Part shown: piece after piece, positions 1 through 64,000 of the stretch
Layout of the letters: every line of letters begins with the position of its first letter
Position numbering within the stretch: the first letter of the stretch is position 1
NCBI RefSeq assembly: GCF_053078305.1
Contig: NZ_CP166879.1
DNA length: 64,000 nucleotides
Reading direction: 5' to 3' (one strand)
Notes under the pieces: generated by a model
What the model was told of the DNA's origin: nothing
Databases searched by the model: none
What the model saw: only the letters and a program-made list of their open reading frames with translations
Translations under genes and position numbers: made by a program

Positions 1-2525
1 ATCGTGACATGGTTACCCTGGACAGTGCCGCTGTTATCCAGTGAATTTCCATCAAGGGAGAGCGTGCCGACCGAAAGCAGACTGCCCCGGTTGTCAGTGG
101 TGGCTGCTTTCAGCGTGGTGTCACCCTGGCTCATGATATCGCCGGTACTGGTCAACTGACCGGTTGCCGAAGCAGTAAGGTTACCGGTTGCCAGCACGGA
201 ACCACTGTTCGCCCATCTGTCCGCCTGCACGGTGAGATTCTGTCCCTGCGTGGTCCCTGCGGTATTCAGTGTTTTACCCCGGAGGGAGAGGTCGCCCGCC
301 GTCAGCCAGCGTCCGTGACGCCCCTGTGAGAGGGTGTCGCCTGCAAGCGCCAGTGCAGCGGCGCCCTGCAACAGGCCATCGCCATCCAGCGTGGTCGCCC
401 TGACGTTCAGCGTGTCAGCGGTGATTTTACCCGGATTGCTGAGGGAGGCAGTGTTTAACGTTAAATCATTATCACCGGTGATAAGCCCGCTGTTGCGGAT
501 GTCCGGTATATCCAGCGTCAGGTCTGCAGCACTGTACAGCGTGCCGTTCTGCTGATTATCAAGCCTCTGTGTGTTAACGGTGAGTGAGGCCTCCCCCTGC
601 AACAGACCGCTGTTGGTCAGGGTCTGTGACTGTGTATTCAGGGCGGAACCAACAAGTACGCCGCTGCTGGTCAGTTCCGGCGCACTGAGGCTGAGCGACG
701 GGGCACTGCTTTTCCCGCTGTGGGTGAGCTTTTCACTGGCGTTCAGGGTGAGGATGTCTCTGGCAGCCTGTGTTCCGTCAAGCTGTGCGTTCTGCACATC
801 CACGCTGACACTGTTGCCCTGCGTCTGCGCAGTGGCCGTGGTCTTCAGACTGTTGCCTTTTACAGACACCGTGCTGCCCGCACTGGTTTCACCCGCCAGC
901 GTGGAAGACGCGCTGTTCAGCATGAGGTTACCGTCACTGTGCGTGACTGATTTTTCTGTGGTGGTCAGTGTGTCTGCAGAAGCCACAAGTTCCTTTGCCC
1001 CGGAGAGGGTACCGCTGTTGTTTATCTGCGTGGCACTGAGCGTCAGCACGTCATCGCTGACGAGTCTGCCGCGGTTTTCAAGTGTACCGCTGACGGTAAC
1101 GAGGGCTCTGTCTTTTGCTCCGGCATCACCGGACAGTGTGGCATTGCGGGCGCTGATATCGAGTGTGCTACAACTTTTAATACTGCCGGTGCTGGTCAGG
1201 TCAGTGGCGGTGACTTTCAGGCCGTTCCCCTGGACGGCACCGGTATTACTGAATGTCCCGGTTTTCACCGTGGCATCGCGCCCGGCAACCAGTGTCCCGC
1301 CGTTGTTCAGGCTGCCGGAACTGACGGTGAGTGTTTTCCCGGCAACGCTGCGGCCTTTCAGTGTGGTATCATCGGTGGTGGTAAGGGTGACATTTTCAGC
1401 TGCATTCACGTTCCCGGAAGTCTGGTTCAGGTGCTGTGCACTGAGCATGGCGTTCTGTCCGGCAGTCAGTTCACCACCGTTCTGTACAATCTGCCCGGAT
1501 GAAGACAGCACCAGATTTTTATCCGTCACCAGACGGGACTGATTCAGTGTCAGTCCCGTTGTCCCGGTAACGCTGAGATTTCCTCCGGCTTTGTTATCCC
1601 CTGAAAGTGAGACATCCGTTCCGGTTACGGTGGTATTGCCGCCGGCAAGGCTGTTCTTCAGGACCAGTTTTCCGGAACTGCTCAGTATGATATCGCCCTC
1701 GCGGGCATAAAGGTTACCAAGATTAACCCCGACACCACTTTCAGTGGAGGTCAGATGAATACGCCTGGCGTACATTCCACCGAGCGCGCCGGTATCAACA
1801 GCAACTTTCGGCACATCACCTTCGCCCTTCAGGGCACTGACACGACCATCTGCAGTTACCCGGTTAGCGCCTGCAGTGACAGTTAAATCCTTCGCATGAA
1901 GCGCGGCATTCACTTCCGTTGCACGGGCAATAATGGATACGGCATCGCTCCGGGTGCCGTCCAGGCCCGCGCCATTGATGGTGATACTGCCTTCAGTCAC
2001 CTCCAGCGCCTGCAGGCTGCCGTCGGCATTCATCACAGGTTTGCCTGTGGTGAGCGTCGCGTGCGGCGTGTTGATAAAGCCACAGCCGTCACAGGTGATA
2101 CCATACGGGTTGGCAACCATCACATTCGCCGCTTTGCCGGCCACTTCCGTATAGCCCTGCAGCAGTGAACGCTTACCGCCGGTCACTTCGTTGATGATAC
2201 CCTTCGCTTCCCCGCCCGCTTTCAGGTTCGGGTTATTCTGTATCAGTCCACCAAGCTGCGTCGGATTAAGCTTACCGGTGGCATTATTGAGAATCAGCCC
2301 TTCCTTCCCGACGTTGTAATCCGTAAACCGGTTATGCGAAATCCCGGCCCCGTCCGGCGTGGCAATGTTCACGACCGGCACACCATTTGCCGCTTTATCC
2401 ATTCCGGCCCCGTTTTGTGGGGTGATGACGGCCCCCACAGCCGGTAACAACGGCTGCCCGGCGATAATTGTACTGATAAGGTAACTCAGCAGGCGGTAAG
2501 TGAAGCGAACAGGAGGCTGATGCAT
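1..2525 (-). CDS. cdiA: CdiA contact-dependent inhibition exoprotein, N-terminal TPS and filamentous-hemagglutinin repeat region only; C-terminal toxin domain and cdiI lie outside the window
   Basis: Minus-strand translation from ATG at 2525 reads [85 protein letters not shown], a TPS secretion domain, and continues open to position 1. The plus-strand ORFs 334-1542 are antisense frames of it. Lies directly downstream of cdiB. Confidence 0.85.
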
Positions 2526-2537
2526 GGTAATAATCCC

Positions 2538-4310
2538 TTAAAACGCGACGGCAACGCGCCAGTAAACCGTGAGATGGTCAGGGGCAAGCCAGTCCGGGTA
2601 AACAAGAGGCAGTCCGGCGGTGAACGAACCGGAAACATGACCACTGGTGGTGCTGAGCCCGGCAGCAGCACCCCACAGCGTGCCGGACGAGTACGGGTCA
2701 TCGCTGTCAGAGTGCAGCCAGCCGCCGTCCAGTGCAGTCACTGCACGGACTGTCCCCACATATGGCAGGGAGAACAGAGACCAGGACAGCTCATTTCGCA
2801 GATAACCGCCGTTATTACCGGAGATATACTGCTCCTTAAAGCCACGCACTGAACTCTCACCCCCGAGGCTCAGTTGTTCCACACCATGAAGACGGTCCGG
2901 TGACCACTGGGCATAAGCGCTGGTCAGCCACCACACCCTGTCCGTGACGGGGCGCTGAAAACTGGCGCTTAATGACCATTTCCGGAACTGATTTACGGGC
3001 AGGTCTCCCCTTTTCCCGTGGTCGCTTTCTGCGCCGAACCAGGGCATCCCCCGTGTGAATACCGGATTCAGTGTTCCGACACCCCCCAGAAACTTGTGTG
3101 TGTGATTCAGCCCGACAGAAAATGAAGTGAGTTTACGGCTGCTGCCCTGAAGCAGAACATCATCCAGATAATTGTGAATAATGCGGTGCTGCAGACCTCC
3201 GGTCAGTGCTGTCTTCATGTCCCCGTTACGGAACAGGACATGCGACAGTCCCAGCCGGTGAGTCTGCAGGTCTCCCGTGGAACGCCACCGCCAGCCCCGG
3301 TTATCAATGGTGCTGAGGTAGTCACTCCATGAATACGTGTAATCCACCAGGGTATAGCCATACGGCAGACTGACACCGGCGGCAAAATTCCTCGCATCAT
3401 GTGACACCGAAAAGTCACTGCTCCGTCCCCCGCTGACAAACCAGTTGTCAGCCAGCCCCAGCGGATTATTAAAGGAAAGGACACCATTTAACTGCCCCGT
3501 ACCGGTATTCTTCTGTCCGCTGTTGTCGATGCCCACGCTCCCTGTGACAGGCCATCCCGGCGATGCCGTCAGTGTCACCACCGACCATCCCTCACGGTCA
3601 CCGGGCGATATTTCAATCTGTACCGGCTCCGTACGCAGACGGTTAATCTGCTCCATCCCCTGCTCAATATCCCGCAGGTTCAGAACCGCCCCCTCCATTC
3701 CCGGGAAAACCATCTTCAGGGTGCGGGCAGGAAGGTCAGCGCCTTCCGCCCGGATTTGCTGCAGCCTGCCTTCCATGACCGTTATGTGCAGTACGCCCCC
3801 TGAAAGGTCCTGCTCTGTCAGAAAGGCCCGGCTGGTGATATATCCCCGACGTATATAGCCGTCCGTCACGGCATCCGTGACCGTGGTCAGCCCCGTGATA
3901 TTCAGACACTGATTCACCCACGGTGCCACCAGTCTGTCGGTTTCTGCAGACGTCAGTCGGGTGGCCCCACTGACAACAATGCGTGACACCGTAAAGCAGG
4001 GACCTTCAGTACCGGCAGACATTTCCGGAGACGGCGTGATGGTCAGCGGCGCACTGCGCTCCAGCGCATCACGCTGACGCTGGTTTTCATCCAGCAACTG
4101 CTGCTGTTGCTGCTGAATTGCACTGCGGTCACCCGGAGACAGCATGGCTGCCGGAGACGAAAATGCGGGGATAAAAAAACCAGAAAAAACGGAGAGGGAG
4201 AGATAGCATATCCACGGAGAACCGCGCCGGAACATATCACAACAGGGGACAGACAACGCACGGGATAAAAGAGACGTTTTCGTCAGAATGTTGTTCTGCC
4301 GGCGCTGCAT
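2538..4310 (-). CDS. cdiB: CdiB, TpsB/ShlB/FhaC-family outer-membrane two-partner secretion transporter
   Basis: 590-aa ORF with POTRA and beta-barrel TpsB character, 12 bp upstream of the cdiA start on the same strand. Real start may be an internal Met (MFRRGSPWICYLSLSVFSGFFIPAFSSPAA signal-like segment). Confidence 0.85.
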   Translation of the reverse strand: MQRRQNNILTKTSLLSRALSVPCCDMFRRGSPWICYLSLSVFSGFFIPAFSSPAAMLSPGDRSAIQQQQQQLLDENQRQRDALERSAPLTITPSPEMSAGTEGPCFTVSRIVVSGATRLTSAETDRLVAPWVNQCLNITGLTTVTDAVTDGYIRRGYITSRAFLTEQDLSGGVLHITVMEGRLQQIRAEGADLPARTLKMVFPGMEGAVLNLRDIEQGMEQINRLRTEPVQIEISPGDREGWSVVTLTASPGWPVTGSVGIDNSGQKNTGTGQLNGVLSFNNPLGLADNWFVSGGRSSDFSVSHDARNFAAGVSLPYGYTLVDYTYSWSDYLSTIDNRGWRWRSTGDLQTHRLGLSHVLFRNGDMKTALTGGLQHRIIHNYLDDVLLQGSSRKLTSFSVGLNHTHKFLGGVGTLNPVFTRGMPWFGAESDHGKRGDLPVNQFRKWSLSASFQRPVTDRVWWLTSAYAQWSPDRLHGVEQLSLGGESSVRGFKEQYISGNNGGYLRNELSWSLFSLPYVGTVRAVTALDGGWLHSDSDDPYSSGTLWGAAAGLSTTSGHVSGSFTAGLPLVYPDWLAPDHLTVYWRVAVAF

Positions 4311-4825
4311 GTTCTCCCCGTATTCTGGCCTGTGTGATGCCAGTGTAAATTCATGTCAGAAAGTGTCAGCGAGAAAATTTACACCTGAAAAAGTCTGTCA
4401 TGAAACAGTTTTATGACAAGACATCAAAAAAATGTCAAAAACGTGATCTTTCTTCAGCTTTTCAGAATATTGAGTACCAGGAGTTCAATATCAATTCTGG
4501 GACACATATGCATTTACCATTAAAACCGGGCACAACAAGCTGTTCAGTCTCAATCCATACCCCGTGTTTTATCAATATCAGAATAAGAATATCTGCGGAT
4601 AAATAAAAAAGGAATGTCGAGGGAGCTTACCGCAGAGGGCTCTCCACCTCACAAGCCATTTACAAAAATGATACCGGCATATCTTTGGTCCCTGTCACAA
4701 CCAGACATTGACAATCCAATATAACCCCAAATATATTTCGGGTAAGAAGTCTGGGATTTATACAGATATACTGTCTGTTATTACTATTTAATTATATAAT
4801 TGTATTACATACATAAGAGGCACTA

Positions 4826-5215
4826 ATGAAACGTTATATAAAATGGTTTGCCATCACAATTTTTATCAGTATGTTGAGTGCCTGTGCCCGTACGGCCCCA
4901 GTGCAACAGATAAGCACCACTGTCAGTGTGGGTCATACTCAGGAGCAGGTTAAAAATGCCATTTTGAAAGCAGGTGCGCAGCGCAAGTGGATTATGACGC
5001 AAGTGTCCCCTGGAGTTATTAAAGCTCGCTATCAAACACGAAATCACGTTGCAGAGGTTCGTATTACATATACAGCTACCTACTATAACATCAAATATGA
5101 CAGTAGCCTGAATCTGCAGGCTTCTGATGGAAAAATTCATAAAAACTATAACCGCTGGGTGCGTAACCTGGATAAAGATATACAGGTTAACTTATCTACA
5201 GGAGCAACGTTATAG
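4826..5215 (+). CDS. small lipoprotein, function unknown
   Basis: 129 aa; signal peptide with lipobox (ISMLSAC); AT-rich upstream region. Confidence 0.5.
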   Translation: MKRYIKWFAITIFISMLSACARTAPVQQISTTVSVGHTQEQVKNAILKAGAQRKWIMTQVSPGVIKARYQTRNHVAEVRITYTATYYNIKYDSSLNLQASDGKIHKNYNRWVRNLDKDIQVNLSTGATL

Positions 5216-5279
5216 TGATGCTGATATCGGGCTGGAATGGCCCGATAGTATTTAACTTTCTCTATAAGAATGGTTATAT

Positions 5280-6338
5280 ATGTACGAACAGGACACGCTC
5301 AGCGCACTGGATGCCATCACCGAAGCACAGCGGATTGCCTTTGCTCCTATGCTTTTCCAGGCAGCTTTGTGCCTGCGCAATGCAGGAATATTAGATTATT
5401 TGGATCAACAGGGTAAACAGGGAGCTCCCCTTAATGCGATTACTGAGCACACAGTCCTGAATGAATATGCCGTGGGTGTGTTACTGGATATGGGCTTAAG
5501 CGGGCGAATTATTACCTGTAAAGAGGGAATTTATTACCTGGCGAAAATCGGTCATTACCTCCTGCATGACACTATGACTCGCGTGAATATGGATTTCACC
5601 CAGGATGTCTGTTACCAGGGGCTCTTCTTCCTTGCCGATTCACTCAATGAAGGAAAACCTTCCGGGTTAAAAGTATTTGGCGACTGGCCGACGATATATC
5701 CGGCACTTTCGCAATTACCAGACGCCGCACGTGATAGCTGGTTTGCGTTTGATCATTACTATTCAGATGGCGCATTTAACGCCGCACTGCCTTATGTATT
5801 CGCCAACAACCCCACAACCTTGTACGATGTGGGTGGCAATACGGGTAAGTGGGCTTTGCGCTGCTGCAAATTCAATGAAAACATCGCCGTTACGTTATTA
5901 GATCTGCCACAACAAATCGTACTGGCGAAAGAAAATATCGCGAATGCAGGTTTTTCTGATCGCATAGATTTCCATGCGGTGGATATGCTAAGCGATGCCC
6001 CATTACCAGGCGAGGCTGATATCTGGTGGATGAGCCAATTTTTAGACTGTTTTTCACCCGAACAAATAATTAGCATACTCAGCAAAATTGCCAGCGTAAT
6101 GAAGCCTGGCGCAAAACTTTGCATCATGGAGTTGTTCTGGGATGCACAGCGGTTTGAAGCGACATCGTTTAGCCTGAATGCATCCTCACTTTATTTTACC
6201 TGCATGGCAAACGGTAACAGCCGTTTCTATAGTGCAGAGAAATTTTACGACTATCTGAATAAAGCAGGATTCCAGGTAGCAGAGCGTCACGATAATTTAG
6301 GCGTTGGGCATACACTTTTGATATGCCAAAAGAAATAA
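5280..6338 (+). CDS. SAM-dependent methyltransferase (APE-cluster type)
   Basis: 352 aa; class I methyltransferase fold motif (LYDVGGNTGKWAL); first gene of a co-directional compact cluster. Confidence 0.75.
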   Translation: MYEQDTLSALDAITEAQRIAFAPMLFQAALCLRNAGILDYLDQQGKQGAPLNAITEHTVLNEYAVGVLLDMGLSGRIITCKEGIYYLAKIGHYLLHDTMTRVNMDFTQDVCYQGLFFLADSLNEGKPSGLKVFGDWPTIYPALSQLPDAARDSWFAFDHYYSDGAFNAALPYVFANNPTTLYDVGGNTGKWALRCCKFNENIAVTLLDLPQQIVLAKENIANAGFSDRIDFHAVDMLSDAPLPGEADIWWMSQFLDCFSPEQIISILSKIASVMKPGAKLCIMELFWDAQRFEATSFSLNASSLYFTCMANGNSRFYSAEKFYDYLNKAGFQVAERHDNLGVGHTLLICQKK

Positions 6339-6378
6339 TCGTCACTTAATAATTTTGGTTTACCGCGGGCGCGCGTTG

Positions 6379-7101
6379 ATGAAATTTGCATTAAATATTA
6401 CCAACTGGCAGGCACTGGCGCCTGGACTTAGCGATGTGCAGCAATGGCAAGCATGGTCGCGCCAGCCGTGGGCGATTGACCCTGCCGCGCCGTTGGCAAA
6501 ATTAAGTGAACTGCCAATGATGACCGCCCGTCGTCTCAGTTCAGGCAGCAAACTGGCTGTTGAATGCGGTCTGACAATGCTACGCCGCCATCAGCCAGAC
6601 GCTGTTTTGTATACCAGTCGTCATGGCGAACTGGAGCGCAATTACCGCATTGTTCATGCACTGGCAACCGAACAGGCGCTTTCTCCGACGGACTTCGCGC
6701 TTTCCGTACACAACTCTTCCGTGGGTAACCTGACCATTGTGGCCAAACAGCCGATCGTTTCGTCATCGCTTTCGGCTGGTCGCGACAGTTTCCAGCAAGG
6801 TTTGTGTGAAGTGCTTAGCCTGCTACAGGCGGGATACCAGCGCGTGTTGATGGTCGATTTTGATGGCTTTCTGCCTGAGTTCTATCATCCACAACTGCCC
6901 GCAGAAATGCCGACCTGGCCGTACGCCGTCGCGCTGGTGATTGAAGCTGGCGATGAGTGGCAATGTGAAACGCAGTCAGCCATTGCGGGTAATGAAACAA
7001 CACTGCCGCAAAGCATGTTGTTTTTACAGCACTATTTACAAAATGCGGACACATTTTCACTGCCTGGCGAGCGCGTACAGTGGCGCTGGAGCCGTGGATG
7101 A
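6379..7101 (+). CDS. beta-ketoacyl synthase-like chain-length-factor subunit
   Basis: About 240 aa; KS N-terminal-like domain without the full active-site set; stop overlaps the next start (ATGA). Confidence 0.65.
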   Translation: MKFALNITNWQALAPGLSDVQQWQAWSRQPWAIDPAAPLAKLSELPMMTARRLSSGSKLAVECGLTMLRRHQPDAVLYTSRHGELERNYRIVHALATEQALSPTDFALSVHNSSVGNLTIVAKQPIVSSSLSAGRDSFQQGLCEVLSLLQAGYQRVLMVDFDGFLPEFYHPQLPAEMPTWPYAVALVIEAGDEWQCETQSAIAGNETTLPQSMLFLQHYLQNADTFSLPGERVQWRWSRG

Positions 7102-7919
7102 GTAAGCTGATGTCACGTCTGGAGTGGACCTGGCGACTGGTCATGACCGGGTTATGTTTTGTCCTGTTTGGTCTCGGCGGCCTGCTGCTTTCAGTCGTGT
7201 GGTTTAACATATTGTTAGTTTTGGTGTGGGATACTTCCCGCCGCCGTCGTTTGGCACGTCGCAGCATTGCCGCCAGTTTTCGCCTGTTTTTAACTGTCGC
7301 GAAAGGGCTTGGCGTGCTGGATTATCGTATTGATGGCGCTGAAATTTTACGTCAGGAACGCGGTTGCCTCGTCGTAGCCAATCATCCCACGCTGATCGAT
7401 TACGTGCTGCTGGCATCAGTCATGCCAGAAACTGACTGCCTGGTGAAAAGCGCGCTGTTAAAAAATCCTTTTCTTGGCGGCGTCGTGCAAGCGGCAGATT
7501 ATTTAATCAACAGCGAAGCTGAAACCCTGTTACCCCGCTGCCAACAGCGACTGGCACAGGGTGACACTATCCTGATTTTCCCCGAAGGCACACGAACGAA
7601 GCCCGGTGAAAAAATGACGCTGCAGCGCGGTGCAGCGAATATTGCCGTGCGCTGCACCAGCGATTTACGCATCGTGACGATCGGCTGTAGCGAGCATCTG
7701 CTGGATAAACAAAGTAAGTGGTATGACGTCCCGCCTGCCAGGCCGTTTTTTACGGTTGAAGTCCATGGGCGGGTAGAAATCAATAAATTTTACGATGCAA
7801 CTTCACAAGAGCCGACGCTGGCTGCAAGACAGTTAAACCGGCATCTTTTGCTTCAATTACAGCAAGGTTGTTTACCTCTCTCAGGAATAAATAATGCAAG
7901 CGCTTTATCTGGAAATTAA
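7098..7919 (+). CDS. lysophospholipid / 1-acyl-glycerol-3-phosphate acyltransferase family protein
   Basis: N-terminal TM segment, HX4D-type motif (ANHPTLIDYVLL) and FPEGTR motif. Confidence 0.75.
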   Translation: MSKLMSRLEWTWRLVMTGLCFVLFGLGGLLLSVVWFNILLVLVWDTSRRRRLARRSIAASFRLFLTVAKGLGVLDYRIDGAEILRQERGCLVVANHPTLIDYVLLASVMPETDCLVKSALLKNPFLGGVVQAADYLINSEAETLLPRCQQRLAQGDTILIFPEGTRTKPGEKMTLQRGAANIAVRCTSDLRIVTIGCSEHLLDKQSKWYDVPPARPFFTVEVHGRVEINKFYDATSQEPTLAARQLNRHLLLQLQQGCLPLSGINNASALSGN

Positions 7920-8151
7920 AAACCTCATCATCAGCACCCTCAATCTGGACGACTTGACTCCTGATGATATTGATATCAATGCGCCACTGTTTGGCGACGG
8001 TTTAGGGCTGGACTCTATCGATGCACTGGAACTGGGACTGGCAGTAAAAAATGAGTACGGCATCGTGCTCTCTGCGGAAAGCGAAGAAATGCGTCAGCAC
8101 TTTTTCTCCGTCGCCACTCTGGCCTCTTTCATTGCTGCGCAACGTGCCTGA
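7894..8151 (+). CDS. acyl carrier protein
   Basis: 85 aa; phosphopantetheine attachment motif LGLDSIDALEL. Confidence 0.8.
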   Translation: MQALYLEIKNLIISTLNLDDLTPDDIDINAPLFGDGLGLDSIDALELGLAVKNEYGIVLSAESEEMRQHFFSVATLASFIAAQRA

Positions 8152-8162
8152 GGAAAACCATC

Positions 8163-8414
8163 ATGACAGACCAACAAACCATTTATCAGGAAGTCTCAGC
8201 CCTGCTGGTTAAGCTGTTTGAAATCGATCCGCAGGACATCAAACCTGAAGCGCGACTGTACGAAGATCTGGAACTGGACAGCATCGACGCCGTTGACATG
8301 ATTGTGCACCTGCAAAAGAAAACCGGTAAGAAAATCAAGCCGGAAGAGTTTAAAGCAGTGCGTACAGTCCAGGATGTTGTCGAGGCTGTAGAACGCCTGC
8401 TACAAGAAGGCTAA
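8163..8414 (+). CDS. acyl carrier protein (second copy)
   Basis: 83 aa; LELDSIDAVDM serine motif. Confidence 0.8.
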   Translation: MTDQQTIYQEVSALLVKLFEIDPQDIKPEARLYEDLELDSIDAVDMIVHLQKKTGKKIKPEEFKAVRTVQDVVEAVERLLQEG

Positions 8415-8415
8415 T

Positions 8416-9000
8416 TTGATGTCGGGCATTCGCTCGCTACCAATGATTAAGTTGCTGACCGGATTATTGCTGCTCGCCTGGCCTTTTTTAATCTGGCTAG
8501 GTTTGGTGCATAACAGCCTGCACTGGCTGTTGCCGCTGATGGCGCTGCTGCTTTTATTGCGCCTGCGCCAGCCCCGTCGCCAGACGGGGCCGCTCCAGGT
8601 CGTCACAAAAATCGTTGCTGTTGTGGGCATTGTATTGTGTGTCTCCAGTTTTCTGTTGAAAACGCACCAGTTACTGCTGTTTTACCCGGTAGTGGTTAAC
8701 GCAGTCATGCTGGCGGTTTTTGGCGGTTCGCTGCGGTCGACAATGCCGATAGTTGAGCGGCTGGCACGTTTGCAGGAGCCAGACCTCCCGGAAAAGGCCG
8801 TGCGATATACCCGCCGCGTAACGCAGGTCTGGTGCCTGTTTTTTATTTTCAATGGCAGTATTGCGTTATTTACCACCTTGTATGGCAACATGCCCTTGTG
8901 GACAGCCTGGAACGGTATCATTGCTTACCTTCTGATAGGTTTCCTGACTGCAGGGGAATGGCTGATACGTTGTCAGATGATCAAACGGAAAACACCATGA
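8416..9000 (+). CDS. integral membrane protein of the APE cluster
   Basis: 194 aa, several hydrophobic helices; stop overlaps the start of the next gene. Confidence 0.5.
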   Translation: MMSGIRSLPMIKLLTGLLLLAWPFLIWLGLVHNSLHWLLPLMALLLLLRLRQPRRQTGPLQVVTKIVAVVGIVLCVSSFLLKTHQLLLFYPVVVNAVMLAVFGGSLRSTMPIVERLARLQEPDLPEKAVRYTRRVTQVWCLFFIFNGSIALFTTLYGNMPLWTAWNGIIAYLLIGFLTAGEWLIRCQMIKRKTP

Positions 9001-10355
9001 ATCAGACTCTCTCACTTTCACAGTGGTTGACAGCCTCTCGCCCTGTAACAACTCCTGTTGCCTGGCTTGGGGAATATACCTGGACACTGGGGCATCTGCG
9101 GCATGATGTAGCGCTTTTGATCGACCATTTACGCGACCAGCCAGGCAATCGCTGGGCACTTTGTTTTGAAAACAGCTATCTTTTTATTGTAGCGTTGTTG
9201 GCCACGCTACACTCAGGTAAAATCCCGGTAATCCCGGGCCATAATCGCGCCGCTTTGTTAAATGTACAACGCTCCTTGTTTGATTGCGTCCTGAGTGATA
9301 AAAGGCTGGGCTGGAACGGTCCACAGTTTGTTGTAAGCACATCTCACCAGATGACGACCAGCACGATAGCCTTTGATGATATTGCTTCTGATGCGTTTAT
9401 TGAACTTTTCACATCGGGTTCAACCGGACAACCAAAACAAATTGCAAAACCTGTTATCAGCCTTGATCAAGAAGCAAACATGCTGGCAACTCACTTTGCA
9501 GACCGACTACTGGGCTGTCGTTTTGTAGCATCCGTGATGCCTCAGCACCTGTATGGGCTGACTTTCCGTATTTTTTTACCCATGGCACTTGGCCTGCCAT
9601 TGCATGCCGCAATGCTCTGGTATTCTGAGCAACTTGCCGCATTAAGCCATACCTACCGCTATGCCTTTGTCAGCAGCCCGGCGTTCCTTAAGCGACTCGA
9701 CCTTCATCTGACGCCTCCCCCAGTGGAAATGATTCTCTCTGCCGGCGGTATGCTACCATGGCAGGATGTAGAGAAAACTTCCACCTGGCTGAATATATGG
9801 CCCGATGAAATCTATGGTAGTACCGAAACAGGTATTCTCGCATGGCGTTACCGTCAACAGGATAATATCCCCTGGTTTACTTTTTCTGATGTTCATCTTT
9901 CACAGGAAAGTGAGGGGGTTCGTGTCTTTTCGCCACTAATCCCTGCTGAAGGATTGGTGCTTGACGATATGTTGCAATTCAATGAAAACGGTCAGTTCCA
10001 CCTGATCGGACGACGTGGTCGAGTGGTAAAAATAGAGGAGAAGCGGATATCACTGGTTGAAATCGAACAACGACTTCTGGCACTTGACGGTATTATGGAT
10101 GTCGCTGCAATACCATTAATACGCAATGGCCGCCAGGCTATCGGTGTCGTGGTTGTACCAAATAAAGAGGCCCGTCAAATATGGCAATGCTCCGGAGGGA
10201 AAACTCTGGAGTTGTCCTGGCGCAAAGCACTATTACCATGGCTTGAACCTGTTGCAGTACCTCGTTACTGGCGCATTATTGATGAAATACCAGTAAACAA
10301 TATGAATAAGCGTGTCTATGCGCAATTACAGGAGTTATTTCATGATACGCCATGA
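8997..10355 (+). CDS. AMP-dependent synthetase/ligase (acyl-ACP/CoA synthetase-like)
   Basis: Adenylation-domain motifs (FTSGSTGQPK; YGSTETG). Start taken at ATG 8997 (MNQTLSL); the ORF-track start at 8832 overlaps the upstream gene. Confidence 0.8.
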   Translation: MNQTLSLSQWLTASRPVTTPVAWLGEYTWTLGHLRHDVALLIDHLRDQPGNRWALCFENSYLFIVALLATLHSGKIPVIPGHNRAALLNVQRSLFDCVLSDKRLGWNGPQFVVSTSHQMTTSTIAFDDIASDAFIELFTSGSTGQPKQIAKPVISLDQEANMLATHFADRLLGCRFVASVMPQHLYGLTFRIFLPMALGLPLHAAMLWYSEQLAALSHTYRYAFVSSPAFLKRLDLHLTPPPVEMILSAGGMLPWQDVEKTSTWLNIWPDEIYGSTETGILAWRYRQQDNIPWFTFSDVHLSQESEGVRVFSPLIPAEGLVLDDMLQFNENGQFHLIGRRGRVVKIEEKRISLVEIEQRLLALDGIMDVAAIPLIRNGRQAIGVVVVPNKEARQIWQCSGGKTLELSWRKALLPWLEPVAVPRYWRIIDEIPVNNMNKRVYAQLQELFHDTP

Positions 10356-10695
10356 AATTGAGCGCCATCTGGTTCAACCGCAGGAGATGGAAATCGTTCT
10401 ATACCTTGACCCGATGCTCTACTGGTTTAATGGTCATTTTGCCGTACAGCCTCTGTTACCAGGCGTGGCCCAATTGGACTGGGTAATGCATTATGCTACC
10501 ACGCTGCTTGCTCCGGGCTGGCGTTTTCGTAGTATCCAGAATGTTAAATTTCTGGCGCCACTTATACCTGAGACGACTGTTACCCTGCAATTAACATGGC
10601 AGGAAACAAGTCAGGTACTCACTTTCTGCTATCAGCGTCACGACGGTGACGCCCGCCACACCGCCAGTAGCGGGAAGATCCGCCTATGTCGGTAA
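10342..10695 (+). CDS. hotdog-fold dehydratase (FabA/FabZ-like)
   Basis: About 117 aa from ATG 10342 (MIRHEIERH); small hotdog-like protein; overlaps the previous stop. Confidence 0.6.
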   Translation: MIRHEIERHLVQPQEMEIVLYLDPMLYWFNGHFAVQPLLPGVAQLDWVMHYATTLLAPGWRFRSIQNVKFLAPLIPETTVTLQLTWQETSQVLTFCYQRHDGDARHTASSGKIRLCR

Positions 10696-12362
10696 ACTTT
10701 TCTCCCTGCGTGTTGATACCCTGCTACAACCACGGCGCGATGATGCCGGGCGTGCTGGCGCGTCTTAAGCCATTTAATCTGCCCTGTATTGTGGTGGATG
10801 ACGGCAGCGATGCCACCACACAACAGCAACTGGACAGTCTGCTTGCCGAACAGCCTGGCGTGACCTTAATTCGCCTGGCAGAAAACGCAGGCAAAGGCGC
10901 GGCGGTGATGCGTGGCTTACAGGCAGCGGCAGACGCAGGGTTCAGCCATGCGGTGCAGGTGGATGCTGACGGTCAGCACGCGATTGAAGATATCCCTAAA
11001 CTGCTGGCACTCGCTGAACAACAACCTGCGGCACTGATCTCCGGCCAGCCAATTTACGATGACTCCATCCCCCGCTCACGGCTTTACGGGCGCTGGGTCA
11101 CCCACGTTTGGGTATGGATCGAAACGCTCTCCCTGCAACTGAAAGACAGCATGTGCGGCTTTCGCGTTTATCCGGTTGCGCCAACGCTGCAACTGGCAAA
11201 ACACGCCACCATCGGCAAGCGGATGGATTTCGACACTGAAGTGATGGTGCGCCTCTACTGGCAGGGAAACACCAGCTATTTCGTGCCGACCCGCGTCACC
11301 TATCCACTGGACGGGCTTTCGCATTTTGATGCCCTGAAAGATAACGTCCGCATCTCGCTCATGCACACGCGTCTGTTTTTCGGCATGTTACCGCGTATTC
11401 CTTCACTGCTGATGCGCCGCTCTTCCAGCCACTGGGCGCGGCAGAGTGAAGTGAAAGGATTATGGGGAATGCGCCTGATGCTGCTTGTCTGGCGTCTGCT
11501 GGGAAGAACGGCGTTTAGCGCGCTGCTTTACCCGGTGGTGGGCGTCTACTGGCTCACTGCTTCTCGTGCGCGCAAAGCGTCGCAAGACTGGCTCGCCCGT
11601 GTACGACAGCATCAACCACAGGCGGCAAAACTCAACAGCTATCAGCACTTTCTGCGTTTCGGTAATGCCATGCTCGACAAAATCGCCAGCTGGCGCGGCG
11701 AGCTACAACTGGGGCGTGATGTGCTGTTTGCGCCAGGCGCAGAAGCGGCGCTTGACGTCCGCGATCCGCGCGGCAAATTGCTGCTGGCCTCGCATCTTGG
11801 CGATGTGGAAGTGTGCCGGGCGCTGGCAAAAATTCAGGGCTACAAAACCATTAACGCGCTGGTGTTTAGCGAAAACGCCCAACGCTTTAAACAGATAATG
11901 CAGGAGATGGCTCCTCAGGCAGGCATTAACCTGATGCCGGTAACAGATATCGGCCCAGAAACCGCCATCCTGCTGAAAGAGAAGCTGAATAACGGCGAAT
12001 GGGTGGCGATTGTCGGTGACCGCATCGCCGTCACCCCGCAACGCGGCGGCGACTGGCGCGTCTGCTGGAGTCCGTTTATGGGCCAGCCTGCGCCCTTCCC
12101 ACAGGGGCCGTTTATTCTCGCCTCTATTTTGCGCTGCCCAGTGAATCTGATTTTCGCCCTACGCCAGCACGGCAAGCTGCATATTCACTGCGAAACCTTT
12201 GCCGACCCGCTGCTGTTGCCGCGTGGCGAACGCCAACAGGCGCTGCAAAACGCTATCGACCACTACGCCGCGCGTCTGGAACATTACGCGCTCCAGTCGC
12301 CCCTCGACTGGTTTAATTTTTTCGATTTCTGGCAACTGCCGGAAATTCAGGACAAGGAGTAA
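10686..12362 (+). CDS. bifunctional glycosyltransferase family 2 / lipid-A-type acyltransferase
   Basis: 558 aa; N-terminal GT2 signature (LIPCYNHG...VVDDGSDA) and C-terminal LpxL/HtrB-like acyltransferase region. Confidence 0.7.
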   Translation: MSVNFSPCVLIPCYNHGAMMPGVLARLKPFNLPCIVVDDGSDATTQQQLDSLLAEQPGVTLIRLAENAGKGAAVMRGLQAAADAGFSHAVQVDADGQHAIEDIPKLLALAEQQPAALISGQPIYDDSIPRSRLYGRWVTHVWVWIETLSLQLKDSMCGFRVYPVAPTLQLAKHATIGKRMDFDTEVMVRLYWQGNTSYFVPTRVTYPLDGLSHFDALKDNVRISLMHTRLFFGMLPRIPSLLMRRSSSHWARQSEVKGLWGMRLMLLVWRLLGRTAFSALLYPVVGVYWLTASRARKASQDWLARVRQHQPQAAKLNSYQHFLRFGNAMLDKIASWRGELQLGRDVLFAPGAEAALDVRDPRGKLLLASHLGDVEVCRALAKIQGYKTINALVFSENAQRFKQIMQEMAPQAGINLMPVTDIGPETAILLKEKLNNGEWVAIVGDRIAVTPQRGGDWRVCWSPFMGQPAPFPQGPFILASILRCPVNLIFALRQHGKLHIHCETFADPLLLPRGERQQALQNAIDHYAARLEHYALQSPLDWFNFFDFWQLPEIQDKE

Positions 12363-12365
12363 AGG

Positions 12366-12788
12366 GTGCTTAACGATCCCCGATTTACCGCTGAAGTCGA
12401 GCTGACCATTCCCTTTCACGACGTCGATATGATGGGCGTGGCCTGGCACGGTAACTATTTTCGCTACTTTGAAGTGGCCCGCGAGGCGCTGCTCAACCAG
12501 TTCAATTACGGCTATCGGCAGATGAAAGAGTCCGGTTATTTGTGGCCAGTGGTCGATGCGCGGGTGAAATATCGCCACGCCCTCACCTTTGAGCAACGCA
12601 TCCGCGTGCGTGCGCATATCGAAGAGTTCGAAAACCGTCTGCGGATTGGCTATCAGATTTTCGATGCCGAAACGGGCAAACGCGCCACCACCGGATACAC
12701 CATTCAGGTCGCGGTCGACGAGCAAAGCCGCGAACTGTGCTTTGTCAGCCCCGATATTCTGTTTGAACGCATGGGAGTCAAATCATGA
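12366..12788 (+). CDS. acyl-CoA/ACP thioesterase (4-hydroxybenzoyl-CoA thioesterase/YbgC-like hotdog)
   Basis: 140 aa; GTG start; HDVDMMGVAWHGNYFRYFE motif. Confidence 0.7.
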   Translation: MLNDPRFTAEVELTIPFHDVDMMGVAWHGNYFRYFEVAREALLNQFNYGYRQMKESGYLWPVVDARVKYRHALTFEQRIRVRAHIEEFENRLRIGYQIFDAETGKRATTGYTIQVAVDEQSRELCFVSPDILFERMGVKS

Positions 12789-13390
12789 AATTTTTACCGC
12801 TGCTGGCGCTGCTGATTAGCCCGTTTGTGAGCGCCCTGAGCCTGGACGATCTTCAGCAACGCTTTACCGAACAGCCGGTGATCCGCGCCCATTTCGATCA
12901 AACCCGGACGATTAAAGATCTGCCGCAGCCGCTGCGATCTCAGGGCCAGATGTTGATCGCCCGCGACCAGGGGCTGTTGTGGGATCAAACCTCACCGTTC
13001 CCCATGCAACTATTACTGGACGATAAACGCATGGTGCAGGTGATCAACGGTCAGCCGCCGCAAATCATCACGGCAGAAAACAACCCGCAGATGTTCCAGT
13101 TTAACCACCTGCTGCGCGCGCTGTTCCAGGCCGATCGCAAAGTGCTGGAACAAAACTTCCGCGTCGAATTTGCTGACAAAGGCGAAGGCCGCTGGACGCT
13201 GCGCCTGACGCCGACCACCACGCCGCTGGATAAAATTTTCAACACCATCGATCTCGCCGGGAAAACCTATCTGGAGAGCATTCAACTTAATGATAAACAG
13301 GGCGATCGCACCGATATTGCTCTTACCCAACATCAACTGACGCCAGCGCAACTGACCGATGACGAACGCCAACGTTTTGCCGCCCAGTAA
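12785..13390 (+). CDS. LolA-like outer-membrane lipoprotein carrier family protein
   Basis: 201 aa with signal peptide; 4-bp overlap with the previous gene. Confidence 0.65.
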   Translation: MKFLPLLALLISPFVSALSLDDLQQRFTEQPVIRAHFDQTRTIKDLPQPLRSQGQMLIARDQGLLWDQTSPFPMQLLLDDKRMVQVINGQPPQIITAENNPQMFQFNHLLRALFQADRKVLEQNFRVEFADKGEGRWTLRLTPTTTPLDKIFNTIDLAGKTYLESIQLNDKQGDRTDIALTQHQLTPAQLTDDERQRFAAQ

Positions 13391-15677
13391 ACGCCCCGCG
13401 CTGTTATGGGGGCTAGTCTGCCTGGTCATGGCGGCGGCGTTGCTGATCCTGCTGCCGCAATCACGGCTGAACAGTAGCGTGCTGGCTATGTTACCCAAAC
13501 AGGCGATGGGCGATATTCCCCCAGCGCTGAATGACGGCTTTATGCAGCGTCTGGACCGCCAACTGGTGTGGCTGGTCAGCCCCGGTAAAGAGGCTAATCC
13601 CAGGGTCGCTCAGGAGTGGCTGACGCTGCTGCAAAAATCCGCTGCGCTCGGCGACGTTAAAGGACCAATGGATGCCGCCAGCCAGCAAGCGTGGGGAGCG
13701 TTTTTCTGGCAGCACCGCAACGGCCTGATTGACCCCGACACCCGCGCCCGCCTGCAAAACGGTGGCGAAGCGCAGGCGCAGTGGATCCTCTCCCAGCTTT
13801 ATTCCGCATTCTCCGGGGTAAGCGGCAAGGAGCTGCAAAACGATCCGCTGATGTTAATGCGCGGCTCGCAGCTGGCGATGGCGAAAAACGGCCAGCGTTT
13901 GCGGCTGATGGACGGCTGGCTGGTGACGCAGGATCCCCAGGGCAACTACTGGTATCTGCTGCACGGTGAACTGGCGGGATCGTCGTTTGATATGCAGCAA
14001 ACCCACCAGCTCATCACGACCCTGAATACGCTGGAAAAGGATCTGAAAACGCGTTACCCACAGGCGCAGTTGCTCTCGCGCGGCACGGTATTTTACAGCG
14101 ATTACGCCAGTCAACAGGCGAAGCAGGATATCTCAACCCTGGGCGTGGCAACGCTGCTGGGGGTGATATTGCTGATTGTGGCGGTGTTCCGCTCTTTACG
14201 CCCGTTGCTACTTTGCGTGATTTCCATCGGCATCGGCGCACTGGCAGGAACGGTCGCCACATTGTTGATTTTCGGCGAATTACACCTGATGACGCTGGTG
14301 ATGAGCATGAGCGTTATTGGCATTTCCGCTGACTACACGCTCTATTACCTCACCGAACGAATGGTGCACGGCAACGACGTTTCACCGTGGCAAAGCCTGG
14401 CGAAAGTGCGCAATGCCCTGCTGCTGGCGCTGCTCACCACCGTGGCGGCGTATCTGATTATGATGCTCGCCCCCTTCCCCGGCATTCGCCAGATGGCGAT
14501 TTTTGCCGCCGTCGGGTTGAGCGCCTCCTGTCTGACCGTCCTGTTCTGGCATCCGTGGCTGTGCCGTGGCCTGCCGGTGCGTCCGGTTCCGGCGATGGCG
14601 CTGATGCTACGCTGGCTGGCAGCGTGGCGGCGCAATAAAAAACTGTCGCGGGGTCTGCCCGTCGTGCTGGCGCTGTTTTCGCTGGCGGGGATGTCAATGC
14701 TGCGCGTCGATGACGATATCTCGCAGTTACAGGCGCTACCGCAGCATATTCTGGCCCAGGAGAAAGCCATCACCGCTCTGACCGGGCAGAGCGTCGATCA
14801 AAAATGGTTCGTGGTTTACGGCGACTCCCCACAGCAAACATTGCGGCGACTGGAGAAATTTACCACCTCGCTGGAGAATGCGAAAAAAGAGGGGCTTATC
14901 AGCAACTACCGCACCATTCCGCTGAACTCCCTGGCGCGGCAGGAGGAAGATTTACATCTGCTGACAACAGCGGCCCCGACAGTAACAAAAGCACTGCAAA
15001 ATGCCGGGCTGACAACAGTGAACCCGGATCTCAACGCCATGCCAGTGAACGTTGATGAATGGCTGGCAAGCCCCGCCAGTGAAGGCTGGCGTCTGCTGTG
15101 GCTGACGCTGGAAAATGGCGCAAGCAGCGTGCTGGTGCCGGTTGAAGGGGTTAAAAATAGCGCGGCGCTACAGGAAATCTCCAGCTATTACCCTTGTGGC
15201 ATTGCCTGGGTTGATCGCAAAAACACCTTTGATGAATTGTTCGCACTTTACCGTTATGTGTTAACCGGCTTGTTGCTGGTGGCGTTGGCAGTAATTGCCT
15301 GCGGCGCAGTGGCCCGCCTCGGCTGGCGAAAAGGGTTTATCAGCCTTGTACCTTCGGTGCTTTCGCTGGGTTGTGGTCTGGCGGTGCTGGCGATGAGCGG
15401 GCAGGCGGTGAATCTCTTTTCGCTGCTGGCGCTGGTGCTGGTGCTTGGCATCGGCATCAACTACACGCTGTTTTTCAGTAATCCGCGCGGCACACCATTA
15501 ACTTCGCTACTGGCGATCACGCTGGCAATGCTCACCACCTTGCTGACGCTGGGAATGCTGGTATTCAGCGCCACCCAGGCCATCAGCAGTTTTGGCATTG
15601 TGCTGGTGAGCGGTATTTTCACCGCCTTCCTGCTTTCGCCGCTGGCGATGCCCGATAAAAAGAGAACAAAAAAATGA
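13359..15677 (+). CDS. MMPL/RND-superfamily exporter
   Basis: 772 aa; two blocks of TM helices separated by periplasmic domains. Confidence 0.8.
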   Translation: MTNANVLPPSKRPALLWGLVCLVMAAALLILLPQSRLNSSVLAMLPKQAMGDIPPALNDGFMQRLDRQLVWLVSPGKEANPRVAQEWLTLLQKSAALGDVKGPMDAASQQAWGAFFWQHRNGLIDPDTRARLQNGGEAQAQWILSQLYSAFSGVSGKELQNDPLMLMRGSQLAMAKNGQRLRLMDGWLVTQDPQGNYWYLLHGELAGSSFDMQQTHQLITTLNTLEKDLKTRYPQAQLLSRGTVFYSDYASQQAKQDISTLGVATLLGVILLIVAVFRSLRPLLLCVISIGIGALAGTVATLLIFGELHLMTLVMSMSVIGISADYTLYYLTERMVHGNDVSPWQSLAKVRNALLLALLTTVAAYLIMMLAPFPGIRQMAIFAAVGLSASCLTVLFWHPWLCRGLPVRPVPAMALMLRWLAAWRRNKKLSRGLPVVLALFSLAGMSMLRVDDDISQLQALPQHILAQEKAITALTGQSVDQKWFVVYGDSPQQTLRRLEKFTTSLENAKKEGLISNYRTIPLNSLARQEEDLHLLTTAAPTVTKALQNAGLTTVNPDLNAMPVNVDEWLASPASEGWRLLWLTLENGASSVLVPVEGVKNSAALQEISSYYPCGIAWVDRKNTFDELFALYRYVLTGLLLVALAVIACGAVARLGWRKGFISLVPSVLSLGCGLAVLAMSGQAVNLFSLLALVLVLGIGINYTLFFSNPRGTPLTSLLAITLAMLTTLLTLGMLVFSATQAISSFGIVLVSGIFTAFLLSPLAMPDKKRTKK

Positions 15678-16258
15678 TCAAACCTACCTTCTGGCGAGCG
15701 CTCGCCCTGACCGCTACGCTTATCCTCACCGGCTGTAGCCACTCGCAACCGGAACAGGAAGGCCGCCCGCAGGCGTGGCTGCAACCTGGCACGCGCATCA
15801 CGCTGCCGGCACCAGGGATTTCACCCGCCGTCAATTCCCAGCAACTGTTGACCGGCAGCTTCAACGGCAAAACCCAGTCGCTGTTAGTGATGCTTAACGC
15901 CGACGACCAGAAAATCACCCTTGCCGGGCTGTCGTCGGTCGGCATTCGCCTGTTTCTGGTGACCTACGATGCAAAAGGGCTACGCGCCGAGCAATCCATC
16001 GTCGTCCCACAGTTGCCGCCCGCAAGTCAGGTTCTGGCTGACGTAATGCTCAGCCACTGGCCGATTAGCGCCTGGCAACCGCAACTTCCCGCTGGCTGGA
16101 CACTTCGCGACAACGGTGACAAACGCGAACTGCGTAACGCCAGCGGCAAACTGGTCACGGAAATCACCTATCTGAATCGCCAGGGAAAACGCGTGCCAAT
16201 CAGCATTGAGCAGCATGTCTTTAAATACCACATCACCATTCAATACTTAGGTGACTGA
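15674..16258 (+). CDS. lipoprotein, DUF3261-like
   Basis: 194 aa; lipobox LTGCS; translationally coupled to flanking genes. Confidence 0.55.
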   Translation: MIKPTFWRALALTATLILTGCSHSQPEQEGRPQAWLQPGTRITLPAPGISPAVNSQQLLTGSFNGKTQSLLVMLNADDQKITLAGLSSVGIRLFLVTYDAKGLRAEQSIVVPQLPPASQVLADVMLSHWPISAWQPQLPAGWTLRDNGDKRELRNASGKLVTEITYLNRQGKRVPISIEQHVFKYHITIQYLGD

Positions 16259-17429
16259 TATGATTTATATTTCCGCCGTCGGCATGATCAACGCCCTGGG
16301 AAATAACCTTGACGAAATCGCAGCCAACCTAGCTCGCGGTGTCGCCCCCGGAATGCGCCCACGCGCAGGCTGGTTGCAGGGGCATCCGCAGGCGGTCCTG
16401 GCTGGCGTGGATGGCGAGCTTCCGCTTATCCCGGAAAAATTCGCTGCGCATCGCTCGCGCAACAATCAGATCCTGCTGGCGGCGCTGGCGCAGCTCCAGC
16501 CGCAGGTTGATGACGCTATAGCGAAATATGGTCGCGAGCGCATCGCGATTGTACTTGGCACCAGCACCTCCGGCCTGCATGAAGGCGACACGCACGTTAA
16601 CCTACGCACCCACGGGCAGCCGAGCACCACATGGCACTACGCGCAACAGGAACTCGGCGATCCGTCGCGTTTTCTCAGCCACTGGCTGGCGCTCGACGGC
16701 CCGGCCTATACCCTTTCAACCGCCTGCTCTTCCAGCGCCAGAGCGATAATCAGCGGGCGCAGGCTTATCGAAGCGGGGCTGGTCGATGCCGCCATTGTGG
16801 GTGGTGCAGACACCCTGAGCCGGATGCCGATTAACGGTTTTCACAGCCTCGAATCGCTGTCGCCAACCTTATGTCAGCCGTTTGGTCGTGACCGCGCAGG
16901 TATCACCATTGGTGAAGGGGCGGGGCTAATGCTGCTGACCCGGGAACCGCAGCCCATCGCGTTGCTGGGCGTTGGTGAATCGAGCGACGCTTACCATATT
17001 TCAGCCCCGCATCCGCAGGGCGAAGGAGCGATCCGCGCTATTAATCAGGCGCTGACCGATGCGCAGCTTACGCCGGATGACGTCGGCTATATCAACCTGC
17101 ACGGCACCGCCACACAGCTCAACGACCAGATTGAATCAATGGTGGTTAACGCCCTGTTTGGCGAACGCGTACCGTGCAGCTCCACCAAACATTTGACCGG
17201 ACACACGCTGGGCGCAGCGGGCATTACCGAGGCGGCAATTAGTATGTTGATTTTACAGCGTGATTTACCGCTGCCCGCTCAGGACTTCAGCCTGTCGCCG
17301 CGCGATCCCACGCTGCCACCGTGTGGCATTATCGAAAAACCGCAGCCGCTGGCACGTCCGGTGATCCTGTCCAATTCCTTCGCCTTTGGCGGCAATAACG
17401 CCAGCATTCTGCTCGGGAGGGTTTCGTGA
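16251..17429 (+). CDS. beta-ketoacyl-ACP synthase
   Basis: 392 aa; KS active-site Cys context (STACSSS) and His/His motifs (NLHGTAT; GHTLGAAG). Confidence 0.8.
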   Translation: MTDMIYISAVGMINALGNNLDEIAANLARGVAPGMRPRAGWLQGHPQAVLAGVDGELPLIPEKFAAHRSRNNQILLAALAQLQPQVDDAIAKYGRERIAIVLGTSTSGLHEGDTHVNLRTHGQPSTTWHYAQQELGDPSRFLSHWLALDGPAYTLSTACSSSARAIISGRRLIEAGLVDAAIVGGADTLSRMPINGFHSLESLSPTLCQPFGRDRAGITIGEGAGLMLLTREPQPIALLGVGESSDAYHISAPHPQGEGAIRAINQALTDAQLTPDDVGYINLHGTATQLNDQIESMVVNALFGERVPCSSTKHLTGHTLGAAGITEAAISMLILQRDLPLPAQDFSLSPRDPTLPPCGIIEKPQPLARPVILSNSFAFGGNNASILLGRVS

Positions 17430-17890
17430 GCCACTATTTATCCCCCGGCGCTTATCTGCCCCACGACGCGCCCATGTTACTGCTGGAAGACGTGGTGAGC
17501 GTCAGCGATGACAGCGCGGTGTGCCGCGTGACGGTTTCGCCCAGTGGCGTACTGGCACCGTTTCTCGACCCGGACGGCAATCTCCCTGGCTGGTTTGCCC
17601 TTGAACTGATGGCGCAAACCGTCGGCGTCTGGTCTGGCTGGCATCGCCACCAGCAGGGCAAAAACAGTATTGAGTTAGGGATGATACTGGGCGCGCGTGA
17701 ATTGCTTTGCGCCGCTGGCATTCTGCCCGCAGGCCAGACGCTGACCATTACCGTCAAACTGCTGATGCAGGACGATCGCTTCGGCAGTTTTGAGTGCAGC
17801 ATCAACGACGGCGAGGCGACGGGCCGCATTAACACCTTCCAGCCGACCGCGGAAGAACTTACCACCCTGTTTCAACAAGGAGCGTCCTGA
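17426..17890 (+). CDS. hotdog-fold dehydratase (FabA/FabZ-like)
   Basis: 154 aa; overlapping start/stop with neighbours. Confidence 0.65.
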   Translation: MSHYLSPGAYLPHDAPMLLLEDVVSVSDDSAVCRVTVSPSGVLAPFLDPDGNLPGWFALELMAQTVGVWSGWHRHQQGKNSIELGMILGARELLCAAGILPAGQTLTITVKLLMQDDRFGSFECSINDGEATGRINTFQPTAEELTTLFQQGAS

Positions 17891-18621
17891 TGAGTCGTTC
17901 AGTTCTGGTTACTGGTGCCAGCAAAGGCATTGGTCGCGCCATCGCCTGCCAACTGGCGGCAGACGGCTTTAACATTGGCGTTCACTATCACCGTGACGCC
18001 ACAGGCGCTCAGGAAACGCTGAATGCCATTGTCGCCAACGGGGGTAACGGGCGTTTGCTCAGTTTCGACGTCGCAAACCGCGAACAGTGTCGGGAAGTGC
18101 TGGAGCATGAGATCGCGCAACACGGTGCCTGGTACGGCGTGGTCAGTAACGCCGGGATCGCCCGCGATGCCGCTTTTCCGGCTTTAAGCGATGACGACTG
18201 GGATGCGGTGATCCACACCAATCTCGACAGTTTCTACAACGTCATTCAGCCGTGCATTATGCCAATGATCGGCGCGCGCCAGGGTGGGCGCATCATCACG
18301 CTGTCCTCGGTTTCCGGCGTAATGGGCAATCGCGGCCAGGTGAATTACAGCGCTGCCAAAGCCGGAATTATCGGCGCAACAAAAGCGCTGGCTATCGAAC
18401 TCGCAAAGCGCAAAATCACCGTCAATTGCATCGCGCCAGGGCTTATTGATACCGGGATGATCGAAATGGAAGAGAGCGCTCTGAAAGAGGCAATGTCGAT
18501 GATCCCCATGAAACGTATGGGCCAGGCGGAAGAAGTTGCCGGGCTTGCCAGTTATTTAATGTCTGATATTGCGGGTTACGTCACCCGCCAGGTTATTTCC
18601 ATCAACGGAGGGATGTTATGA
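17890..18621 (+). CDS. 3-oxoacyl-ACP reductase (FabG-like SDR)
   Basis: 243 aa; TGASKGIGRAIA Rossmann motif and YSAAK catalytic motif. Confidence 0.85.
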   Translation: MSRSVLVTGASKGIGRAIACQLAADGFNIGVHYHRDATGAQETLNAIVANGGNGRLLSFDVANREQCREVLEHEIAQHGAWYGVVSNAGIARDAAFPALSDDDWDAVIHTNLDSFYNVIQPCIMPMIGARQGGRIITLSSVSGVMGNRGQVNYSAAKAGIIGATKALAIELAKRKITVNCIAPGLIDTGMIEMEESALKEAMSMIPMKRMGQAEEVAGLASYLMSDIAGYVTRQVISINGGML

Positions 18622-19847
18622 CACGTCGCGTAGTGATTACAGGAATGGGTGGCGTGACTGCCTTTGGTGAAAACTGGCAGGACGTTTCTGCACGCTTACT
18701 GGCGTATGAAAATGCGGTGCGCAAAATGCCGGAGTGGCAGGTCTACGACGGGCTGCACACCCTGCTTGGCGCGCCTGTTGATGATTTCACGCTACCGGAG
18801 CACTACACCCGCAAGCGTATCCGTGCGATGGGCCGCGTGTCGCAAATGTCGACCCGTGCCAGCGAGCTGGCGTTAGAGCAGGCAGGGTTGATTGGCGATC
18901 CGATATTAACCAGCGGCGAAACGGGCATTGCGTACGGTTCATCGACCGGCAGTACCGGCCCGGTAAGCGAGTTCGCCACCATGCTGACGGAAAAGCACAC
19001 CAATAACATCACTGGCACCACCTATGTGCAGATGATGCCGCACACCACCGCCGTTAATACTGGCCTCTTTTTCGGCCTGCGCGGGCGGGTGATCCCAACC
19101 TCCAGCGCCTGTACTTCCGGCAGCCAGGCAATCGGTTATGCGTGGGAAGCCATTCGCCACGGTTATCAAACGGTGATGGTTGCTGGTGGTGCCGAAGAGT
19201 TATGTCCTTCAGAAGCAGCGGTATTTGATACGCTTTTCGCCACCAGCCAGCACAATGATGCGCCGAAAACCACACCTTCACCGTTCGATGAAAACCGCGA
19301 CGGGCTGGTGATTGGTGAAGGCGCAGGTACGCTCATTCTCGAAGAACTGGAGCACGCCAAAGCGCGCGGCGCGACCATTTACGGTGAAATCGTCGGCTTT
19401 GCGACTAACTGCGACGCGGCACATATTACCCAGCCGCAGCGCGAAACCATGCAGTATTGTATGGAGCAATCGCTGAAAATCGCCGGGTTAAGCGCACAAG
19501 ATATCGGCTATATTTCAGCGCATGGTACGGCGACCGATCGCGGTGATATGGCAGAAAGTCTGGCGACAGCAACCATTTACGGTGATAATGTGCCGCTCTC
19601 CTCGCTGAAAAGTTATTTTGGTCATACGCTTGGTGCCTGTGGCGCGCTCGAAGCCTGGATGAGTCTGCAAATGATGCGCGAAGGTTGGTTTGCGCCTACG
19701 CTAAACCTGAATAAACCAGACCCGAACTGTGGCGCGCTGGATTACATCATGCATGAAGCCCGAAAGGTTGATTGTGAGTTTTTGCAGAGTAACAACTTTG
19801 CCTTTGGCGGCATTAATACATCCATCATCATTAAGCGCTGGCCCTGA
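18618..19847 (+). CDS. beta-ketoacyl-ACP synthase II (FabF-like)
   Basis: 409 aa; KS Cys context (SSACTSG), HGTAT and GHTLGACG motifs; last gene of the cluster. Confidence 0.85.
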   Translation: MTRRVVITGMGGVTAFGENWQDVSARLLAYENAVRKMPEWQVYDGLHTLLGAPVDDFTLPEHYTRKRIRAMGRVSQMSTRASELALEQAGLIGDPILTSGETGIAYGSSTGSTGPVSEFATMLTEKHTNNITGTTYVQMMPHTTAVNTGLFFGLRGRVIPTSSACTSGSQAIGYAWEAIRHGYQTVMVAGGAEELCPSEAAVFDTLFATSQHNDAPKTTPSPFDENRDGLVIGEGAGTLILEELEHAKARGATIYGEIVGFATNCDAAHITQPQRETMQYCMEQSLKIAGLSAQDIGYISAHGTATDRGDMAESLATATIYGDNVPLSSLKSYFGHTLGACGALEAWMSLQMMREGWFAPTLNLNKPDPNCGALDYIMHEARKVDCEFLQSNNFAFGGINTSIIIKRWP

Positions 19848-19856
19848 GTTATACAA

Positions 19857-19885
19857 CCACATGGACATCCCATGTGGTGATTCTT
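19857..19885 (+). terminator. candidate intrinsic terminator after the APE cluster
   Basis: Perfect 8-bp stem CCACATGG / CCATGTGG with 5-nt loop, followed by a T-rich tail, 10 bp after the stop of the last cluster gene. Confidence 0.35.
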
Positions 19886-20157
19886 CAAAAAATCTGAATC
19901 AATGAATATGAACCTCATCCACATTCAACCATTCTTTTGTTTACCATCTGGTTGTCGCCCCCCCTCCAAAAAGCAAATTCTCTTACGCATACTGGAGAGT
20001 ATTCCGTATAAAGATTCAGCTGGCAAAACTTTATCAGTCTGTAAAAACTAACGGAAGAGTCGATATTTCTCCCGTCCATCACCGGATGATTGTTGCAATA
20101 ACCCATAGCATCAGAGACTGAACAGCAGTTTTTAAAGCAACGTATTGCTCTGATGTA

Positions 20158-20583
20158 TCAGGCTGGGCAACCCGAAAAAAAACTTTCCACCCGACATTGT
20201 CCGCTAGCACTTATCACCCGCCAGGTCTGTTGCAGTAAATCCACCAGTTGTGAACATGCTTCATCACCTGTCACACTGGCTCGCGGATGGCAAATGCTCG
20301 TCTGGCTGAGCAGCAACAGGCATCGTATTGTTGCTCCTCCATGTAGTTGTTCCCGCAACCAGCGTAATACCAGCGGCGATGATGGACTGGTCGTGTGATT
20401 ACGCTCAGTAATACGTTCATAAAAGGAAGTACAGAATGCATGAATCTGTTGCCCGTTGATATTTCCTTCTGCCGAATGGAGTGTGAAGTGGACTGCCAGC
20501 AGATGCGTCCAGTGGTCCACCGCCTGCTGAACAAAACGCCGGATGTCTCCCTGCTCTGAAAATAACGCTTCGGTTATTTGCAC
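20158..20583 (-). CDS. hypothetical protein (orphan ORF at the junction between the APE cluster and the garD remnant)
   Basis: 141-aa ORF, no family recognised; may be a gene remnant. Confidence 0.25.
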   Translation of the reverse strand: MQITEALFSEQGDIRRFVQQAVDHWTHLLAVHFTLHSAEGNINGQQIHAFCTSFYERITERNHTTSPSSPLVLRWLREQLHGGATIRCLLLLSQTSICHPRASVTGDEACSQLVDLLQQTWRVISASGQCRVESFFSGCPA

Positions 20584-20727
20584 GAAATACTACTCCTTCA
20601 GACTCTGTTAAGTTTTGTTTGTTAAATCGGTGCAGACCTGCAGGAAAGCACGCAAGCACCGGCACAGTACGATATAAACATCCGGTACCGGGGATACGAA
20701 TGGAATGACGAATACGCCAGAAAAGGG

Positions 20728-32059: not shown

Positions 32060-33658
32060 ATGGTAACTCGGACAATGCAACAAAAGTATCAGTATGATCG
32101 TGTTTTATCCGGCGAACTCCACCCATTCCCTGGCATATACGAGGCGGTTTCCGAACAAATCCTTTTGCTCATTTTTAAAGCACGTCAACTATATCAGGAT
32201 CCAGAATATCGCCCCTGGTTTGAAGAACAGCACAGAGTACTCTCTGCATTACGTGCCAATACAGAGCTCCTGAGAATCTTTAGAGAACAAAGAAGCGCTG
32301 AAGAACCAAAGCTTACTATTGAAGAGTCTACCTCCCCCCAACCCACTCCTTCTGCTCTTACAGATGCGCTTAATGTGATGTGCCATTTATACAATGGTTT
32401 TGATGAAGGAAATATCAGTCTGAAAACCTGGGGGGCGATGCAAGAGGTACAGACAACATCAACCTTTATCAGCCCAGGACCGAGAACCTGGAAAACACCT
32501 GAACTGGCAAAGTTTGTAGGAGATGATTTATTTAATATTCTGACTGAATGTAAGGCCTGGAGTTCACCAATTCCAGCAGAAACCCGACAGGGGTATTGCC
32601 ATCAGGATCTGTCTGTTGCACACTCCTGCACCTCAGAGTTACTGGCACACCTGAATCAATATCATGAAATTGATGAATCAGCAATACTTGCCAGAGTTAT
32701 TGGTATAACAGTTAACGGATTCTACAAGAAAAATAATACAGACCTTCCAGAATGGCTATCCCCCTTTAAAGAGGAACATAAAATATTCAGAGATTGTCCG
32801 GAGCAAAATACCGGGGATGTAATCAGACGGAAAGAACAACTGTTGAAAACAGGACGTACAGAATTCGTGAATAATTTGTGTCGGGTCGCCAACTGGTATG
32901 AAATTGAGTCAATATACGATGAATACGTCCGTCTTTATGCCAATGAAATCATTGACTGGTTCAACAAAACCATGAAGTATTTTAAACCAACAGATTTTAT
33001 CCGATATACATGGAAATTCGCAACAGTTACTCCGGATAAAGATACAGAAACCGGGCATACAACTGCATGGGAAAAGGATTATTGCCAGATAACCATACAA
33101 CGTGATGAACTTCTGAGGTTGATTCACACCAATACCCTTCAGGATGCAGTAATTTATCTTTGTCATTGTCTGCAGAAGGAATACAAGAAATCATCCCAAA
33201 ATGAGATAGAGTTCCCAGGAATAAAACCTCCGACATCAGAGAGTAAAATTAATATAACAAATAATATTAAATTTCATTCTCTCCTGGAGCTCAGTAAAGA
33301 TAATGAGAAGCGTCTGGAAACATTTCAAAAATGGTATGAAAAAAATAAAGTTTTGTTAGAAAGTCATAAACAAAAACGAACAGAGAAGATTGACGTTGCC
33401 GTACGACTTGTAGGGCTGAAAGCCTATGATCTGCATGAAGGGATTCCGGATAGTCCAAAACGAAAAGTTAAAGATGGCATAAATGAAGACATCAAAGCCG
33501 ATACCAGTTTACGCCTGTCAAAGACAAATATAAGTGATACGTCGCTAAACCGTTATCGCCGCACTGTTAAGGAGATTATCAATAACGAAATTGACGCATT
33601 CCTGTTGGAACAGAAGAAAAAAATAAAAGATTTCCCTACAGTGAAGATAGAGATGTGA
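32060..33658 (+). CDS. hypothetical protein, 532 aa, no recognisable domain
   Basis: Long clean ORF in low-GC DNA; hydrophilic, Lys/Glu-rich C-terminal region; no motif I can place. Confidence 0.5.
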   Translation: MVTRTMQQKYQYDRVLSGELHPFPGIYEAVSEQILLLIFKARQLYQDPEYRPWFEEQHRVLSALRANTELLRIFREQRSAEEPKLTIEESTSPQPTPSALTDALNVMCHLYNGFDEGNISLKTWGAMQEVQTTSTFISPGPRTWKTPELAKFVGDDLFNILTECKAWSSPIPAETRQGYCHQDLSVAHSCTSELLAHLNQYHEIDESAILARVIGITVNGFYKKNNTDLPEWLSPFKEEHKIFRDCPEQNTGDVIRRKEQLLKTGRTEFVNNLCRVANWYEIESIYDEYVRLYANEIIDWFNKTMKYFKPTDFIRYTWKFATVTPDKDTETGHTTAWEKDYCQITIQRDELLRLIHTNTLQDAVIYLCHCLQKEYKKSSQNEIEFPGIKPPTSESKINITNNIKFHSLLELSKDNEKRLETFQKWYEKNKVLLESHKQKRTEKIDVAVRLVGLKAYDLHEGIPDSPKRKVKDGINEDIKADTSLRLSKTNISDTSLNRYRRTVKEIINNEIDAFLLEQKKKIKDFPTVKIEM

Positions 33659-33782
33659 TTCGACCTTTATGGGGAAAATGCCTGACCGGGCAGTAGATCA
33701 CAGATGGGATAACATCCCGGTTATCCCCTGTTTGTTCTGCTTCAGGTTGCCAGAGCTCCAGGAACACGCGGCAATCGGCAAA

Positions 33783-34379
33783 TTATGCGGCTTTTCCATT
33801 AACAGATTCGGCCACAAGAACAACACCGTGTTTGTTTCGATCAGGATGTTCACTCCAGATTTCTGATTCAGGAATACTTTCCCCATCATAGCAGATCCGA
33901 TCACCATCAAACGGATAATACCGTGCGGAATCTGTATCTAAGATAAACACCTTAAGATTCGTTGAACGACGCGCTATATGCTGCCAGAGGGCTTTACCTC
34001 CTTCATATTGCTCGTTATCACTTAATAGTATAACGCCTGCTTTTGTGGCTATTGTTTCATAAACAAACGTAGCAAGGCTAACATCACGTACAGCGCCATC
34101 GACAACAATCCCTTCAATCTGAGCAACGTCCTGTTCTTCCCAGAATTTCCGGACAAACACCCCTTCAAGCTGTGAACGACGCTGAAGCTCCAGAGTGGCA
34201 ACAACCTTATGGCGAATATCACCATCAATAACAGAAGGTGCAGCTTCGATTACCGCAGCGAACGGAGTCTTTGGATCCCAGATGATCTGGTAAAGCACAC
34301 CCTGAATAGTTACTCCATCCAGTATCGAAAAACGACGAGCTACAGTAGCAGGGGAGTAAGACATTGGAATGACAGCCAT
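33783..34379 (-). CDS. hypothetical protein, 198 aa
   Basis: ORF convergent with the 532-aa ORF; no family recognised. Confidence 0.45.
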   Translation of the reverse strand: MAVIPMSYSPATVARRFSILDGVTIQGVLYQIIWDPKTPFAAVIEAAPSVIDGDIRHKVVATLELQRRSQLEGVFVRKFWEEQDVAQIEGIVVDGAVRDVSLATFVYETIATKAGVILLSDNEQYEGGKALWQHIARRSTNLKVFILDTDSARYYPFDGDRICYDGESIPESEIWSEHPDRNKHGVVLVAESVNGKAA

Positions 34380-35526
34380 TTTATGACCTAAAATTTGAAA
34401 ACATCAGTATCAATACTGACCTCATCAGTCTGAGCATATATTGATAAAGTTTTTATGTTTACACTCAATAAATACCTTGCCAAACAACTAATAGCGATGT
34501 CTACATTGCCATTCGACATGCTTACAATTTTTGTCAACAAGAAAGTGAATTTATATCAACGGTAAGAAGTAAACACGAGGACACCAAAACCAAATGTACA
34601 CACTTTTGTGCTTTGTGTCCCCTGTGTGTACCCAAATGACAAACTGCAAGAAAATCTAGGCACACACTTATCTAACTTATTGATTTAAATGGTGCGATAA
34701 TAGGAATAAAACAAAAGATAAAAATCAATTGATATTTAACAATTTTTTATTGTTGTGTTTTCAATGATACCCCCAAAAGTACCCCCAAATAATTTTATTC
34801 CCTGTCAAAAACTGATAAATGCTCTCAGATATGAGCATTCCTATAGAGGGTTATATCCAGCAAAAAACATGATCCAGTAAAACATCTCGTCGACCAGTTG
34901 CATGGCACGCTCTGTTTTATCCGGGTGCACGGCGTGATTCTGCCCATGCATTACAATCGCCCTGAAGACTTCACATGTATTACTCACTAATTGTGTATCT
35001 TCTTGTGACGTTGGAGTCAACCGTAGTGTTATCGCGCTACGTTTTTTGGCTCCAGCTATAGTACTGCACTTTTTGAGTAGTGACCTACATTTTTCATGCC
35101 GTGTTCCCCTATCCCCGCCCTCTCATCCGCACATCGAATTTCAAGCCTCCTGCAAACCTGCATGACGCTTTCTGGAATATTGCGCCAGCGTTCAATTTAT
35201 CCCCGTTTCTGCGGATGTCTGACCGTGAGCGGCGGTGACTGGTTAACGACGTTATGCAGATACACCTGCACTTAAAAGATAACCGTAGGGATGTGACGAA
35301 ACTTTTGTAGGCTCAGTTTCGGGAGGGGGAACAATAGTCATTATGACCATTCAACCACCAACCAATATCCATGATTCTCTCCCGAATTAGTGATACACCT
35401 TTACCCCTGAGCTCTTCTCAAACAAAGGCTTTATGAAATGTATTTACAAACATCCGGACAGGGGACTGATACACTTTCATTTGCCCCCTCCCCGGCCGAC
35501 TCTTCCTTCTTACAGATTCTGAATAA

Positions 35527-36927
35527 TTATTGTTCGAACTTCGGAGCAATCAGATTATCAAGATTGAATGTCTTCTCCCATTCTTCCTGTGTGAGTAGCT
35601 TACGTTCGACAACCACTATCTGATGGAGGGATTTACCTGTATGGTATGCTTCGTGCGCCATTTCAGAACACACCTTATATCCCAGATGTGGCTTCAGGAG
35701 AGTCACAATACCGCAGGAATGCATTACCATCTCTGCAGTTCGATCGGAATTGGCTGTAATGCCATCAATGCATTTAGTACGGAGTGTGTTGCAGGCATTC
35801 GTCATCACCTTGAGTGAGGTGAACAGCGCAAAAGTGATAACCGGCTCCATAACGTTAAGCTCAAGCTGACCTGCGGATGCCGCCAGCATCACTGTGGTGT
35901 CCAGCCCCTGAACCAGGAAGCAAGACTGGTTTGTTACTTCCGGGATAACAGGGTTAACCTTACCAGGCATAATGGAAGAACCCGGTTGTAACTGAGGCAG
36001 GTTAATTTCAGCCAGTCCGCAACGGGGACCTGAAGCAAGCAACCGAATGTCATTACAAACCTTGGTAAGCTTCACAGAGAGGCTCTTCATGGCCGAACTA
36101 AGTGCAACGTATGCACCACAGTCGCTTGTGGCAGCGATGAGATCTTCACTGTTCCTGAAATTAATACCTGTGAACTGGGCCAGGTATTTCACGGCTAAAG
36201 CGGGATAATCCGGGTGAGCAGTAACACAGGTACCAATCGCAGTAGCACCAAGGTTTACAACCCGCAGGTGTTCCTGCGCATTGCGGATGACCCGAATTTC
36301 ATCATTAATTGTAAAACCCCAGCCATGAAACTCCTGACCGAGGGTCATTGGCACTGCATCCTGCAGATGAGTGCGTCCCATCTTGAGTACTCTGCTGAAT
36401 TCGTCAGCCTTTTTGTAGAATGCCCCAACAAGGTGTTCAACAGCCTCAAGCAATACATTGCTTCGCAGCAGCAATGCCAGATGTAATGCTGTCGGATATG
36501 TATCATTGGTGGACTGACCAAAATTAGCATGGTCGTTTGGCGAAACGCGTTTGTAATCCCCTTTAACGCTACCAAGTTTTTCTGCAGCAAGATTACAAAT
36601 CACTTCATTGCAGTTCATATTGGTTGACGTTCCGGCTCCTCCCTGAAGCCAGTCGGTCACAAACTGTTCCCGGTACTTACCATCAATTAATTGGTCGCAA
36701 GCCCAGATTAAAGCATCCGCAACATCAGCAGGAATTGTACCTAACTCCTTATTAGCCATCGCAGCTGCTTTTTTCACATAACCGAAGGCAATGATGAAGA
36801 AGGGCTCCTGACTCATTGGCATTTCAGTAATATGGAAATTATCCTCACCACGAAGTGTCTGAACACCATAATAGCAATCATCCGGAACTTCACGCTCACC
36901 AAGGAAATCACTTTCAGTACGAGACAT
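35527..36927 (-). CDS. aspartate ammonia-lyase family enzyme (aspartase/fumarase class II fold)
   Basis: 466 aa; signature GSSIMPGKVNPV and the TNDTYPTA region; about half-identical to AspA by eye. Confidence 0.85.
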   Translation of the reverse strand: MSRTESDFLGEREVPDDCYYGVQTLRGEDNFHITEMPMSQEPFFIIAFGYVKKAAAMANKELGTIPADVADALIWACDQLIDGKYREQFVTDWLQGGAGTSTNMNCNEVICNLAAEKLGSVKGDYKRVSPNDHANFGQSTNDTYPTALHLALLLRSNVLLEAVEHLVGAFYKKADEFSRVLKMGRTHLQDAVPMTLGQEFHGWGFTINDEIRVIRNAQEHLRVVNLGATAIGTCVTAHPDYPALAVKYLAQFTGINFRNSEDLIAATSDCGAYVALSSAMKSLSVKLTKVCNDIRLLASGPRCGLAEINLPQLQPGSSIMPGKVNPVIPEVTNQSCFLVQGLDTTVMLAASAGQLELNVMEPVITFALFTSLKVMTNACNTLRTKCIDGITANSDRTAEMVMHSCGIVTLLKPHLGYKVCSEMAHEAYHTGKSLHQIVVVERKLLTQEEWEKTFNLDNLIAPKFEQ

Positions 36928-37163
36928 AATTTTCTAACTCCATTTTTCAAAAACAACGATTATAATTATGAATTGTTTAACCGGAACTATGCTCTCGGAA
37001 TTTGAACTCTCAACTTCATTGAATAAGAACCTCGATAACATGTGATTTCAATCTGTCAGAATTCTTCTGACAGTCAGTAACTGAATGCAAATTAACTGCC
37101 TGACTAATTATCAAATAGTAACTCTGTAACTACTTCCATAAAGAATGAAAAATTATGATTCTG

Positions 37164-38462
37164 TCAGACCACCATTGGTGCAATCACAAACCCAAATGTC
37201 ACTCCTGCAATAACACCTCCCAACCCGGGTAGCATAAATGGGTGATTTAATACATATTTGCCCACACGGGTTGTACCGGTAGTATCAAATTCCATCGCGG
37301 CCAGTGATGTTGGATACGTTGGAAGCACGAATACTCCCGTAACGGCAACATAAGATGCAAGAATTGCCCAGGTGGGTACATCAAGCGCCACAGCAAGCGG
37401 AATAATTAACGGCGTGGTCGCGCCTTGCGAGTAGAGCAGAGCACAAGTGCCAAAAAGAACCAGCGCCAACAACATCGGATAGGCCTGCAAAATATCGCCA
37501 GCAGTATCCTTAATCTCGGTTAAATGCGCATCAATAAAAGTAGTGCCTAAGGTTACAATGCCGAGAATCACCGCCAGCGAGCTCATCCCCGCACGAAATG
37601 TGGAGGTGAGAATAATGGCATCGGTAGCCGTCTTGCACAGCACCACCATCAGGCAGGCGGCAGAGAGCATACAGATAATAATAATATCGCGTGTTTCCAT
37701 CGGTTTGCCGATATCAAACCCCGGACGCAGTTGAGGGAAAGCGGCAAGAATAACAATGGCGACCGTCGCCAGCAGGAACAATCCTACGGAAAGCGTCGCA
37801 CCAGGTTTGATGCTGCTATTATTCTCGTATTTATGCACCAGTCCTTTTTGCAGACGCTCAAGATAGACCTCGTCATCCTGCAACTCACATCCTTGTCGGG
37901 AAGCAATAAAAGCGGCGACCATCGCGGCGGCAAAAGAGGTAGGAAGACATACCGACATCACCTCAATAAAACTGACGCCGTTAACCTCCATAATAGTGAG
38001 CATAGCAGCCATTGCGGCGCTGATCGGCGAACCAGAAATCGCTACCTGCGAAGCAACGACCGAACCGGCGAGCGTGCGGGAAGGACGAATACCTGACTCT
38101 TTCGCAACTTCAGCAATCACCGGCAGTGTGGAAAAAACAATAAATCCGGTACCGGCCATAATAGTCATTGACCAGGTAATAATCGGCGCGATGATGTTGA
38201 TATATTTCGGGTTACGACGCATAAAATTACCGGCGACGCGTACCAGATAATCCATTCCGCCTGCGGCCTGTAATGCTGAAGCCGCCACAACAACAGTCAT
38301 AATAATCAGGATCACGTCTACTGGCGGTGACCCCATAGGCAGACCAAATCCCAGAGTCAGGATAGCGAGTCCAAGCCCGCCACATAAACCAATACCGATC
38401 CCTCCCTGGCGAATACCAAAAAATATTGCGCCAAGTACTACGATAATTTCCAGCCAAACCAT
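37164..38462 (-). CDS. anaerobic C4-dicarboxylate transporter, DcuA/DcuB family
   Basis: 432 aa, polytopic membrane protein with Dcu-family character. Confidence 0.8.
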   Translation of the reverse strand: MVWLEIIVVLGAIFFGIRQGGIGIGLCGGLGLAILTLGFGLPMGSPPVDVILIIMTVVVAASALQAAGGMDYLVRVAGNFMRRNPKYINIIAPIITWSMTIMAGTGFIVFSTLPVIAEVAKESGIRPSRTLAGSVVASQVAISGSPISAAMAAMLTIMEVNGVSFIEVMSVCLPTSFAAAMVAAFIASRQGCELQDDEVYLERLQKGLVHKYENNSSIKPGATLSVGLFLLATVAIVILAAFPQLRPGFDIGKPMETRDIIIICMLSAACLMVVLCKTATDAIILTSTFRAGMSSLAVILGIVTLGTTFIDAHLTEIKDTAGDILQAYPMLLALVLFGTCALLYSQGATTPLIIPLAVALDVPTWAILASYVAVTGVFVLPTYPTSLAAMEFDTTGTTRVGKYVLNHPFMLPGLGGVIAGVTFGFVIAPMVV

Positions 38463-38528
38463 GATGTTCTCCGTTATAAATATAATTTTTTCTAAAAGTG
38501 AATGACTTTCTGGCTGCGATTAAAATGA

Positions 38529-39248
38529 TTATTGGGTTAGAATATGCTGTTTTCCGACACGATTTTCATACCATTTTATTCCGGCGCGAACGAGTGAAGC
38601 AGTTGAGTCAATATAATGAGAAGGCTGTGCTTTAACAGCTTCTGCCAGAATAACCGGAATTTCCGTACAACCAAGAACAAGAACTTCAGCGCCGCGAGAA
38701 AATAGTATTTCAGCCTGCTCGCTCATCAACTGTTGTGCATGCGTCATATCGCCAGCTTTCAAAGAATAAATACTTTCCATTACTTTTTTCTGACTGTCTG
38801 CATCGGGGCGGATACAGGTAAGTCCCAGCGACTCAATTCCTTTTTGGTATAATCCCATATACAGCGTAGCATTGGTGGCTAACAGGCCAATGCGGGTTTT
38901 ACCACAGTCGCGAACTTCATTGATCGTTGTCTCTACGATACTTAATATATCAATATGACAAGCATCTTTTAATTCTTTGAACCAGTAATGTGCGGTATTA
39001 CAGGGAATAACAATACATTCCGCCCCGGCATCTTCCAGTTTATGCATATAGTCACGCATAACAGGTAACGGCGAGCGCCCATGATGCATTAATGCATCGG
39101 TACGGTCAGGAATATTCGGAATAGAAGAAATAATTAATGGAATATGTTCCTGATCACGTTGTGCGGTGGTAAACGTCACAAATTTATTAAACAGATCGAC
39201 GGTAGCCGCCGGCCCCATTCCGCCGAGCACACCGATTAAACCTTTCAT
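38529..39248 (-). CDS. aspartate/glutamate racemase family protein (putative aspartate racemase)
   Basis: 239 aa; GVLGGMGPAAT N-terminus and the two catalytic-Cys contexts (CNTAH; GCTE). Confidence 0.8.
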   Translation of the reverse strand: MKGLIGVLGGMGPAATVDLFNKFVTFTTAQRDQEHIPLIISSIPNIPDRTDALMHHGRSPLPVMRDYMHKLEDAGAECIVIPCNTAHYWFKELKDACHIDILSIVETTINEVRDCGKTRIGLLATNATLYMGLYQKGIESLGLTCIRPDADSQKKVMESIYSLKAGDMTHAQQLMSEQAEILFSRGAEVLVLGCTEIPVILAEAVKAQPSHYIDSTASLVRAGIKWYENRVGKQHILTQ

Positions 39249-39601
39249 AATCTTTACCTCTCAGAACCTCAATAATAAATCTTAAATAACTACATCTCAT
39301 TTTTTAACAGTCTCCAATGGTTATGAGAAATGCAATGTTGTACAATGTAATGCAAGACTTGCATACTGTGGCTTTGTAATATATGAGCAATTTAGCATTG
39401 TGGCGTGAATACCTTTCATAATGATGAAAACAAACGCTTTTTGACGAGGTGTTAAACTTGTTTCGATACAAAAAATGAATGAATCATGCATAAAACGAAT
39501 AAGAAAATTTCAAATATGTTATCTGTAAACATTACTTTGATTTTCGGGGAAGTATCTTAACTAAGATTTGATAATAGTGGGATAATAGTGGGATTATAGA
39601 A

Positions 39602-40507
39602 ATGAAAAATATAGAGACAAAATGGTTATATGATTTTCTGGCGCTGGAAGCCTGTCGCAGTTTTTGTCAGGCAGCAAAAGAACGTAACCTTTCACAACCA
39701 GCATTCAGCAGAAGAATAAAGGCGTTAGAGTCAGCGATTGGTGTTGTTTTGTTCGATCGTACAACCTCACCTGTACAATTAACTGAAGAGGGTAGGCTTT
39801 TTCACTCCCAGACACGCAGTTTAGTGCAGCAGCTTGAATGCAATCTGAATGAATTAGGGGGGCTAAATTCATTCAATTTGCCCAATATTAAGATTGCAGC
39901 TGCTCACTCATTATCCCTCAGCATATTACCTAAACTGGTGTACTCACTCACTACCTTTGGCGGAGATTTTATCTATCATGTTGAGGCTATTGATGTTGTC
40001 CAAGCCGTAAATACATTACGAGAAGGGAAGAGTGACTTTGTTATTTCATTTCGAGATGAGGAGTTTATGCAATCGCCATTTTGCTACCTGAAACTGTTTG
40101 AGTCTGAGCTATATCCGGTATGTGCTGCTGATCAGCGGGGAAAACCAATTTTTGATATTACCCATTCACAGACCCCTTTGCTCAACTATACTCCAACTTC
40201 TTATATGGGCAGACTGGTTAATCATCATTTAGCAGAGTTAGGAGGGATATCCGGACACACAATTTTTGTATCTTCAATGAGTGAACTACTAAAAAATATG
40301 GCGCTCAATGGACTTGGTATTGCCTGGCTTCCACTCTGGTCAATTGCTGATGAGCTGAAGACCAAACGTCTTGTATGCCCGGGTTCAACTAAATGGACCG
40401 TGCCTATTCAGGCTTATATTTATCGTATGGATACTCGGCTGAATAAAACAGCTGAACACTTTTGGACGATTTTACGAAATAACATTGAAAAACTCAATGG
40501 TGAATAA
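39602..40507 (+). CDS. LysR-family transcriptional regulator, divergent from the racemase operon
   Basis: 301 aa; N-terminal LysR HTH (FCQAAKERNLSQPAFSRRIKALE) and substrate-binding domain. Confidence 0.85.
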   Translation: MKNIETKWLYDFLALEACRSFCQAAKERNLSQPAFSRRIKALESAIGVVLFDRTTSPVQLTEEGRLFHSQTRSLVQQLECNLNELGGLNSFNLPNIKIAAAHSLSLSILPKLVYSLTTFGGDFIYHVEAIDVVQAVNTLREGKSDFVISFRDEEFMQSPFCYLKLFESELYPVCAADQRGKPIFDITHSQTPLLNYTPTSYMGRLVNHHLAELGGISGHTIFVSSMSELLKNMALNGLGIAWLPLWSIADELKTKRLVCPGSTKWTVPIQAYIYRMDTRLNKTAEHFWTILRNNIEKLNGE

Positions 40508-40603
40508 CTAGAAACATCGGGGACAGTTTTCTTCAGGAAGGAGAATCTCAAGAAAGCTTGATATCAGTGATATATTACGTTAACGGAGCGCCGTATTGAC
40601 GCT

Positions 40604-40783
40604 TATTTATTGGTGAGAACTACGTTCCATAGCAGGAGTTCATCAACACGGTTGAAAGGCCATTCCTGCAGTACGCTCAGGATATGGCGCAGATCCGCCT
40701 CCGGATTGCTGATCAGCCCGTACAGTAGCGCACCACGCTCTCCACCGTGATCGTTGTCGAAGAACATGTAGATGATATGACCT
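40604..40783 (-). mobile_element. 3' fragment of an IS66-family transposase gene
   Basis: Translation ...FFDNDHGGERGALLYGLISNPEADLRHILSVLQEWPFNRVDELLLWN resembles the conserved C-terminus of IS66-family TnpC. Confidence 0.45.
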
Positions 40784-40830
40784 TTATATACTCACTATAG
40801 CATTGGTGGGATATTCCAGAGGAGGTCATC

Positions 40831-41607
40831 ATGCATTCGGAAAATATTGCGGCTTACGTCGGGCTGGATGTGCATAAAGAAACGTTGGAGGTTGCTATTG
40901 CTGCACCTGAACGGCTTGGCGAAGTTCATTATTATGGTACGATTAACAACGAAGCCCAGGCTGTACGTCGATTATTTCAGAAATTGCAGGGACTTTACGG
41001 AAACATTCTTTCCTGCTATGAGGCTGGCCCCTGTGGTTTTGGGCTGTATCATCAACTCACAGCGATGAATATAAAATGCCAGGTTATTGCCCCTTCCCGG
41101 ATACCAAAATCACCGACAGACAGAATCAAAAATGATCATCGGGACGCAATTTCTCTCGCCAGGTTACTGCGGGCTGGAGAACTTACCCCTGCCTGGATCC
41201 CTGACCTGACTCATGAAGCTATGCGGGATCTAATCAGAGCCCGTGCAGCAGCTAAACGAGACAGCAGAGTTGCCCGACAGCGAATTCTGAGCATGCTATT
41301 GCGAACAGACAAACATTATGCAGGAAAGCACTGGACAGGAAAACACCGAACCTGGTTAGCTAATCAATCATTTAGTCAGCCATCTCAACAGATTGCTTTT
41401 CAGCACTATTGTCAGAGTCTGGAGCAGATTGAAGATCGCATACAGAAAATTAATGGTCATACGGCTGTTATCACATTTGATCCCGATATTGAGATGTTTC
41501 GCAGTGAGTTTACAGGCCTGAATGGCGGAGCTGATTTTTACGCGCACAGCGTAGAGGAGTTTAAGCGCAAAGGGATTAAGTCACTTGAAATTGAACCGGC
41601 CCCTTGA
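40831..41607 (+). mobile_element. IS110/IS1111-family transposase gene, probably 3'-truncated
   Basis: 258-aa ORF beginning MHSENIAAYVGLDVHKETLEVAIA, typical of the IS110-family DEDD N-terminal domain; ends where the IS3-family element starts. Confidence 0.55.
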
Positions 41608-41611
41608 AACG

Positions 41612-52300: not shown

Positions 52301-53527
52301 TCAGAACTCCCAGTTGACACCCACATTCCAGGAAACATCACCGTCACTGAACGCAGTACCTGCCTTTGCCGCAGCCTGTTCGTTAAAGCGATATCCCATG
52401 CCCACCGCAACAGCCTGCTTGTCACTGTACCCGCCCACTGCCGCTGTGGCGTTAAATTTACCCACACTGTATGGCTGGAAAAGACCGGCCAGCGCTGCTG
52501 ACTGGGCTGCTGCCCGCTTCATTTCCTCATGATTCTCATTAATCTGACGCTGCTGACTGTTCATACGACGCTCATGCGCCTGCAGGGTACGTGCCTGAGA
52601 AGCAATGGCGCGACTGTTGCGTTCACCCACCTGACGGTTACGGCTTACCGCAGCACGGTTTTCTGTGGCCATTTCCTGTGTACGTACCAGCCCTTCCTGT
52701 ACAGTAATTCGTTCACCGGTTCCCTCACCGCGCGTCACATAACCATGACTGTCCACAGCAACGGTACTTCCGGTATTTATCTGCTGTTGCTGGCTGTTCA
52801 GGCGCTCTTCATGCGTCTCCAGCACGTCTCTCTGGGAAAGCAGCCCCCTGGTGTTACGGTTTATGGCCACCGTGTTCCGGATAATATTCTCCCTGTTCTC
52901 TGCAGCAACCGTATCGGTATGGTCACGCGCCTTAAGTGCTTCCGCTGCAATCCGTCCACTGACGTCACTGTACACCTCATCCGCCTTCCGGTTCAGTTGC
53001 CCGACAGTGGCTGCATCCGTATCCCGTGTACCATCACTGACACCACCGAGAACCCGGGTTTTATCCGGTACACGCGGACTGGCCGGGTTTGTGACACCTG
53101 AGTCATATCCGATGTAGACTTCATTTTCACGGGTTGTACCGGACTGCTGACCAAGAGCCACTGAATACCTGTGCATTGCCTGTGCACCCGTACCCAGTGC
53201 TACTGAATTTAAAGCATCTGCAGATGCCCAGCTACCTACTGCCACACCATTAGACGCCTCCGGATTTACATAAGCAGACATCCCCACGGATGTGGAAAAC
53301 GGCGCATGCGCATACGATGCAGAGCCAAGAGCTGTCCCTGCCTTCCCGGCATTCGCCCATGCCCCCACTGCCGTGGAGTCAGTCTCTGATGCAGAGGCTG
53401 TGTCCGGAGACGCCCAGGAACTGCCATCCTGCGCAAACGCCGGAGCACCGGCAATCAGAAAGGAAATAAGCGATAAAGTAATACCGTGTCGATTTATTTT
53501 CATAAACAACCTCATTGATATACACAA
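52301..53527 (-). CDS. trimeric autotransporter adhesin (YadA-like anchor), about 400 aa
   Basis: Signal peptide (probable start at M5 or M9: [24 protein letters not shown]), coiled stalk and C-terminal YadA-type anchor ...[46 protein letters not shown]. Confidence 0.8.
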
Positions 53528-53769
53528 TATACTGGCACAGAGTTAAATTAATATATAATCAGGAGAGAAGTGAAAGAGTACCCGGTGCGAAAATGAATTA
53601 ATCTGAGCAGATTTAACGGTAAACGAAGCGCAATAAATTAAAATTAAAAAACAAAATCACTTGCAGTCTATTATCTTTACGTTCCTCACCGCAACCGCAC
53701 ACAAAAACAAAACACACAATGCATTGATTTTAAACAAAAAAAACAAAACAGAAACTCAACACATAAAAA

Positions 53770-55698
53770 TCAGACAATATAAACAGAATTGTGATTTATA
53801 TCCTCAAGCGCTGTATTAACGAAATATATCTGTCCTCCTGCAATACCTGCCTCAACATCATTTCCGGTTTGTTTCAGACATGAAATAAACTCATCTGTCG
53901 ATGTAACAATACCCTTTGATAAAAACAGAAAATCTTTTTCACCCTTATGTTTATTAAAATCCATGATAAATGAATTCCCTTCACAAGCAGCATCAAAGAC
54001 GAAGACATCATGACCAGTACCACCATACAGATAATCATTACCTCCCCCACCATATAACCAGTCGTTACCTTCTGCTCCGTACAACTCATCATTACCAGAA
54101 GCCCCATGAAGATAATCATTCCCGCGACCTCCGTGTAAAAGACTTACTCCTTCTCCCCCGGCACTATGTAATATATCATTTCCGTCAAGACCAAAAATAA
54201 TATTTCCGAACAGACTATCATCTCCGTTTGTACCTTCTGTATGTTTTCCGTAATCAACATTTTTATTACGCCACTTCAGAAGATACCTGTGGTCTGTAAT
54301 CTGCTCTTCTTCTATCTGATAAGGGCTTAGTTTACTCCTCCAGTCACCAGAAAAAGAGATACCTTCAATACCTGTTGCCTCAGTCAGACCGGCTCCCCGT
54401 TCTGAATGGAAAAACAGCGTCCCATCACTGACCCTGTATATATTCCAGTCATCCATTACATCGCTAAGAAGCAGCGTGTCATACCCACTGCCACCATCAA
54501 CCCTGTTTGCTCCCTTACCTGGTTCAATCTTATCATTCCCTCCCCCTCCCTCTATATAGTCGCCACCCTTCCCGCCTGCCAGCAGATTATTGCCATCATT
54601 ACCGATGATGAATACAGGTCTTTCACGACTCTCATCCCCCTTGTCATGAACCCATGAATACCAGGATGTCCAGCTACTTTGCTCATCCACAATGACTGTA
54701 CTGTCCGGTGACATGTAGTCGTAAAACTGAGCCCCTAAAATTCTTTCAAAGGCGTCAGTTTTTAAACCCGCAAAATGCGCACTCCAGCTTCCCAGCGGGA
54801 GTGCAAGCACAGAAAAGGGGATAATATTCCAGAGGAATGAACCATAAAGGTCTGTGTATAAAACAATGTTATCAGGAGAAGAGTCATATTCACGATCCGG
54901 GGTTGTCAAGCCCGGCCCCATTGCTTTAACTGCCTCCCAGAACCCGGCTCCATCTCCCAGCACACGAAATACCGGATCGTTTTCAAAACCGATATTTAAT
55001 ACCTTCCCATCCCCGTCAAATACCAGCGGGGAAGCCCAGGCTATATAGTCAGAATTAGCATAAAAACCATCAGCCAGAGACTCACTGAGTCTGGCCATAA
55101 TGTTAGTCAACCCGCCCCCCAGGCTATAGCCTGTGACAATAACATATTCACCACTTAAACCATTACTGACTGCAAAGTCTCTGATACTTTGAAGCAGGTT
55201 TTCTGCTTCAGACAGCGCTTTTCCATTATTGAGCTGTGTATAATCAACAATATCGCAGATATCATTTGTTCCACAGAATGATATTGCAATTTTCTGTAGA
55301 TTCTGTTGAGCATCAAACAACCCAACAACTTTCAACTGAGGACCAAATCCTGGCGCAGGGTTTCCTGTAACCGGACTGGGAAAGCGATAAAAACCTCTTG
55401 AATCGACATATTCCGAAGATAACCTGAGTTCTTCCACTGTAATATCACGCCAGCCTTCATTAAGAACATCGGTAGAATAATCAATCCTATCTGGGTGCTT
55501 TGCAAATAGCCTGGATACCAGAAAACTTCCTAATCCAAGAACCTTTCCAGTGTTGGAATATATAGCAAGATTATAAGAAGAAGAAACAAGTTCTGCTACA
55601 TGTGCAAAAGAATAAGATTTATAATTAAACACCCCCATAAAATCTCCTCTGAATTCATTTAAATATCCTTCATTTATCCAAGAAGAAACAAAAAGCAT
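53770..55698 (-). CDS. RTX-repeat lipase/esterase (class-3 lipase fold with C-terminal beta-roll; probable T1SS substrate)
   Basis: GYSLGG nucleophile-elbow motif; C-terminal nonapeptide repeats (GGKGGDYIEGGGGNDKI; GGRGNDYLHGASGNDELYGAEGNDWLYGGGGNDYLYGGTGHD); no signal peptide. Start codon uncertain. Confidence 0.75.
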   Translation of the reverse strand: MLFVSSWINEGYLNEFRGDFMGVFNYKSYSFAHVAELVSSSYNLAIYSNTGKVLGLGSFLVSRLFAKHPDRIDYSTDVLNEGWRDITVEELRLSSEYVDSRGFYRFPSPVTGNPAPGFGPQLKVVGLFDAQQNLQKIAISFCGTNDICDIVDYTQLNNGKALSEAENLLQSIRDFAVSNGLSGEYVIVTGYSLGGGLTNIMARLSESLADGFYANSDYIAWASPLVFDGDGKVLNIGFENDPVFRVLGDGAGFWEAVKAMGPGLTTPDREYDSSPDNIVLYTDLYGSFLWNIIPFSVLALPLGSWSAHFAGLKTDAFERILGAQFYDYMSPDSTVIVDEQSSWTSWYSWVHDKGDESRERPVFIIGNDGNNLLAGGKGGDYIEGGGGNDKIEPGKGANRVDGGSGYDTLLLSDVMDDWNIYRVSDGTLFFHSERGAGLTEATGIEGISFSGDWRSKLSPYQIEEEQITDHRYLLKWRNKNVDYGKHTEGTNGDDSLFGNIIFGLDGNDILHSAGGEGVSLLHGGRGNDYLHGASGNDELYGAEGNDWLYGGGGNDYLYGGTGHDVFVFDAACEGNSFIMDFNKHKGEKDFLFLSKGIVTSTDEFISCLKQTGNDVEAGIAGGQIYFVNTALEDINHNSVYIV

Positions 55699-55797
55699 TA
55701 TTCTCAGATAAATTTTTTCAGTAAAAGAGCATACCTGGAGTAGAACTTACAACGAAAAAGATCCCCCCACAGCAACGACTGTGAGGGGATACTATTG

Positions 55798-58700
55798 TTA
55801 CACTACATTAGTGATTCTCTCATCAATCAGAACCTGTACATCAGGAACCGAAGCATGTGTATAAATGTTATAAGTGATATCCCCTTCAGACTCAGTGCTT
55901 CCTTTAATCCAGTTATACCCATTGTCACTGAGGTTATCCCCGTTATTACCGAGGTCAACCCGAGAACTACCATCACCTGTGACTTTGAGTTTATTACCCT
56001 CTATAGAGGCAGAATTTAAATTCTCAGCCAACAAATTCAGTGCAGCTCCATCTTTCAGTTCAATCTTCTCAAAACCAGAGAATGTGTTGCTTGTGGCATT
56101 ACCCTGATGAATAACCAAGGTATCAAATCCAGAACCACCTTTAATATTTGAAGCATTATCAATATTAGCCACAATATCGATTACATCATTACCAGCACCT
56201 AAATCCAAGGTTGATGATTTGAGCGCAGCAAGAGAATTACCTCCTAACAATAACAGGCTGTCATTTCCATCTTCCATAGTAACAGTCGTTTTCTCTATAA
56301 AACCACCATTATTTGGGTATCCCGAATCATTATCAGGTATTATGATATCTCCATCCAGTCGTTGATACTTAGCGGTTTCTTCAATGCGGTAAGAACCATC
56401 CTTCCCATATACGACATCATAACCGCCTCGACCAAAACCAACTATCAGGATATCATCACCGATACCTGTATTTACCTCGGTCCATAGATCACTATATCCA
56501 ATCCCCAAATCACGACCAGTCACGATGGTATCGTCACCTGCACCAGTATCGACAACCATTGGTCTTACCCAGCGAGAAACGCCCAGATTCCCCAGTGACA
56601 GTTCAGTCGTAATTATATTATCCCCCTCTGTCATTTCCAGTAGAGCGACGTTATTAGCACCATTCTTACTTATTACATAAACATTTGTCCCTACATTTGC
56701 CTCATGAGCCTTAATGGCCAAGAATGATTTAGAATCTTTTTGTAAATCATCATCAGCGATTTTGACCTTTTGACCTGAGCCAGCTGTAACTCCATGACCT
56801 TGCGTCATGTTTACATTACCTGTATAGATAACGGTTCCAATCCGATCTATTGCATCCGGCTTGCCGTTGCCGTTTTCATCCACTGCCGGTACATCGATAC
56901 CGTCAACTTTAGCCAGACGCCCGTTCAGACCGTCCTTCGCATCTCCGGCCGGCAGACCTTCCACCGCTTTCGCCGCATCTGCTTTCGCCGCCGTTACCGC
57001 ATCGTTCTTCGCCGCAAGATCATCATGCTCCTGCTGGGTGATCTTATTGTCAGCCTTCGCCTGAGTCAGCGCCGCTTCTGCTTCTTTTTCCTTCGCTTCC
57101 GCTTCTGCTACCTTGGCTGTCGCTGCATTCACCGCCTCTGCTGCTTCCTCTGCATCCGGCTTGCCGTTGCCGTTTTCATCCACTGCCGGTACATCGATAC
57201 CGTCAACTTTAGCCAGACGCCCGTTCAGACCGTCCTTCGCATCTCCGGCCGGCAGACCTTCCACCGCTTTCGCCGCATCTGCTTTCGCCGCCGTTACCGC
57301 ATCGTTCTTCGCCGCAAGATCATCATGCTCCTGCTGGGTGATCTTATTGTCAGCCTTCGCCTGAGTCAGCGCCGCTTCTGCTTCTTTTTCCTTCGCTTCC
57401 GCTTCTGCTACCTTGGCTGTCGCTGCATTCACCGCCTCTGCTGCTTCCTCTGCATCCGGCTTGCCGTTGCCGTTTTCATCCACTGCCGGTACATCGATAC
57501 CGTCAACTTTAGCCAGACGCCCGTTCAGACCGTCCTTCGCATCTCCGGCCGGCAGACCTTCCACCGCTTTCGCCGCATCTGCTTTCGCCGCCGTTACCGC
57601 ATCGTTCTTCGCCGCAAGATCATCATGCTCCTGCTGGGTGATCTTATTGTCAGCCTTCGCCTGAGTCAGCGCCGCTTCTGCTTCTTTTTCCTTCGCTTCC
57701 GCTTCTGCTACCTTGGCTGTCGCTGCATTCACCGCCTCTGCTGCTTCCTCTGCATCCGGCTTGCCGTTGCCGTTTTCATCCACTGCCGGTACATCGATAC
57801 CGTCAACTTTAGCCAGACGCCCGTTCAGACCGTCCTTCGCATCTCCGGCCGGCAGACCTTCCACCGCTTTCGCCGCATCTGCTTTCGCCGCCGTTACCGC
57901 ATCGTTCTTCGCCGCAAGATCATCATGCTCCTGCTGGGTGATCTTATTGTCAGCCTTCGCCTGAGTCAGCGCCGCTTCTGCTTCTTTTTCCTTCGCTTCC
58001 GCTTCTGCTACCTTGGCTGTCGCTGCATTCACCGCCTCTGCTGCTTCCTCTGCATCCGGCTTGCCGTTGCCGTTTTCATCCACTGCCGGTACATCGATAC
58101 CGTCAACTTTAGCCAGACGCCCGTTCAGACCGTCCTTCGCATCTCCGGCCGGCAGACCTTCCACCGCTTTCGCCGCATCTGCTTTCGCCGCCGTTACCGC
58201 ATCGTTCTTCGCCGCAAGATCATCATGCTCCTGCTGGGTGATCTTATTGTCAGCCTTCGCCTGAGTCAGCGCCGCTTCTGCTTCTTTTTCCTTCGCTTCC
58301 GCTTCTGCTACCTTGGCTGTCGCTGCATTCACCGCCTCTGCTGCTTCCTCTGCATCCGGCTTGCCGTTGCCGTTTTCATCCACTGCCGGTACATCGATAC
58401 CGTCAACTTTAGCCAGACGCCCGTTCAGACCGTCCTTCGCATCTCCGGCCGGCAGACCTTCCACCGCTTTCGCCGCATCTGCTTTCGCCGCCGTTACCGC
58501 ATCGTTCTTCGCCGCAAGATCATCATGCTCCTGCTGGGTGATCTTATTGTCAGCCTTCGCCTGAGTCAGCGCCGCTTCTGCTTCTTTTTCCTTCGCTTCC
58601 GCTTCTGCTACCTTGGCTGTCGCTGCATTCACCGCCTCTGCTGCTTCCTCTGCATCCGGCTTGCCGTTGCCGTTTTCATCCACTGCCGGTACATCGATAC

Positions 58701-61700
58701 CGTCAACTTTAGCCAGACGCCCGTTCAGACCGTCCTTCGCATCTCCGGCCGGCAGACCTTCCACCGCTTTCGCCGCATCTGCTTTCGCCGCCGTTACCGC
58801 ATCGTTCTTCGCCGCAAGATCATCATGCTCCTGCTGGGTGATCTTATTGTCAGCCTTCGCCTGAGTCAGCGCCGCTTCTGCTTCTTTTTCCTTCGCTTCC
58901 GCTTCTGCTACCTTGGCTGTCGCTGCATTCACCGCCTCTGCTGCTTCCTCTGCATCCGGCTTGCCGTTGCCGTTTTCATCCACTGCCGGTACATCGATAC
59001 CGTCAACTTTAGCCAGACGCCCGTTCAGACCGTCCTTCGCATCTCCGGCCGGCAGACCTTCCACCGCTTTCGCCGCATCTGCTTTCGCCGCCGTTACCGC
59101 ATCGTTCTTCGCCGCAAGATCATCATGCTCCTGCTGGGTGATCTTATTGTCAGCCTTCGCCTGAGTCAGCGCCGCTTCTGCTTCTTTTTCCTTCGCTTCC
59201 GCTTCTGCTACCTTGGCTGTCGCTGCATTCACCGCCTCTGCTGCTTCCTCTGCATCCGGCTTGCCGTTGCCGTTTTCATCCACTGCCGGTACATCGATAC
59301 CGTCAACTTTAGCCAGACGCCCGTTCAGACCGTCCTTCGCATCTCCGGCCGGCAGACCTTCCACCGCTTTCGCCGCATCTGCTTTCGCCGCCGTTACCGC
59401 ATCGTTCTTCGCCGCAAGATCATCATGCTCCTGCTGGGTGATCTTATTGTCAGCCTTCGCCTGAGTCAGCGCCGCTTCTGCTTCTTTTTCCTTCGCTTCC
59501 GCTTCTGCTACCTTGGCTGTCGCTGCATTCACCGCCTCTGCTGCTTCCTCTGCATCCGGCTTGCCGTTGCCGTTTTCATCCACTGCCGGTACATCGATAC
59601 CGTCAACTTTAGCCAGACGCCCGTTCAGACCGTCCTTCGCATCTCCGGCCGGCAGACCTTCCACCGCTTTCGCCGCATCTGCTTTCGCCGCCGTTACCGC
59701 ATCGTTCTTCGCCGCAAGATCATCATGCTCCTGCTGGGTGATCTTATTGTCAGCCTTCGCCTGAGTCAGCGCCGCTTCTGCTTCTTTTTCCTTCGCTTCC
59801 GCTTCTGCTACCTTGGCTGTCGCTGCATTCACCGCCTCTGCTGCTTCCTCTGCATCCGGCTTGCCGTTGCCGTTTTCATCCACTGCCGGTACATCGATAC
59901 CGTCAACTTTAGCCAGACGCCCGTTCAGACCGTCCTTCGCATCTCCGGCCGGCAGACCTTCCACCGCTTTCGCCGCATCTGCTTTCGCCGCCGTTACCGC
60001 ATCGTTCTTCGCCGCAAGATCATCATGCTCCTGCTGGGTGATCTTATTGTCAGCCTTCGCCTGAGTCAGCGCCGCTTCTGCTTCTTTTTCCTTCGCTTCC
60101 GCTTCTGCTACCTTGGCTGTCGCTGCATTCACCGCCTCTGCTGCTTCCTCTGCATCCGGCTTGCCGTTGCCGTTTTCATCCACTGCCGGTACATCGATAC
60201 CGTCAACTTTAGCCAGACGCCCGTTCAGACCGTCCTTCGCATCTCCGGCCGGCAGACCTTCCACCGCTTTCGCCGCATCTGCTTTCGCCGCCGTTACCGC
60301 ATCGTTCTTCGCCGCAAGATCATCATGCTCCTGCTGGGTGATCTTATTGTCAGCCTTCGCCTGAGTCAGCGCCGCTTCTGCTTCTTTTTCCTTCGCTTCC
60401 GCTTCTGCTACCTTGGCTGTCGCTGCATTCACCGCCTCTGCTGCTTCCTCTGCATCCGGCTTGCCGTTGCCGTTTTCATCCACTGCCGGTACATCGATAC
60501 CGTCAACTTTAGCCAGACGCCCGTTCAGACCGTCCTTCGCATCTCCGGCCGGCAGACCTTCCACCGCTTTCGCCGCATCTGCTTTCGCCGCCGTTACCGC
60601 ATCGTTCTTCGCCGCAAGATCATCATGCTCCTGCTGGGTGATCTTATTGTCAGCCTTCGCCTGAGTCAGCGCCGCTTCTGCTTCTTTTTCCTTCGCTTCC
60701 GCTTCTGCTACCTTGGCTGTCGCTGCATTCACCGCCTCTGCTGCTTCCTCTGCATCCGGCTTGCCGTTGCCGTTTTCATCCACTGCCGGTACATCGATAC
60801 CGTCAACTTTAGCCAGACGCCCGTTCAGACCGTCCTTCGCATCTCCGGCCGGCAGACCTTCCACCGCTTTCGCCGCATCTGCTTTCGCCGCCGTTACCGC
60901 ATCGTTCTTCGCCGCAAGATCATCATGCTCCTGCTGGGTGATCTTATTGTCAGCCTTCGCCTGAGTCAGCGCCGCTTCTGCTTCTTTTTCCTTCGCTTCC
61001 GCTTCTGCTACCTTGGCTGTCGCTGCATTCACCGCCTCTGCTGCTTCCTCTGCATCCGGCTTGCCGTTGCCGTTTTCATCCACTGCCGGTACATCGATAC
61101 CGTCAACTTTAGCCAGACGCCCGTTCAGACCGTCCTTCGCATCTCCGGCCGGCAGACCTTCCACCGCTTTCGCCGCATCTGCTTTCGCCGCCGTTACCGC
61201 ATCGTTCTTCGCCGCAAGATCATCATGCTCCTGCTGGGTGATCTTATTGTCAGCCTTCGCCTGAGTCAGCGCCGCTTCTGCTTCTTTTTCCTTCGCTTCC
61301 GCTTCTGCTACCTTGGCTGTCGCTGCATTCACCGCCTCTGCTGCTTCCTCTGCATCCGGCTTGCCGTTGCCGTTTTCATCCACTGCCGGTACATCGATAC
61401 CGTCAACTTTAGCCAGACGCCCGTTCAGACCGTCCTTCGCATCTCCGGCCGGCAGACCTTCCACCGCTTTCGCCGCATCTGCTTTCGCCGCCGTTACCGC
61501 ATCGTTCTTCGCCGCAAGATCATCATGCTCCTGCTGGGTGATCTTATTGTCAGCCTTCGCCTGAGTCAGCGCCGCTTCTGCTTCTTTTTCCTTCGCTTCC
61601 GCTTCTGCTACCTTGGCTGTCGCTGCATTCACCGCCTCTGCTGCTTCCTCTGCATCCGGCTTGCCGTTGCCGTTTTCATCCACTGCCGGTACATCGATAC

Positions 61701-64000: not shown

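Follow-up and report, generated by a model that had tools for sequence, protein, structure and literature searches.

The window analysed here, a 64-kb stretch of DNA, carries on its plus strand a run of 18 genes, apeA to apeR, spanning 15,022 bp (4826-19847). The sequence-only reading had counted 17 genes in 5280-19847, and this interval does hold exactly 17 co-oriented intact open reading frames (ORFs), in the gene order annotated for E. coli H22 and CFT073; the characterised cluster, however, has 18, the one missed being apeA. Several mechanically called ORFs started too early, and we used the starts transferred from RefSeq instead (apeC 6379, apeD 7098, apeG 8419, apeH 8997, apeI 10342 and apeO 16260). 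Packing is as tight as had been proposed from the overlapping starts and stops: overlaps of 1-32 nt occur at 11 of the 17 junctions between genes, and gaps of 1-64 nt at the remaining six, including 64 nt between apeA and apeB and 40 nt ahead of apeC. Every ape enzyme has its catalytic motifs, save that the ketosynthase (KS) triad is missing from ApeC, as expected, since ApeC is the chain-length factor (CLF). NCBIfam cut-offs are exceeded by ApeO, ApeR, ApeQ (FabG2 equivalog) and both acyl carrier proteins (ACPs).

The first gene, apeA (4826-5215), encodes a 129-aa lipoprotein (PMC8253772, Table 1) with the lipobox LSAC at residues 17-20, which differs by one residue from CFT073 c1204 and by none from H22, and which matched no family in searches of Pfam and NCBIfam. 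ApeB (5280-6338) is a SAM-dependent methyltransferase, assigned to the aryl head group, with a DVGGNTG motif and a sub-threshold match to the FlxJ-family methyltransferase model NF053543 (1e-141); it is one residue away from CFT073. The KS-like chain-length factor ApeC (6379-7101) matches Pfam Ketoacyl-synt_2 (PF13723, 8.5e-67) and the structures 6qsp_B (3.5e-92) and 7f28_A (3e-15), and a search for the Cys/His/His motifs of a KS found none in it. ApeD (7098-7919) is a PlsC-type lysophospholipid acyltransferase (TIGR00530 domain, 2e-15) with HX4D (HPTLID, residue 96) and FPEGT motifs. The two ACPs follow: ApeE (7894-8151; NF006617, 89.5 bits, cut-off 70) has its phosphopantetheine site at Ser41 in GLDSID, and ApeF (8163-8414; NF003757, 146.6 bits, cut-off 65) has Ser40 in LDSID, both genes being 100% identical in nucleotides to CFT073. 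For ApeG (8419-9000), a hydrophobic membrane protein of 193 aa that differs from CFT073 at four residues, Pfam and NCBIfam searches gave no match; its name and position come from PMC8253772, Table 1, and the literature lists it under COG4648. ApeH (8997-10355), one residue away from CFT073, is an adenylate-forming enzyme assigned to placing 4-hydroxybenzoate onto ACP, with TSGSTGQPK and YGSTE motifs; among families it comes closest to 4-coumarate-CoA ligase (TIGR02372, 4e-21), with a score short of the cut-off, and in work cited in PMC8253772 the activity was demonstrated for the Xenorhabdus doucetiae homologue.

The FabZ-like hotdog dehydratase subunit ApeI (10342-10695), identical in protein sequence to that of CFT073, has weak FabZ matches and an HFAVQPLLPG motif. 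ApeJ (10686-12362) joins two domains, an N-terminal GT2 glycosyltransferase (aa 8-130, with DDGS and DADG) and, at the C terminus, an acyltransferase of LpxM/PatA type (aa ~241-558, with His370 in HLGDVE and GDR at 444). ApeK (12366-12788), one residue different from CFT073, is a hotdog thioesterase of YbgC/4HBT type (TIGR00051, 1e-16; MenI-like, 3e-21; both below cut-off). ApeL (12785-13390) is a LolA-like periplasmic carrier with a signal peptide (TIGR00547 LolA, 1.5e-16; LolA2_flexi, 9e-15), ApeM (13359-15677) a 772-aa exporter of the RND/MMPL family, named 'MMPL family transporter' in RefSeq (HAE3, HpnN and MMPL families, 1e-13 to 2e-7), and ApeN (15674-16258) a DUF3261 lipoprotein (Pfam, 6.6e-39; lipobox LTGC) that has been described as LolB-like. 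The elongating ketosynthase ApeO (16260-17429; NF006618, 557 bits, cut-off 407), partner of ApeC, has catalytic residues Cys156, His281 and His315 and matches 6qsp_A (8e-175) and 7f28_B (3e-82); the KS/CLF pair noted from the letters is thus present, although its two genes are not adjacent. ApeP (17426-17890), the dehydratase partner of ApeI, matches 6qsr_B (1.9e-47) and, weakly, FabZ. ApeQ (17890-18621) is the 3-ketoacyl-ACP reductase FabG2 (TIGR01831, 476 bits, cut-off 339), with TGASKGIG, SNAG and YSAAK motifs and matches to 4iiu (1e-154) and 7czc (1e-115). The last gene, apeR (18618-19847), encodes a second ketosynthase (NF006587, 778 bits, cut-off 470; 7f27_A, 5e-158) with catalytic residues Cys165, His302 and His336, which the X. 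doucetiae in vitro work, as cited in PMC8253772, identifies as the initiating KS.

Upstream, cdiB and apeA diverge from a 515-bp spacer of 37% G+C, in which a consensus scan placed a candidate sigma-70-like promoter (4708-4737, plus strand; TTGACA-18-TATATT, 11/12) about 90 nt 5' of apeA; the site is identical in H22 and CFT073. At the other end a hairpin with a 9-bp stem and 5-nt loop (19856-19878, plus strand) lies 9 nt past the apeR stop, with an energy of -14.8 to -17 kcal/mol (z = -3.0 against shuffles). The proposed operon-end hairpin at 19857 is thereby borne out as a structure, 100% conserved in CFT073 and H22, but its tail, GAUUCUUC, does not form a canonical U tract, and the hairpin is missing from the output of the terminator scan; we regard it as a possible, predicted non-canonical terminator. 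It also marks where homology with the O157-type locus ends, Sakai homology stopping at 19847. Several transcription units rather than one operon ending at this hairpin, such as an apeA unit followed by apeB-R, seem to us a possible but unlikely arrangement: a 9/12 promoter-like site (5187-5216) and the 64-nt gap separate apeA from apeB, a second gap precedes apeC, the X. doucetiae cluster has been handled as apeB-R, and the authors of PMC8253772 write of 'one or multiple polycistronic mRNAs'. However, promoter-like sites are no commoner here than in shuffled sequence (18 observed against 13.6 +/- 3.7 expected), and the overlapping junctions fit translational coupling on one long transcript.

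Aligned with c1204-c1186 of CFT073, the 15,022 bp show zero indels and 98.36% nucleotide identity; with H22 the identity is 99.01% over 15,022 bp, again with zero indels. All 18 proteins keep their CFT073 lengths, which H22 shares, lack internal stops and carry 0-15 aa changes each (55 substitutions in total, including 15 in ApeJ and 12 in ApeM), and the frameshifts that were looked for are absent. The CFT073 APE_Ec cluster (Cimermancic 2014, as cited in PMC8253772; Johnston 2021, PMC8253772) agrees in all 18 genes and in their order, and the amino-acid substitutions of the window cluster in apeC, apeJ, apeM/N and apeQ/R. Synteny with the CFT073 island covers 4126-31107. Shared with CFT073 are the upstream cdiB/cdiA locus, the promoter-like site, the hairpin and, downstream, garD, DeoR, aldolase and PTS genes in decay, as well as MalY and an enterotoxin gene; cdiB is intact in the window whereas it is a pseudogene in CFT073, and past 31107 the island content differs. 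The decay of the neighbouring sugar genes, suspected from the sequence, is real: garD and the genes for the DeoR regulator, aldolase and PTS (~20.7-23.9 kb) are fragmented, and the syntenic CFT073 copy is annotated as frameshifted or partial pseudogenes.

On sequence grounds, 4826-19847 is almost certainly an intact 18-gene apeA-apeR aryl polyene (APE_Ec) cluster, as the sequence-only reading had it in type, and with the same high confidence we take it to be the island-borne version found in CFT073. Nothing that we found contradicts this assignment. The chance that the genes instead serve another pathway, be it of flexirubin/xanthomonadin type, for polyunsaturated fatty acids or a spare type II fatty acid synthase, is negligible. 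Generic FabF, FabG and FabZ models do match ape proteins, as do flexirubin models, but the latter all score below their equivalog cut-offs (FlxJ methyltransferase on ApeB, 472 bits against 560; FlxB, 266 against 340; LolA2_flexi, 55 against 125). There is no DarA/DarB dialkylresorcinol gene, the sole DarB signal being 22 bits inside ApeR, and PfaA matches are weak and partial. A best match to a different lipid pathway was looked for and not seen; these alternatives are in practice ruled out by the identity to CFT073, the product of that 98.4%-identical cluster having been chemically identified as an aryl polyene. The cluster is an ordinary one with nothing novel about it, having been characterised before in the uropathogenic E. 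coli strain CFT073, and among 5,426 complete E. coli genomes about 820 have it.

Aryl polyenes are yellow lipid pigments of the outer membrane. How they are made has been established with the clusters of CFT073 and X. doucetiae, and for the copy in the window we infer the mechanism from near-identity. The starter would be 4-hydroxybenzoate from UbiC, encoded outside the cluster (ubiC is absent from the 64-kb window), adenylated by ApeH and loaded directly on ApeE or ApeF. Initiation by ApeR would be followed by elongation with malonyl units by the ApeO:ApeC heterocomplex, each condensation leading to ketone reduction by ApeQ and dehydration by ApeI:ApeP, to give a conjugated hexaene; ApeB would methylate the phenol ring, and ApeK is a likely thioesterase for release or editing. 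ApeD and ApeJ would build the membrane lipid; in X. doucetiae this is a glycerol-phosphate-GalNAc lipid whose sugar bears the aryl polyene as an ester. ApeM, ApeL, ApeN, ApeG and ApeA may carry out export and outer-membrane assembly (APE-lipid structure, and proposed roles of ApeD, ApeJ, ApeM, ApeL, ApeN and ApeG: bioRxiv 10.1101/2020.12.19.423268). For ApeA and ApeG these roles are proposals from the literature. The pigment lipid would protect against oxidative stress and promote biofilms, roles reported for CFT073 together with deletion phenotypes (PMC8253772).

The two ACPs would need a phosphopantetheinyl transferase (PPTase), AcpT, and since the window contains no AcpT-like ORF, AcpT must act from elsewhere. 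This raises the question of whether the cluster, though intact, could be cryptic in its host, either mostly silent or lacking holo-ACPs since it is detached from its cognate acpT. In O157:H7 Sakai acpT begins 2 nt past apeR, and homology with the window ends at exactly the apeR stop codon; the cluster of X. doucetiae stays silent under laboratory conditions, and native CFT073 expression is modest and condition-dependent, ape expression rising at 37 C and also when oxidative stress is chronic. Yet the 18-gene, 15.5-kb cluster of CFT073, with the same island arrangement, suffices for pigment on heterologous expression, in E. coli Top10 (PMC8253772), so a PPTase in trans suffices, and ape transcripts and several operon proteins have been detected in CFT073. 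Moreover, all 18 ape genes are open beside decaying neighbours, which argues for purifying selection. We therefore consider a non-productive cluster improbable.

Of the known systems besides CFT073, the O157:H7 locus (ECs_4324-4341) occupies a chromosomal site between yhhT and the PPTase gene acpT, and has the same apeA-R order with ~92% nucleotide identity over 4883-19847. Its ApeA, the Sakai lipoprotein ECs_4324, is only 66% identical in amino acids to that of the window, and the apeG-apeH block differs at 201-360 positions per kb; the apeR block of the window is nearer the O157:H7 allele (10 differences per kb) than CFT073 (36 per kb). The X. doucetiae cluster (Grammbitter et al., with in vitro reconstitution and the APE-lipid structure) is an orthologue in another genus with the same enzyme set and proposed chemistry; it has been handled as apeB-R and is silent unless a promoter is inserted. 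The complete lipid structure has been solved for X. doucetiae only, not for E. coli. Solved Ape structures from X. doucetiae are those matched by ApeO (6QSP chain A), ApeC (6QSP chain B) and ApeP (6QSR), while Acinetobacter baumannii structures are matched by ApeO/ApeC (7F28) and ApeR (7F27). In flexirubin and xanthomonadin clusters (Bacteroidota, Xanthomonas) the type II PKS-like core is related, and a methyltransferase and export proteins of the LolA-like and RND kinds are likewise present. The C-terminal domain of ApeJ has only 12-14% identity to its two model proteins, PatA, the mycobacterial PIM acyltransferase, and LpxM, the lipid A secondary acyltransferase; unlike them it is fused to a GT2 domain, and its acyl donor, it is proposed, would be the ACP-bound aryl polyene.

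Eighteen co-oriented open reading frames, apeA to apeR, were called on the plus strand between positions 4826 and 19847. The sequence-only reading had placed an aryl polyene (APE) cluster of 17 genes at 5280-19847, a count that is right for that span, but the cluster starts with apeA (4826-5215) and has 18 genes. The RefSeq annotation of E. coli H22 lists the same 17 genes with a 129-aa hypothetical protein immediately upstream, and all 18 are found on the E. coli CFT073 chromosome (NC_004431, 1143727-1158748), where they are c1186-c1204 (apeR-apeA). Alignment over 15,022 bp gave identities of 98.36% to CFT073 and 99.01% to H22 with zero indels, all 18 genes are equal in length to their counterparts in both strains, and none has an internal stop, so the frameshifts that might have told against an intact cluster are absent from these alignments. 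For individual genes, the DNA is 97.0-100% identical to that of CFT073, and each protein differs at 0-15 residues. Judged by its sequence, the locus bears out the APE reading, and both the cluster and its genomic setting were known already.

We used megablast with 5280-19847 against 5,426 complete E. coli genomes to examine how common the cluster is. It was present in 841 genomes (820 with at least 80% coverage), a carriage of about 15%, was chromosomal in every one that matched, and had its top match in H22, at 99.0% in one ungapped piece. Among GTDB species representatives, Escherichia sp. E1V33 was the sole one with an exact copy of a conserved apeO 26-mer, and is 96.5% identical. The discovery value of the locus is small: the cluster is a textbook case of a BGC family that is more widespread than any other among Gram-negative bacteria.

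The core APE set, as defined in Fig. 1 of bioRxiv 10.1101/2020.12.19.423268, comprises apeO, apeR, apeE, apeF, apeC, apeI, apeP, apeQ and apeM. ApeO (NF006618, 557 bits) and ApeR (NF006587, 778 bits) both score above the family cut-offs and retain the ketosynthase triads (Cys156/His281/His315 and Cys165/His302/His336, respectively). ApeC matches Pfam Ketoacyl-synt_2 (PF13723, 8.5e-67), and the Cys/His/His motifs kept by ApeO and ApeR were absent from it in a motif search, which fits the truncated ketosynthase-like chain-length factor without catalytic residues that belongs to the APE core. The expected ketosynthase/chain-length factor pair is present as genes but not as neighbours, with apeC (6379-7101) followed by apeD, and apeO 9 kb downstream (16260-17429), a separation remarked on in the literature too (PMC8253772). 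Two tandem acyl carrier proteins had also been expected, and ApeE and ApeF both exceed the NCBIfam cut-offs and carry the DSID motif with the phosphopantetheine attachment serines, Ser41 and Ser40; their genes are 100% identical to those of CFT073. The two hotdog dehydratases and the FabG-like reductase were likewise recovered, ApeI through its intact HFxxxPxxPG motif, ApeP through a PDB match to 6qsr_B (2e-47), and ApeQ through TIGR01831 (the FabG2 equivalog; 476 bits against a cut-off of 339), with intact SDR motifs and PDB matches to 4IIU and 7CZC. The HAE3 and MMPL matches of ApeM and the LolA match of ApeL agree with the proposed exporter and carrier. The ketosynthases have close structural counterparts, with ApeO matching 6QSP chain A (8e-175), ApeC matching 6QSP chain B (3.5e-92), both also matching 7F28, and ApeR matching 7F27. 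6QSP and 6QSR are heterocomplexes of X. doucetiae Ape proteins, reported by Grammbitter et al. (2019). 7F27 and 7F28 come from a study of A. baumannii ApeR and ApeO-ApeC (PMC8358021).

Other lipid pathways were weighed against this assignment. A flexirubin-type cluster was rejected, the matches to FlxJ, FlxB and LolA2 all falling below curated cut-offs and a DarB-class gene being absent, and readings as a PUFA synthase or a spare FAS were ruled out by the family cut-offs and by identity to CFT073. No pathway gave a better match than the CFT073 APE cluster, at 98.4% identity, and we infer from this identity, the CFT073 product having been identified, that the locus would specify a cell-bound aryl polyene pigment. 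Transfer of the 18-gene, 15.5-kb CFT073 cluster into E. coli Top10 is sufficient for pigment production, and in-frame deletions have been used to dissect the cluster (PMC8253772).

Among the remaining proteins, the SAM motif I of ApeB and the HX4D and FPEGT motifs of ApeD are intact, and ApeN matches DUF3261 (6.6e-39) and has a lipobox. ApeH has intact adenylation motifs, falls closest to the 4-coumarate-CoA ligase family though below its cut-off, and differs from CFT073 ApeH by one amino acid; the substrate and direct ACP loading are demonstrated for the X. doucetiae enzyme only (work cited in PMC8253772). Pfam and NCBIfam scans gave no family for ApeA or ApeG, and their roles are taken from the literature. 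ApeA is a lipoprotein with the lipobox LSAC, and apeA deletion in CFT073 leaves pigmentation in place with immature products (PMC8253772).

Among the listed gene products, the one part that direct tests did not bear out was in ApeJ (10686-12362, plus strand), proposed as a fusion of a GT2 domain and an acyltransferase. The GT2 half has intact DDGS and DADG motifs, and residues 241-558 matched nothing in single-sequence Pfam and PDB searches, so that assignment of the C-terminal half required a homologue profile and a structure model. Homologues of this half numbered 3,041 at E up to 0.001 among 1.84 billion representative proteins, and are either free-standing (about 310-330 aa) or fused to a GT2 domain. 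A profile built from 71 of these sequences (alignment A1, with invariant His130, Asp205 and Arg206) matched LpxM (5KN7; 3e-7), with the HX4E motif in register, and PatA (5e-3), and 60 of the 71 matched Lip_A_acyltrans (PF03279). The ApeJ catalytic histidine is His370, within HLGDVE. The C-terminal half shows both the LPLAT/LpxL-type fold and the HX4(D/E) motif that were looked for. These matches therefore bear out the fusion that the single-sequence tests had failed to show, and give independent fold-level support, one small addition of the present analysis, for a predicted PatA/LpxM-type glycolipid acyltransferase. This fits the published proposal that ApeJ adds GalNAc to the lipid anchor first, and that this sugar is where it next esterifies the aryl polyene, delivered on an ACP (bioRxiv 10.1101/2020.12.19.423268).

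The steps of the pathway have been established in CFT073 and X. doucetiae; near-identity allows them to be carried over here provisionally. ApeH would adenylate 4-hydroxybenzoate supplied by UbiC and load it onto an ACP without a CoA intermediate, ApeR would start the chain, and ApeO:ApeC would elongate it with malonyl units, each round being followed by reduction (ApeQ) and dehydration (ApeI/ApeP). The ring would be methylated by ApeB, the chain presumably released by the thioesterase ApeK, and the chromophore attached to lipid by ApeD and ApeJ, before transfer to the outer membrane via ApeM, ApeL and ApeN, with ApeG. In X. doucetiae, the lipid is built on a glycerol-phosphate-GalNAc backbone that bears two acyl chains, one saturated and one conjugated (C26:5), as well as the aryl polyene. 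The last is a 4-hydroxy-3-methylphenyl hexaene, the same as the product of hydrolysis in CFT073 (bioRxiv 10.1101/2020.12.19.423268). Reported functions are oxidative-stress protection and thicker biofilms (PMC8253772), and ape expression is reported to rise at 37 °C and under chronic H2O2.

The tight packing of the genes, on which the proposal of a single operon drew, is real, with 11 of the 17 junctions overlapping by 1-32 nt. One strong promoter-like candidate, TTGACA-18-TATATT (4708-4737), lies ahead of apeA in a spacer of 37% G+C and is conserved in CFT073 and H22. The hairpin proposed near 19857 (19856-19878; 9-bp stem, -14.8 to -17 kcal/mol, z = -3.0, equalled by 2 of 200 shuffles) is real and identical in CFT073 and H22, but its tail, GAUUCUUC, has U in four of the eight nucleotides after the stem and no U tract, and it does not appear in a consensus terminator scan. 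Promoter-like and terminator-like sites were no commoner in the region than in shuffles. At gathering thresholds, Rfam gave no RNA family in or adjoining the cluster. Elsewhere in the window, the sRNA family STnc100 (RF02076, gathering score 47) is matched twice in tandem on the minus strand, at 48148-48350 and 48610-48798, 260 nt apart and scoring 137 and 98 bits.

From 4126 to 31107, gene order follows that of the CFT073 island, and synteny stops there. Upstream and divergent from apeA is a contact-dependent inhibition locus (1-4310) on the minus strand, in which cdiA runs off the window start and cdiB (2538-4310) is intact at 590 aa, whereas the CFT073 cdi counterparts are truncated or frameshifted pseudogenes. 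Downstream, garD, a DeoR regulator, aldolase subunits and a PTS gene survive as short broken ORFs and are frameshifted or partial in CFT073 as well, so the contrast drawn between an intact cluster and decayed sugar-gene neighbours is correct and already exists in that strain. The remnants between 19848 and 24000, a hypothetical gene (20158-20583, -), garD fragments (about 20746-22081, +), the split DeoR regulator (22144-22715, -) and a truncated tagatose-bisphosphate aldolase subunit (22964-23587, +), are common to CFT073, so the decay is older than the split between these strains. In a search of 4000-21000 for repeats, the matches were short and attributable to chance, and none marked an island boundary; the window holds no tRNA gene. 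For annotation, the cluster is useful as a marker: it places the window in a CFT073-like (serX-type) pathogenicity island with a fitness factor that protects against oxidative stress and promotes biofilm formation.

Beyond 31107, a 25-kb mosaic runs to 56000, and among complete E. coli genomes none carries 31-56 kb in one piece, the best covering 28%. Within it, a second aspA-like ammonia-lyase (35527-36927, -) is accompanied by a Dcu C4-dicarboxylate transporter (37164-38462, -), and the identity of this part to E. coli islands is only about 89%. An IS110 transposase (42229-43281, -) is also present, as is a YadA-like/LuxR-regulator segment. A single ORF of 2,357 aa (55798-62871, -), in a stretch where strand skew is extreme (GC skew -0.29, AT skew -0.45), has a 1,844-aa antisense shadow ORF and had no NCBIfam match at 1e-10; it is flanked by 53770-55698 (-) and 63156-63947 (-). 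Its RefSeq relatives are named 'GA-like domain-containing protein' and adjoin an HlyD-type type I secretion adaptor, and the closest near-full-length relative among complete E. coli genomes is plasmid-borne and only about 79% identical. Its neighbour is a PueAB-like esterase of 642 aa with RTX repeats (1e-99, below cut-off).

A second E. coli version of the cluster lies between yhhT and acpT in O157:H7 Sakai, where a PPTase gene begins 2 nt after apeR. The window version is about 92% identical to it, with homology breaking off right at the stop codon of apeR. In O157:H7, the homologues of ApeE and ApeF are reported to be activated by AcpT (PMC8253772). A tblastn search found no AcpT-like ORF anywhere in the 64-kb window, so the ACPs must depend on activation in trans, like those of CFT073. 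Differences between the window and CFT073 are clustered in blocks, and in the apeR block (18280-19280) there are 10 differences per kb to the Sakai/O157-type allele against 36 to CFT073. Being nearer the O157-type allele, this block points to recombination of alleles between the cluster's island and chromosomal forms, an ordinary mosaicism. The apeG-apeH block (6334-8273 of the Sakai locus, L003; window 8419-10355) has 201-360 differences per kb against 10-111 elsewhere, and ApeA is just 66% identical between the window and Sakai. Divergence so far in excess of the rest of the cluster suggests that a starter-activating module was replaced in one E. coli APE lineage. A further reading, in which the island copy is a recombinant of both lineages and the two loci differ in starter use or product, we regard as improbable. 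It arises from the divergence of the lineages, which is greatest in apeG and apeH, the starter-activating step, at 20-36% of nucleotides against about 1-8% over the remaining alignment; if true, it would concern APE diversity within E. coli and not the present locus. The window apeH is of the CFT073 type, for which the product is known, and the locus as a whole matches the CFT073 island type, with apeA-apeR colinear with c1204-c1186, a CFT073-type apeA, the cdiBA-side flank and no acpT downstream.

Follow-up and report, generated by a model that had tools for sequence, protein, structure and literature searches.

Two convergent open reading frames (ORFs) lie next to each other in a 64,000-nucleotide stretch of DNA (RefSeq assembly GCF_053078305.1, contig NZ_CP166879.1; hereafter the window), and databases label both genes 'hypothetical', which raises the question of what they encode and whether they act as one system or as two. 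Searches of the literature by protein accession found no paper. An initial annotation had placed ORFs of 532 and 198 amino acids within a low-GC island, and both were confirmed at 32060..33658 (+) and 33783..34379 (-), each starting with ATG and separated by 124 bp. The GC content of the region is 0.36-0.43, as compared to 0.52-0.59 further left, and the GC3 is 0.34-0.36, as compared to 0.60 in the neighboring 666-aa gene. Across island lineages, the 198-aa gene has a dN/dS of 0.03-0.16 and the large gene one of 0.25-0.46, and both proteins have full-length homologues in several genera, which indicates that both ORFs are far beyond chance ORFs. The description of both as clean ORFs held only in the sense that they are real genes, because the 532-aa ORF is truncated by a frameshift relative to the intact protein of 545 aa, whose family we refer to as 54x.

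The thrW island and its gene pair

The features of the locus are as follows.

27566..28159, minus strand: YfjJ / 'inovirus-type Gp2' family gene, leftmost gene of the island remnant (RefSeq annotation of syntenic loci L001 and L002)
29112..30578, minus strand: YfjI-family (DUF3987) gene, putative replication or primase-type module (RefSeq annotation of L001 and L002)
30809..31036, minus strand: DUF3987 N-terminal fragment, pseudogene ('DUF3987, incomplete' in RefSeq for L001 and L002)
31141..31368, minus strand: alpA, AlpA-family HTH regulator, 75 aa, with the frame open to 31389 (PF05930 in sibling loci)
31741..31756, no strand: perfect CRP-consensus palindrome TGTGATAATCATCACA, in the divergent intergenic region of alpA and 54x
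31969..32059, plus strand: conserved sequence directly 5' of the large ORF (blastn comparison with L011 and L015)
32060..33658, plus strand: large ORF of the 54x family, 532-aa frameshifted allele of a 545-aa protein
33617..33623, plus strand: poly-A tract and frameshift site, A7 here and A8 in intact alleles (alignment and allele counts)
33706..33727, plus strand: GC-rich hairpin GGGATAAC-ATCCCG-GTTATCCC, in the convergent intergenic space (terminator-like scan)
33783..34379, minus strand: gene for the 198-aa predicted GNAT-fold protein, PHROG 7522, long form of P1 PmgF
34690..34705, minus strand: att remnant, 16 nt that reproduce the final 17 nt of tRNA-Thr (thrW) minus one base

The block that is syntenic with thrW islands of other E. 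coli spans 27604-34705, with its right end inside the tRNA 3' end. The att remnant is the original tRNA-proximal end of the island, and tRNA-Thr occupies this position in L001 and L002. Within the window, an integrase and an intact tRNA are both absent, and IS66 scraps are found on the left side. Positions 30765-31136 repeat positions 30289-30661 at 77% identity, which together with the DUF3987 fragment indicates a partial duplication of yfjI. The alpA gene and the large ORF are transcribed divergently, and the block that is homologous between island lineages extends from 31969 to 34383 (blastn against L011 and L015). The hairpin starts 10 nt past the stop codon of the intact frame of the large ORF and is a plausible shared terminator of the convergent genes.

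The gene pair occurs in 695 of 5,426 complete E. coli genomes, or about one in eight. Variable cargo, as had been initially proposed, is not what we observed: all 11 distinct loci examined in the E. coli/Salmonella island family share the order GNAT, 54x, alpA, and within this family the slot content is constant and only the 54x allele changes. The eight loci that retain an integrase all read int, GNAT, 54x, alpA, which in sibling islands is followed by yfjI and gp2. Integrases of the sibling islands feature Arm-DNA-bind_3 and Phage_integrase domains, and these islands adjoin nfeF, with no tRNA at their site. In either form, the GNAT gene is flanked by the convergent 54x gene and, at its opposite end, by the att scar or the integrase.

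One of the closest known layouts is that of CP4-57 in K-12 (ssrA, intA, yfjH, alpA, yfjI, yfjJ), whose order and orientations match the island family: an RNA-gene attachment site, an integrase, a gene divergent from alpA, and then alpA, yfjI and yfjJ. The likeness is distant, with 41% identity (E 2e-114) between the window YfjI-family protein and K-12 YfjI, 25% between the YfjJ-family proteins, and 24% between the CP4-57 and sibling-island integrases. In contrast to the island family, CP4-57 lacks the GNAT gene, and the window island sits at thrW without an integrase while its siblings lie beside nfeF. YfjH, the positional analogue of 54x, was rejected as a homologue (hhalign probability 0.2%). 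The same slot is filled by unrelated genes in related elements, namely yfjH in CP4-57 and a set encoding 137-aa, 540-aa and 385-aa proteins in a Vibrio island, which agrees with the original placement of the pair in an accessory slot, here between the integrase end (attachment site) and alpA. The proposed P4-like setting did not hold in the strict sense. In RefSeq, the syntenic islands are annotated with Gp2/YfjJ, YfjI, alpA and two hypothetical genes only, and psu, delta and sid are annotated in none of the sibling loci. By this annotation, the island does not appear to be a P4-like satellite with core psu, delta, sid and alpha primase genes in a cos-adjacent layout. P4-like (int-psu), PICMI (prim-fis) and P2-like hotspots likewise contain small accessory loci between conserved genes, and such loci often hold defence genes (PMC9122126, PMC10803314, bioRxiv 10.64898/2026.02.27.708500). 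The window island differs in having neither P4 markers nor a known defence family, and in a slot that is constant rather than swapped.

The 198-aa protein: predicted fold and carriers

The initial annotation found no motif in either protein, which is incorrect for the 198-aa protein. An AF2 model (pLDDT 80, pTM 0.79) predicts a GNAT fold with the order beta1-alpha1-alpha2-beta2-4-alpha3-beta5-alpha4-beta6-7. GNAT motif A (Q/R-x-x-G-x-G/A) occupies the beta4-alpha3 loop and binds the CoA pyrophosphate, and by inspection the protein contains R98-D-V-S101-L-A103 directly before helix 100-113, a motif-A-like R98-x-x-[G/S]101-x-A103. Both clades of the family retain the pattern [R/K]-x-x-G-L-[A/G], which in the distant one reads K/R-x-x-G-L-G; conservation of G101 is at least 90%, and L102 does not vary in either clade. 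Other conserved residues are S120, D121, Q124, G127, G128, W132, R137, D148, Y164, D165 and W175. The window allele encodes Ser at the near-invariant Gly101, and Gly101Ser was considered as an inactivating lesion and rejected because the allele is common, being shared by 80 of 494 genomes.

The fold and the strand-helix order of the model match those of the GNAT superfamily (Hat1, NatD, RimI-like, AtaT, Mu Mom), with R-x-x-G-x-A preceding alpha3, whereas identity to any solved GNAT is at most 17%. Structural neighbors of the model include aminoglycoside acetyltransferases and AtaT, the latter being one among many GNATs, and one NCBI record names the protein simply 'N-acetyltransferase'. None of 25 family members matched a Pfam profile, nor was there a match in NCBIfam or a sequence match in PDB. 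Alignment to E. coli YafP by hhalign gave a probability of 0.08%, and the sole aligned stretch comprised beta4 and motif A, in register. A resemblance to an ABC signature and Walker B (E 0.085) was dismissed once the fold was clear. As modeled, the 198-aa protein would be a divergent GNAT-fold acyltransferase of the acyl-CoA type, and acyl transfer is its putative activity.

The protein matches phrog_7522 (E 1.2e-126), with residues 1-198 on profile positions 13-210 of 210, and is 88% identical to gp016 of SJ46, the 'long PmgF' of SJ46 and RCS47. P1 PmgF (98 aa) shares about 44% identity over residues 4-66 and corresponds to the N-terminal beta sub-domain alone, without motif A and everything past the motif. 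The label of PmgF, 'putative morphogenetic function', is based on position only, and P1 pmgF is non-essential (PMC10695390). The idea that P1 pmgF arose by recent truncation of the GNAT gene was discarded, given 43% identity and no C-terminal remnant. The model-based assignment would give the PmgF/PHROG 7522 family a concrete activity to test; this family is present in more than 100 P1-like phage-plasmids, which are vehicles of resistance genes.

The GNAT gene is found without 54x in about 124 P1-like phage-plasmids, as well as in other phages and plasmids. In P1-like phage-plasmids, it takes the first position of a swappable region after bplB, which varies among these plasmids (PMC6906374); in P1, the short relative pmgF occupies this slot. 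At two independent loci it directly follows darA-ddrA: on an Enterobacter F-like plasmid, where it lies beside a KlcA/ArdB gene and near traM, and in a P1-related element, where it is inside a darA-ddrA-[GNAT]-ddrB operon on the same strand. Large phages encode it within early-type gene blocks. Dar proteins are head-internal, co-ejected anti-restriction factors that protect DNA from type I restriction (PMC12810830), and GNAT-fold enzymes are an established theme on mobile elements in genetic conflict, with GNAT domains recurring in proteins that phages and conjugative elements deliver (PMC5512222). The Dar operon of P1 (DarA, DdrA, DdrB, Hdf, DarB, Ulx) contains no GNAT gene, the window contains no dar genes, and the island GNAT adjoins an integrase rather than anti-restriction genes. 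AcrVA5 is a GNAT anti-CRISPR. These associations, which are positional, point to counter-defence by invading elements and not to host defence. A GNAT-fold enzyme is linked by gene position to the Dar anti-restriction operon, and if this link is true, enzymatic acylation of protein or DNA would join the known anti-restriction strategies of phages and plasmids.

No known family of defence proteins, toxins or effectors matches either protein of the pair (PADLOC, NCBIfam, Pfam), in contrast to the kinds of cargo suggested for this position, and PADLOC-DB contained zero families at E <= 1 for either. The 198-aa gene does not resemble the toxin of a toxin-antitoxin pair: no RHH- or DUF1778-type antitoxin is adjacent, and no PADLOC or NCBIfam toxin profile matches.

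The 54x family: frameshift, local divergence and a CRP-type palindrome

In the window, a 1-nt deletion in the poly-A run shifts the 54x frame, which if intact would end near 33696. The shift costs the last 27 of 545 residues, including the invariant P536 and W538 and the nearly invariant K540, and RefSeq flags the A7 copy as frameshifted and treats it as a pseudogene. The exact A7 allele is present in just 1 of the 307 complete E. coli genomes that carry the segment, and phase variation at the tract was rejected on that count. Because the frameshift is rare and sited in a homopolymer, it may have arisen very recently or reflect a sequencing error. Read as it stands, the sequence indicates that 54x in the window is truncated and probably impaired. 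A frameshifted 54x gene lies beside an intact GNAT gene in two genomes, which suggests that 54x is not an essential antidote.

The 54x protein is soluble, consists mostly of alpha-helices and has an orphan fold. Its C-terminal domain (residues 413-545) is basic, with a pI of 9.6, and two blocks are hypervariable (residues 241-280 and 361-440), with dN/dS up to about 0.8. A 54x profile recovered only family members in a deep HMM search of 1.84 billion representatives, and searches of Pfam (with single proteins and with every alignment member), NCBIfam, PADLOC and PDB sequence profiles returned nothing. Fold searches gave no functional anchor, leaving 54x an orphan in both sequence and fold. No nuclease, NTPase, protease or TM effector domain was detectable; Pfam reported no HTH, and the predicted C-terminal helices form no canonical HTH.

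The distribution of 54x is sporadic and rare, with 0 matches in 50,697 phage records. The gene occurs without GNAT in Klebsiella, Vibrio, Pectobacterium, Proteus and Serratia, and each gene is thus found without the other, in keeping with the earlier proposal of independent genes rather than a single operon. The settings of 54x include a P2-like prophage, where it lies between gpV and gpS and opposite to the late genes, the variable region of an ICE, IS-flanked plasmid DNA near DUF4145 and Dcm genes, and int-alpA islands. Its neighbor is always divergent, at a spacing of about 340 bp or about 700 bp, and is an acidic protein of 137-149 aa, a 118-aa protein, a Gly/Ala-rich and 88-aa pair, or AlpA. 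The upstream region in the window contains no remnant of the small acidic partner, which has no family match, and no credible small ORF was found in the intergenic region. An Rfam search over 27000-35600 found nothing. PADLOC detected only weak matches to defence families among the neighbors of homologues.

Comparison of island lineages revealed that divergence is limited to alpA, the intergenic region and 54x. In L022, identities are 95.2% for yfjI, 86.7% for alpA, 69.1% for 54x, 98.0% for GNAT and 98.6% for int; in L027, the corresponding values are 95.6%, 84.0%, 72.7%, 98.5% and 99.5%. GNAT is 92-99% identical where 54x is 57-73% identical. The alpA gene co-varies with 54x across island lineages, and the intergenic DNA is unalignable between lineages except around the palindrome. 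The 54x and alpA genes form a variable module of the kind seen in immunity regions, flanked on both sides by a near-identical backbone, and the co-variation could be plain linkage within one recombination tract.

The palindrome in the intergenic region is a perfect TGTGA-N6-TCACA site, which by sequence identifies a candidate CRP-type promoter element near 54x. One such site is observed in the 64-kb window versus 0.09 expected, and the 13 perfect sites in about 460 kb of analyzed loci are all at this position, with three further perfect sites in L027, L029 and L030. Every lineage has a perfect or one-mismatch site upstream of 54x except the Klebsiella P2-like prophage, in which the palindrome is deleted. 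In the window, its center is 311 nt before the 54x ATG, and the site doubles as an extended -10 (TGnGATAAT) on the plus strand; its position differs between clades, being about 22 nt before the ATG in one case and 311-383 nt in the other. Half-sites and spacing match cAMP-CRP sites perfectly, often with extended TGTGAT/ATCACA and A/T-rich flanks, whereas placement about 22-29 nt or >300 nt before the ATG is unusual for activation by CRP. The palindrome may instead be the operator of an element-encoded protein; because it is identical to the host CRP consensus, binding by 54x need not follow. Across the intergenic regions, operator-like repeats stayed at chance level, with no convincing repeated operators, and promoter-like matches were not above shuffled expectation.

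Candidate functions and alternative explanations

We tentatively favor a reading that is possible, though short of probable, in which both ORFs are genuine, separately mobile accessory genes that became fixed jointly in the integrase-alpA slot of a CP4-57-like integrative island, one encoding a GNAT counter-defence enzyme and the other a 54x sensor-regulator. In the same reading, the window island is an immobile remnant that lost its integrase, duplicated part of yfjI and now ends at a thrW att scar that adjoins a different island. The natural carriers of GNAT would be invading elements, and on their entry or induction the enzyme would most likely acylate a host or nucleic-acid target, which would serve counter-defence or host takeover. 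The variable helical body of 54x would recognize a signal or partner, its conserved basic C-terminal domain would bind nucleic acid, presumably DNA, and the protein would govern the shared divergent promoter region, which serves the alpA operon here and small effector-like genes elsewhere. The conserved CRP-type palindrome would supply cAMP-CRP input or be the operator of 54x itself.

In phage immunity regions, and for the SaPI master repressor Stl, a regulator is divergent from the activation operon of the element. By analogy, 54x would sit in the regulator position, with allele-like divergence in a near-identical backbone; it differs from Stl in having no sequence or fold similarity to it and in a family that also occurs without an alpA operon. 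A bolder version, which we consider unlikely, holds that 54x is the conserved sensor-regulator half of an undescribed modular switch of Gammaproteobacterial mobile elements, located beside a new GNAT-type counter-restriction enzyme. In such a switch, the CRP-type box would gate a helical, hypervariable protein whose basic tail binds DNA. This protein would control any gene divergent from its own: in E. coli and Salmonella alpA, and through it induction of the island, and elsewhere the gene for an acidic protein or Gly-zipper-like peptide. If true, 54x would represent the first Stl-like family of master regulators for Gram-negative int-alpA islands, or else a defence sensor of a new kind whose effectors can be exchanged. 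The copy inside P2 late genes fits a regulator role poorly, unless its acidic neighbor is the target. The evolutionary signature of the 545-aa family is in any case very unusual, combining allele-like divergence in a near-identical island, co-variation with alpA and a CRP-type box. Silencing and induction of enterobacterial int-alpA islands are poorly understood, and a dedicated sensor-regulator, if true, would make the question testable.

The accessory slots in which 54x occurs (P2-like prophage, ICE, IS-flanked plasmid DNA, int-alpA islands) could also be explained if the large protein worked by itself as a novel kind of anti-phage defence or superinfection-exclusion factor. Resident elements would express it, an arms race would have shaped its hypervariable helical blocks into surfaces that recognize phages, and its neighbors would be irrelevant or antidotes. 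The sporadic, rare distribution and the local divergence, with the elevated dN/dS of the variable blocks, are in line with this idea, as are P2 late-gene and satellite slots, which are documented defence hotspots (PMC9122126; bioRxiv 10.64898/2026.02.27.708500). However, 54x has no PADLOC match and no detectable effector domain, is absent from the phage records, and remains constant, not swapped, in the E. coli island family; defence would also leave the conserved upstream palindrome and the regular divergent partner unexplained, and we judge it unlikely as well. Far less credible still, and in our view highly improbable, is a single two-gene system, whether a GNAT toxin or modifier with a regulator or antidote or a two-component defence system. 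Genes in convergent orientation cannot be co-transcribed, both are widespread on their own, their divergence is discordant, no RHH- or DUF1778-type antitoxin is adjacent, and the frameshifted 54x persists beside an intact GNAT gene.

For the GNAT protein, the diversity of GNATs, the single 'N-acetyltransferase' record and the aminoglycoside acetyltransferases and AtaT among its structural neighbors would suit an ordinary metabolic or resistance acetyltransferase, or a tRNA-acetylating toxin of the toxin-antitoxin type, carried as neutral or host-beneficial cargo with no genetic conflict. We regard this as quite improbable given that no resistance, metabolic or toxin profile matches, that the gene is carried by phages, phage-plasmids, a plasmid leading region and islands, and that it directly follows darA and ddrA at two independent loci and has no antitoxin partner. 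The locus in this genome could also be an inert relic, immobile, with 54x inactivated and neither gene giving a phenotype. The absent integrase, the duplicated yfjI fragment and the IS66 scraps are consistent with decay, as are the loss of the conserved 54x tail through A7 and the pseudogene label in RefSeq. Nevertheless, we consider an inert relic somewhat unlikely: only the last 27 of 545 residues are lost, through a homopolymer frameshift seen in one of 307 genomes that is possibly very recent or a sequencing error, the GNAT gene is intact and under strong purifying selection, and the integrase-less thrW form is 99% conserved in several strains.

The two ORFs and the island that carries them

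The initial annotation described two convergent ORFs as cargo of a low-GC island, and we recovered both at the same coordinates, separated by a gap of 124 bp:

32060..33658, + strand, large ORF (54x family), 532 aa
33783..34379, - strand, small ORF, 198 aa

The low GC was borne out as well, with 36-43% G+C in the ORF stretch compared with 52-59% in the left flank, and GC3 of both ORFs is 0.34-0.36 compared with 0.60 in the adjacent 666-aa gene. RefSeq labels each a 'hypothetical protein'. Full-length homologues of each are known from several genera, and comparison between island lineages gives dN/dS values of 0.03-0.16 (small gene) and 0.25-0.46 (large gene). Both ORFs are real genes.

The window DNA is from E. 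coli, and the 2.6-kb ORF region was found in 695 of 5,426 complete genomes, with coverage of at least 80% in 602. In other strains, the block 27604-34705 directly adjoins thrW, where the gene order is tRNA-Thr, 198 aa, 545 aa, alpA, DUF3987 fragment, YfjI and Gp2/YfjJ. A tRNA search of the 64-kb window found none, and the synteny limit at 34690-34705 corresponds to the last 17 nt of tRNA-Thr minus one base (a 16-nt copy); the intact tRNA must lie outside the window. The thrW form of the island has no integrase, and the element in the window is an immobile remnant. Joined to an intact P4-type integrase, the module (order int, 198, 54x, alpA, yfjI or an alternative module, gp2) adjoins nfeF in E. 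coli and was also seen once near ypjA and in one Salmonella record; the integrase of these sibling islands is present in 436 genomes. Using ARAGORN, we detected no tRNA or tmRNA beside the nfeF/yqjH-site integrase within comparison loci L011, L012, L018, L022-L024 and L027, which indicates that the att site of the P4-type integrase there is not a tRNA gene, unlike that of the thrW-linked window copy.

The layout of CP4-57 of K-12 (intA, yfjH, alpA, yfjI, yfjJ) is the same as that of the window island type and its YfjI is 41% identical to the island YfjI, which points to a CP4-57-like rather than a P4-like island, although CP4-57 YfjH bears no relation to the large 54x protein. The 5' part of yfjI is duplicated (30289-30661 and 30765-31136, 77% identical), a feature that several sibling islands share and others lack, and this internal duplication left a DUF3987 N-terminal pseudogene at 30809-31036, between yfjI and alpA.

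Right after the thrW att scar lies a second low-GC island (34706-40507), an arrangement that suggests tandem accretion of islands at thrW:

35527-36927, aspartate ammonia-lyase (aspA) paralogue
37164-38462, Dcu-type C4-dicarboxylate transporter
38529-39248, CuyB/Asp-racemase-like gene
39602-40507, HypT-like LysR regulator, followed by IS fragments

The 198-aa gene and its carriers

The small ORF had been reported to carry no assignable motif. This holds for sequence profile searches, none of which detected a GNAT relationship, but not for its structure model, which has a GNAT fold. The blindness of the profiles indicates that the 198-aa protein constitutes a divergent, unclassified family of predicted GNAT fold. 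One NCBI record (that for P0039) names it 'N-acetyltransferase', in agreement with the fold result. The window protein has Ser101, where most members have Gly, and the Ser101 allele is common (80 of 494 genomes).

In the P1-like phage-plasmids SJ46 and RCS47, the pmgF slot is filled by GNAT copies with 88% identity; the gene occurs on ~124 plasmid records. The 98.8% identity between P1 and SJ46 breaks off ~40 nt past bplB, which indicates that the GNAT gene is the first gene of a swappable region. In P1-like elements the region after bplB varies (PMC6906374), and pmgF of P1 is non-essential (PMC10695390). P1 PmgF ('putative morphogenetic function'; L007 4995-5291) is a short old relative of the GNAT N-terminal sub-domain (43% over 65 aa, compared with SJ46, L006 4965-5597). 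It retains only that sub-domain, without motif A and the entire C-terminal half, and its name therefore reflects position only.

At two independent loci, the genes immediately before a GNAT homologue are darA and ddrA, which serve P1 in anti-restriction. On an Enterobacter F-like plasmid (L019 7001-7606), a darA fragment and a ddrA-like gene precede the GNAT gene, which is ~3 kb from traM, and a KlcA/ArdB gene adjoins these two; a P1-related element (L031/L032 6001-6636) has the GNAT gene within an operon of the order lydB, darA, ddrA, GNAT, ddrB. Dar proteins counter restriction and are co-ejected (PMC12810830), leading regions of plasmids are anti-defence islands (PMC11541004), and GNAT domains are a repeated finding in the proteins that phages and conjugative elements deliver (PMC5512222). 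More distant homologues are found amid small early-type genes of large phages.

The 54x family and its divergent control region

The 54x family of 500-560-aa gammaproteobacterial proteins is very small: a word-index search returned 37 clusters, and a full HMM search through 1.84 billion protein representatives gave only 41 hits (~15 full-length clusters). The protein is predicted to be soluble with zero TM segments; a basic C-terminal domain (413-545; pI 9.6, net +9) follows an acidic to neutral remainder. Some public records of the family (AFDB A0ABC7ZZ27, A0A085GKA2) carry the unsupported label 'tRNA-dihydrouridine synthase'.

All 54x homologues share a conserved C-terminal tail (I-x-P-L-W-x-K) that is missing from the window protein. 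DNA alignment revealed a 1-nt loss in a poly-A run (A7 vs A8), and the resulting frameshift removes 27 residues of the basic domain from the intact 545-aa protein. Among 307 complete genomes that have the segment, A7 is matched exactly by just one (ETEC1738, whose 54x gene RefSeq marks as frameshifted), compared with 22 exact A8 matches, which points to either a recent, rare lesion or an error in the homopolymer. The same counts led us to reject phase variation at the run.

Homologues of 54x occupy accessory positions in very different elements, and none was found in sequenced phage records:

Klebsiella P2-like prophage, between gpV and gpS, opposite to the late genes
IncFII and other plasmids, with IS elements on the flanks
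Pectobacterium, adjoining a T4SS
Proteus ICE, within transfer genes
Vibrio, between int and alpA
Serratia, adjoining IS110
Chromosomal islets

At each locus with an upstream neighbour gene, 54x is divergent from it; in Serratia the upstream DNA is an IS110. Klebsiella, Vibrio and Pectobacterium all have a very acidic partner of 137-149 aa with a DNA-mimic-like composition (pI ~4, D+E at least 30%, 60-70% conserved; L008 7225-7662, L005 9245-9658, L010 465-914, L016 5200-5649). In Proteus the partner is an unrelated 118-aa protein, and in E. coli and Salmonella the alpA operon. The most divergent members face a Gly/Ala-rich, glycine-zipper-like 104-107-aa protein and then an 88-aa protein (L029 1974-2588; L030 5062-5667). 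A known-family search on the acidic, 118-aa, Gly/Ala-rich and 88-aa partners returned zero matches.

Alignment of 54x upstream regions brought out the palindrome TGTGA-N6-TCACA in otherwise unconserved AT-rich DNA; it is identical to the cAMP-CRP consensus. The window holds a single perfect copy (31741-31756; 0.09 expected per 64 kb). In the analysed loci (~460 kb), 13 perfect palindromes all lie upstream of 54x, with zero elsewhere, and L027, L029 and L030 hold three more at the same position. The palindrome occurs at equivalent sites in L001-L005, L010-L013, L015-L018, L022-L025, L027, L029 and L030, and precedes 54x in all lineages but the Klebsiella P2-like prophage, where it is deleted. 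Half-sites and A/T flanks are kept between lineages, the spacer is variable, and the palindrome overlaps an extended -10-like TGnGATAAT. Its centre lies 20-29 nt before the 54x ATG in distant clades and 311-383 nt before it in E. coli and Salmonella, about halfway to alpA. Whether for CRP or for the 54x protein, the palindrome is a candidate site. A lineage-specific short palindrome follows ~40 nt downstream, at the same aligned position (window ~31785-31800; L011 ~7715-7735; L022 ~3790-3808), where the window type has TCTGTT-GCTG-AACAGA and the 69% type TGTCATT-GA-AATGACA; either an operator particular to each lineage or an RNA hairpin may be encoded there.

Protein identity (%) to the thrW-type island
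L022: yfjI 95.2, alpA 86.7, 54x 69.1, GNAT 98.0, int 98.6
L027: yfjI 95.6, alpA 84.0, 54x 72.7, GNAT 98.5, int 99.5
Salmonella type: 54x 58, GNAT 92, integrase 98

These identities indicate divergence limited to 54x, alpA and the DNA between them, with alpA tracking 54x. The 54x protein is itself built of alternating conserved (residues 161-200, 95%) and hypervariable (241-280 and 361-440, ~45%) blocks, with local dN/dS of up to ~0.8 in the latter. Such a pattern is characteristic of a phage immunity region or a recombination-exchanged specificity determinant.

Possible functions and remaining features

We hold the anatomy of the locus with high confidence, and its function more tentatively. 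Our preferred joint reading, which we put at somewhat below an even chance, is that the GNAT protein would be a putative acyltransferase for counter-defence or host modification, and that the 545-aa protein would be a putative sensor-regulator at the divergent control region common to 54x and its neighbour. That 54x is instead a new stand-alone defence protein seems improbable, and that the GNAT is an ordinary acetyltransferase or TA toxin more improbable still. For this frameshifted copy, an inert relic is unlikely but deserves more weight than either.

A two-gene system of 54x and GNAT is the least probable reading of all. The two genes are neighbours in every examined E. coli and Salmonella island, and the homology block between island lineages (31969-34383) covers exactly this pair. 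Three points oppose a functional link: the orientation is convergent, both genes are often found alone, and their degrees of divergence disagree. We keep the original suggestion of separate cargo genes and treat the two as independent genes that became fixed together within this island family.

Upstream of the island, ~10000-19900 (placed by synteny with L002 1-11853) holds a fatty-acid/polyketide-type cluster of acyl carrier proteins, ketoacyl-ACP synthases, dehydratase, FabG2, glycosyltransferase, MMPL transporter and LolA-like genes, which resembles an aryl-polyene-type locus. Decayed sugar-utilisation genes and an 'enterotoxin'/alpha-galactosidase-like gene (25089-27089) follow. Farther right, a giant ORF has two neighbours:

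52301-53527, YadA-like autotransporter
53770-55698, RTX/PueAB-like protein
55798..62871, - strand, giant ORF, 2357 aa

Inside the giant ORF, an array of 18.1 copies of a 300-bp unit at 100% identity (56851-62292) explains why composition at 57-62 kb is periodic and strongly skewed. That the copies are identical throughout suggests either an array that expanded very recently or an assembly collapse.

Follow-up and report, generated by a model that had tools for sequence, protein, structure and literature searches.

The window, a stretch of 64,000 nucleotides from contig NZ_CP166879.1 (RefSeq assembly GCF_053078305.1), carries, on an E. coli island, a D-aspartate module of a known kind in a gene arrangement that is new. 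Its four genes probably form an accessory module for D-aspartate catabolism, the core of which is the AspR-DcuA system known from the Shigella SRL island. The original prediction, which had already proposed D-aspartate utilisation, is supported as essentially right and largely published; the module itself is no novelty, its core having been described in 2020 (PMC6980539). With the core biology in print, the added value here is comparative and lies in the distribution of the module, the mosaic origin of its aspartase and a candidate operator.

Layout and conservation of the locus

All four predicted open reading frames are intact and have exactly the predicted boundaries. The minus strand carries the three catabolic genes, which encode an Asp/Glu-family racemase (38529-39248, 239 aa), a DcuA-type transporter (37164-38462, 432 aa) and an aspartase paralogue (35527-36927, 466 aa). 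The LysR-type regulator (39602-40507, plus strand, 301 aa), a HypT/YjiE paralogue and the counterpart of SRL PAI Orf7, is divergent as proposed, starting 353 bp from the racemase gene. Tight spacing was borne out for the racemase and Dcu genes, which are 66 bp apart, but not for the Dcu and aspartase genes, between which lie 236 bp. A single tight operon that includes the aspartase was not sustained: the aspartase comes from a different accessory unit, fused here behind the 236-bp spacer.

All four genes are under purifying selection (dN/dS 0.03-0.20). The LysR<>racemase-Dcu arrangement is found in at least 10 species of Enterobacterales and Pasteurellaceae, being conserved in E. albertii, Citrobacter, Budvicia, Providencia, Edwardsiella and Pasteurellaceae, and the four-gene form occurs in 221 of the 5426 complete E. 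coli genomes. Because of this recurrence and the purifying selection, the arrangement is not a chance juxtaposition.

The racemase and its substrate

The Shigella flexneri SRL PAI encodes a LysR regulator (orf7), a racemase (orf8) and a DcuA protein (orf9), described by Henriquez et al. 2020 (PMC6980539). Loss of the island abolishes respiration on D-aspartate only, leaving other D-amino acid phenotypes unchanged; growth on D-aspartate and D-to-L conversion need orf8-orf9 and no more than these, and the pair restores both in S. flexneri and S. sonnei; neither orf8 nor orf9 is effective alone, both being required together (PMC6980539). The cloning primers of that study match an SRL-type E. coli locus (L003) with 0 mismatches. 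The predicted import and racemisation of aspartate, possibly of the D-isomer, have been shown by genetic and in vivo experiments for the orthologous Shigella genes.

The window racemase (ATG start, Shine-Dalgarno sequence GAGAGG), the orthologue of SRL PAI Orf8/AspR, is predicted to be a PLP-independent aspartate racemase. In a search of NCBIfam profiles it scores 188.5 bits against the amino-acid racemase model TIGR00035 (cut-off 93.1), and the nearest solved structures are those of a putative aspartate racemase from Salmonella (3S7Z) and of Pyrococcus AspR (1JFL). In an alignment of 15 homologues that include the Pyrococcus enzyme (PhAspR), C83 and C194, equivalent to the catalytic Cys82 and Cys194 of PhAspR, are invariant, as are R49 and K164, equivalent to Arg48 and Lys164. 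The latter two are reportedly the basic residues that bind the side-chain carboxylate in PhAspR. The protein is 90.8% identical to the SRL-type E. coli allele and closest to that of E. albertii (97%); the three alleles form one tight clade in a neighbour-joining tree. In vivo, the SRL allele with its 90.8% identity interconverts D- and L-aspartate (PMC6980539), and by orthology the window racemase is predicted to do so too.

Specificity of the racemase for another amino acid was also considered. On some RefSeq E. coli records PGAP names the gene 'cysteate racemase', and if this were right the module would act on cysteate or some other sulfonated analogue of aspartate. Cysteate and aspartate are isosteric, the cysteate and aspartate activities of Bilophila CuyB (BwCuyB) may overlap, and the window protein scores 251.9 bits against NF052483 ('racemase_CuyB', cut-off 190). 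However, the same model accepts authentic Pyrococcus AspR (232.7 bits) and the D-aspartate-active SRL allele (249.1 bits), so that the label does not appear to discriminate. In the neighbour-joining tree, which does not contain BwCuyB, racemases immediately preceded by a DcyD/CuyA-like gene make up a clade of their own and are only 38-41% identical to the window protein. No DcyD/CuyA homologue was detected in the window (best tblastn E = 8.6), and the scanned neighbours have no match to such a family; the racemase instead adjoins a Dcu carrier and an aspartase, and the published SRL phenotype is specific to D-aspartate (PMC6980539). A cysteate racemase is thus very improbable, and specificity for a different amino acid was, judged by sequence, not borne out. 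The automatic name is unreliable, since its model also accepts Pyrococcus AspR and the CuyA-linked racemases are a separate clade.

The transporter

The transporter, the orthologue of SRL PAI Orf9, is a DcuA-type C4-dicarboxylate/aspartate carrier by profile: it scores 582.8 bits against NF006927 (cut-off 369), aligned over the full length (1-431 of 433), while the DcuB-type model NF009136 gives a lower score of 459.5. Its sequence shares 97.9% identity with the SRL-type Dcu and 50% with K-12 DcuA, and its start codon, 66 bp past the racemase stop, is preceded by the Shine-Dalgarno sequence GGAGAA. DcuA is an antiporter of L-aspartate and C4-dicarboxylates that acts as a nitrogen shuttle (PMC10634366).

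The aspartase and its origin

Judged by sequence, the lyase groups with the aspartases rather than with fumarase or argininosuccinate lyase. It scores 678 bits against the subfamily model NF008909 (cut-off 510) and 641.3 against the AspA equivalog TIGR00839, under the cut-off of 681.2. It is 54-55% identical to AspA and 36% to FumC, and its best PDB matches are all aspartases. The motifs GAGTS, QSTND and DAVP are as in AspA, where FumC has GSGTQ, QSSND and DATP; the SS-loop GSSIMPGKVNP is present, and 11 out of 11 ligand-binding and catalytic residues of AspB are kept (T101, S140, T141, N142, T187, H188, S318, S319, M321, K324 and N326). The gene has a dN/dS of 0.034 and is predicted to encode an enzyme of the aspartase type, not of the fumarase type, that would deaminate L-aspartate.

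Among the loci compared, the aspartase is absent from every three-gene locus outside E. coli and from the SRL module; therefore, it is dispensable for the phenotype where a chromosomal aspA exists. Where other genera have the three-gene locus, their similarity to the window ends with the stop codon of Dcu (37166-37173; at 37228 for the most diverged one, Rodentibacter), and on plasmid pECY44-2 the aspartase is accompanied by dcu and ansB, without a racemase. Measured against the same E. coli allele, the dS values of the aspartase and racemase genes differ fivefold, indicating a mosaic origin. By these sequence comparisons, the aspartase has been recruited from a separate accessory unit, aspartase-dcu-ansB.

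Alternatively, two unrelated accessory units may lie side by side: a functional LysR-racemase-Dcu unit, and an aspartase that is an independently expressed remnant of a truncated L-asparagine/L-aspartate unit and not dedicated to D-aspartate. The homology boundary at the Dcu stop, the plasmid arrangement and the divergent dS values all fit this, as do the deletion of the downstream partners of the aspartase at 35364 and the 236-bp spacer with its weak promoter-like site. Against it, the fusion is kept in the 221 complete E. coli genomes, no terminator separates Dcu and aspartase, and one unit yields the substrate that the other uses. A racemase and an aspartase are also linked independently elsewhere: as LysR<>racemase-frdCAB-aspartase-dcu in two MAGs, as GltP-racemase-AspA in Paenibacillus, and in a betaproteobacterium. 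We consider two independent units less likely, and a single D-aspartate module the better reading. Gene context elsewhere also favours the D-aspartate reading, in that DctA/GltP-like carriers adjoin the racemase in Dickeya, Xenorhabdus, Acinetobacter and Vibrio.

The spacer (36928-37163, minus strand) is 93% conserved in L001-type E. coli. It contains a hairpin at 37053-37073 with a 9-bp stem and no U-run, and a weak promoter-like site at 37013-36986; its fold is no better than that of shuffled sequence (z = -0.62), and a terminator scan of the spacer found no canonical terminator between Dcu and aspartase. Given the 236 bp between the genes, their co-transcription or co-regulation is a proposal only. 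A GC-rich, terminator-like hairpin (35454-35495, minus strand), 32 nt past the aspartase stop, may mark the end of the unit; it was not among the calls of the consensus terminator scan. Homology to the four-gene islands of E. coli extends as far as 35364.

The regulator and the control region

The LysR protein scores 379.2 bits against the HypT-like model NF007488 (cut-off 301) and is 54% identical to K-12 HypT, 79.4% to the SRL-type regulator and 90% to the L001-type one. Residues Met123, Met206, Met230, Cys4 and Cys150 of HypT have been tied to HOCl activation, oligomerisation and stability (PMC3792123). The window protein keeps Met206 and Met230; Met123 is replaced by Leu and Cys150 by Phe, and the N-terminal segment that bears Cys4 is absent. 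The gene for K-12 HypT has its native site downstream of yjiHG-iadA, while that of the window regulator is divergent from the racemase gene. On many genes of this kind, the RefSeq names 'HypT' and 'cysteate racemase' are probably misleading for this clade.

The divergent control region (39249-39601) contains promoter-like hexamers on both strands, which are not above chance, and a candidate LysR operator, ATGCAA-N14-ATGCAAGACTTGCAT, at 39330-39364, which includes a T-N11-A dyad (39350-39364). The three E. coli alleles all keep this block but diverge over the remainder of the control region. The motif ATGC-N5-TTGCAT lies 74-200 bp upstream of the racemase gene in E. albertii, Citrobacter, Budvicia, Providencia, Rodentibacter and two MAGs.

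Almost everywhere in the gamma-proteobacteria, members of the HypT/YjiE family come with a racemase of this clade; their genes sit beside iadA in Salmonella, Hafnia and K-12.

Proposed mechanism and significance

In the proposed mechanism, the DcuA-type carrier would take up D-aspartate, a step with genetic support from the 98%-identical Orf9, probably by antiport with fumarate or succinate, the way DcuA handles L-aspartate. The two-cysteine racemase would then convert D- to L-aspartate without PLP, for which the 91%-identical Orf8 provides in vivo support, and the linked aspartase paralogue, judging from its sequence, would release fumarate and ammonium. The fumarate may enter the TCA cycle aerobically or serve fumarate respiration anaerobically. 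The divergent HypT-like regulator would control the racemase-Dcu promoter through the ATGC-N5-TTGCAT (T-N11-A) operator, with D-aspartate as the probable effector; transcription of the aspartase gene may come by read-through, start at a promoter of its own within the spacer, or both.

The module may alternatively serve mainly to detoxify D-aspartate, or run from L to D to make and export it, rather than have a nutritional role. D-aspartate inhibited an SRL-negative strain on mannose, for which the authors proposed detoxification (PMC6980539). Racemases are reversible and Dcu carriers are exchangers, but the linked aspartase, together with frdCAB in the MAG loci, indicates catabolism. E. coli peptidoglycan is not known to contain D-aspartate, which also counts against these alternatives. 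We regard these alternatives as unlikely, and return to the catabolic reading.

Among the major substrates that gut enterobacteria use for fumarate respiration is L-aspartate, which also provides them with nitrogen (PMC10634366 and references therein). By giving access to the D-aspartate pool, and in this form bringing along an aspartase, a mobile module would broaden the range of nutrients open to pathogenic E. coli and Shigella, which would account for its travel on pathogenicity islands. Gram-positive peptidoglycan and aged proteins are possible sources of D-aspartate. We tentatively advance one further, joint proposal: that the aspartase-bearing form is a self-contained cassette from D-aspartate to fumarate, independent of the chromosomal aspA-dcuA, and that the HypT/YjiE LysR family are ancestrally regulators of D-aspartate and isoaspartyl salvage, not dedicated hypochlorite sensors. 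With such a cassette, gut E. coli could draw on D-aspartate both as a nitrogen shuttle and as a precursor of the electron acceptor in fumarate respiration.

Comparison with known systems

The closest solved structure, 3S7Z (E = 2e-76), is of the Salmonella STM4510-type putative aspartate racemase, which adjoins a HypT-family LysR gene. Racemases of this type, located by yjiHG-iadA-hypT, are around 53-54% identical to the window protein; their genes are convergent to the iadA-hypT operon and have no adjacent Dcu or aspartase gene. The CuyB of the CuyB-CuyA cysteate pathway of Bilophila wadsworthia (PMC11193023) shares with the window racemase the PF01177 two-thiol racemase superfamily. The window protein matches the NCBIfam CuyB model, which is not specific, but it lies outside the clade of CuyA-linked racemases and has different neighbours, and the partner CuyA is absent from the window.

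Like the window, the aspA-dcuA locus of K-12 combines an aspartase, producing fumarate and ammonium from aspartate, with a DcuA-type carrier for L-aspartate and C4-dicarboxylates. It was correctly predicted to be distinct: the order is reversed, with aspA before dcuA, racemase and divergent LysR genes are lacking, and the proteins are 55% and 50% identical to those of the window. The K-12 locus also has the AspX sRNA; an Rfam search of the window gave no match.

The accessory aspartase-dcu-ansB(-dcuR-FadR) unit of E. coli, present on plasmid pECY44-2 and in L001-type chromosomal islands among others, is analogous to ansB-aspA-dcuA of Actinobacillus succinogenes (PMC10634366). Its aspartase gene is 96-97% identical in DNA to that of the window, with 98.9% protein identity for the L001 copy. 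In the window the aspartase is instead joined to the racemase unit, and homology breaks off at 35364, so that neither dcu nor ansB follows it.

In SRL-type units, an IS600 remnant lies directly past Dcu and there is no aspartase, whereas in the window the aspartase paralogue is downstream. The window module has no neighbouring SRL resistance locus; beside it lie a thrW-type att remnant and IS110/IS3 copies. Its resemblance to the SRL-type locus is confined to 37173-40479 and the flanks differ, placing the window module outside the SRL PAI itself. With the SRL PAI module it shares the order and orientation of LysR<>racemase-Dcu, the same operator block and its location on a horizontally acquired island.

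Gene organisation of the locus

The locus at 35527-40507 consists of four intact open reading frames, placed exactly where the original prediction had put them. On the minus strand are an aspartase paralogue (35527-36927, 466 amino acids), a DcuA-type transporter (37164-38462, 432 amino acids) and an Asp/Glu-family racemase (38529-39248, 239 amino acids); the LysR regulator is on the plus strand (39602-40507, 301 amino acids). In NCBIfam searches, the lyase scores 678 bits against the aspartate ammonia-lyase subfamily model NF008909 (cut-off 510) and 641.3 against the AspA equivalog model, slightly below its cut-off of 681.2. The transporter matches the anaerobic DcuA-type C4-dicarboxylate model NF006927 over its full length (583, cut-off 369), and the regulator the HypT-like model NF007488 (379, cut-off 301). 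The racemase passes both the Asp/Glu-family amino-acid racemase model TIGR00035 (188, cut-off 93) and the "cysteate racemase CuyB" model NF052483 (252 (251.9), cut-off 190). The genes had been described as tightly spaced, which is only partly right: the gap between racemase and Dcu is 66 bp, but that between Dcu and aspartase is 236 bp, and the divergent region between racemase and LysR gene measures 353 bp. The window is E. coli DNA; a 1-Mb replicon of the sheep STEC strain STEC639 (CP061233.1, annotated as a plasmid) is 99.9% identical to the module.

A published system for D-aspartate use

The core of the hypothesis, import and racemisation of D-aspartate, is correct and already published for orthologous genes. 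Shigella flexneri YSH6000 without the SRL pathogenicity island no longer respires on D-aspartate, other D-amino acids being unaffected. In S. flexneri and S. sonnei lacking the island, orf8-orf9 together restore growth on D-aspartate and its conversion to L-aspartate, either gene by itself being insufficient; orf7 is the LysR gene of the unit (Henriquez et al. 2020, PMC6980539). The orf8-orf9 cloning primers of that study match a locus of E. coli strain 2313 (L003) with zero mismatches, which therefore carries the SRL-type allele; identity of the window proteins to this allele is 90.8% for the racemase, 97.9% for Dcu and 79.4% for the LysR protein. A 2020 review already names "AspR-DcuA" as cargo of the island. 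The window itself was rejected as a part of the SRL island, the similarity being limited to these three genes.

The forward primer of the published "orf8 alone" construct (ATGGGGCCGGCAGCTAC) begins at the internal Met11 codon (39202-39218 in the window, 11029-11045 in L003). The construct is thus missing the ten residues MKGLIGVLGG at its N terminus, part of the invariant motif there; because of the Met11 start, the negative single-gene complementation is uninformative for orf8.

Transposing these results to the window, the DcuA-type carrier would take up D-aspartate, as the genetics of its orthologue indicate, probably in antiport against fumarate or succinate, as for DcuA (PMC10634366). The racemase would convert D-aspartate to L-aspartate, the reaction seen in vivo for its orthologue, and the linked aspartase, judged from its sequence, would deaminate L-aspartate to fumarate and ammonium. 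Fumarate feeds the TCA cycle or fumarate respiration, and the product would be expected to follow either route. We consider it likely that the core of LysR gene, racemase and Dcu serves the use of D-aspartate; for the aspartase, a role dedicated to this core is about as likely as not, or slightly more so.

Identity of the lyase

Identity of the lyase to E. coli AspA is 54-55% (55.2% by one alignment method, 54% by another), compared with 36% to FumC. Its nearest solved structures are all aspartases, with fumarases scoring much lower. All L-aspartate-contacting and catalytic residues of Bacillus AspB are kept (T101, S140, T141, N142, T187, H188, S318, S319, M321, K324 and N326), and at the positions that split AspA from FumC the protein is AspA-like (GAGTS, QSTND and DAVP). 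A fumarase or an argininosuccinate lyase, either of which would have contradicted the proposed aspartase, was rejected on the NCBIfam profiles, the solved relatives and these AspA-type motifs; at the sequence level, the island lyase is a predicted aspartase.

Racemase specificity

In some genomes, PGAP names the racemase protein cuyB, which would make it a cysteate racemase. Model NF052483 (cut-off 190), which the racemase passes, is also passed by a fragment of the biochemically established aspartate racemase of Pyrococcus horikoshii, PhAspR (232.7 bits), by the Salmonella 3S7Z protein and by the D-aspartate-active SRL allele. The substrates assayed for the Bilophila wadsworthia enzyme BwCuyB were cysteate, cysteine and serine, aspartate not being among them (PMC11193023). 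The window contains no homologue of its partner family CuyA/DcyD. A neighbour-joining tree built from 83 homologues puts the six racemases of its main proteobacterial groups with a DcyD/CuyA-like gene immediately upstream into a clade of their own, 38-41% identical to the window racemase; this clade is defined through that linkage rather than through the characterised protein BwCuyB. The window racemase belongs to a gamma-proteobacterial clade whose members consistently have a HypT-like LysR gene as partner. The cuyB name is therefore uninformative, and a cysteate racemase was rejected on the breadth of the model, the lack of a CuyA/DcyD homologue in the window and the separate clade. Since the CuyB "equivalog" model accepts aspartate racemases, RefSeq E. 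coli genomes name one protein inconsistently, as cuyB or as aspartate/glutamate racemase. The catalytic residues Cys83 and Cys194, together with Arg49 and Lys164, are invariant and equivalent to Cys82, Cys194, Arg48 and Lys164 of PhAspR; roles for Arg48 and Lys164 were reportedly described by Ohtaki et al. in 2008.

Regulation and transcription

The racemase-proximal 130 bp of the divergent region are kept among three E. coli alleles, while the remaining intergenic DNA diverges. The conserved block contains a candidate LysR operator at 39330-39364, ATGCAA-N14-ATGCAAGACTTGCAT, with a perfect T-N11-A dyad, the classical LysR box. For ATGC-N5-TTGCAT, with ten specified bases, the estimated chance of a match within about 350 bp, counting both strands, is about 7e-4; it lies upstream of the racemase, at a distance of 74-200 bp, in E. 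albertii, Citrobacter, Budvicia, Providencia, Rodentibacter and two metagenome-assembled genomes (MAGs).

The regulator is a paralogue of HypT, to which it is 54% identical. Five HypT residues have experimental ties to its behaviour (PMC3792123), and unlike HypT the window protein is missing three of them: Cys4 is absent, Cys150 is replaced by Phe and Met123 by Leu, with Met206 and Met230 kept. Its effector is expected to be D-aspartate or a related metabolite rather than HOCl; the HypT label, like the CuyB label, is probably an annotation error here.

No canonical terminator was found in the 236-bp spacer between Dcu and aspartase, which contains only a 9-bp hairpin without a U-tract and a weak promoter-like site; the spacer folds no better than shuffled sequence. 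As the promoter and terminator scan was overall at chance level, it is used descriptively only; read-through into the aspartase and an independent start are both possible. No structured RNA, riboswitch or AspX-like small RNA was matched in Rfam at E <= 0.1 between 30000 and 46000.

Island surroundings

A tRNA gene at the island edge was considered and rejected, ARAGORN finding none in the window. The only tRNA trace is a 17-bp copy of a tRNA-Thr 3' end at 34689-34705, about 660 bp beyond which the module begins. The two hypothetical open reading frames at 32060-33658 and 33783-34379 have counterparts in other E. coli, strain EA2 among them, that end at an intact tRNA-Thr beside proA-proB, and the copy resembles an att remnant where tandem thrW-type islands join. 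On its right side the LysR gene is directly followed by a nest of insertion sequences (40831-44240), which contains a truncated IS110-family gene (258 amino acids), an intact IS110-family transposase (42229-43281) and an IS3/IS2-type OrfB (43359-44240); similarity of other E. coli module alleles to the window ends at about 40530.

Further away, 5280-19847 holds a biosynthetic cluster resembling the aryl-polyene or flexirubin type, with an FlxJ-family methyltransferase, a glycosyltransferase, an RND/HAE3-like exporter, a DUF3261 protein, two ketoacyl-ACP synthases and FabG. At 24008-27089, a PatB-family C-S lyase gene overlaps the 5' end of a 666-residue open reading frame ("enterotoxin" in STEC639), followed by Inovirus-Gp2-type and AlpA-type island genes, families also listed for the SRL island backbone. 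A 2357-residue open reading frame on the minus strand (55798-62871) has no NCBIfam match; an opposite-strand frame of 1844 residues (56794-62328, plus strand) suggests highly repetitive DNA, and STEC639 has an annotated "RTX toxin" in the matching region. Neighbouring genes encode a PueAB/RTX-lipase-like protein (53770-55698) and a YadA-like trimeric autotransporter (52301-53527).

Gene context in other organisms

Gene neighbourhoods elsewhere lend independent support to aspartate as the substrate. Two proteobacterial MAGs (L017, 6952-15256, and L022) carry a LysR gene divergent from racemase-frdC-frdA-frdB-aspartase-dcu, which looks like a compact racemase-bearing cassette for a complete route from D- or L-aspartate to fumarate respiration. 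In Paenibacillus farraposensis the gene order is GltP-type symporter-racemase-AspA, and in a betaproteobacterial MAG it is racemase-aspartase; a DctA/GltP-like carrier adjoins the racemase in Dickeya, Xenorhabdus, Acinetobacter baylyi and Vibrio penaeicida. Thus, acidic-amino-acid or C4-dicarboxylate carriers and aspartase have been recruited repeatedly.

Far outside the module, too, genes for HypT-family LysR regulators show linkage to aspartate-related genes. In K-12 (4557378-4560680), hypT immediately follows iadA, the isoaspartyl dipeptidase gene; in Salmonella (L088 and L089) and Hafnia (L020) loci, a racemase homologue is convergent to yjiH-yjiG-iadA-hypT. Nearly all gamma-proteobacterial members of the window racemase clade have a HypT-like neighbour.

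Origin of the aspartase and comparison with known systems

The LysR-racemase-Dcu unit, its LysR gene divergent, occurs alone, without aspartase, in E. albertii (whose racemase is 97% identical), four Citrobacter, Budvicia, Providencia, Edwardsiella, Rodentibacter and Pasteurella bettyae. DNA similarity of these other-species loci to the window ends at 37166-37173, the Dcu stop, except in Rodentibacter, the most diverged, where it ends at 37228. The aspartase comes from a second accessory unit, in which aspartase-dcu-ansB is accompanied by dcuR and a FadR-type regulator; plasmid pECY44-2 has this unit and no racemase. Among 5426 complete E. coli genomes, 221 have the two units joined (the L001 type), racemase-Dcu carriers totalling 578. 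The window keeps only the aspartase of the second unit, similarity stopping at 35364, the expected start of the downstream dcu. Against the L001 allele, the aspartase has a dS of 0.14 and the racemase one of 0.68, a fivefold difference from which we conclude that the locus is a recombinational mosaic; dN/dS of 0.03-0.20 across all four genes indicates that all are maintained.

Plasmid pECY44-2 (CP069703.1, L087) and L001 (1-12009) carry a mobile "aspartate/asparagine" gene set of E. coli, located both on a conjugative IncF/IncI plasmid and within islands of the chromosome: aspartase-dcu-ansB, dcuR, the FadR-type regulator, pepT-dcuC and an isoaspartyl peptidase/asparaginase. The L001 copy has two additional Dcu-family genes and an argH-like lyase.

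In the searchable literature, no description of the four-gene variant was found, the matches being the SRL paper and the review citing it. In the SRL-type locus, an IS600 remnant immediately follows Dcu and there is no aspartase, whereas in the window the aspartase lies downstream of Dcu. The kind of system is already known and was experimentally tested in 2020; new here are the aspartase-bearing architecture and its mosaic origin, the distribution across genera, the candidate operator and the two probable annotation errors.

Follow-up and report, generated by a model that had tools for sequence, protein, structure and literature searches.

What enzyme does the gene between a giant repeat adhesin and a trimeric autotransporter encode, and by which route might that enzyme leave the cell? 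The gene lies in a window of 64,000 nucleotides, the whole stretch of DNA analysed here (contig NZ_CP166879.1, assembly GCF_053078305.1). A sequence-only reading had proposed a class-3 lipase fused to RTX repeats, exported by a type I system and sharing one secretion apparatus with its neighbours. An extracellular lipase is, to our knowledge, not among the known traits of Escherichia coli. In the records inspected, databases label the protein "hypothetical" or "calcium-binding protein". A literature search by protein accessions found no paper on the lipase, and a search on I.3 lipases and pathogenicity islands returned no title describing it. Identifying the enzyme annotates part of the "OEP locus", in whose description the word "lipase" is absent (PMC3852854); a review uses the word solely for autotransporter passenger domains (PMC7545054).

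Gene and start site

The open reading frame proposed for the enzyme is present and intact (Table 1). Translation most probably begins at the second ATG of the frame (55638), because a Shine-Dalgarno sequence (AGAGGAGA, 55643-55650) lies 4 nt upstream of this codon, the alignment of the PueAB family model to the 642-aa frame begins at residue 21, and every RefSeq homologue carries a 622-aa annotation with the N-terminus MG[VLM]FNYK. The long start at 55698 was rejected on the same three grounds. The composition of the gene (GC 0.43, GC3 0.34) is below the E. coli species norm in both measures. Across the four E. coli alleles compared, dN/dS is 0.22-0.55, and the gene is under purifying selection.

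Table 1. Features of the lipase gene and its neighbours in the window (residues in 622-aa numbering unless stated)
Feature	Position	Strand	Description
TosF-like LuxR-type regulator	50789..51304	(-)	42% to CFT073 TosF, E 2e-43; LuxR C-terminal HTH matches
TosE-like LuxR-type regulator	51428..51904	(-)	158 aa; 37% to CFT073 TosE, E 2e-40
YadA-like trimeric autotransporter	52301..53503	(-)	400 aa; NF033478 YadA_autotrans, E 7e-33
Longest open reading frame	53770-55698	(-)	642 aa, intact
Lipase gene proper	53770..55638	(-)	622 aa, 67.8 kDa, pI 4.5; predicted family I.3-type RTX lipase/esterase
C-terminal ~60 residues	53773..53952	(-)	Presumed type I secretion signal region; alignment to PML C-terminus
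Second RTX block	53995..54234	(-)	Nonapeptides at 469, 483, 503, 512, 521, 530, 539
First RTX block	54463..54603	(-)	Nonapeptides at 346, 355, 364, 382; motif scan
Alpha/beta-hydrolase catalytic domain, N-terminal	54604..55638	(-)	Residues 1-345
Triad His288	54775-54777 (codon)	(-)	HMMER alignment to PML
Triad Asp221	54976-54978 (codon)	(-)	HMMER alignment to PML
Nucleophile Ser172 in GYSLG	55123-55125 (codon)	(-)	HMMER alignment to PML
Upstream in-frame extension	55639..55698	(-)	20 codons; probably untranslated leader with Shine-Dalgarno
Weak sigma-70-like promoter match	55697..55725	(-)	TTTACT-17-AATAAT, 9/12; between hairpin and lipase start
Hairpin and U-run	55751..55790	(-)	Terminator/attenuator-like; just past giant gene stop, upstream of lipase
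Giant TosA-like repeat adhesin	55798..62871	(-)	2357 aa
HlyD-family type I adaptor (tosD allele), 3' part	63156..64000	(-)	Gene runs off window

Enzyme family and predicted fold

The gene is real. Sequence and a structural model predict that its product is a lipase of secreted type that depends on calcium and belongs to family I.3, a well-known bacterial family with members in Pseudomonas and Serratia. The NCBIfam model PueAB (NF050046) matches residues 21-641 of the long frame over model positions 1-615 of 616 (E 1.3e-99), and phmmer finds the lipase PML of Pseudomonas sp. MIS38 (2z8x, E 1.3e-63) and LipA of Serratia marcescens (2qua, E 3.5e-60). For the enzyme, the closest known systems are the family I.3 lipases, represented by these two (PML also as structure 2zvd), by P. 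fluorescens TliA/LipA and by the P. chlororaphis polyurethanases PueA/PueB. The PueAB score of 334.3 bits is half of the curated cut-off of 670, so the protein is classed by this model as a relative, not an orthologue, of PueA/PueB. To characterised lipases the identity is no higher than ~30%, and this value and the sub-cut-off score mean that substrate specificity is not transferable.

The GYSLGG elbow noticed earlier occupies residues 190-195 of the 642-aa frame. In the alignment, Ser172 of GYSLG pairs with Ser207 of GHSLG in PML, and Ser172/Asp221/His288 correspond to the PML triad Ser207/Asp255/His313 (numbering from PMC7745013). Asp129, Asp248 and Asp312 align with the PML Ca-site residues Asp157, Asp275 and Asp337. 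Four of these residues (S172, D221, H288 and D129) never vary among 49 homologues of 32-97% identity, and conservation of D248 and D312 is at least 90%. The homology search and triad mapping suggested beforehand as a check have yielded a full-length I.3 homologue with an invariant triad.

The AlphaFold (AF2) model has a pLDDT of 87.8 and a pTM of 0.88. Its top seven Foldseek matches are PML and LipA structures (E 2e-38 to 3e-36, TM 0.65-0.68, ~680 aligned columns); other RTX structures also appear among the fold matches, and only PML and LipA match over the full length. Model confidence is low in a single segment, the lid-1 region (residues 32-50), and gaps in the alignment indicate a lid-2 region shorter than in PML.

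At 622 aa the protein is in the length class of family I.3 lipases (613-617 aa), and it shares with them a two-domain plan (N-terminal alpha/beta-hydrolase part, C-terminal sandwich of two RTX beta-rolls), a GxSxG elbow with an aligned triad, three N-domain Ca-site aspartates, a hydrophobic extreme C-terminus and the lack of a signal peptide. It differs from them in its low identity, its shorter lid-2, a changed C-terminal motif (see below), four cysteines, and its host, which is E. coli, the genera named in PMC3034196 being Pseudomonas and Serratia. Family I.3 lipases are described as Cys-free (PMC3034196, PMC7745013); here Cys residues stand at 122, 128, 552 and 587, none of them conserved, and 29 of the 49 aligned sequences, query included, are Cys-free. 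Absence of Cys is a descriptive trait and not a mechanistic requirement.

RTX repeats and protein termini

The multiple GGxGxD nonapeptides reported earlier are confirmed: 11 repeats of the form G-x-x-G-x-D/N-x-U-x lie in two blocks, residues 346-390 and 469-547. Pfam HemolysinCabind matches the first block at residues 345-379 (E 2e-5) and the second twice (E 2e-10 and 4.5e-8), and these three significant matches place the repeats far beyond chance. In the AF2 model the first block forms beta strands, and the RTX region carries a beta-strand ladder.

The extreme C-terminus is hydrophobic (...NSVYIV). At the position of the classical VTLVG motif, the clade of this lipase has IYFVN, and distant members keep SVTLVG; the roles of the C-terminal secretion motifs are described in PMC7745013. 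The C-terminal 80 aa of the chromosomal and plasmid types of E. coli lipase are 53% identical, and the ABC and adaptor (MFP) proteins across the same loci stay 95-99% identical. No convincing co-variation of lipase C-terminal type with exporter, which would have been a sign of co-adaptation, was found across the E. coli loci compared. The split into two types follows what lies downstream of the lipase gene, and because of this it looks like a recombination breakpoint.

A Sec-type N-terminus was sought in the lipase by charge and Kyte-Doolittle hydropathy, and none was found. The first 8 residues hold one basic residue, neither a hydrophobic h-region nor a basic n-region is present, and the best 11-residue hydropathy mean is 1.5, against 2.5 for the signal peptide of the neighbouring autotransporter. 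The N-terminal M-x-x-F-x-Y is a conserved structural element across the lipase family, and in the fold the N-terminus forms a conserved helix (49 homologues, AF2 model). The sequence-only reading had named in advance two observations that would speak against it, lack of an esterase fold and a Sec signal; instead, the predicted fold matches PML and LipA, and the N-terminus is free of a Sec-type signal. Its assignment to the type I-exported lipases/esterases likewise agrees with the predicted hydrolase domain, the RTX beta-roll and a type I secretion operon immediately upstream.

A variant of the tos operon

The host is E. coli, and the locus corresponds to a variant form of the tosCBDA-EF operon known from uropathogenic strains. 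In strain CFT073 the operon reads tosR-tosCBD-tosA-tosEF and lies on PAI-aspV; the TosD-, TosA- and TosE/TosF-type genes stand in the same order here. The adaptor fragment matches TIGR01843 (E 5e-65) and is 97% identical to CFT073 TosD over 263 aa. The counterparts of tosC and tosB fall past the end of the window and were read from sister loci, in which the ABC protein is 94.5% identical to TosB, the MFP 98.1% to TosD and the TolC protein 91.2% to TosC; TolC and ABC genes are present in every related locus. The giant adhesin carries 18.1 perfect 300-bp repeats (56851-62292). Identity to CFT073 TosA is 86% over the N-terminal 128 aa of this adhesin and ~32% in its C-terminal region; its passenger repeats are unrelated to those of TosA.

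The lipase does lie between the giant protein and the autotransporter, as had been noted, and lipase and autotransporter together are placed between the tosA-like and tosEF-like genes; CFT073 has neither between tosA and tosE. The autotransporter, annotated in related loci as "YadA-like family protein", is of type Vc and has its own Sec signal peptide. Chromosomal lipase loci adjoin subAB2-2 (the "OEP locus", PMC3852854) and are not in PAI-aspV, unlike the CFT073 tos operon. A PapB-family tosR is found on the IncF-plasmid version and falls outside the window in this locus; chromosomal versions have no annotated tosR ahead of TolC, and an IS110 fragment and subAB are found there.

The hairpin between giant gene and lipase has a 13-bp stem in a terminator scan and an RNA fold of -23.1 kcal/mol (z = -6.4). 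A hairpin of other sequence stands at the same position in every locus variant, including that of CFT073 tosA. The sigma-70-like promoter is a match to the consensus and nothing more; shuffled sequences yield matches of this kind at least as often. An open reading frame at 51383-51958(+) was rejected as an antisense shadow of the tosE-like gene.

Distribution and synteny

Seven E. coli contexts were inspected, on chromosomes and on IncF plasmids of strains of unrelated backgrounds, and in each of them the lipase gene comes immediately after the giant adhesin gene and the genes for type I secretion. It is carried by 51 of 5426 complete E. coli genomes (about 1%), with at least 80% coverage of the gene in 50 of them, and by 51 of the 313 genomes with a tosD-type adaptor. 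Many carriers are Shiga-toxigenic strains (STEC), in which a few kilobases separate the lipase gene from subAB2-2; isolates from blood, urine and CSF also have it, on conjugative IncF plasmids. IS3 splits the gene in at least four STEC genomes, and strain Z1323MEC0001 has a second YadA-like gene in its place, which marks the lipase gene as dispensable.

The closest relative outside E. coli (47% identity) is in Paralysiella testudinis (Neisseriaceae; CP069798.1, L006/L007), whose cluster reads OEP-ABC-MFP-(OmpA)-giant repeat protein-lipase. The ABC protein and the MFP are 61% and 64% identical to those of E. coli. The cluster is without the YadA-like gene and the LuxR regulators, and its repeat domains are Big_6-type; it is uncharacterised, and the likeness is synteny support only. 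Seven of the eight sampled relatives outside E. coli are orphans with no exporter nearby, and one classical-type relative (Mixta) is an orphan too. Exporter adjacency is not general in the lipase clade; with most of the sampled relatives orphan, the synteny support rests on E. coli and Paralysiella.

Exporter class and secretion route

The ABC exporter next to the lipase scores 891 bits against the NCBIfam LssB model (cut-off 693). It is 715 aa long with ~150 aa ahead of its membrane domain; Pfam detected no C39-like domain in it. Assigned on the LssB model and the 150-aa N-terminal extension, the exporter belongs to the LssB/adhesin class and not to the PrtD/LipB class of classical I.3 lipases. 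Characterised I.3 lipases are exported by PrtD/AprD/LipB-type systems, and the exporters linked to them are AprDEF, LipBCD and TliDEF. One such system, LipBCD of Serratia, exports a lipase, a protease and an S-layer protein.

Among the apr/lip gene clusters described in PMC3034196, aprX-inh-aprDEF-prtAB-lipA of P. fluorescens B52 resembles the present locus in grouping a type I exporter, autotransporters and an RTX lipase. The B52 exporter, however, is the PrtD-type AprDEF with a small metalloprotease as co-cargo, where the present locus has a giant retention-module adhesin, and the B52 autotransporters are of the classical serine-protease type rather than trimeric and YadA-like.

Of the secretion apparatus proposed as common to the lipase and its neighbours, one part is plausible. 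The lipase may share an exporter with the giant protein, because it adjoins the giant adhesin and the exporter in both E. coli and Paralysiella, a matter of synteny only. The autotransporter says nothing about lipase secretion, because it has its own Sec signal, is of type Vc and is absent from the IncF-plasmid cassettes, in which the lipase still follows the giant gene.

Proposed function

The account held with good confidence is that the gene encodes a Ca2+-dependent extracellular lipase/esterase of family I.3, acquired horizontally as cargo in a tos-operon variant, with the adjacent TosCBD-type exporter as its most likely route. The analysis establishes full-length homology, retained catalytic and Ca-site residues, the predicted fold, purifying selection and a conserved gene order; enzymatic activity, substrate, secretion and choice of exporter are inferred. 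The locus is ordered tosCBD, giant tosA-like adhesin, lipase, YadA-like adhesin and tosEF-like regulators, on a low-GC island. The lipase would be synthesised with no signal peptide and would be recognised by its C-terminal region; it would then pass in unfolded form through a TolC/ABC/HlyD type I secretion system, most likely the adjacent one. It would fold outside the cell as Ca2+ fills the two RTX beta-rolls, and the Ser172-Asp221-His288 triad would hydrolyse ester bonds after Ca2+-assisted opening of the lid.

A wider proposal is tentative, and slightly less than evenly balanced. An adhesin-class TosCBD (LssB/LapB-like) exporter would have the retained giant adhesin as its primary cargo and the soluble I.3-type lipase as a second, released one; the exporter-adhesin-lipase module would be mobile between Neisseriaceae and E. 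coli; and the lipase would aid colonisation in some Shiga-toxigenic and extraintestinal E. coli. If true, one exporter would serve both an adhesin that stays on the surface and an enzyme that is set free, across the accepted divide between adhesin/toxin-type and small-enzyme-type ABC exporters, and some Shiga-toxigenic and extraintestinal E. coli would have an extracellular lipase, in a species regarded as lacking one. As a secreted factor in virulence or colonisation the lipase is a concrete candidate. The locus, with the lipase linked to an adhesin-class exporter, also offers a simple genetic means of learning if exporters of this class can release small enzymes.

Alternative explanations

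Two alternatives accept a genuine I.3-type hydrolase and change its substrate or its route. The physiological substrate might be something other than triacylglycerol: as a phospholipase A1, short-chain esterase or polyesterase, the enzyme might attack membranes of the host or of microbes, or lipids of the mucosa. Among curated models the best match is to a polyurethane esterase, several close homologues have weak or faint precomputed matches to Pfam PF26363 ("Phospholipase-like"), and the distance from true lipases and the low confidence of the lid-1 model point the same way; yet architecture, triad and Ca-site aspartates agree with the true lipases PML and LipA, and such a substrate is considered rather doubtful. 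Export by another type I system (e.g. the Ehx/Hly HlyBD-TolC of STEC), or poor or no secretion in E. coli, is unlikely. It would fit the LssB class of the adjacent ABC protein, the strong hairpin/terminator between giant gene and lipase, and the position of most relatives in other genera far from any exporter, but it leaves aside the adjacency to exporter and giant gene in seven of seven E. coli contexts, the same arrangement with an orthologous exporter in Paralysiella, and the precedent of LipBCD, one type I system with several unrelated cargos.

The remaining alternatives question the domain itself or its present use. The term "class-3 lipase" was imprecise, and family I.3 replaces it. Taken literally, it would describe a novel fusion of a fungal-type domain (Pfam Lipase_3, PF01764) to RTX repeats, and Lipase_3 does match marginally at the nucleophile elbow (E 0.44-0.46), with E<=0.1 in 20 of 49 homologues. 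However, E<=0.001 is reached in only one of the 49, and the whole 622-aa architecture is collinear with the long-known I.3 lipases PML, LipA and PueAB, so that a new fusion is scarcely credible. That the gene is a passenger in decay, now functionless in E. coli, would account for the IS3 splits, the replacement in Z1323MEC0001 and the restriction of the lipase to a minority of genomes with a tosD-type adaptor. Decay is nonetheless quite improbable: the gene is intact and full-length in the window and in most carriers, its dN/dS is 0.22-0.55, every catalytic and Ca-site residue is kept, and the 90%-identity protein cluster of the lipase holds 1484 member sequences.

Family assignment and catalytic architecture

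The lipase gene product is homologous over its full length to the RTX lipases of bacterial family I.3. The NCBIfam model for polyurethane esterase PueAB (NF050046) aligns with it end to end (protein 21–641 in 642-aa numbering, model 1–615 of 616; E 1.3e-99), at a score of 334 bits, below the curated 670-bit cut-off. The top matches in a sequence search of the whole PDB were PML, the lipase of Pseudomonas sp. MIS38 (2z8x, E 1.3e-63), and LipA of Serratia marcescens (2qua, E 3.5e-60); in later matches the RTX part alone was aligned.

The catalytic triad of PML is Ser207, Asp255 and His313 (PMC7745013). Counted through the printed alignment, these residues fall on Ser172 (GYSLG), Asp221 (ENDPVF) and His288 (WSAHF) of the lipase (622-aa numbering, used below unless stated). 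PML Asp157, Asp275 and Asp337, the aspartates of the calcium sites in the catalytic domain, align with Asp129, Asp248 and Asp312; PDB entries exist for the PML mutants D157A (2zj7) and D337A (2zj6). Across 49 aligned homologues of 32–97% identity, S172, D221, H288 and D129 are invariant, and conservation of D248 and D312 is 90% or more.

AlphaFold2, run on this alignment, gave a model with a mean pLDDT of 87.8 and a pTM of 0.88. Its sole disordered stretch is residues 32–50, taken to be the lid-1 region. The best seven Foldseek matches in the PDB are all PML or LipA (E 2e-38 to 3e-36, TM 0.65–0.68, about 680 aligned columns), with isolated RTX domains ranking below.

The sequence-only reading had described a class-3 lipase fused to RTX repeats. 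The lipase/RTX homology holds, but the class label is loose: Pfam Lipase_3 gives E 0.44 for the lipase and reaches E ≤ 0.001 in one of the 49 homologues. Nor is the protein a novel fusion, because its entire architecture is of the classical I.3 type. Some close homologues carry weak precomputed matches to the "Phospholipase-like" Pfam family; a Pfam scan of the lipase and the 49 aligned homologues gave no such match. Its substrate may be triacylglycerol, phospholipid, short esters or polyester.

Gene start and sequence features

The nucleophile elbow and RTX repeats proposed earlier were both recovered: GYSLGG occupies residues 190–195 of the 642-aa ORF, and a series of 11 G-G-x-G-x-D nonapeptides forms two blocks (see table), with three matches to the Pfam RTX repeat model (E 2e-10, 4e-8 and 2e-5). 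The predicted absence of a Sec signal peptide was borne out as well. The N-terminus lacks both a basic n-region and a hydrophobic core; over the first 50 residues the highest Kyte-Doolittle mean of any 11-residue stretch is 1.5, whereas the autotransporter signal peptide reaches 2.5. With an esterase fold predicted and no Sec signal, neither of the two findings that would count against that reading was made; its observation stands and the core of its interpretation is correct.

The ORF itself is real, but its start is most probably 55638 rather than 55698. A Shine-Dalgarno sequence (AGAGGAGA) lies 4 nt 5' of the second in-frame ATG (55638); the PueAB alignment begins at residue 21 of the long ORF; in the short form, M1, F4 and Y6 hardly vary among homologues; and RefSeq homologues are all annotated as 622 aa with the N-terminus MG[VLM]FNYK. 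The upstream start was therefore set aside in favour of the shorter gene.

Features of the lipase locus and its surroundings
Feature	Position	Strand	Remark
Lipase gene proper	53770-55638	-	622 aa, 67.8 kDa, pI 4.5
Longest lipase ORF	53770-55698	-	642 aa
RTX block 1 nonapeptides	residues 346, 355, 364, 382		second-Met numbering; motif scan
RTX block 2 nonapeptides	residues 469, 483, 503, 512, 521, 530, 539		second-Met numbering; motif scan
HlyD-family type I adaptor, partial gene at window end	63156-64000	-	97% identical to CFT073 TosD
Giant TosA-like repeat adhesin	55798-62871	-	2357 aa
Tandem repeat within giant tosA-like gene	56851-62292		300 bp, 18.1 copies, 100% identity
Hairpin past giant gene	55790-55751		terminator scan
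YadA-like trimeric autotransporter	52301-53503	-	
Conserved small ORF	51967-52179	-	about 68-70 aa
TosE-like regulator	51428-51904	-	37% identical to TosE
TosF-like regulator	50789-51304	-	42% identical to TosF
DolP/YraP lipoprotein, island copy	46881-47456	-	NF008247, E 1e-88, above cut-off
Island metabolic module	35527-40507		
ORF of 532 aa	32060-33658	+	lowest-GC part of window (0.38-0.41)
ORF of 488 aa	29112-30578	-	lowest-GC part of window (0.38-0.41)
Truncated housekeeping genes	21581-22081; 22964-23587		
Aryl-polyene/flexirubin-like lipid biosynthesis cluster	5280-19847	+	GC 0.54-0.60

Departures from the family description

Several traits differ from those of known I.3 lipases. The family is described as cysteine-free (PMC7745013, PMC3034196), whereas the E. 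coli protein has four cysteines, none conserved. The secretion motif VTLVG of I.3 lipases (PMC7745013) is replaced by IYFVN in the E. coli lipase clade, while distant members retain SVTLVG; the hydrophobic C-terminal tail is kept by all homologues compared. Lid 2 is shorter than in PML, judged by alignment gaps, identity to characterised I.3 members is about 30%, and the gene is linked to an adhesin-class exporter, a pairing that is one non-canonical feature of this lipase. None of these departures touches the catalytic machinery.

Host, operon context and distribution

The host is Escherichia coli. Both host and operon are unexpected for the lipase, which adds a new, unannotated member to a well-known enzyme family. 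Its nearest protein cluster, at 97% identity and with 1484 member sequences, bears the name "hypothetical protein [Escherichia coli]", and a literature search by protein accessions found no paper on the lipase.

Over its first 128 residues the giant protein, encoded upstream, is 86% identical to TosA; over part of the C-terminal region the figure is about 32%, and its repeats are unrelated to those of CFT073 TosA. In sister loci the full order is TolC, ABC, HlyD, giant protein, lipase, YadA-like, small ORF, LuxR, LuxR, whereas in CFT073 (tosR-tosCBD-tosA-tosEF) no gene separates tosA from tosE. Taken with the identities of the adaptor and the two small downstream genes, this order indicates that the window holds a tos-operon variant, with lipase and trimeric-autotransporter genes lying between the gene for the adhesin and those for the regulators.

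The small ORF between the YadA-like and tosE-like genes is annotated as "hypothetical protein" in sister loci, and the SCU-171 protein annotated at this position has no NCBIfam match. In sister strains the annotated giant gene measures anything between 2.25 kb (2015C-3121) and 13.2 kb (RM10410), so that either repeat number is highly unstable or some records are mis-assembled.

Of 5426 complete E. coli genomes, 51 carry the lipase gene, on chromosomes at 28 places and on plasmids at 24; STEC strain names are frequent among the listed carriers. The tosD-type adaptor occurs in 313 of the 5426, so only about one-sixth of tos-type loci carry the lipase. In a plasmid collection it was found on 18 plasmids, 17 of them predicted to be conjugative, and all three lipase plasmids inspected are IncF. 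The cassette adjoins subAB in two chromosomal loci inspected, an arrangement equivalent to the "OEP locus" reported beside subAB2-2 (PMC3852854); the word "lipase" does not occur in that paper. In the locus of STEC 2015C-3121, subA lies about 1.5 kb past the TolC gene.

Between the giant gene and the lipase, a hairpin with a 13-bp GC-rich stem and U-run starts 8 nt past the giant-gene stop (-23.1 kcal/mol, z-score -6.4). A hairpin and T-run stand just past this stop in every locus variant (the window and loci L001–L005), CFT073 tosA included; the position is conserved and the sequences are unrelated. The promoter-like match between hairpin and lipase start is weak (9/12), and shuffled sequence yields such matches at least as often. 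The lipase may be read through, attenuated or transcribed separately.

Export route

Export by some type I system is likely. That the adjacent TosCBD-type system is the one used is a reading favoured by a modest margin of confidence. The sequence-only reading took the position between the giant protein and the autotransporter to suggest a shared secretion apparatus; the part concerning the giant protein stands on synteny, but the autotransporter argument has been dropped. The YadA-like protein has its own Sec signal peptide, and type Vc autotransporters insert themselves into the outer membrane. On the inspected plasmids the lipase is present and the YadA-like gene absent, so it is the type I system and adhesin, rather than the autotransporter, that the lipase accompanies.

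An exporter shared with the giant protein is somewhat likely because exporter genes, giant gene and lipase follow directly in seven of seven E. coli contexts (the window, RM10410, SCU-171, 2015C-3121 and plasmids p113Kb, 89-3156 and pGE3). The closest non-E. coli relative (47% identity), from Paralysiella testudinis (Neisseriaceae), likewise lies downstream of OEP-ABC-MFP-OmpA-giant repeat protein, with an exporter 61% (ABC) and 64% (MFP) identical to that of E. coli. Sharing is weakened, however, by seven other sampled relatives that are orphans amid housekeeping genes (Uruburuella, a Neisseria MAG, Neisseriaceae B1, a Burkholderiaceae MAG, Halomonas and two metagenomic contigs), by the orphaned classical-type homologue of Mixta, and by the altered VTLVG motif. 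The exporter class also speaks against it: the cassette ABC protein scores 891 bits with the LssB-subfamily model (cut-off 693) against 341 with PrtD, and about 150 of its 715 residues precede the membrane domain. The exporters known for characterised I.3 lipases are of the PrtD/AprD/LipB/TliD type, without such an N-terminal domain. A description of the apr/lip gene clusters is available (PMC3034196).

Allelic variation, dispensability and origin

Compared pairwise, four E. coli alleles give dN/dS values of 0.22–0.55, or 0.18–0.38 when the first 40 codons are left out. The catalytic core (residues 41–540) is 92–99% identical in all E. coli alleles. The first 40 residues (55519-55638) are 67–82% identical in all but one compared allele pair, and the last 80 (543–622; 53773-54012) fall into a chromosomal and an IncF-plasmid type only 53% identical. 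The exporter proteins show no parallel split. The simplest reading would be a recombination breakpoint inside the lipase 3' end, the two C-terminal modules being different but intact.

The gene is dispensable, because an IS3-family element splits it in four STEC genomes (2015C-3121, at L016 9001-12205, and the search hits H9, H22 and H24) and a second, longer YadA-like gene replaces it between the giant and YadA-like genes of Z1323MEC0001 (L003 15616-17358), otherwise the closest strain to the window (99.1% over 46.2–64 kb). Low GC (0.43) and GC3 (0.34), together with the Neisseriaceae affinity of its closest relatives, point to horizontal acquisition.

Other features of the window

The aryl-polyene/flexirubin-like cluster comprises an FlxJ-family methyltransferase, acyltransferase, adenylating ligase, glycosyltransferase, LolA-like protein, RND-like transporter, two ketoacyl-ACP synthases and FabG2. 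The truncated housekeeping genes are a galactarate dehydratase reduced to its last 165 residues and a chimeric ORF, in which 96 N-terminal residues of KbaZ run into the 115 C-terminal ones of an AgaS-type isomerase. Both resemble deletion scars bordering the low-GC island that starts at about 28 kb. The 488-aa and 532-aa ORFs have no NCBIfam match. The metabolic module holds an aspartate ammonia-lyase-like gene, an anaerobic C4-dicarboxylate transporter, an amino-acid racemase, for which cysteate racemase CuyB is the best model, and a divergent LysR regulator. After it, at 40.8–44.2 kb, come two copies of IS110, one of them truncated, and an IS2/IS3 transposase. The DolP/YraP copy sits between IS elements and the tos-like cassette.
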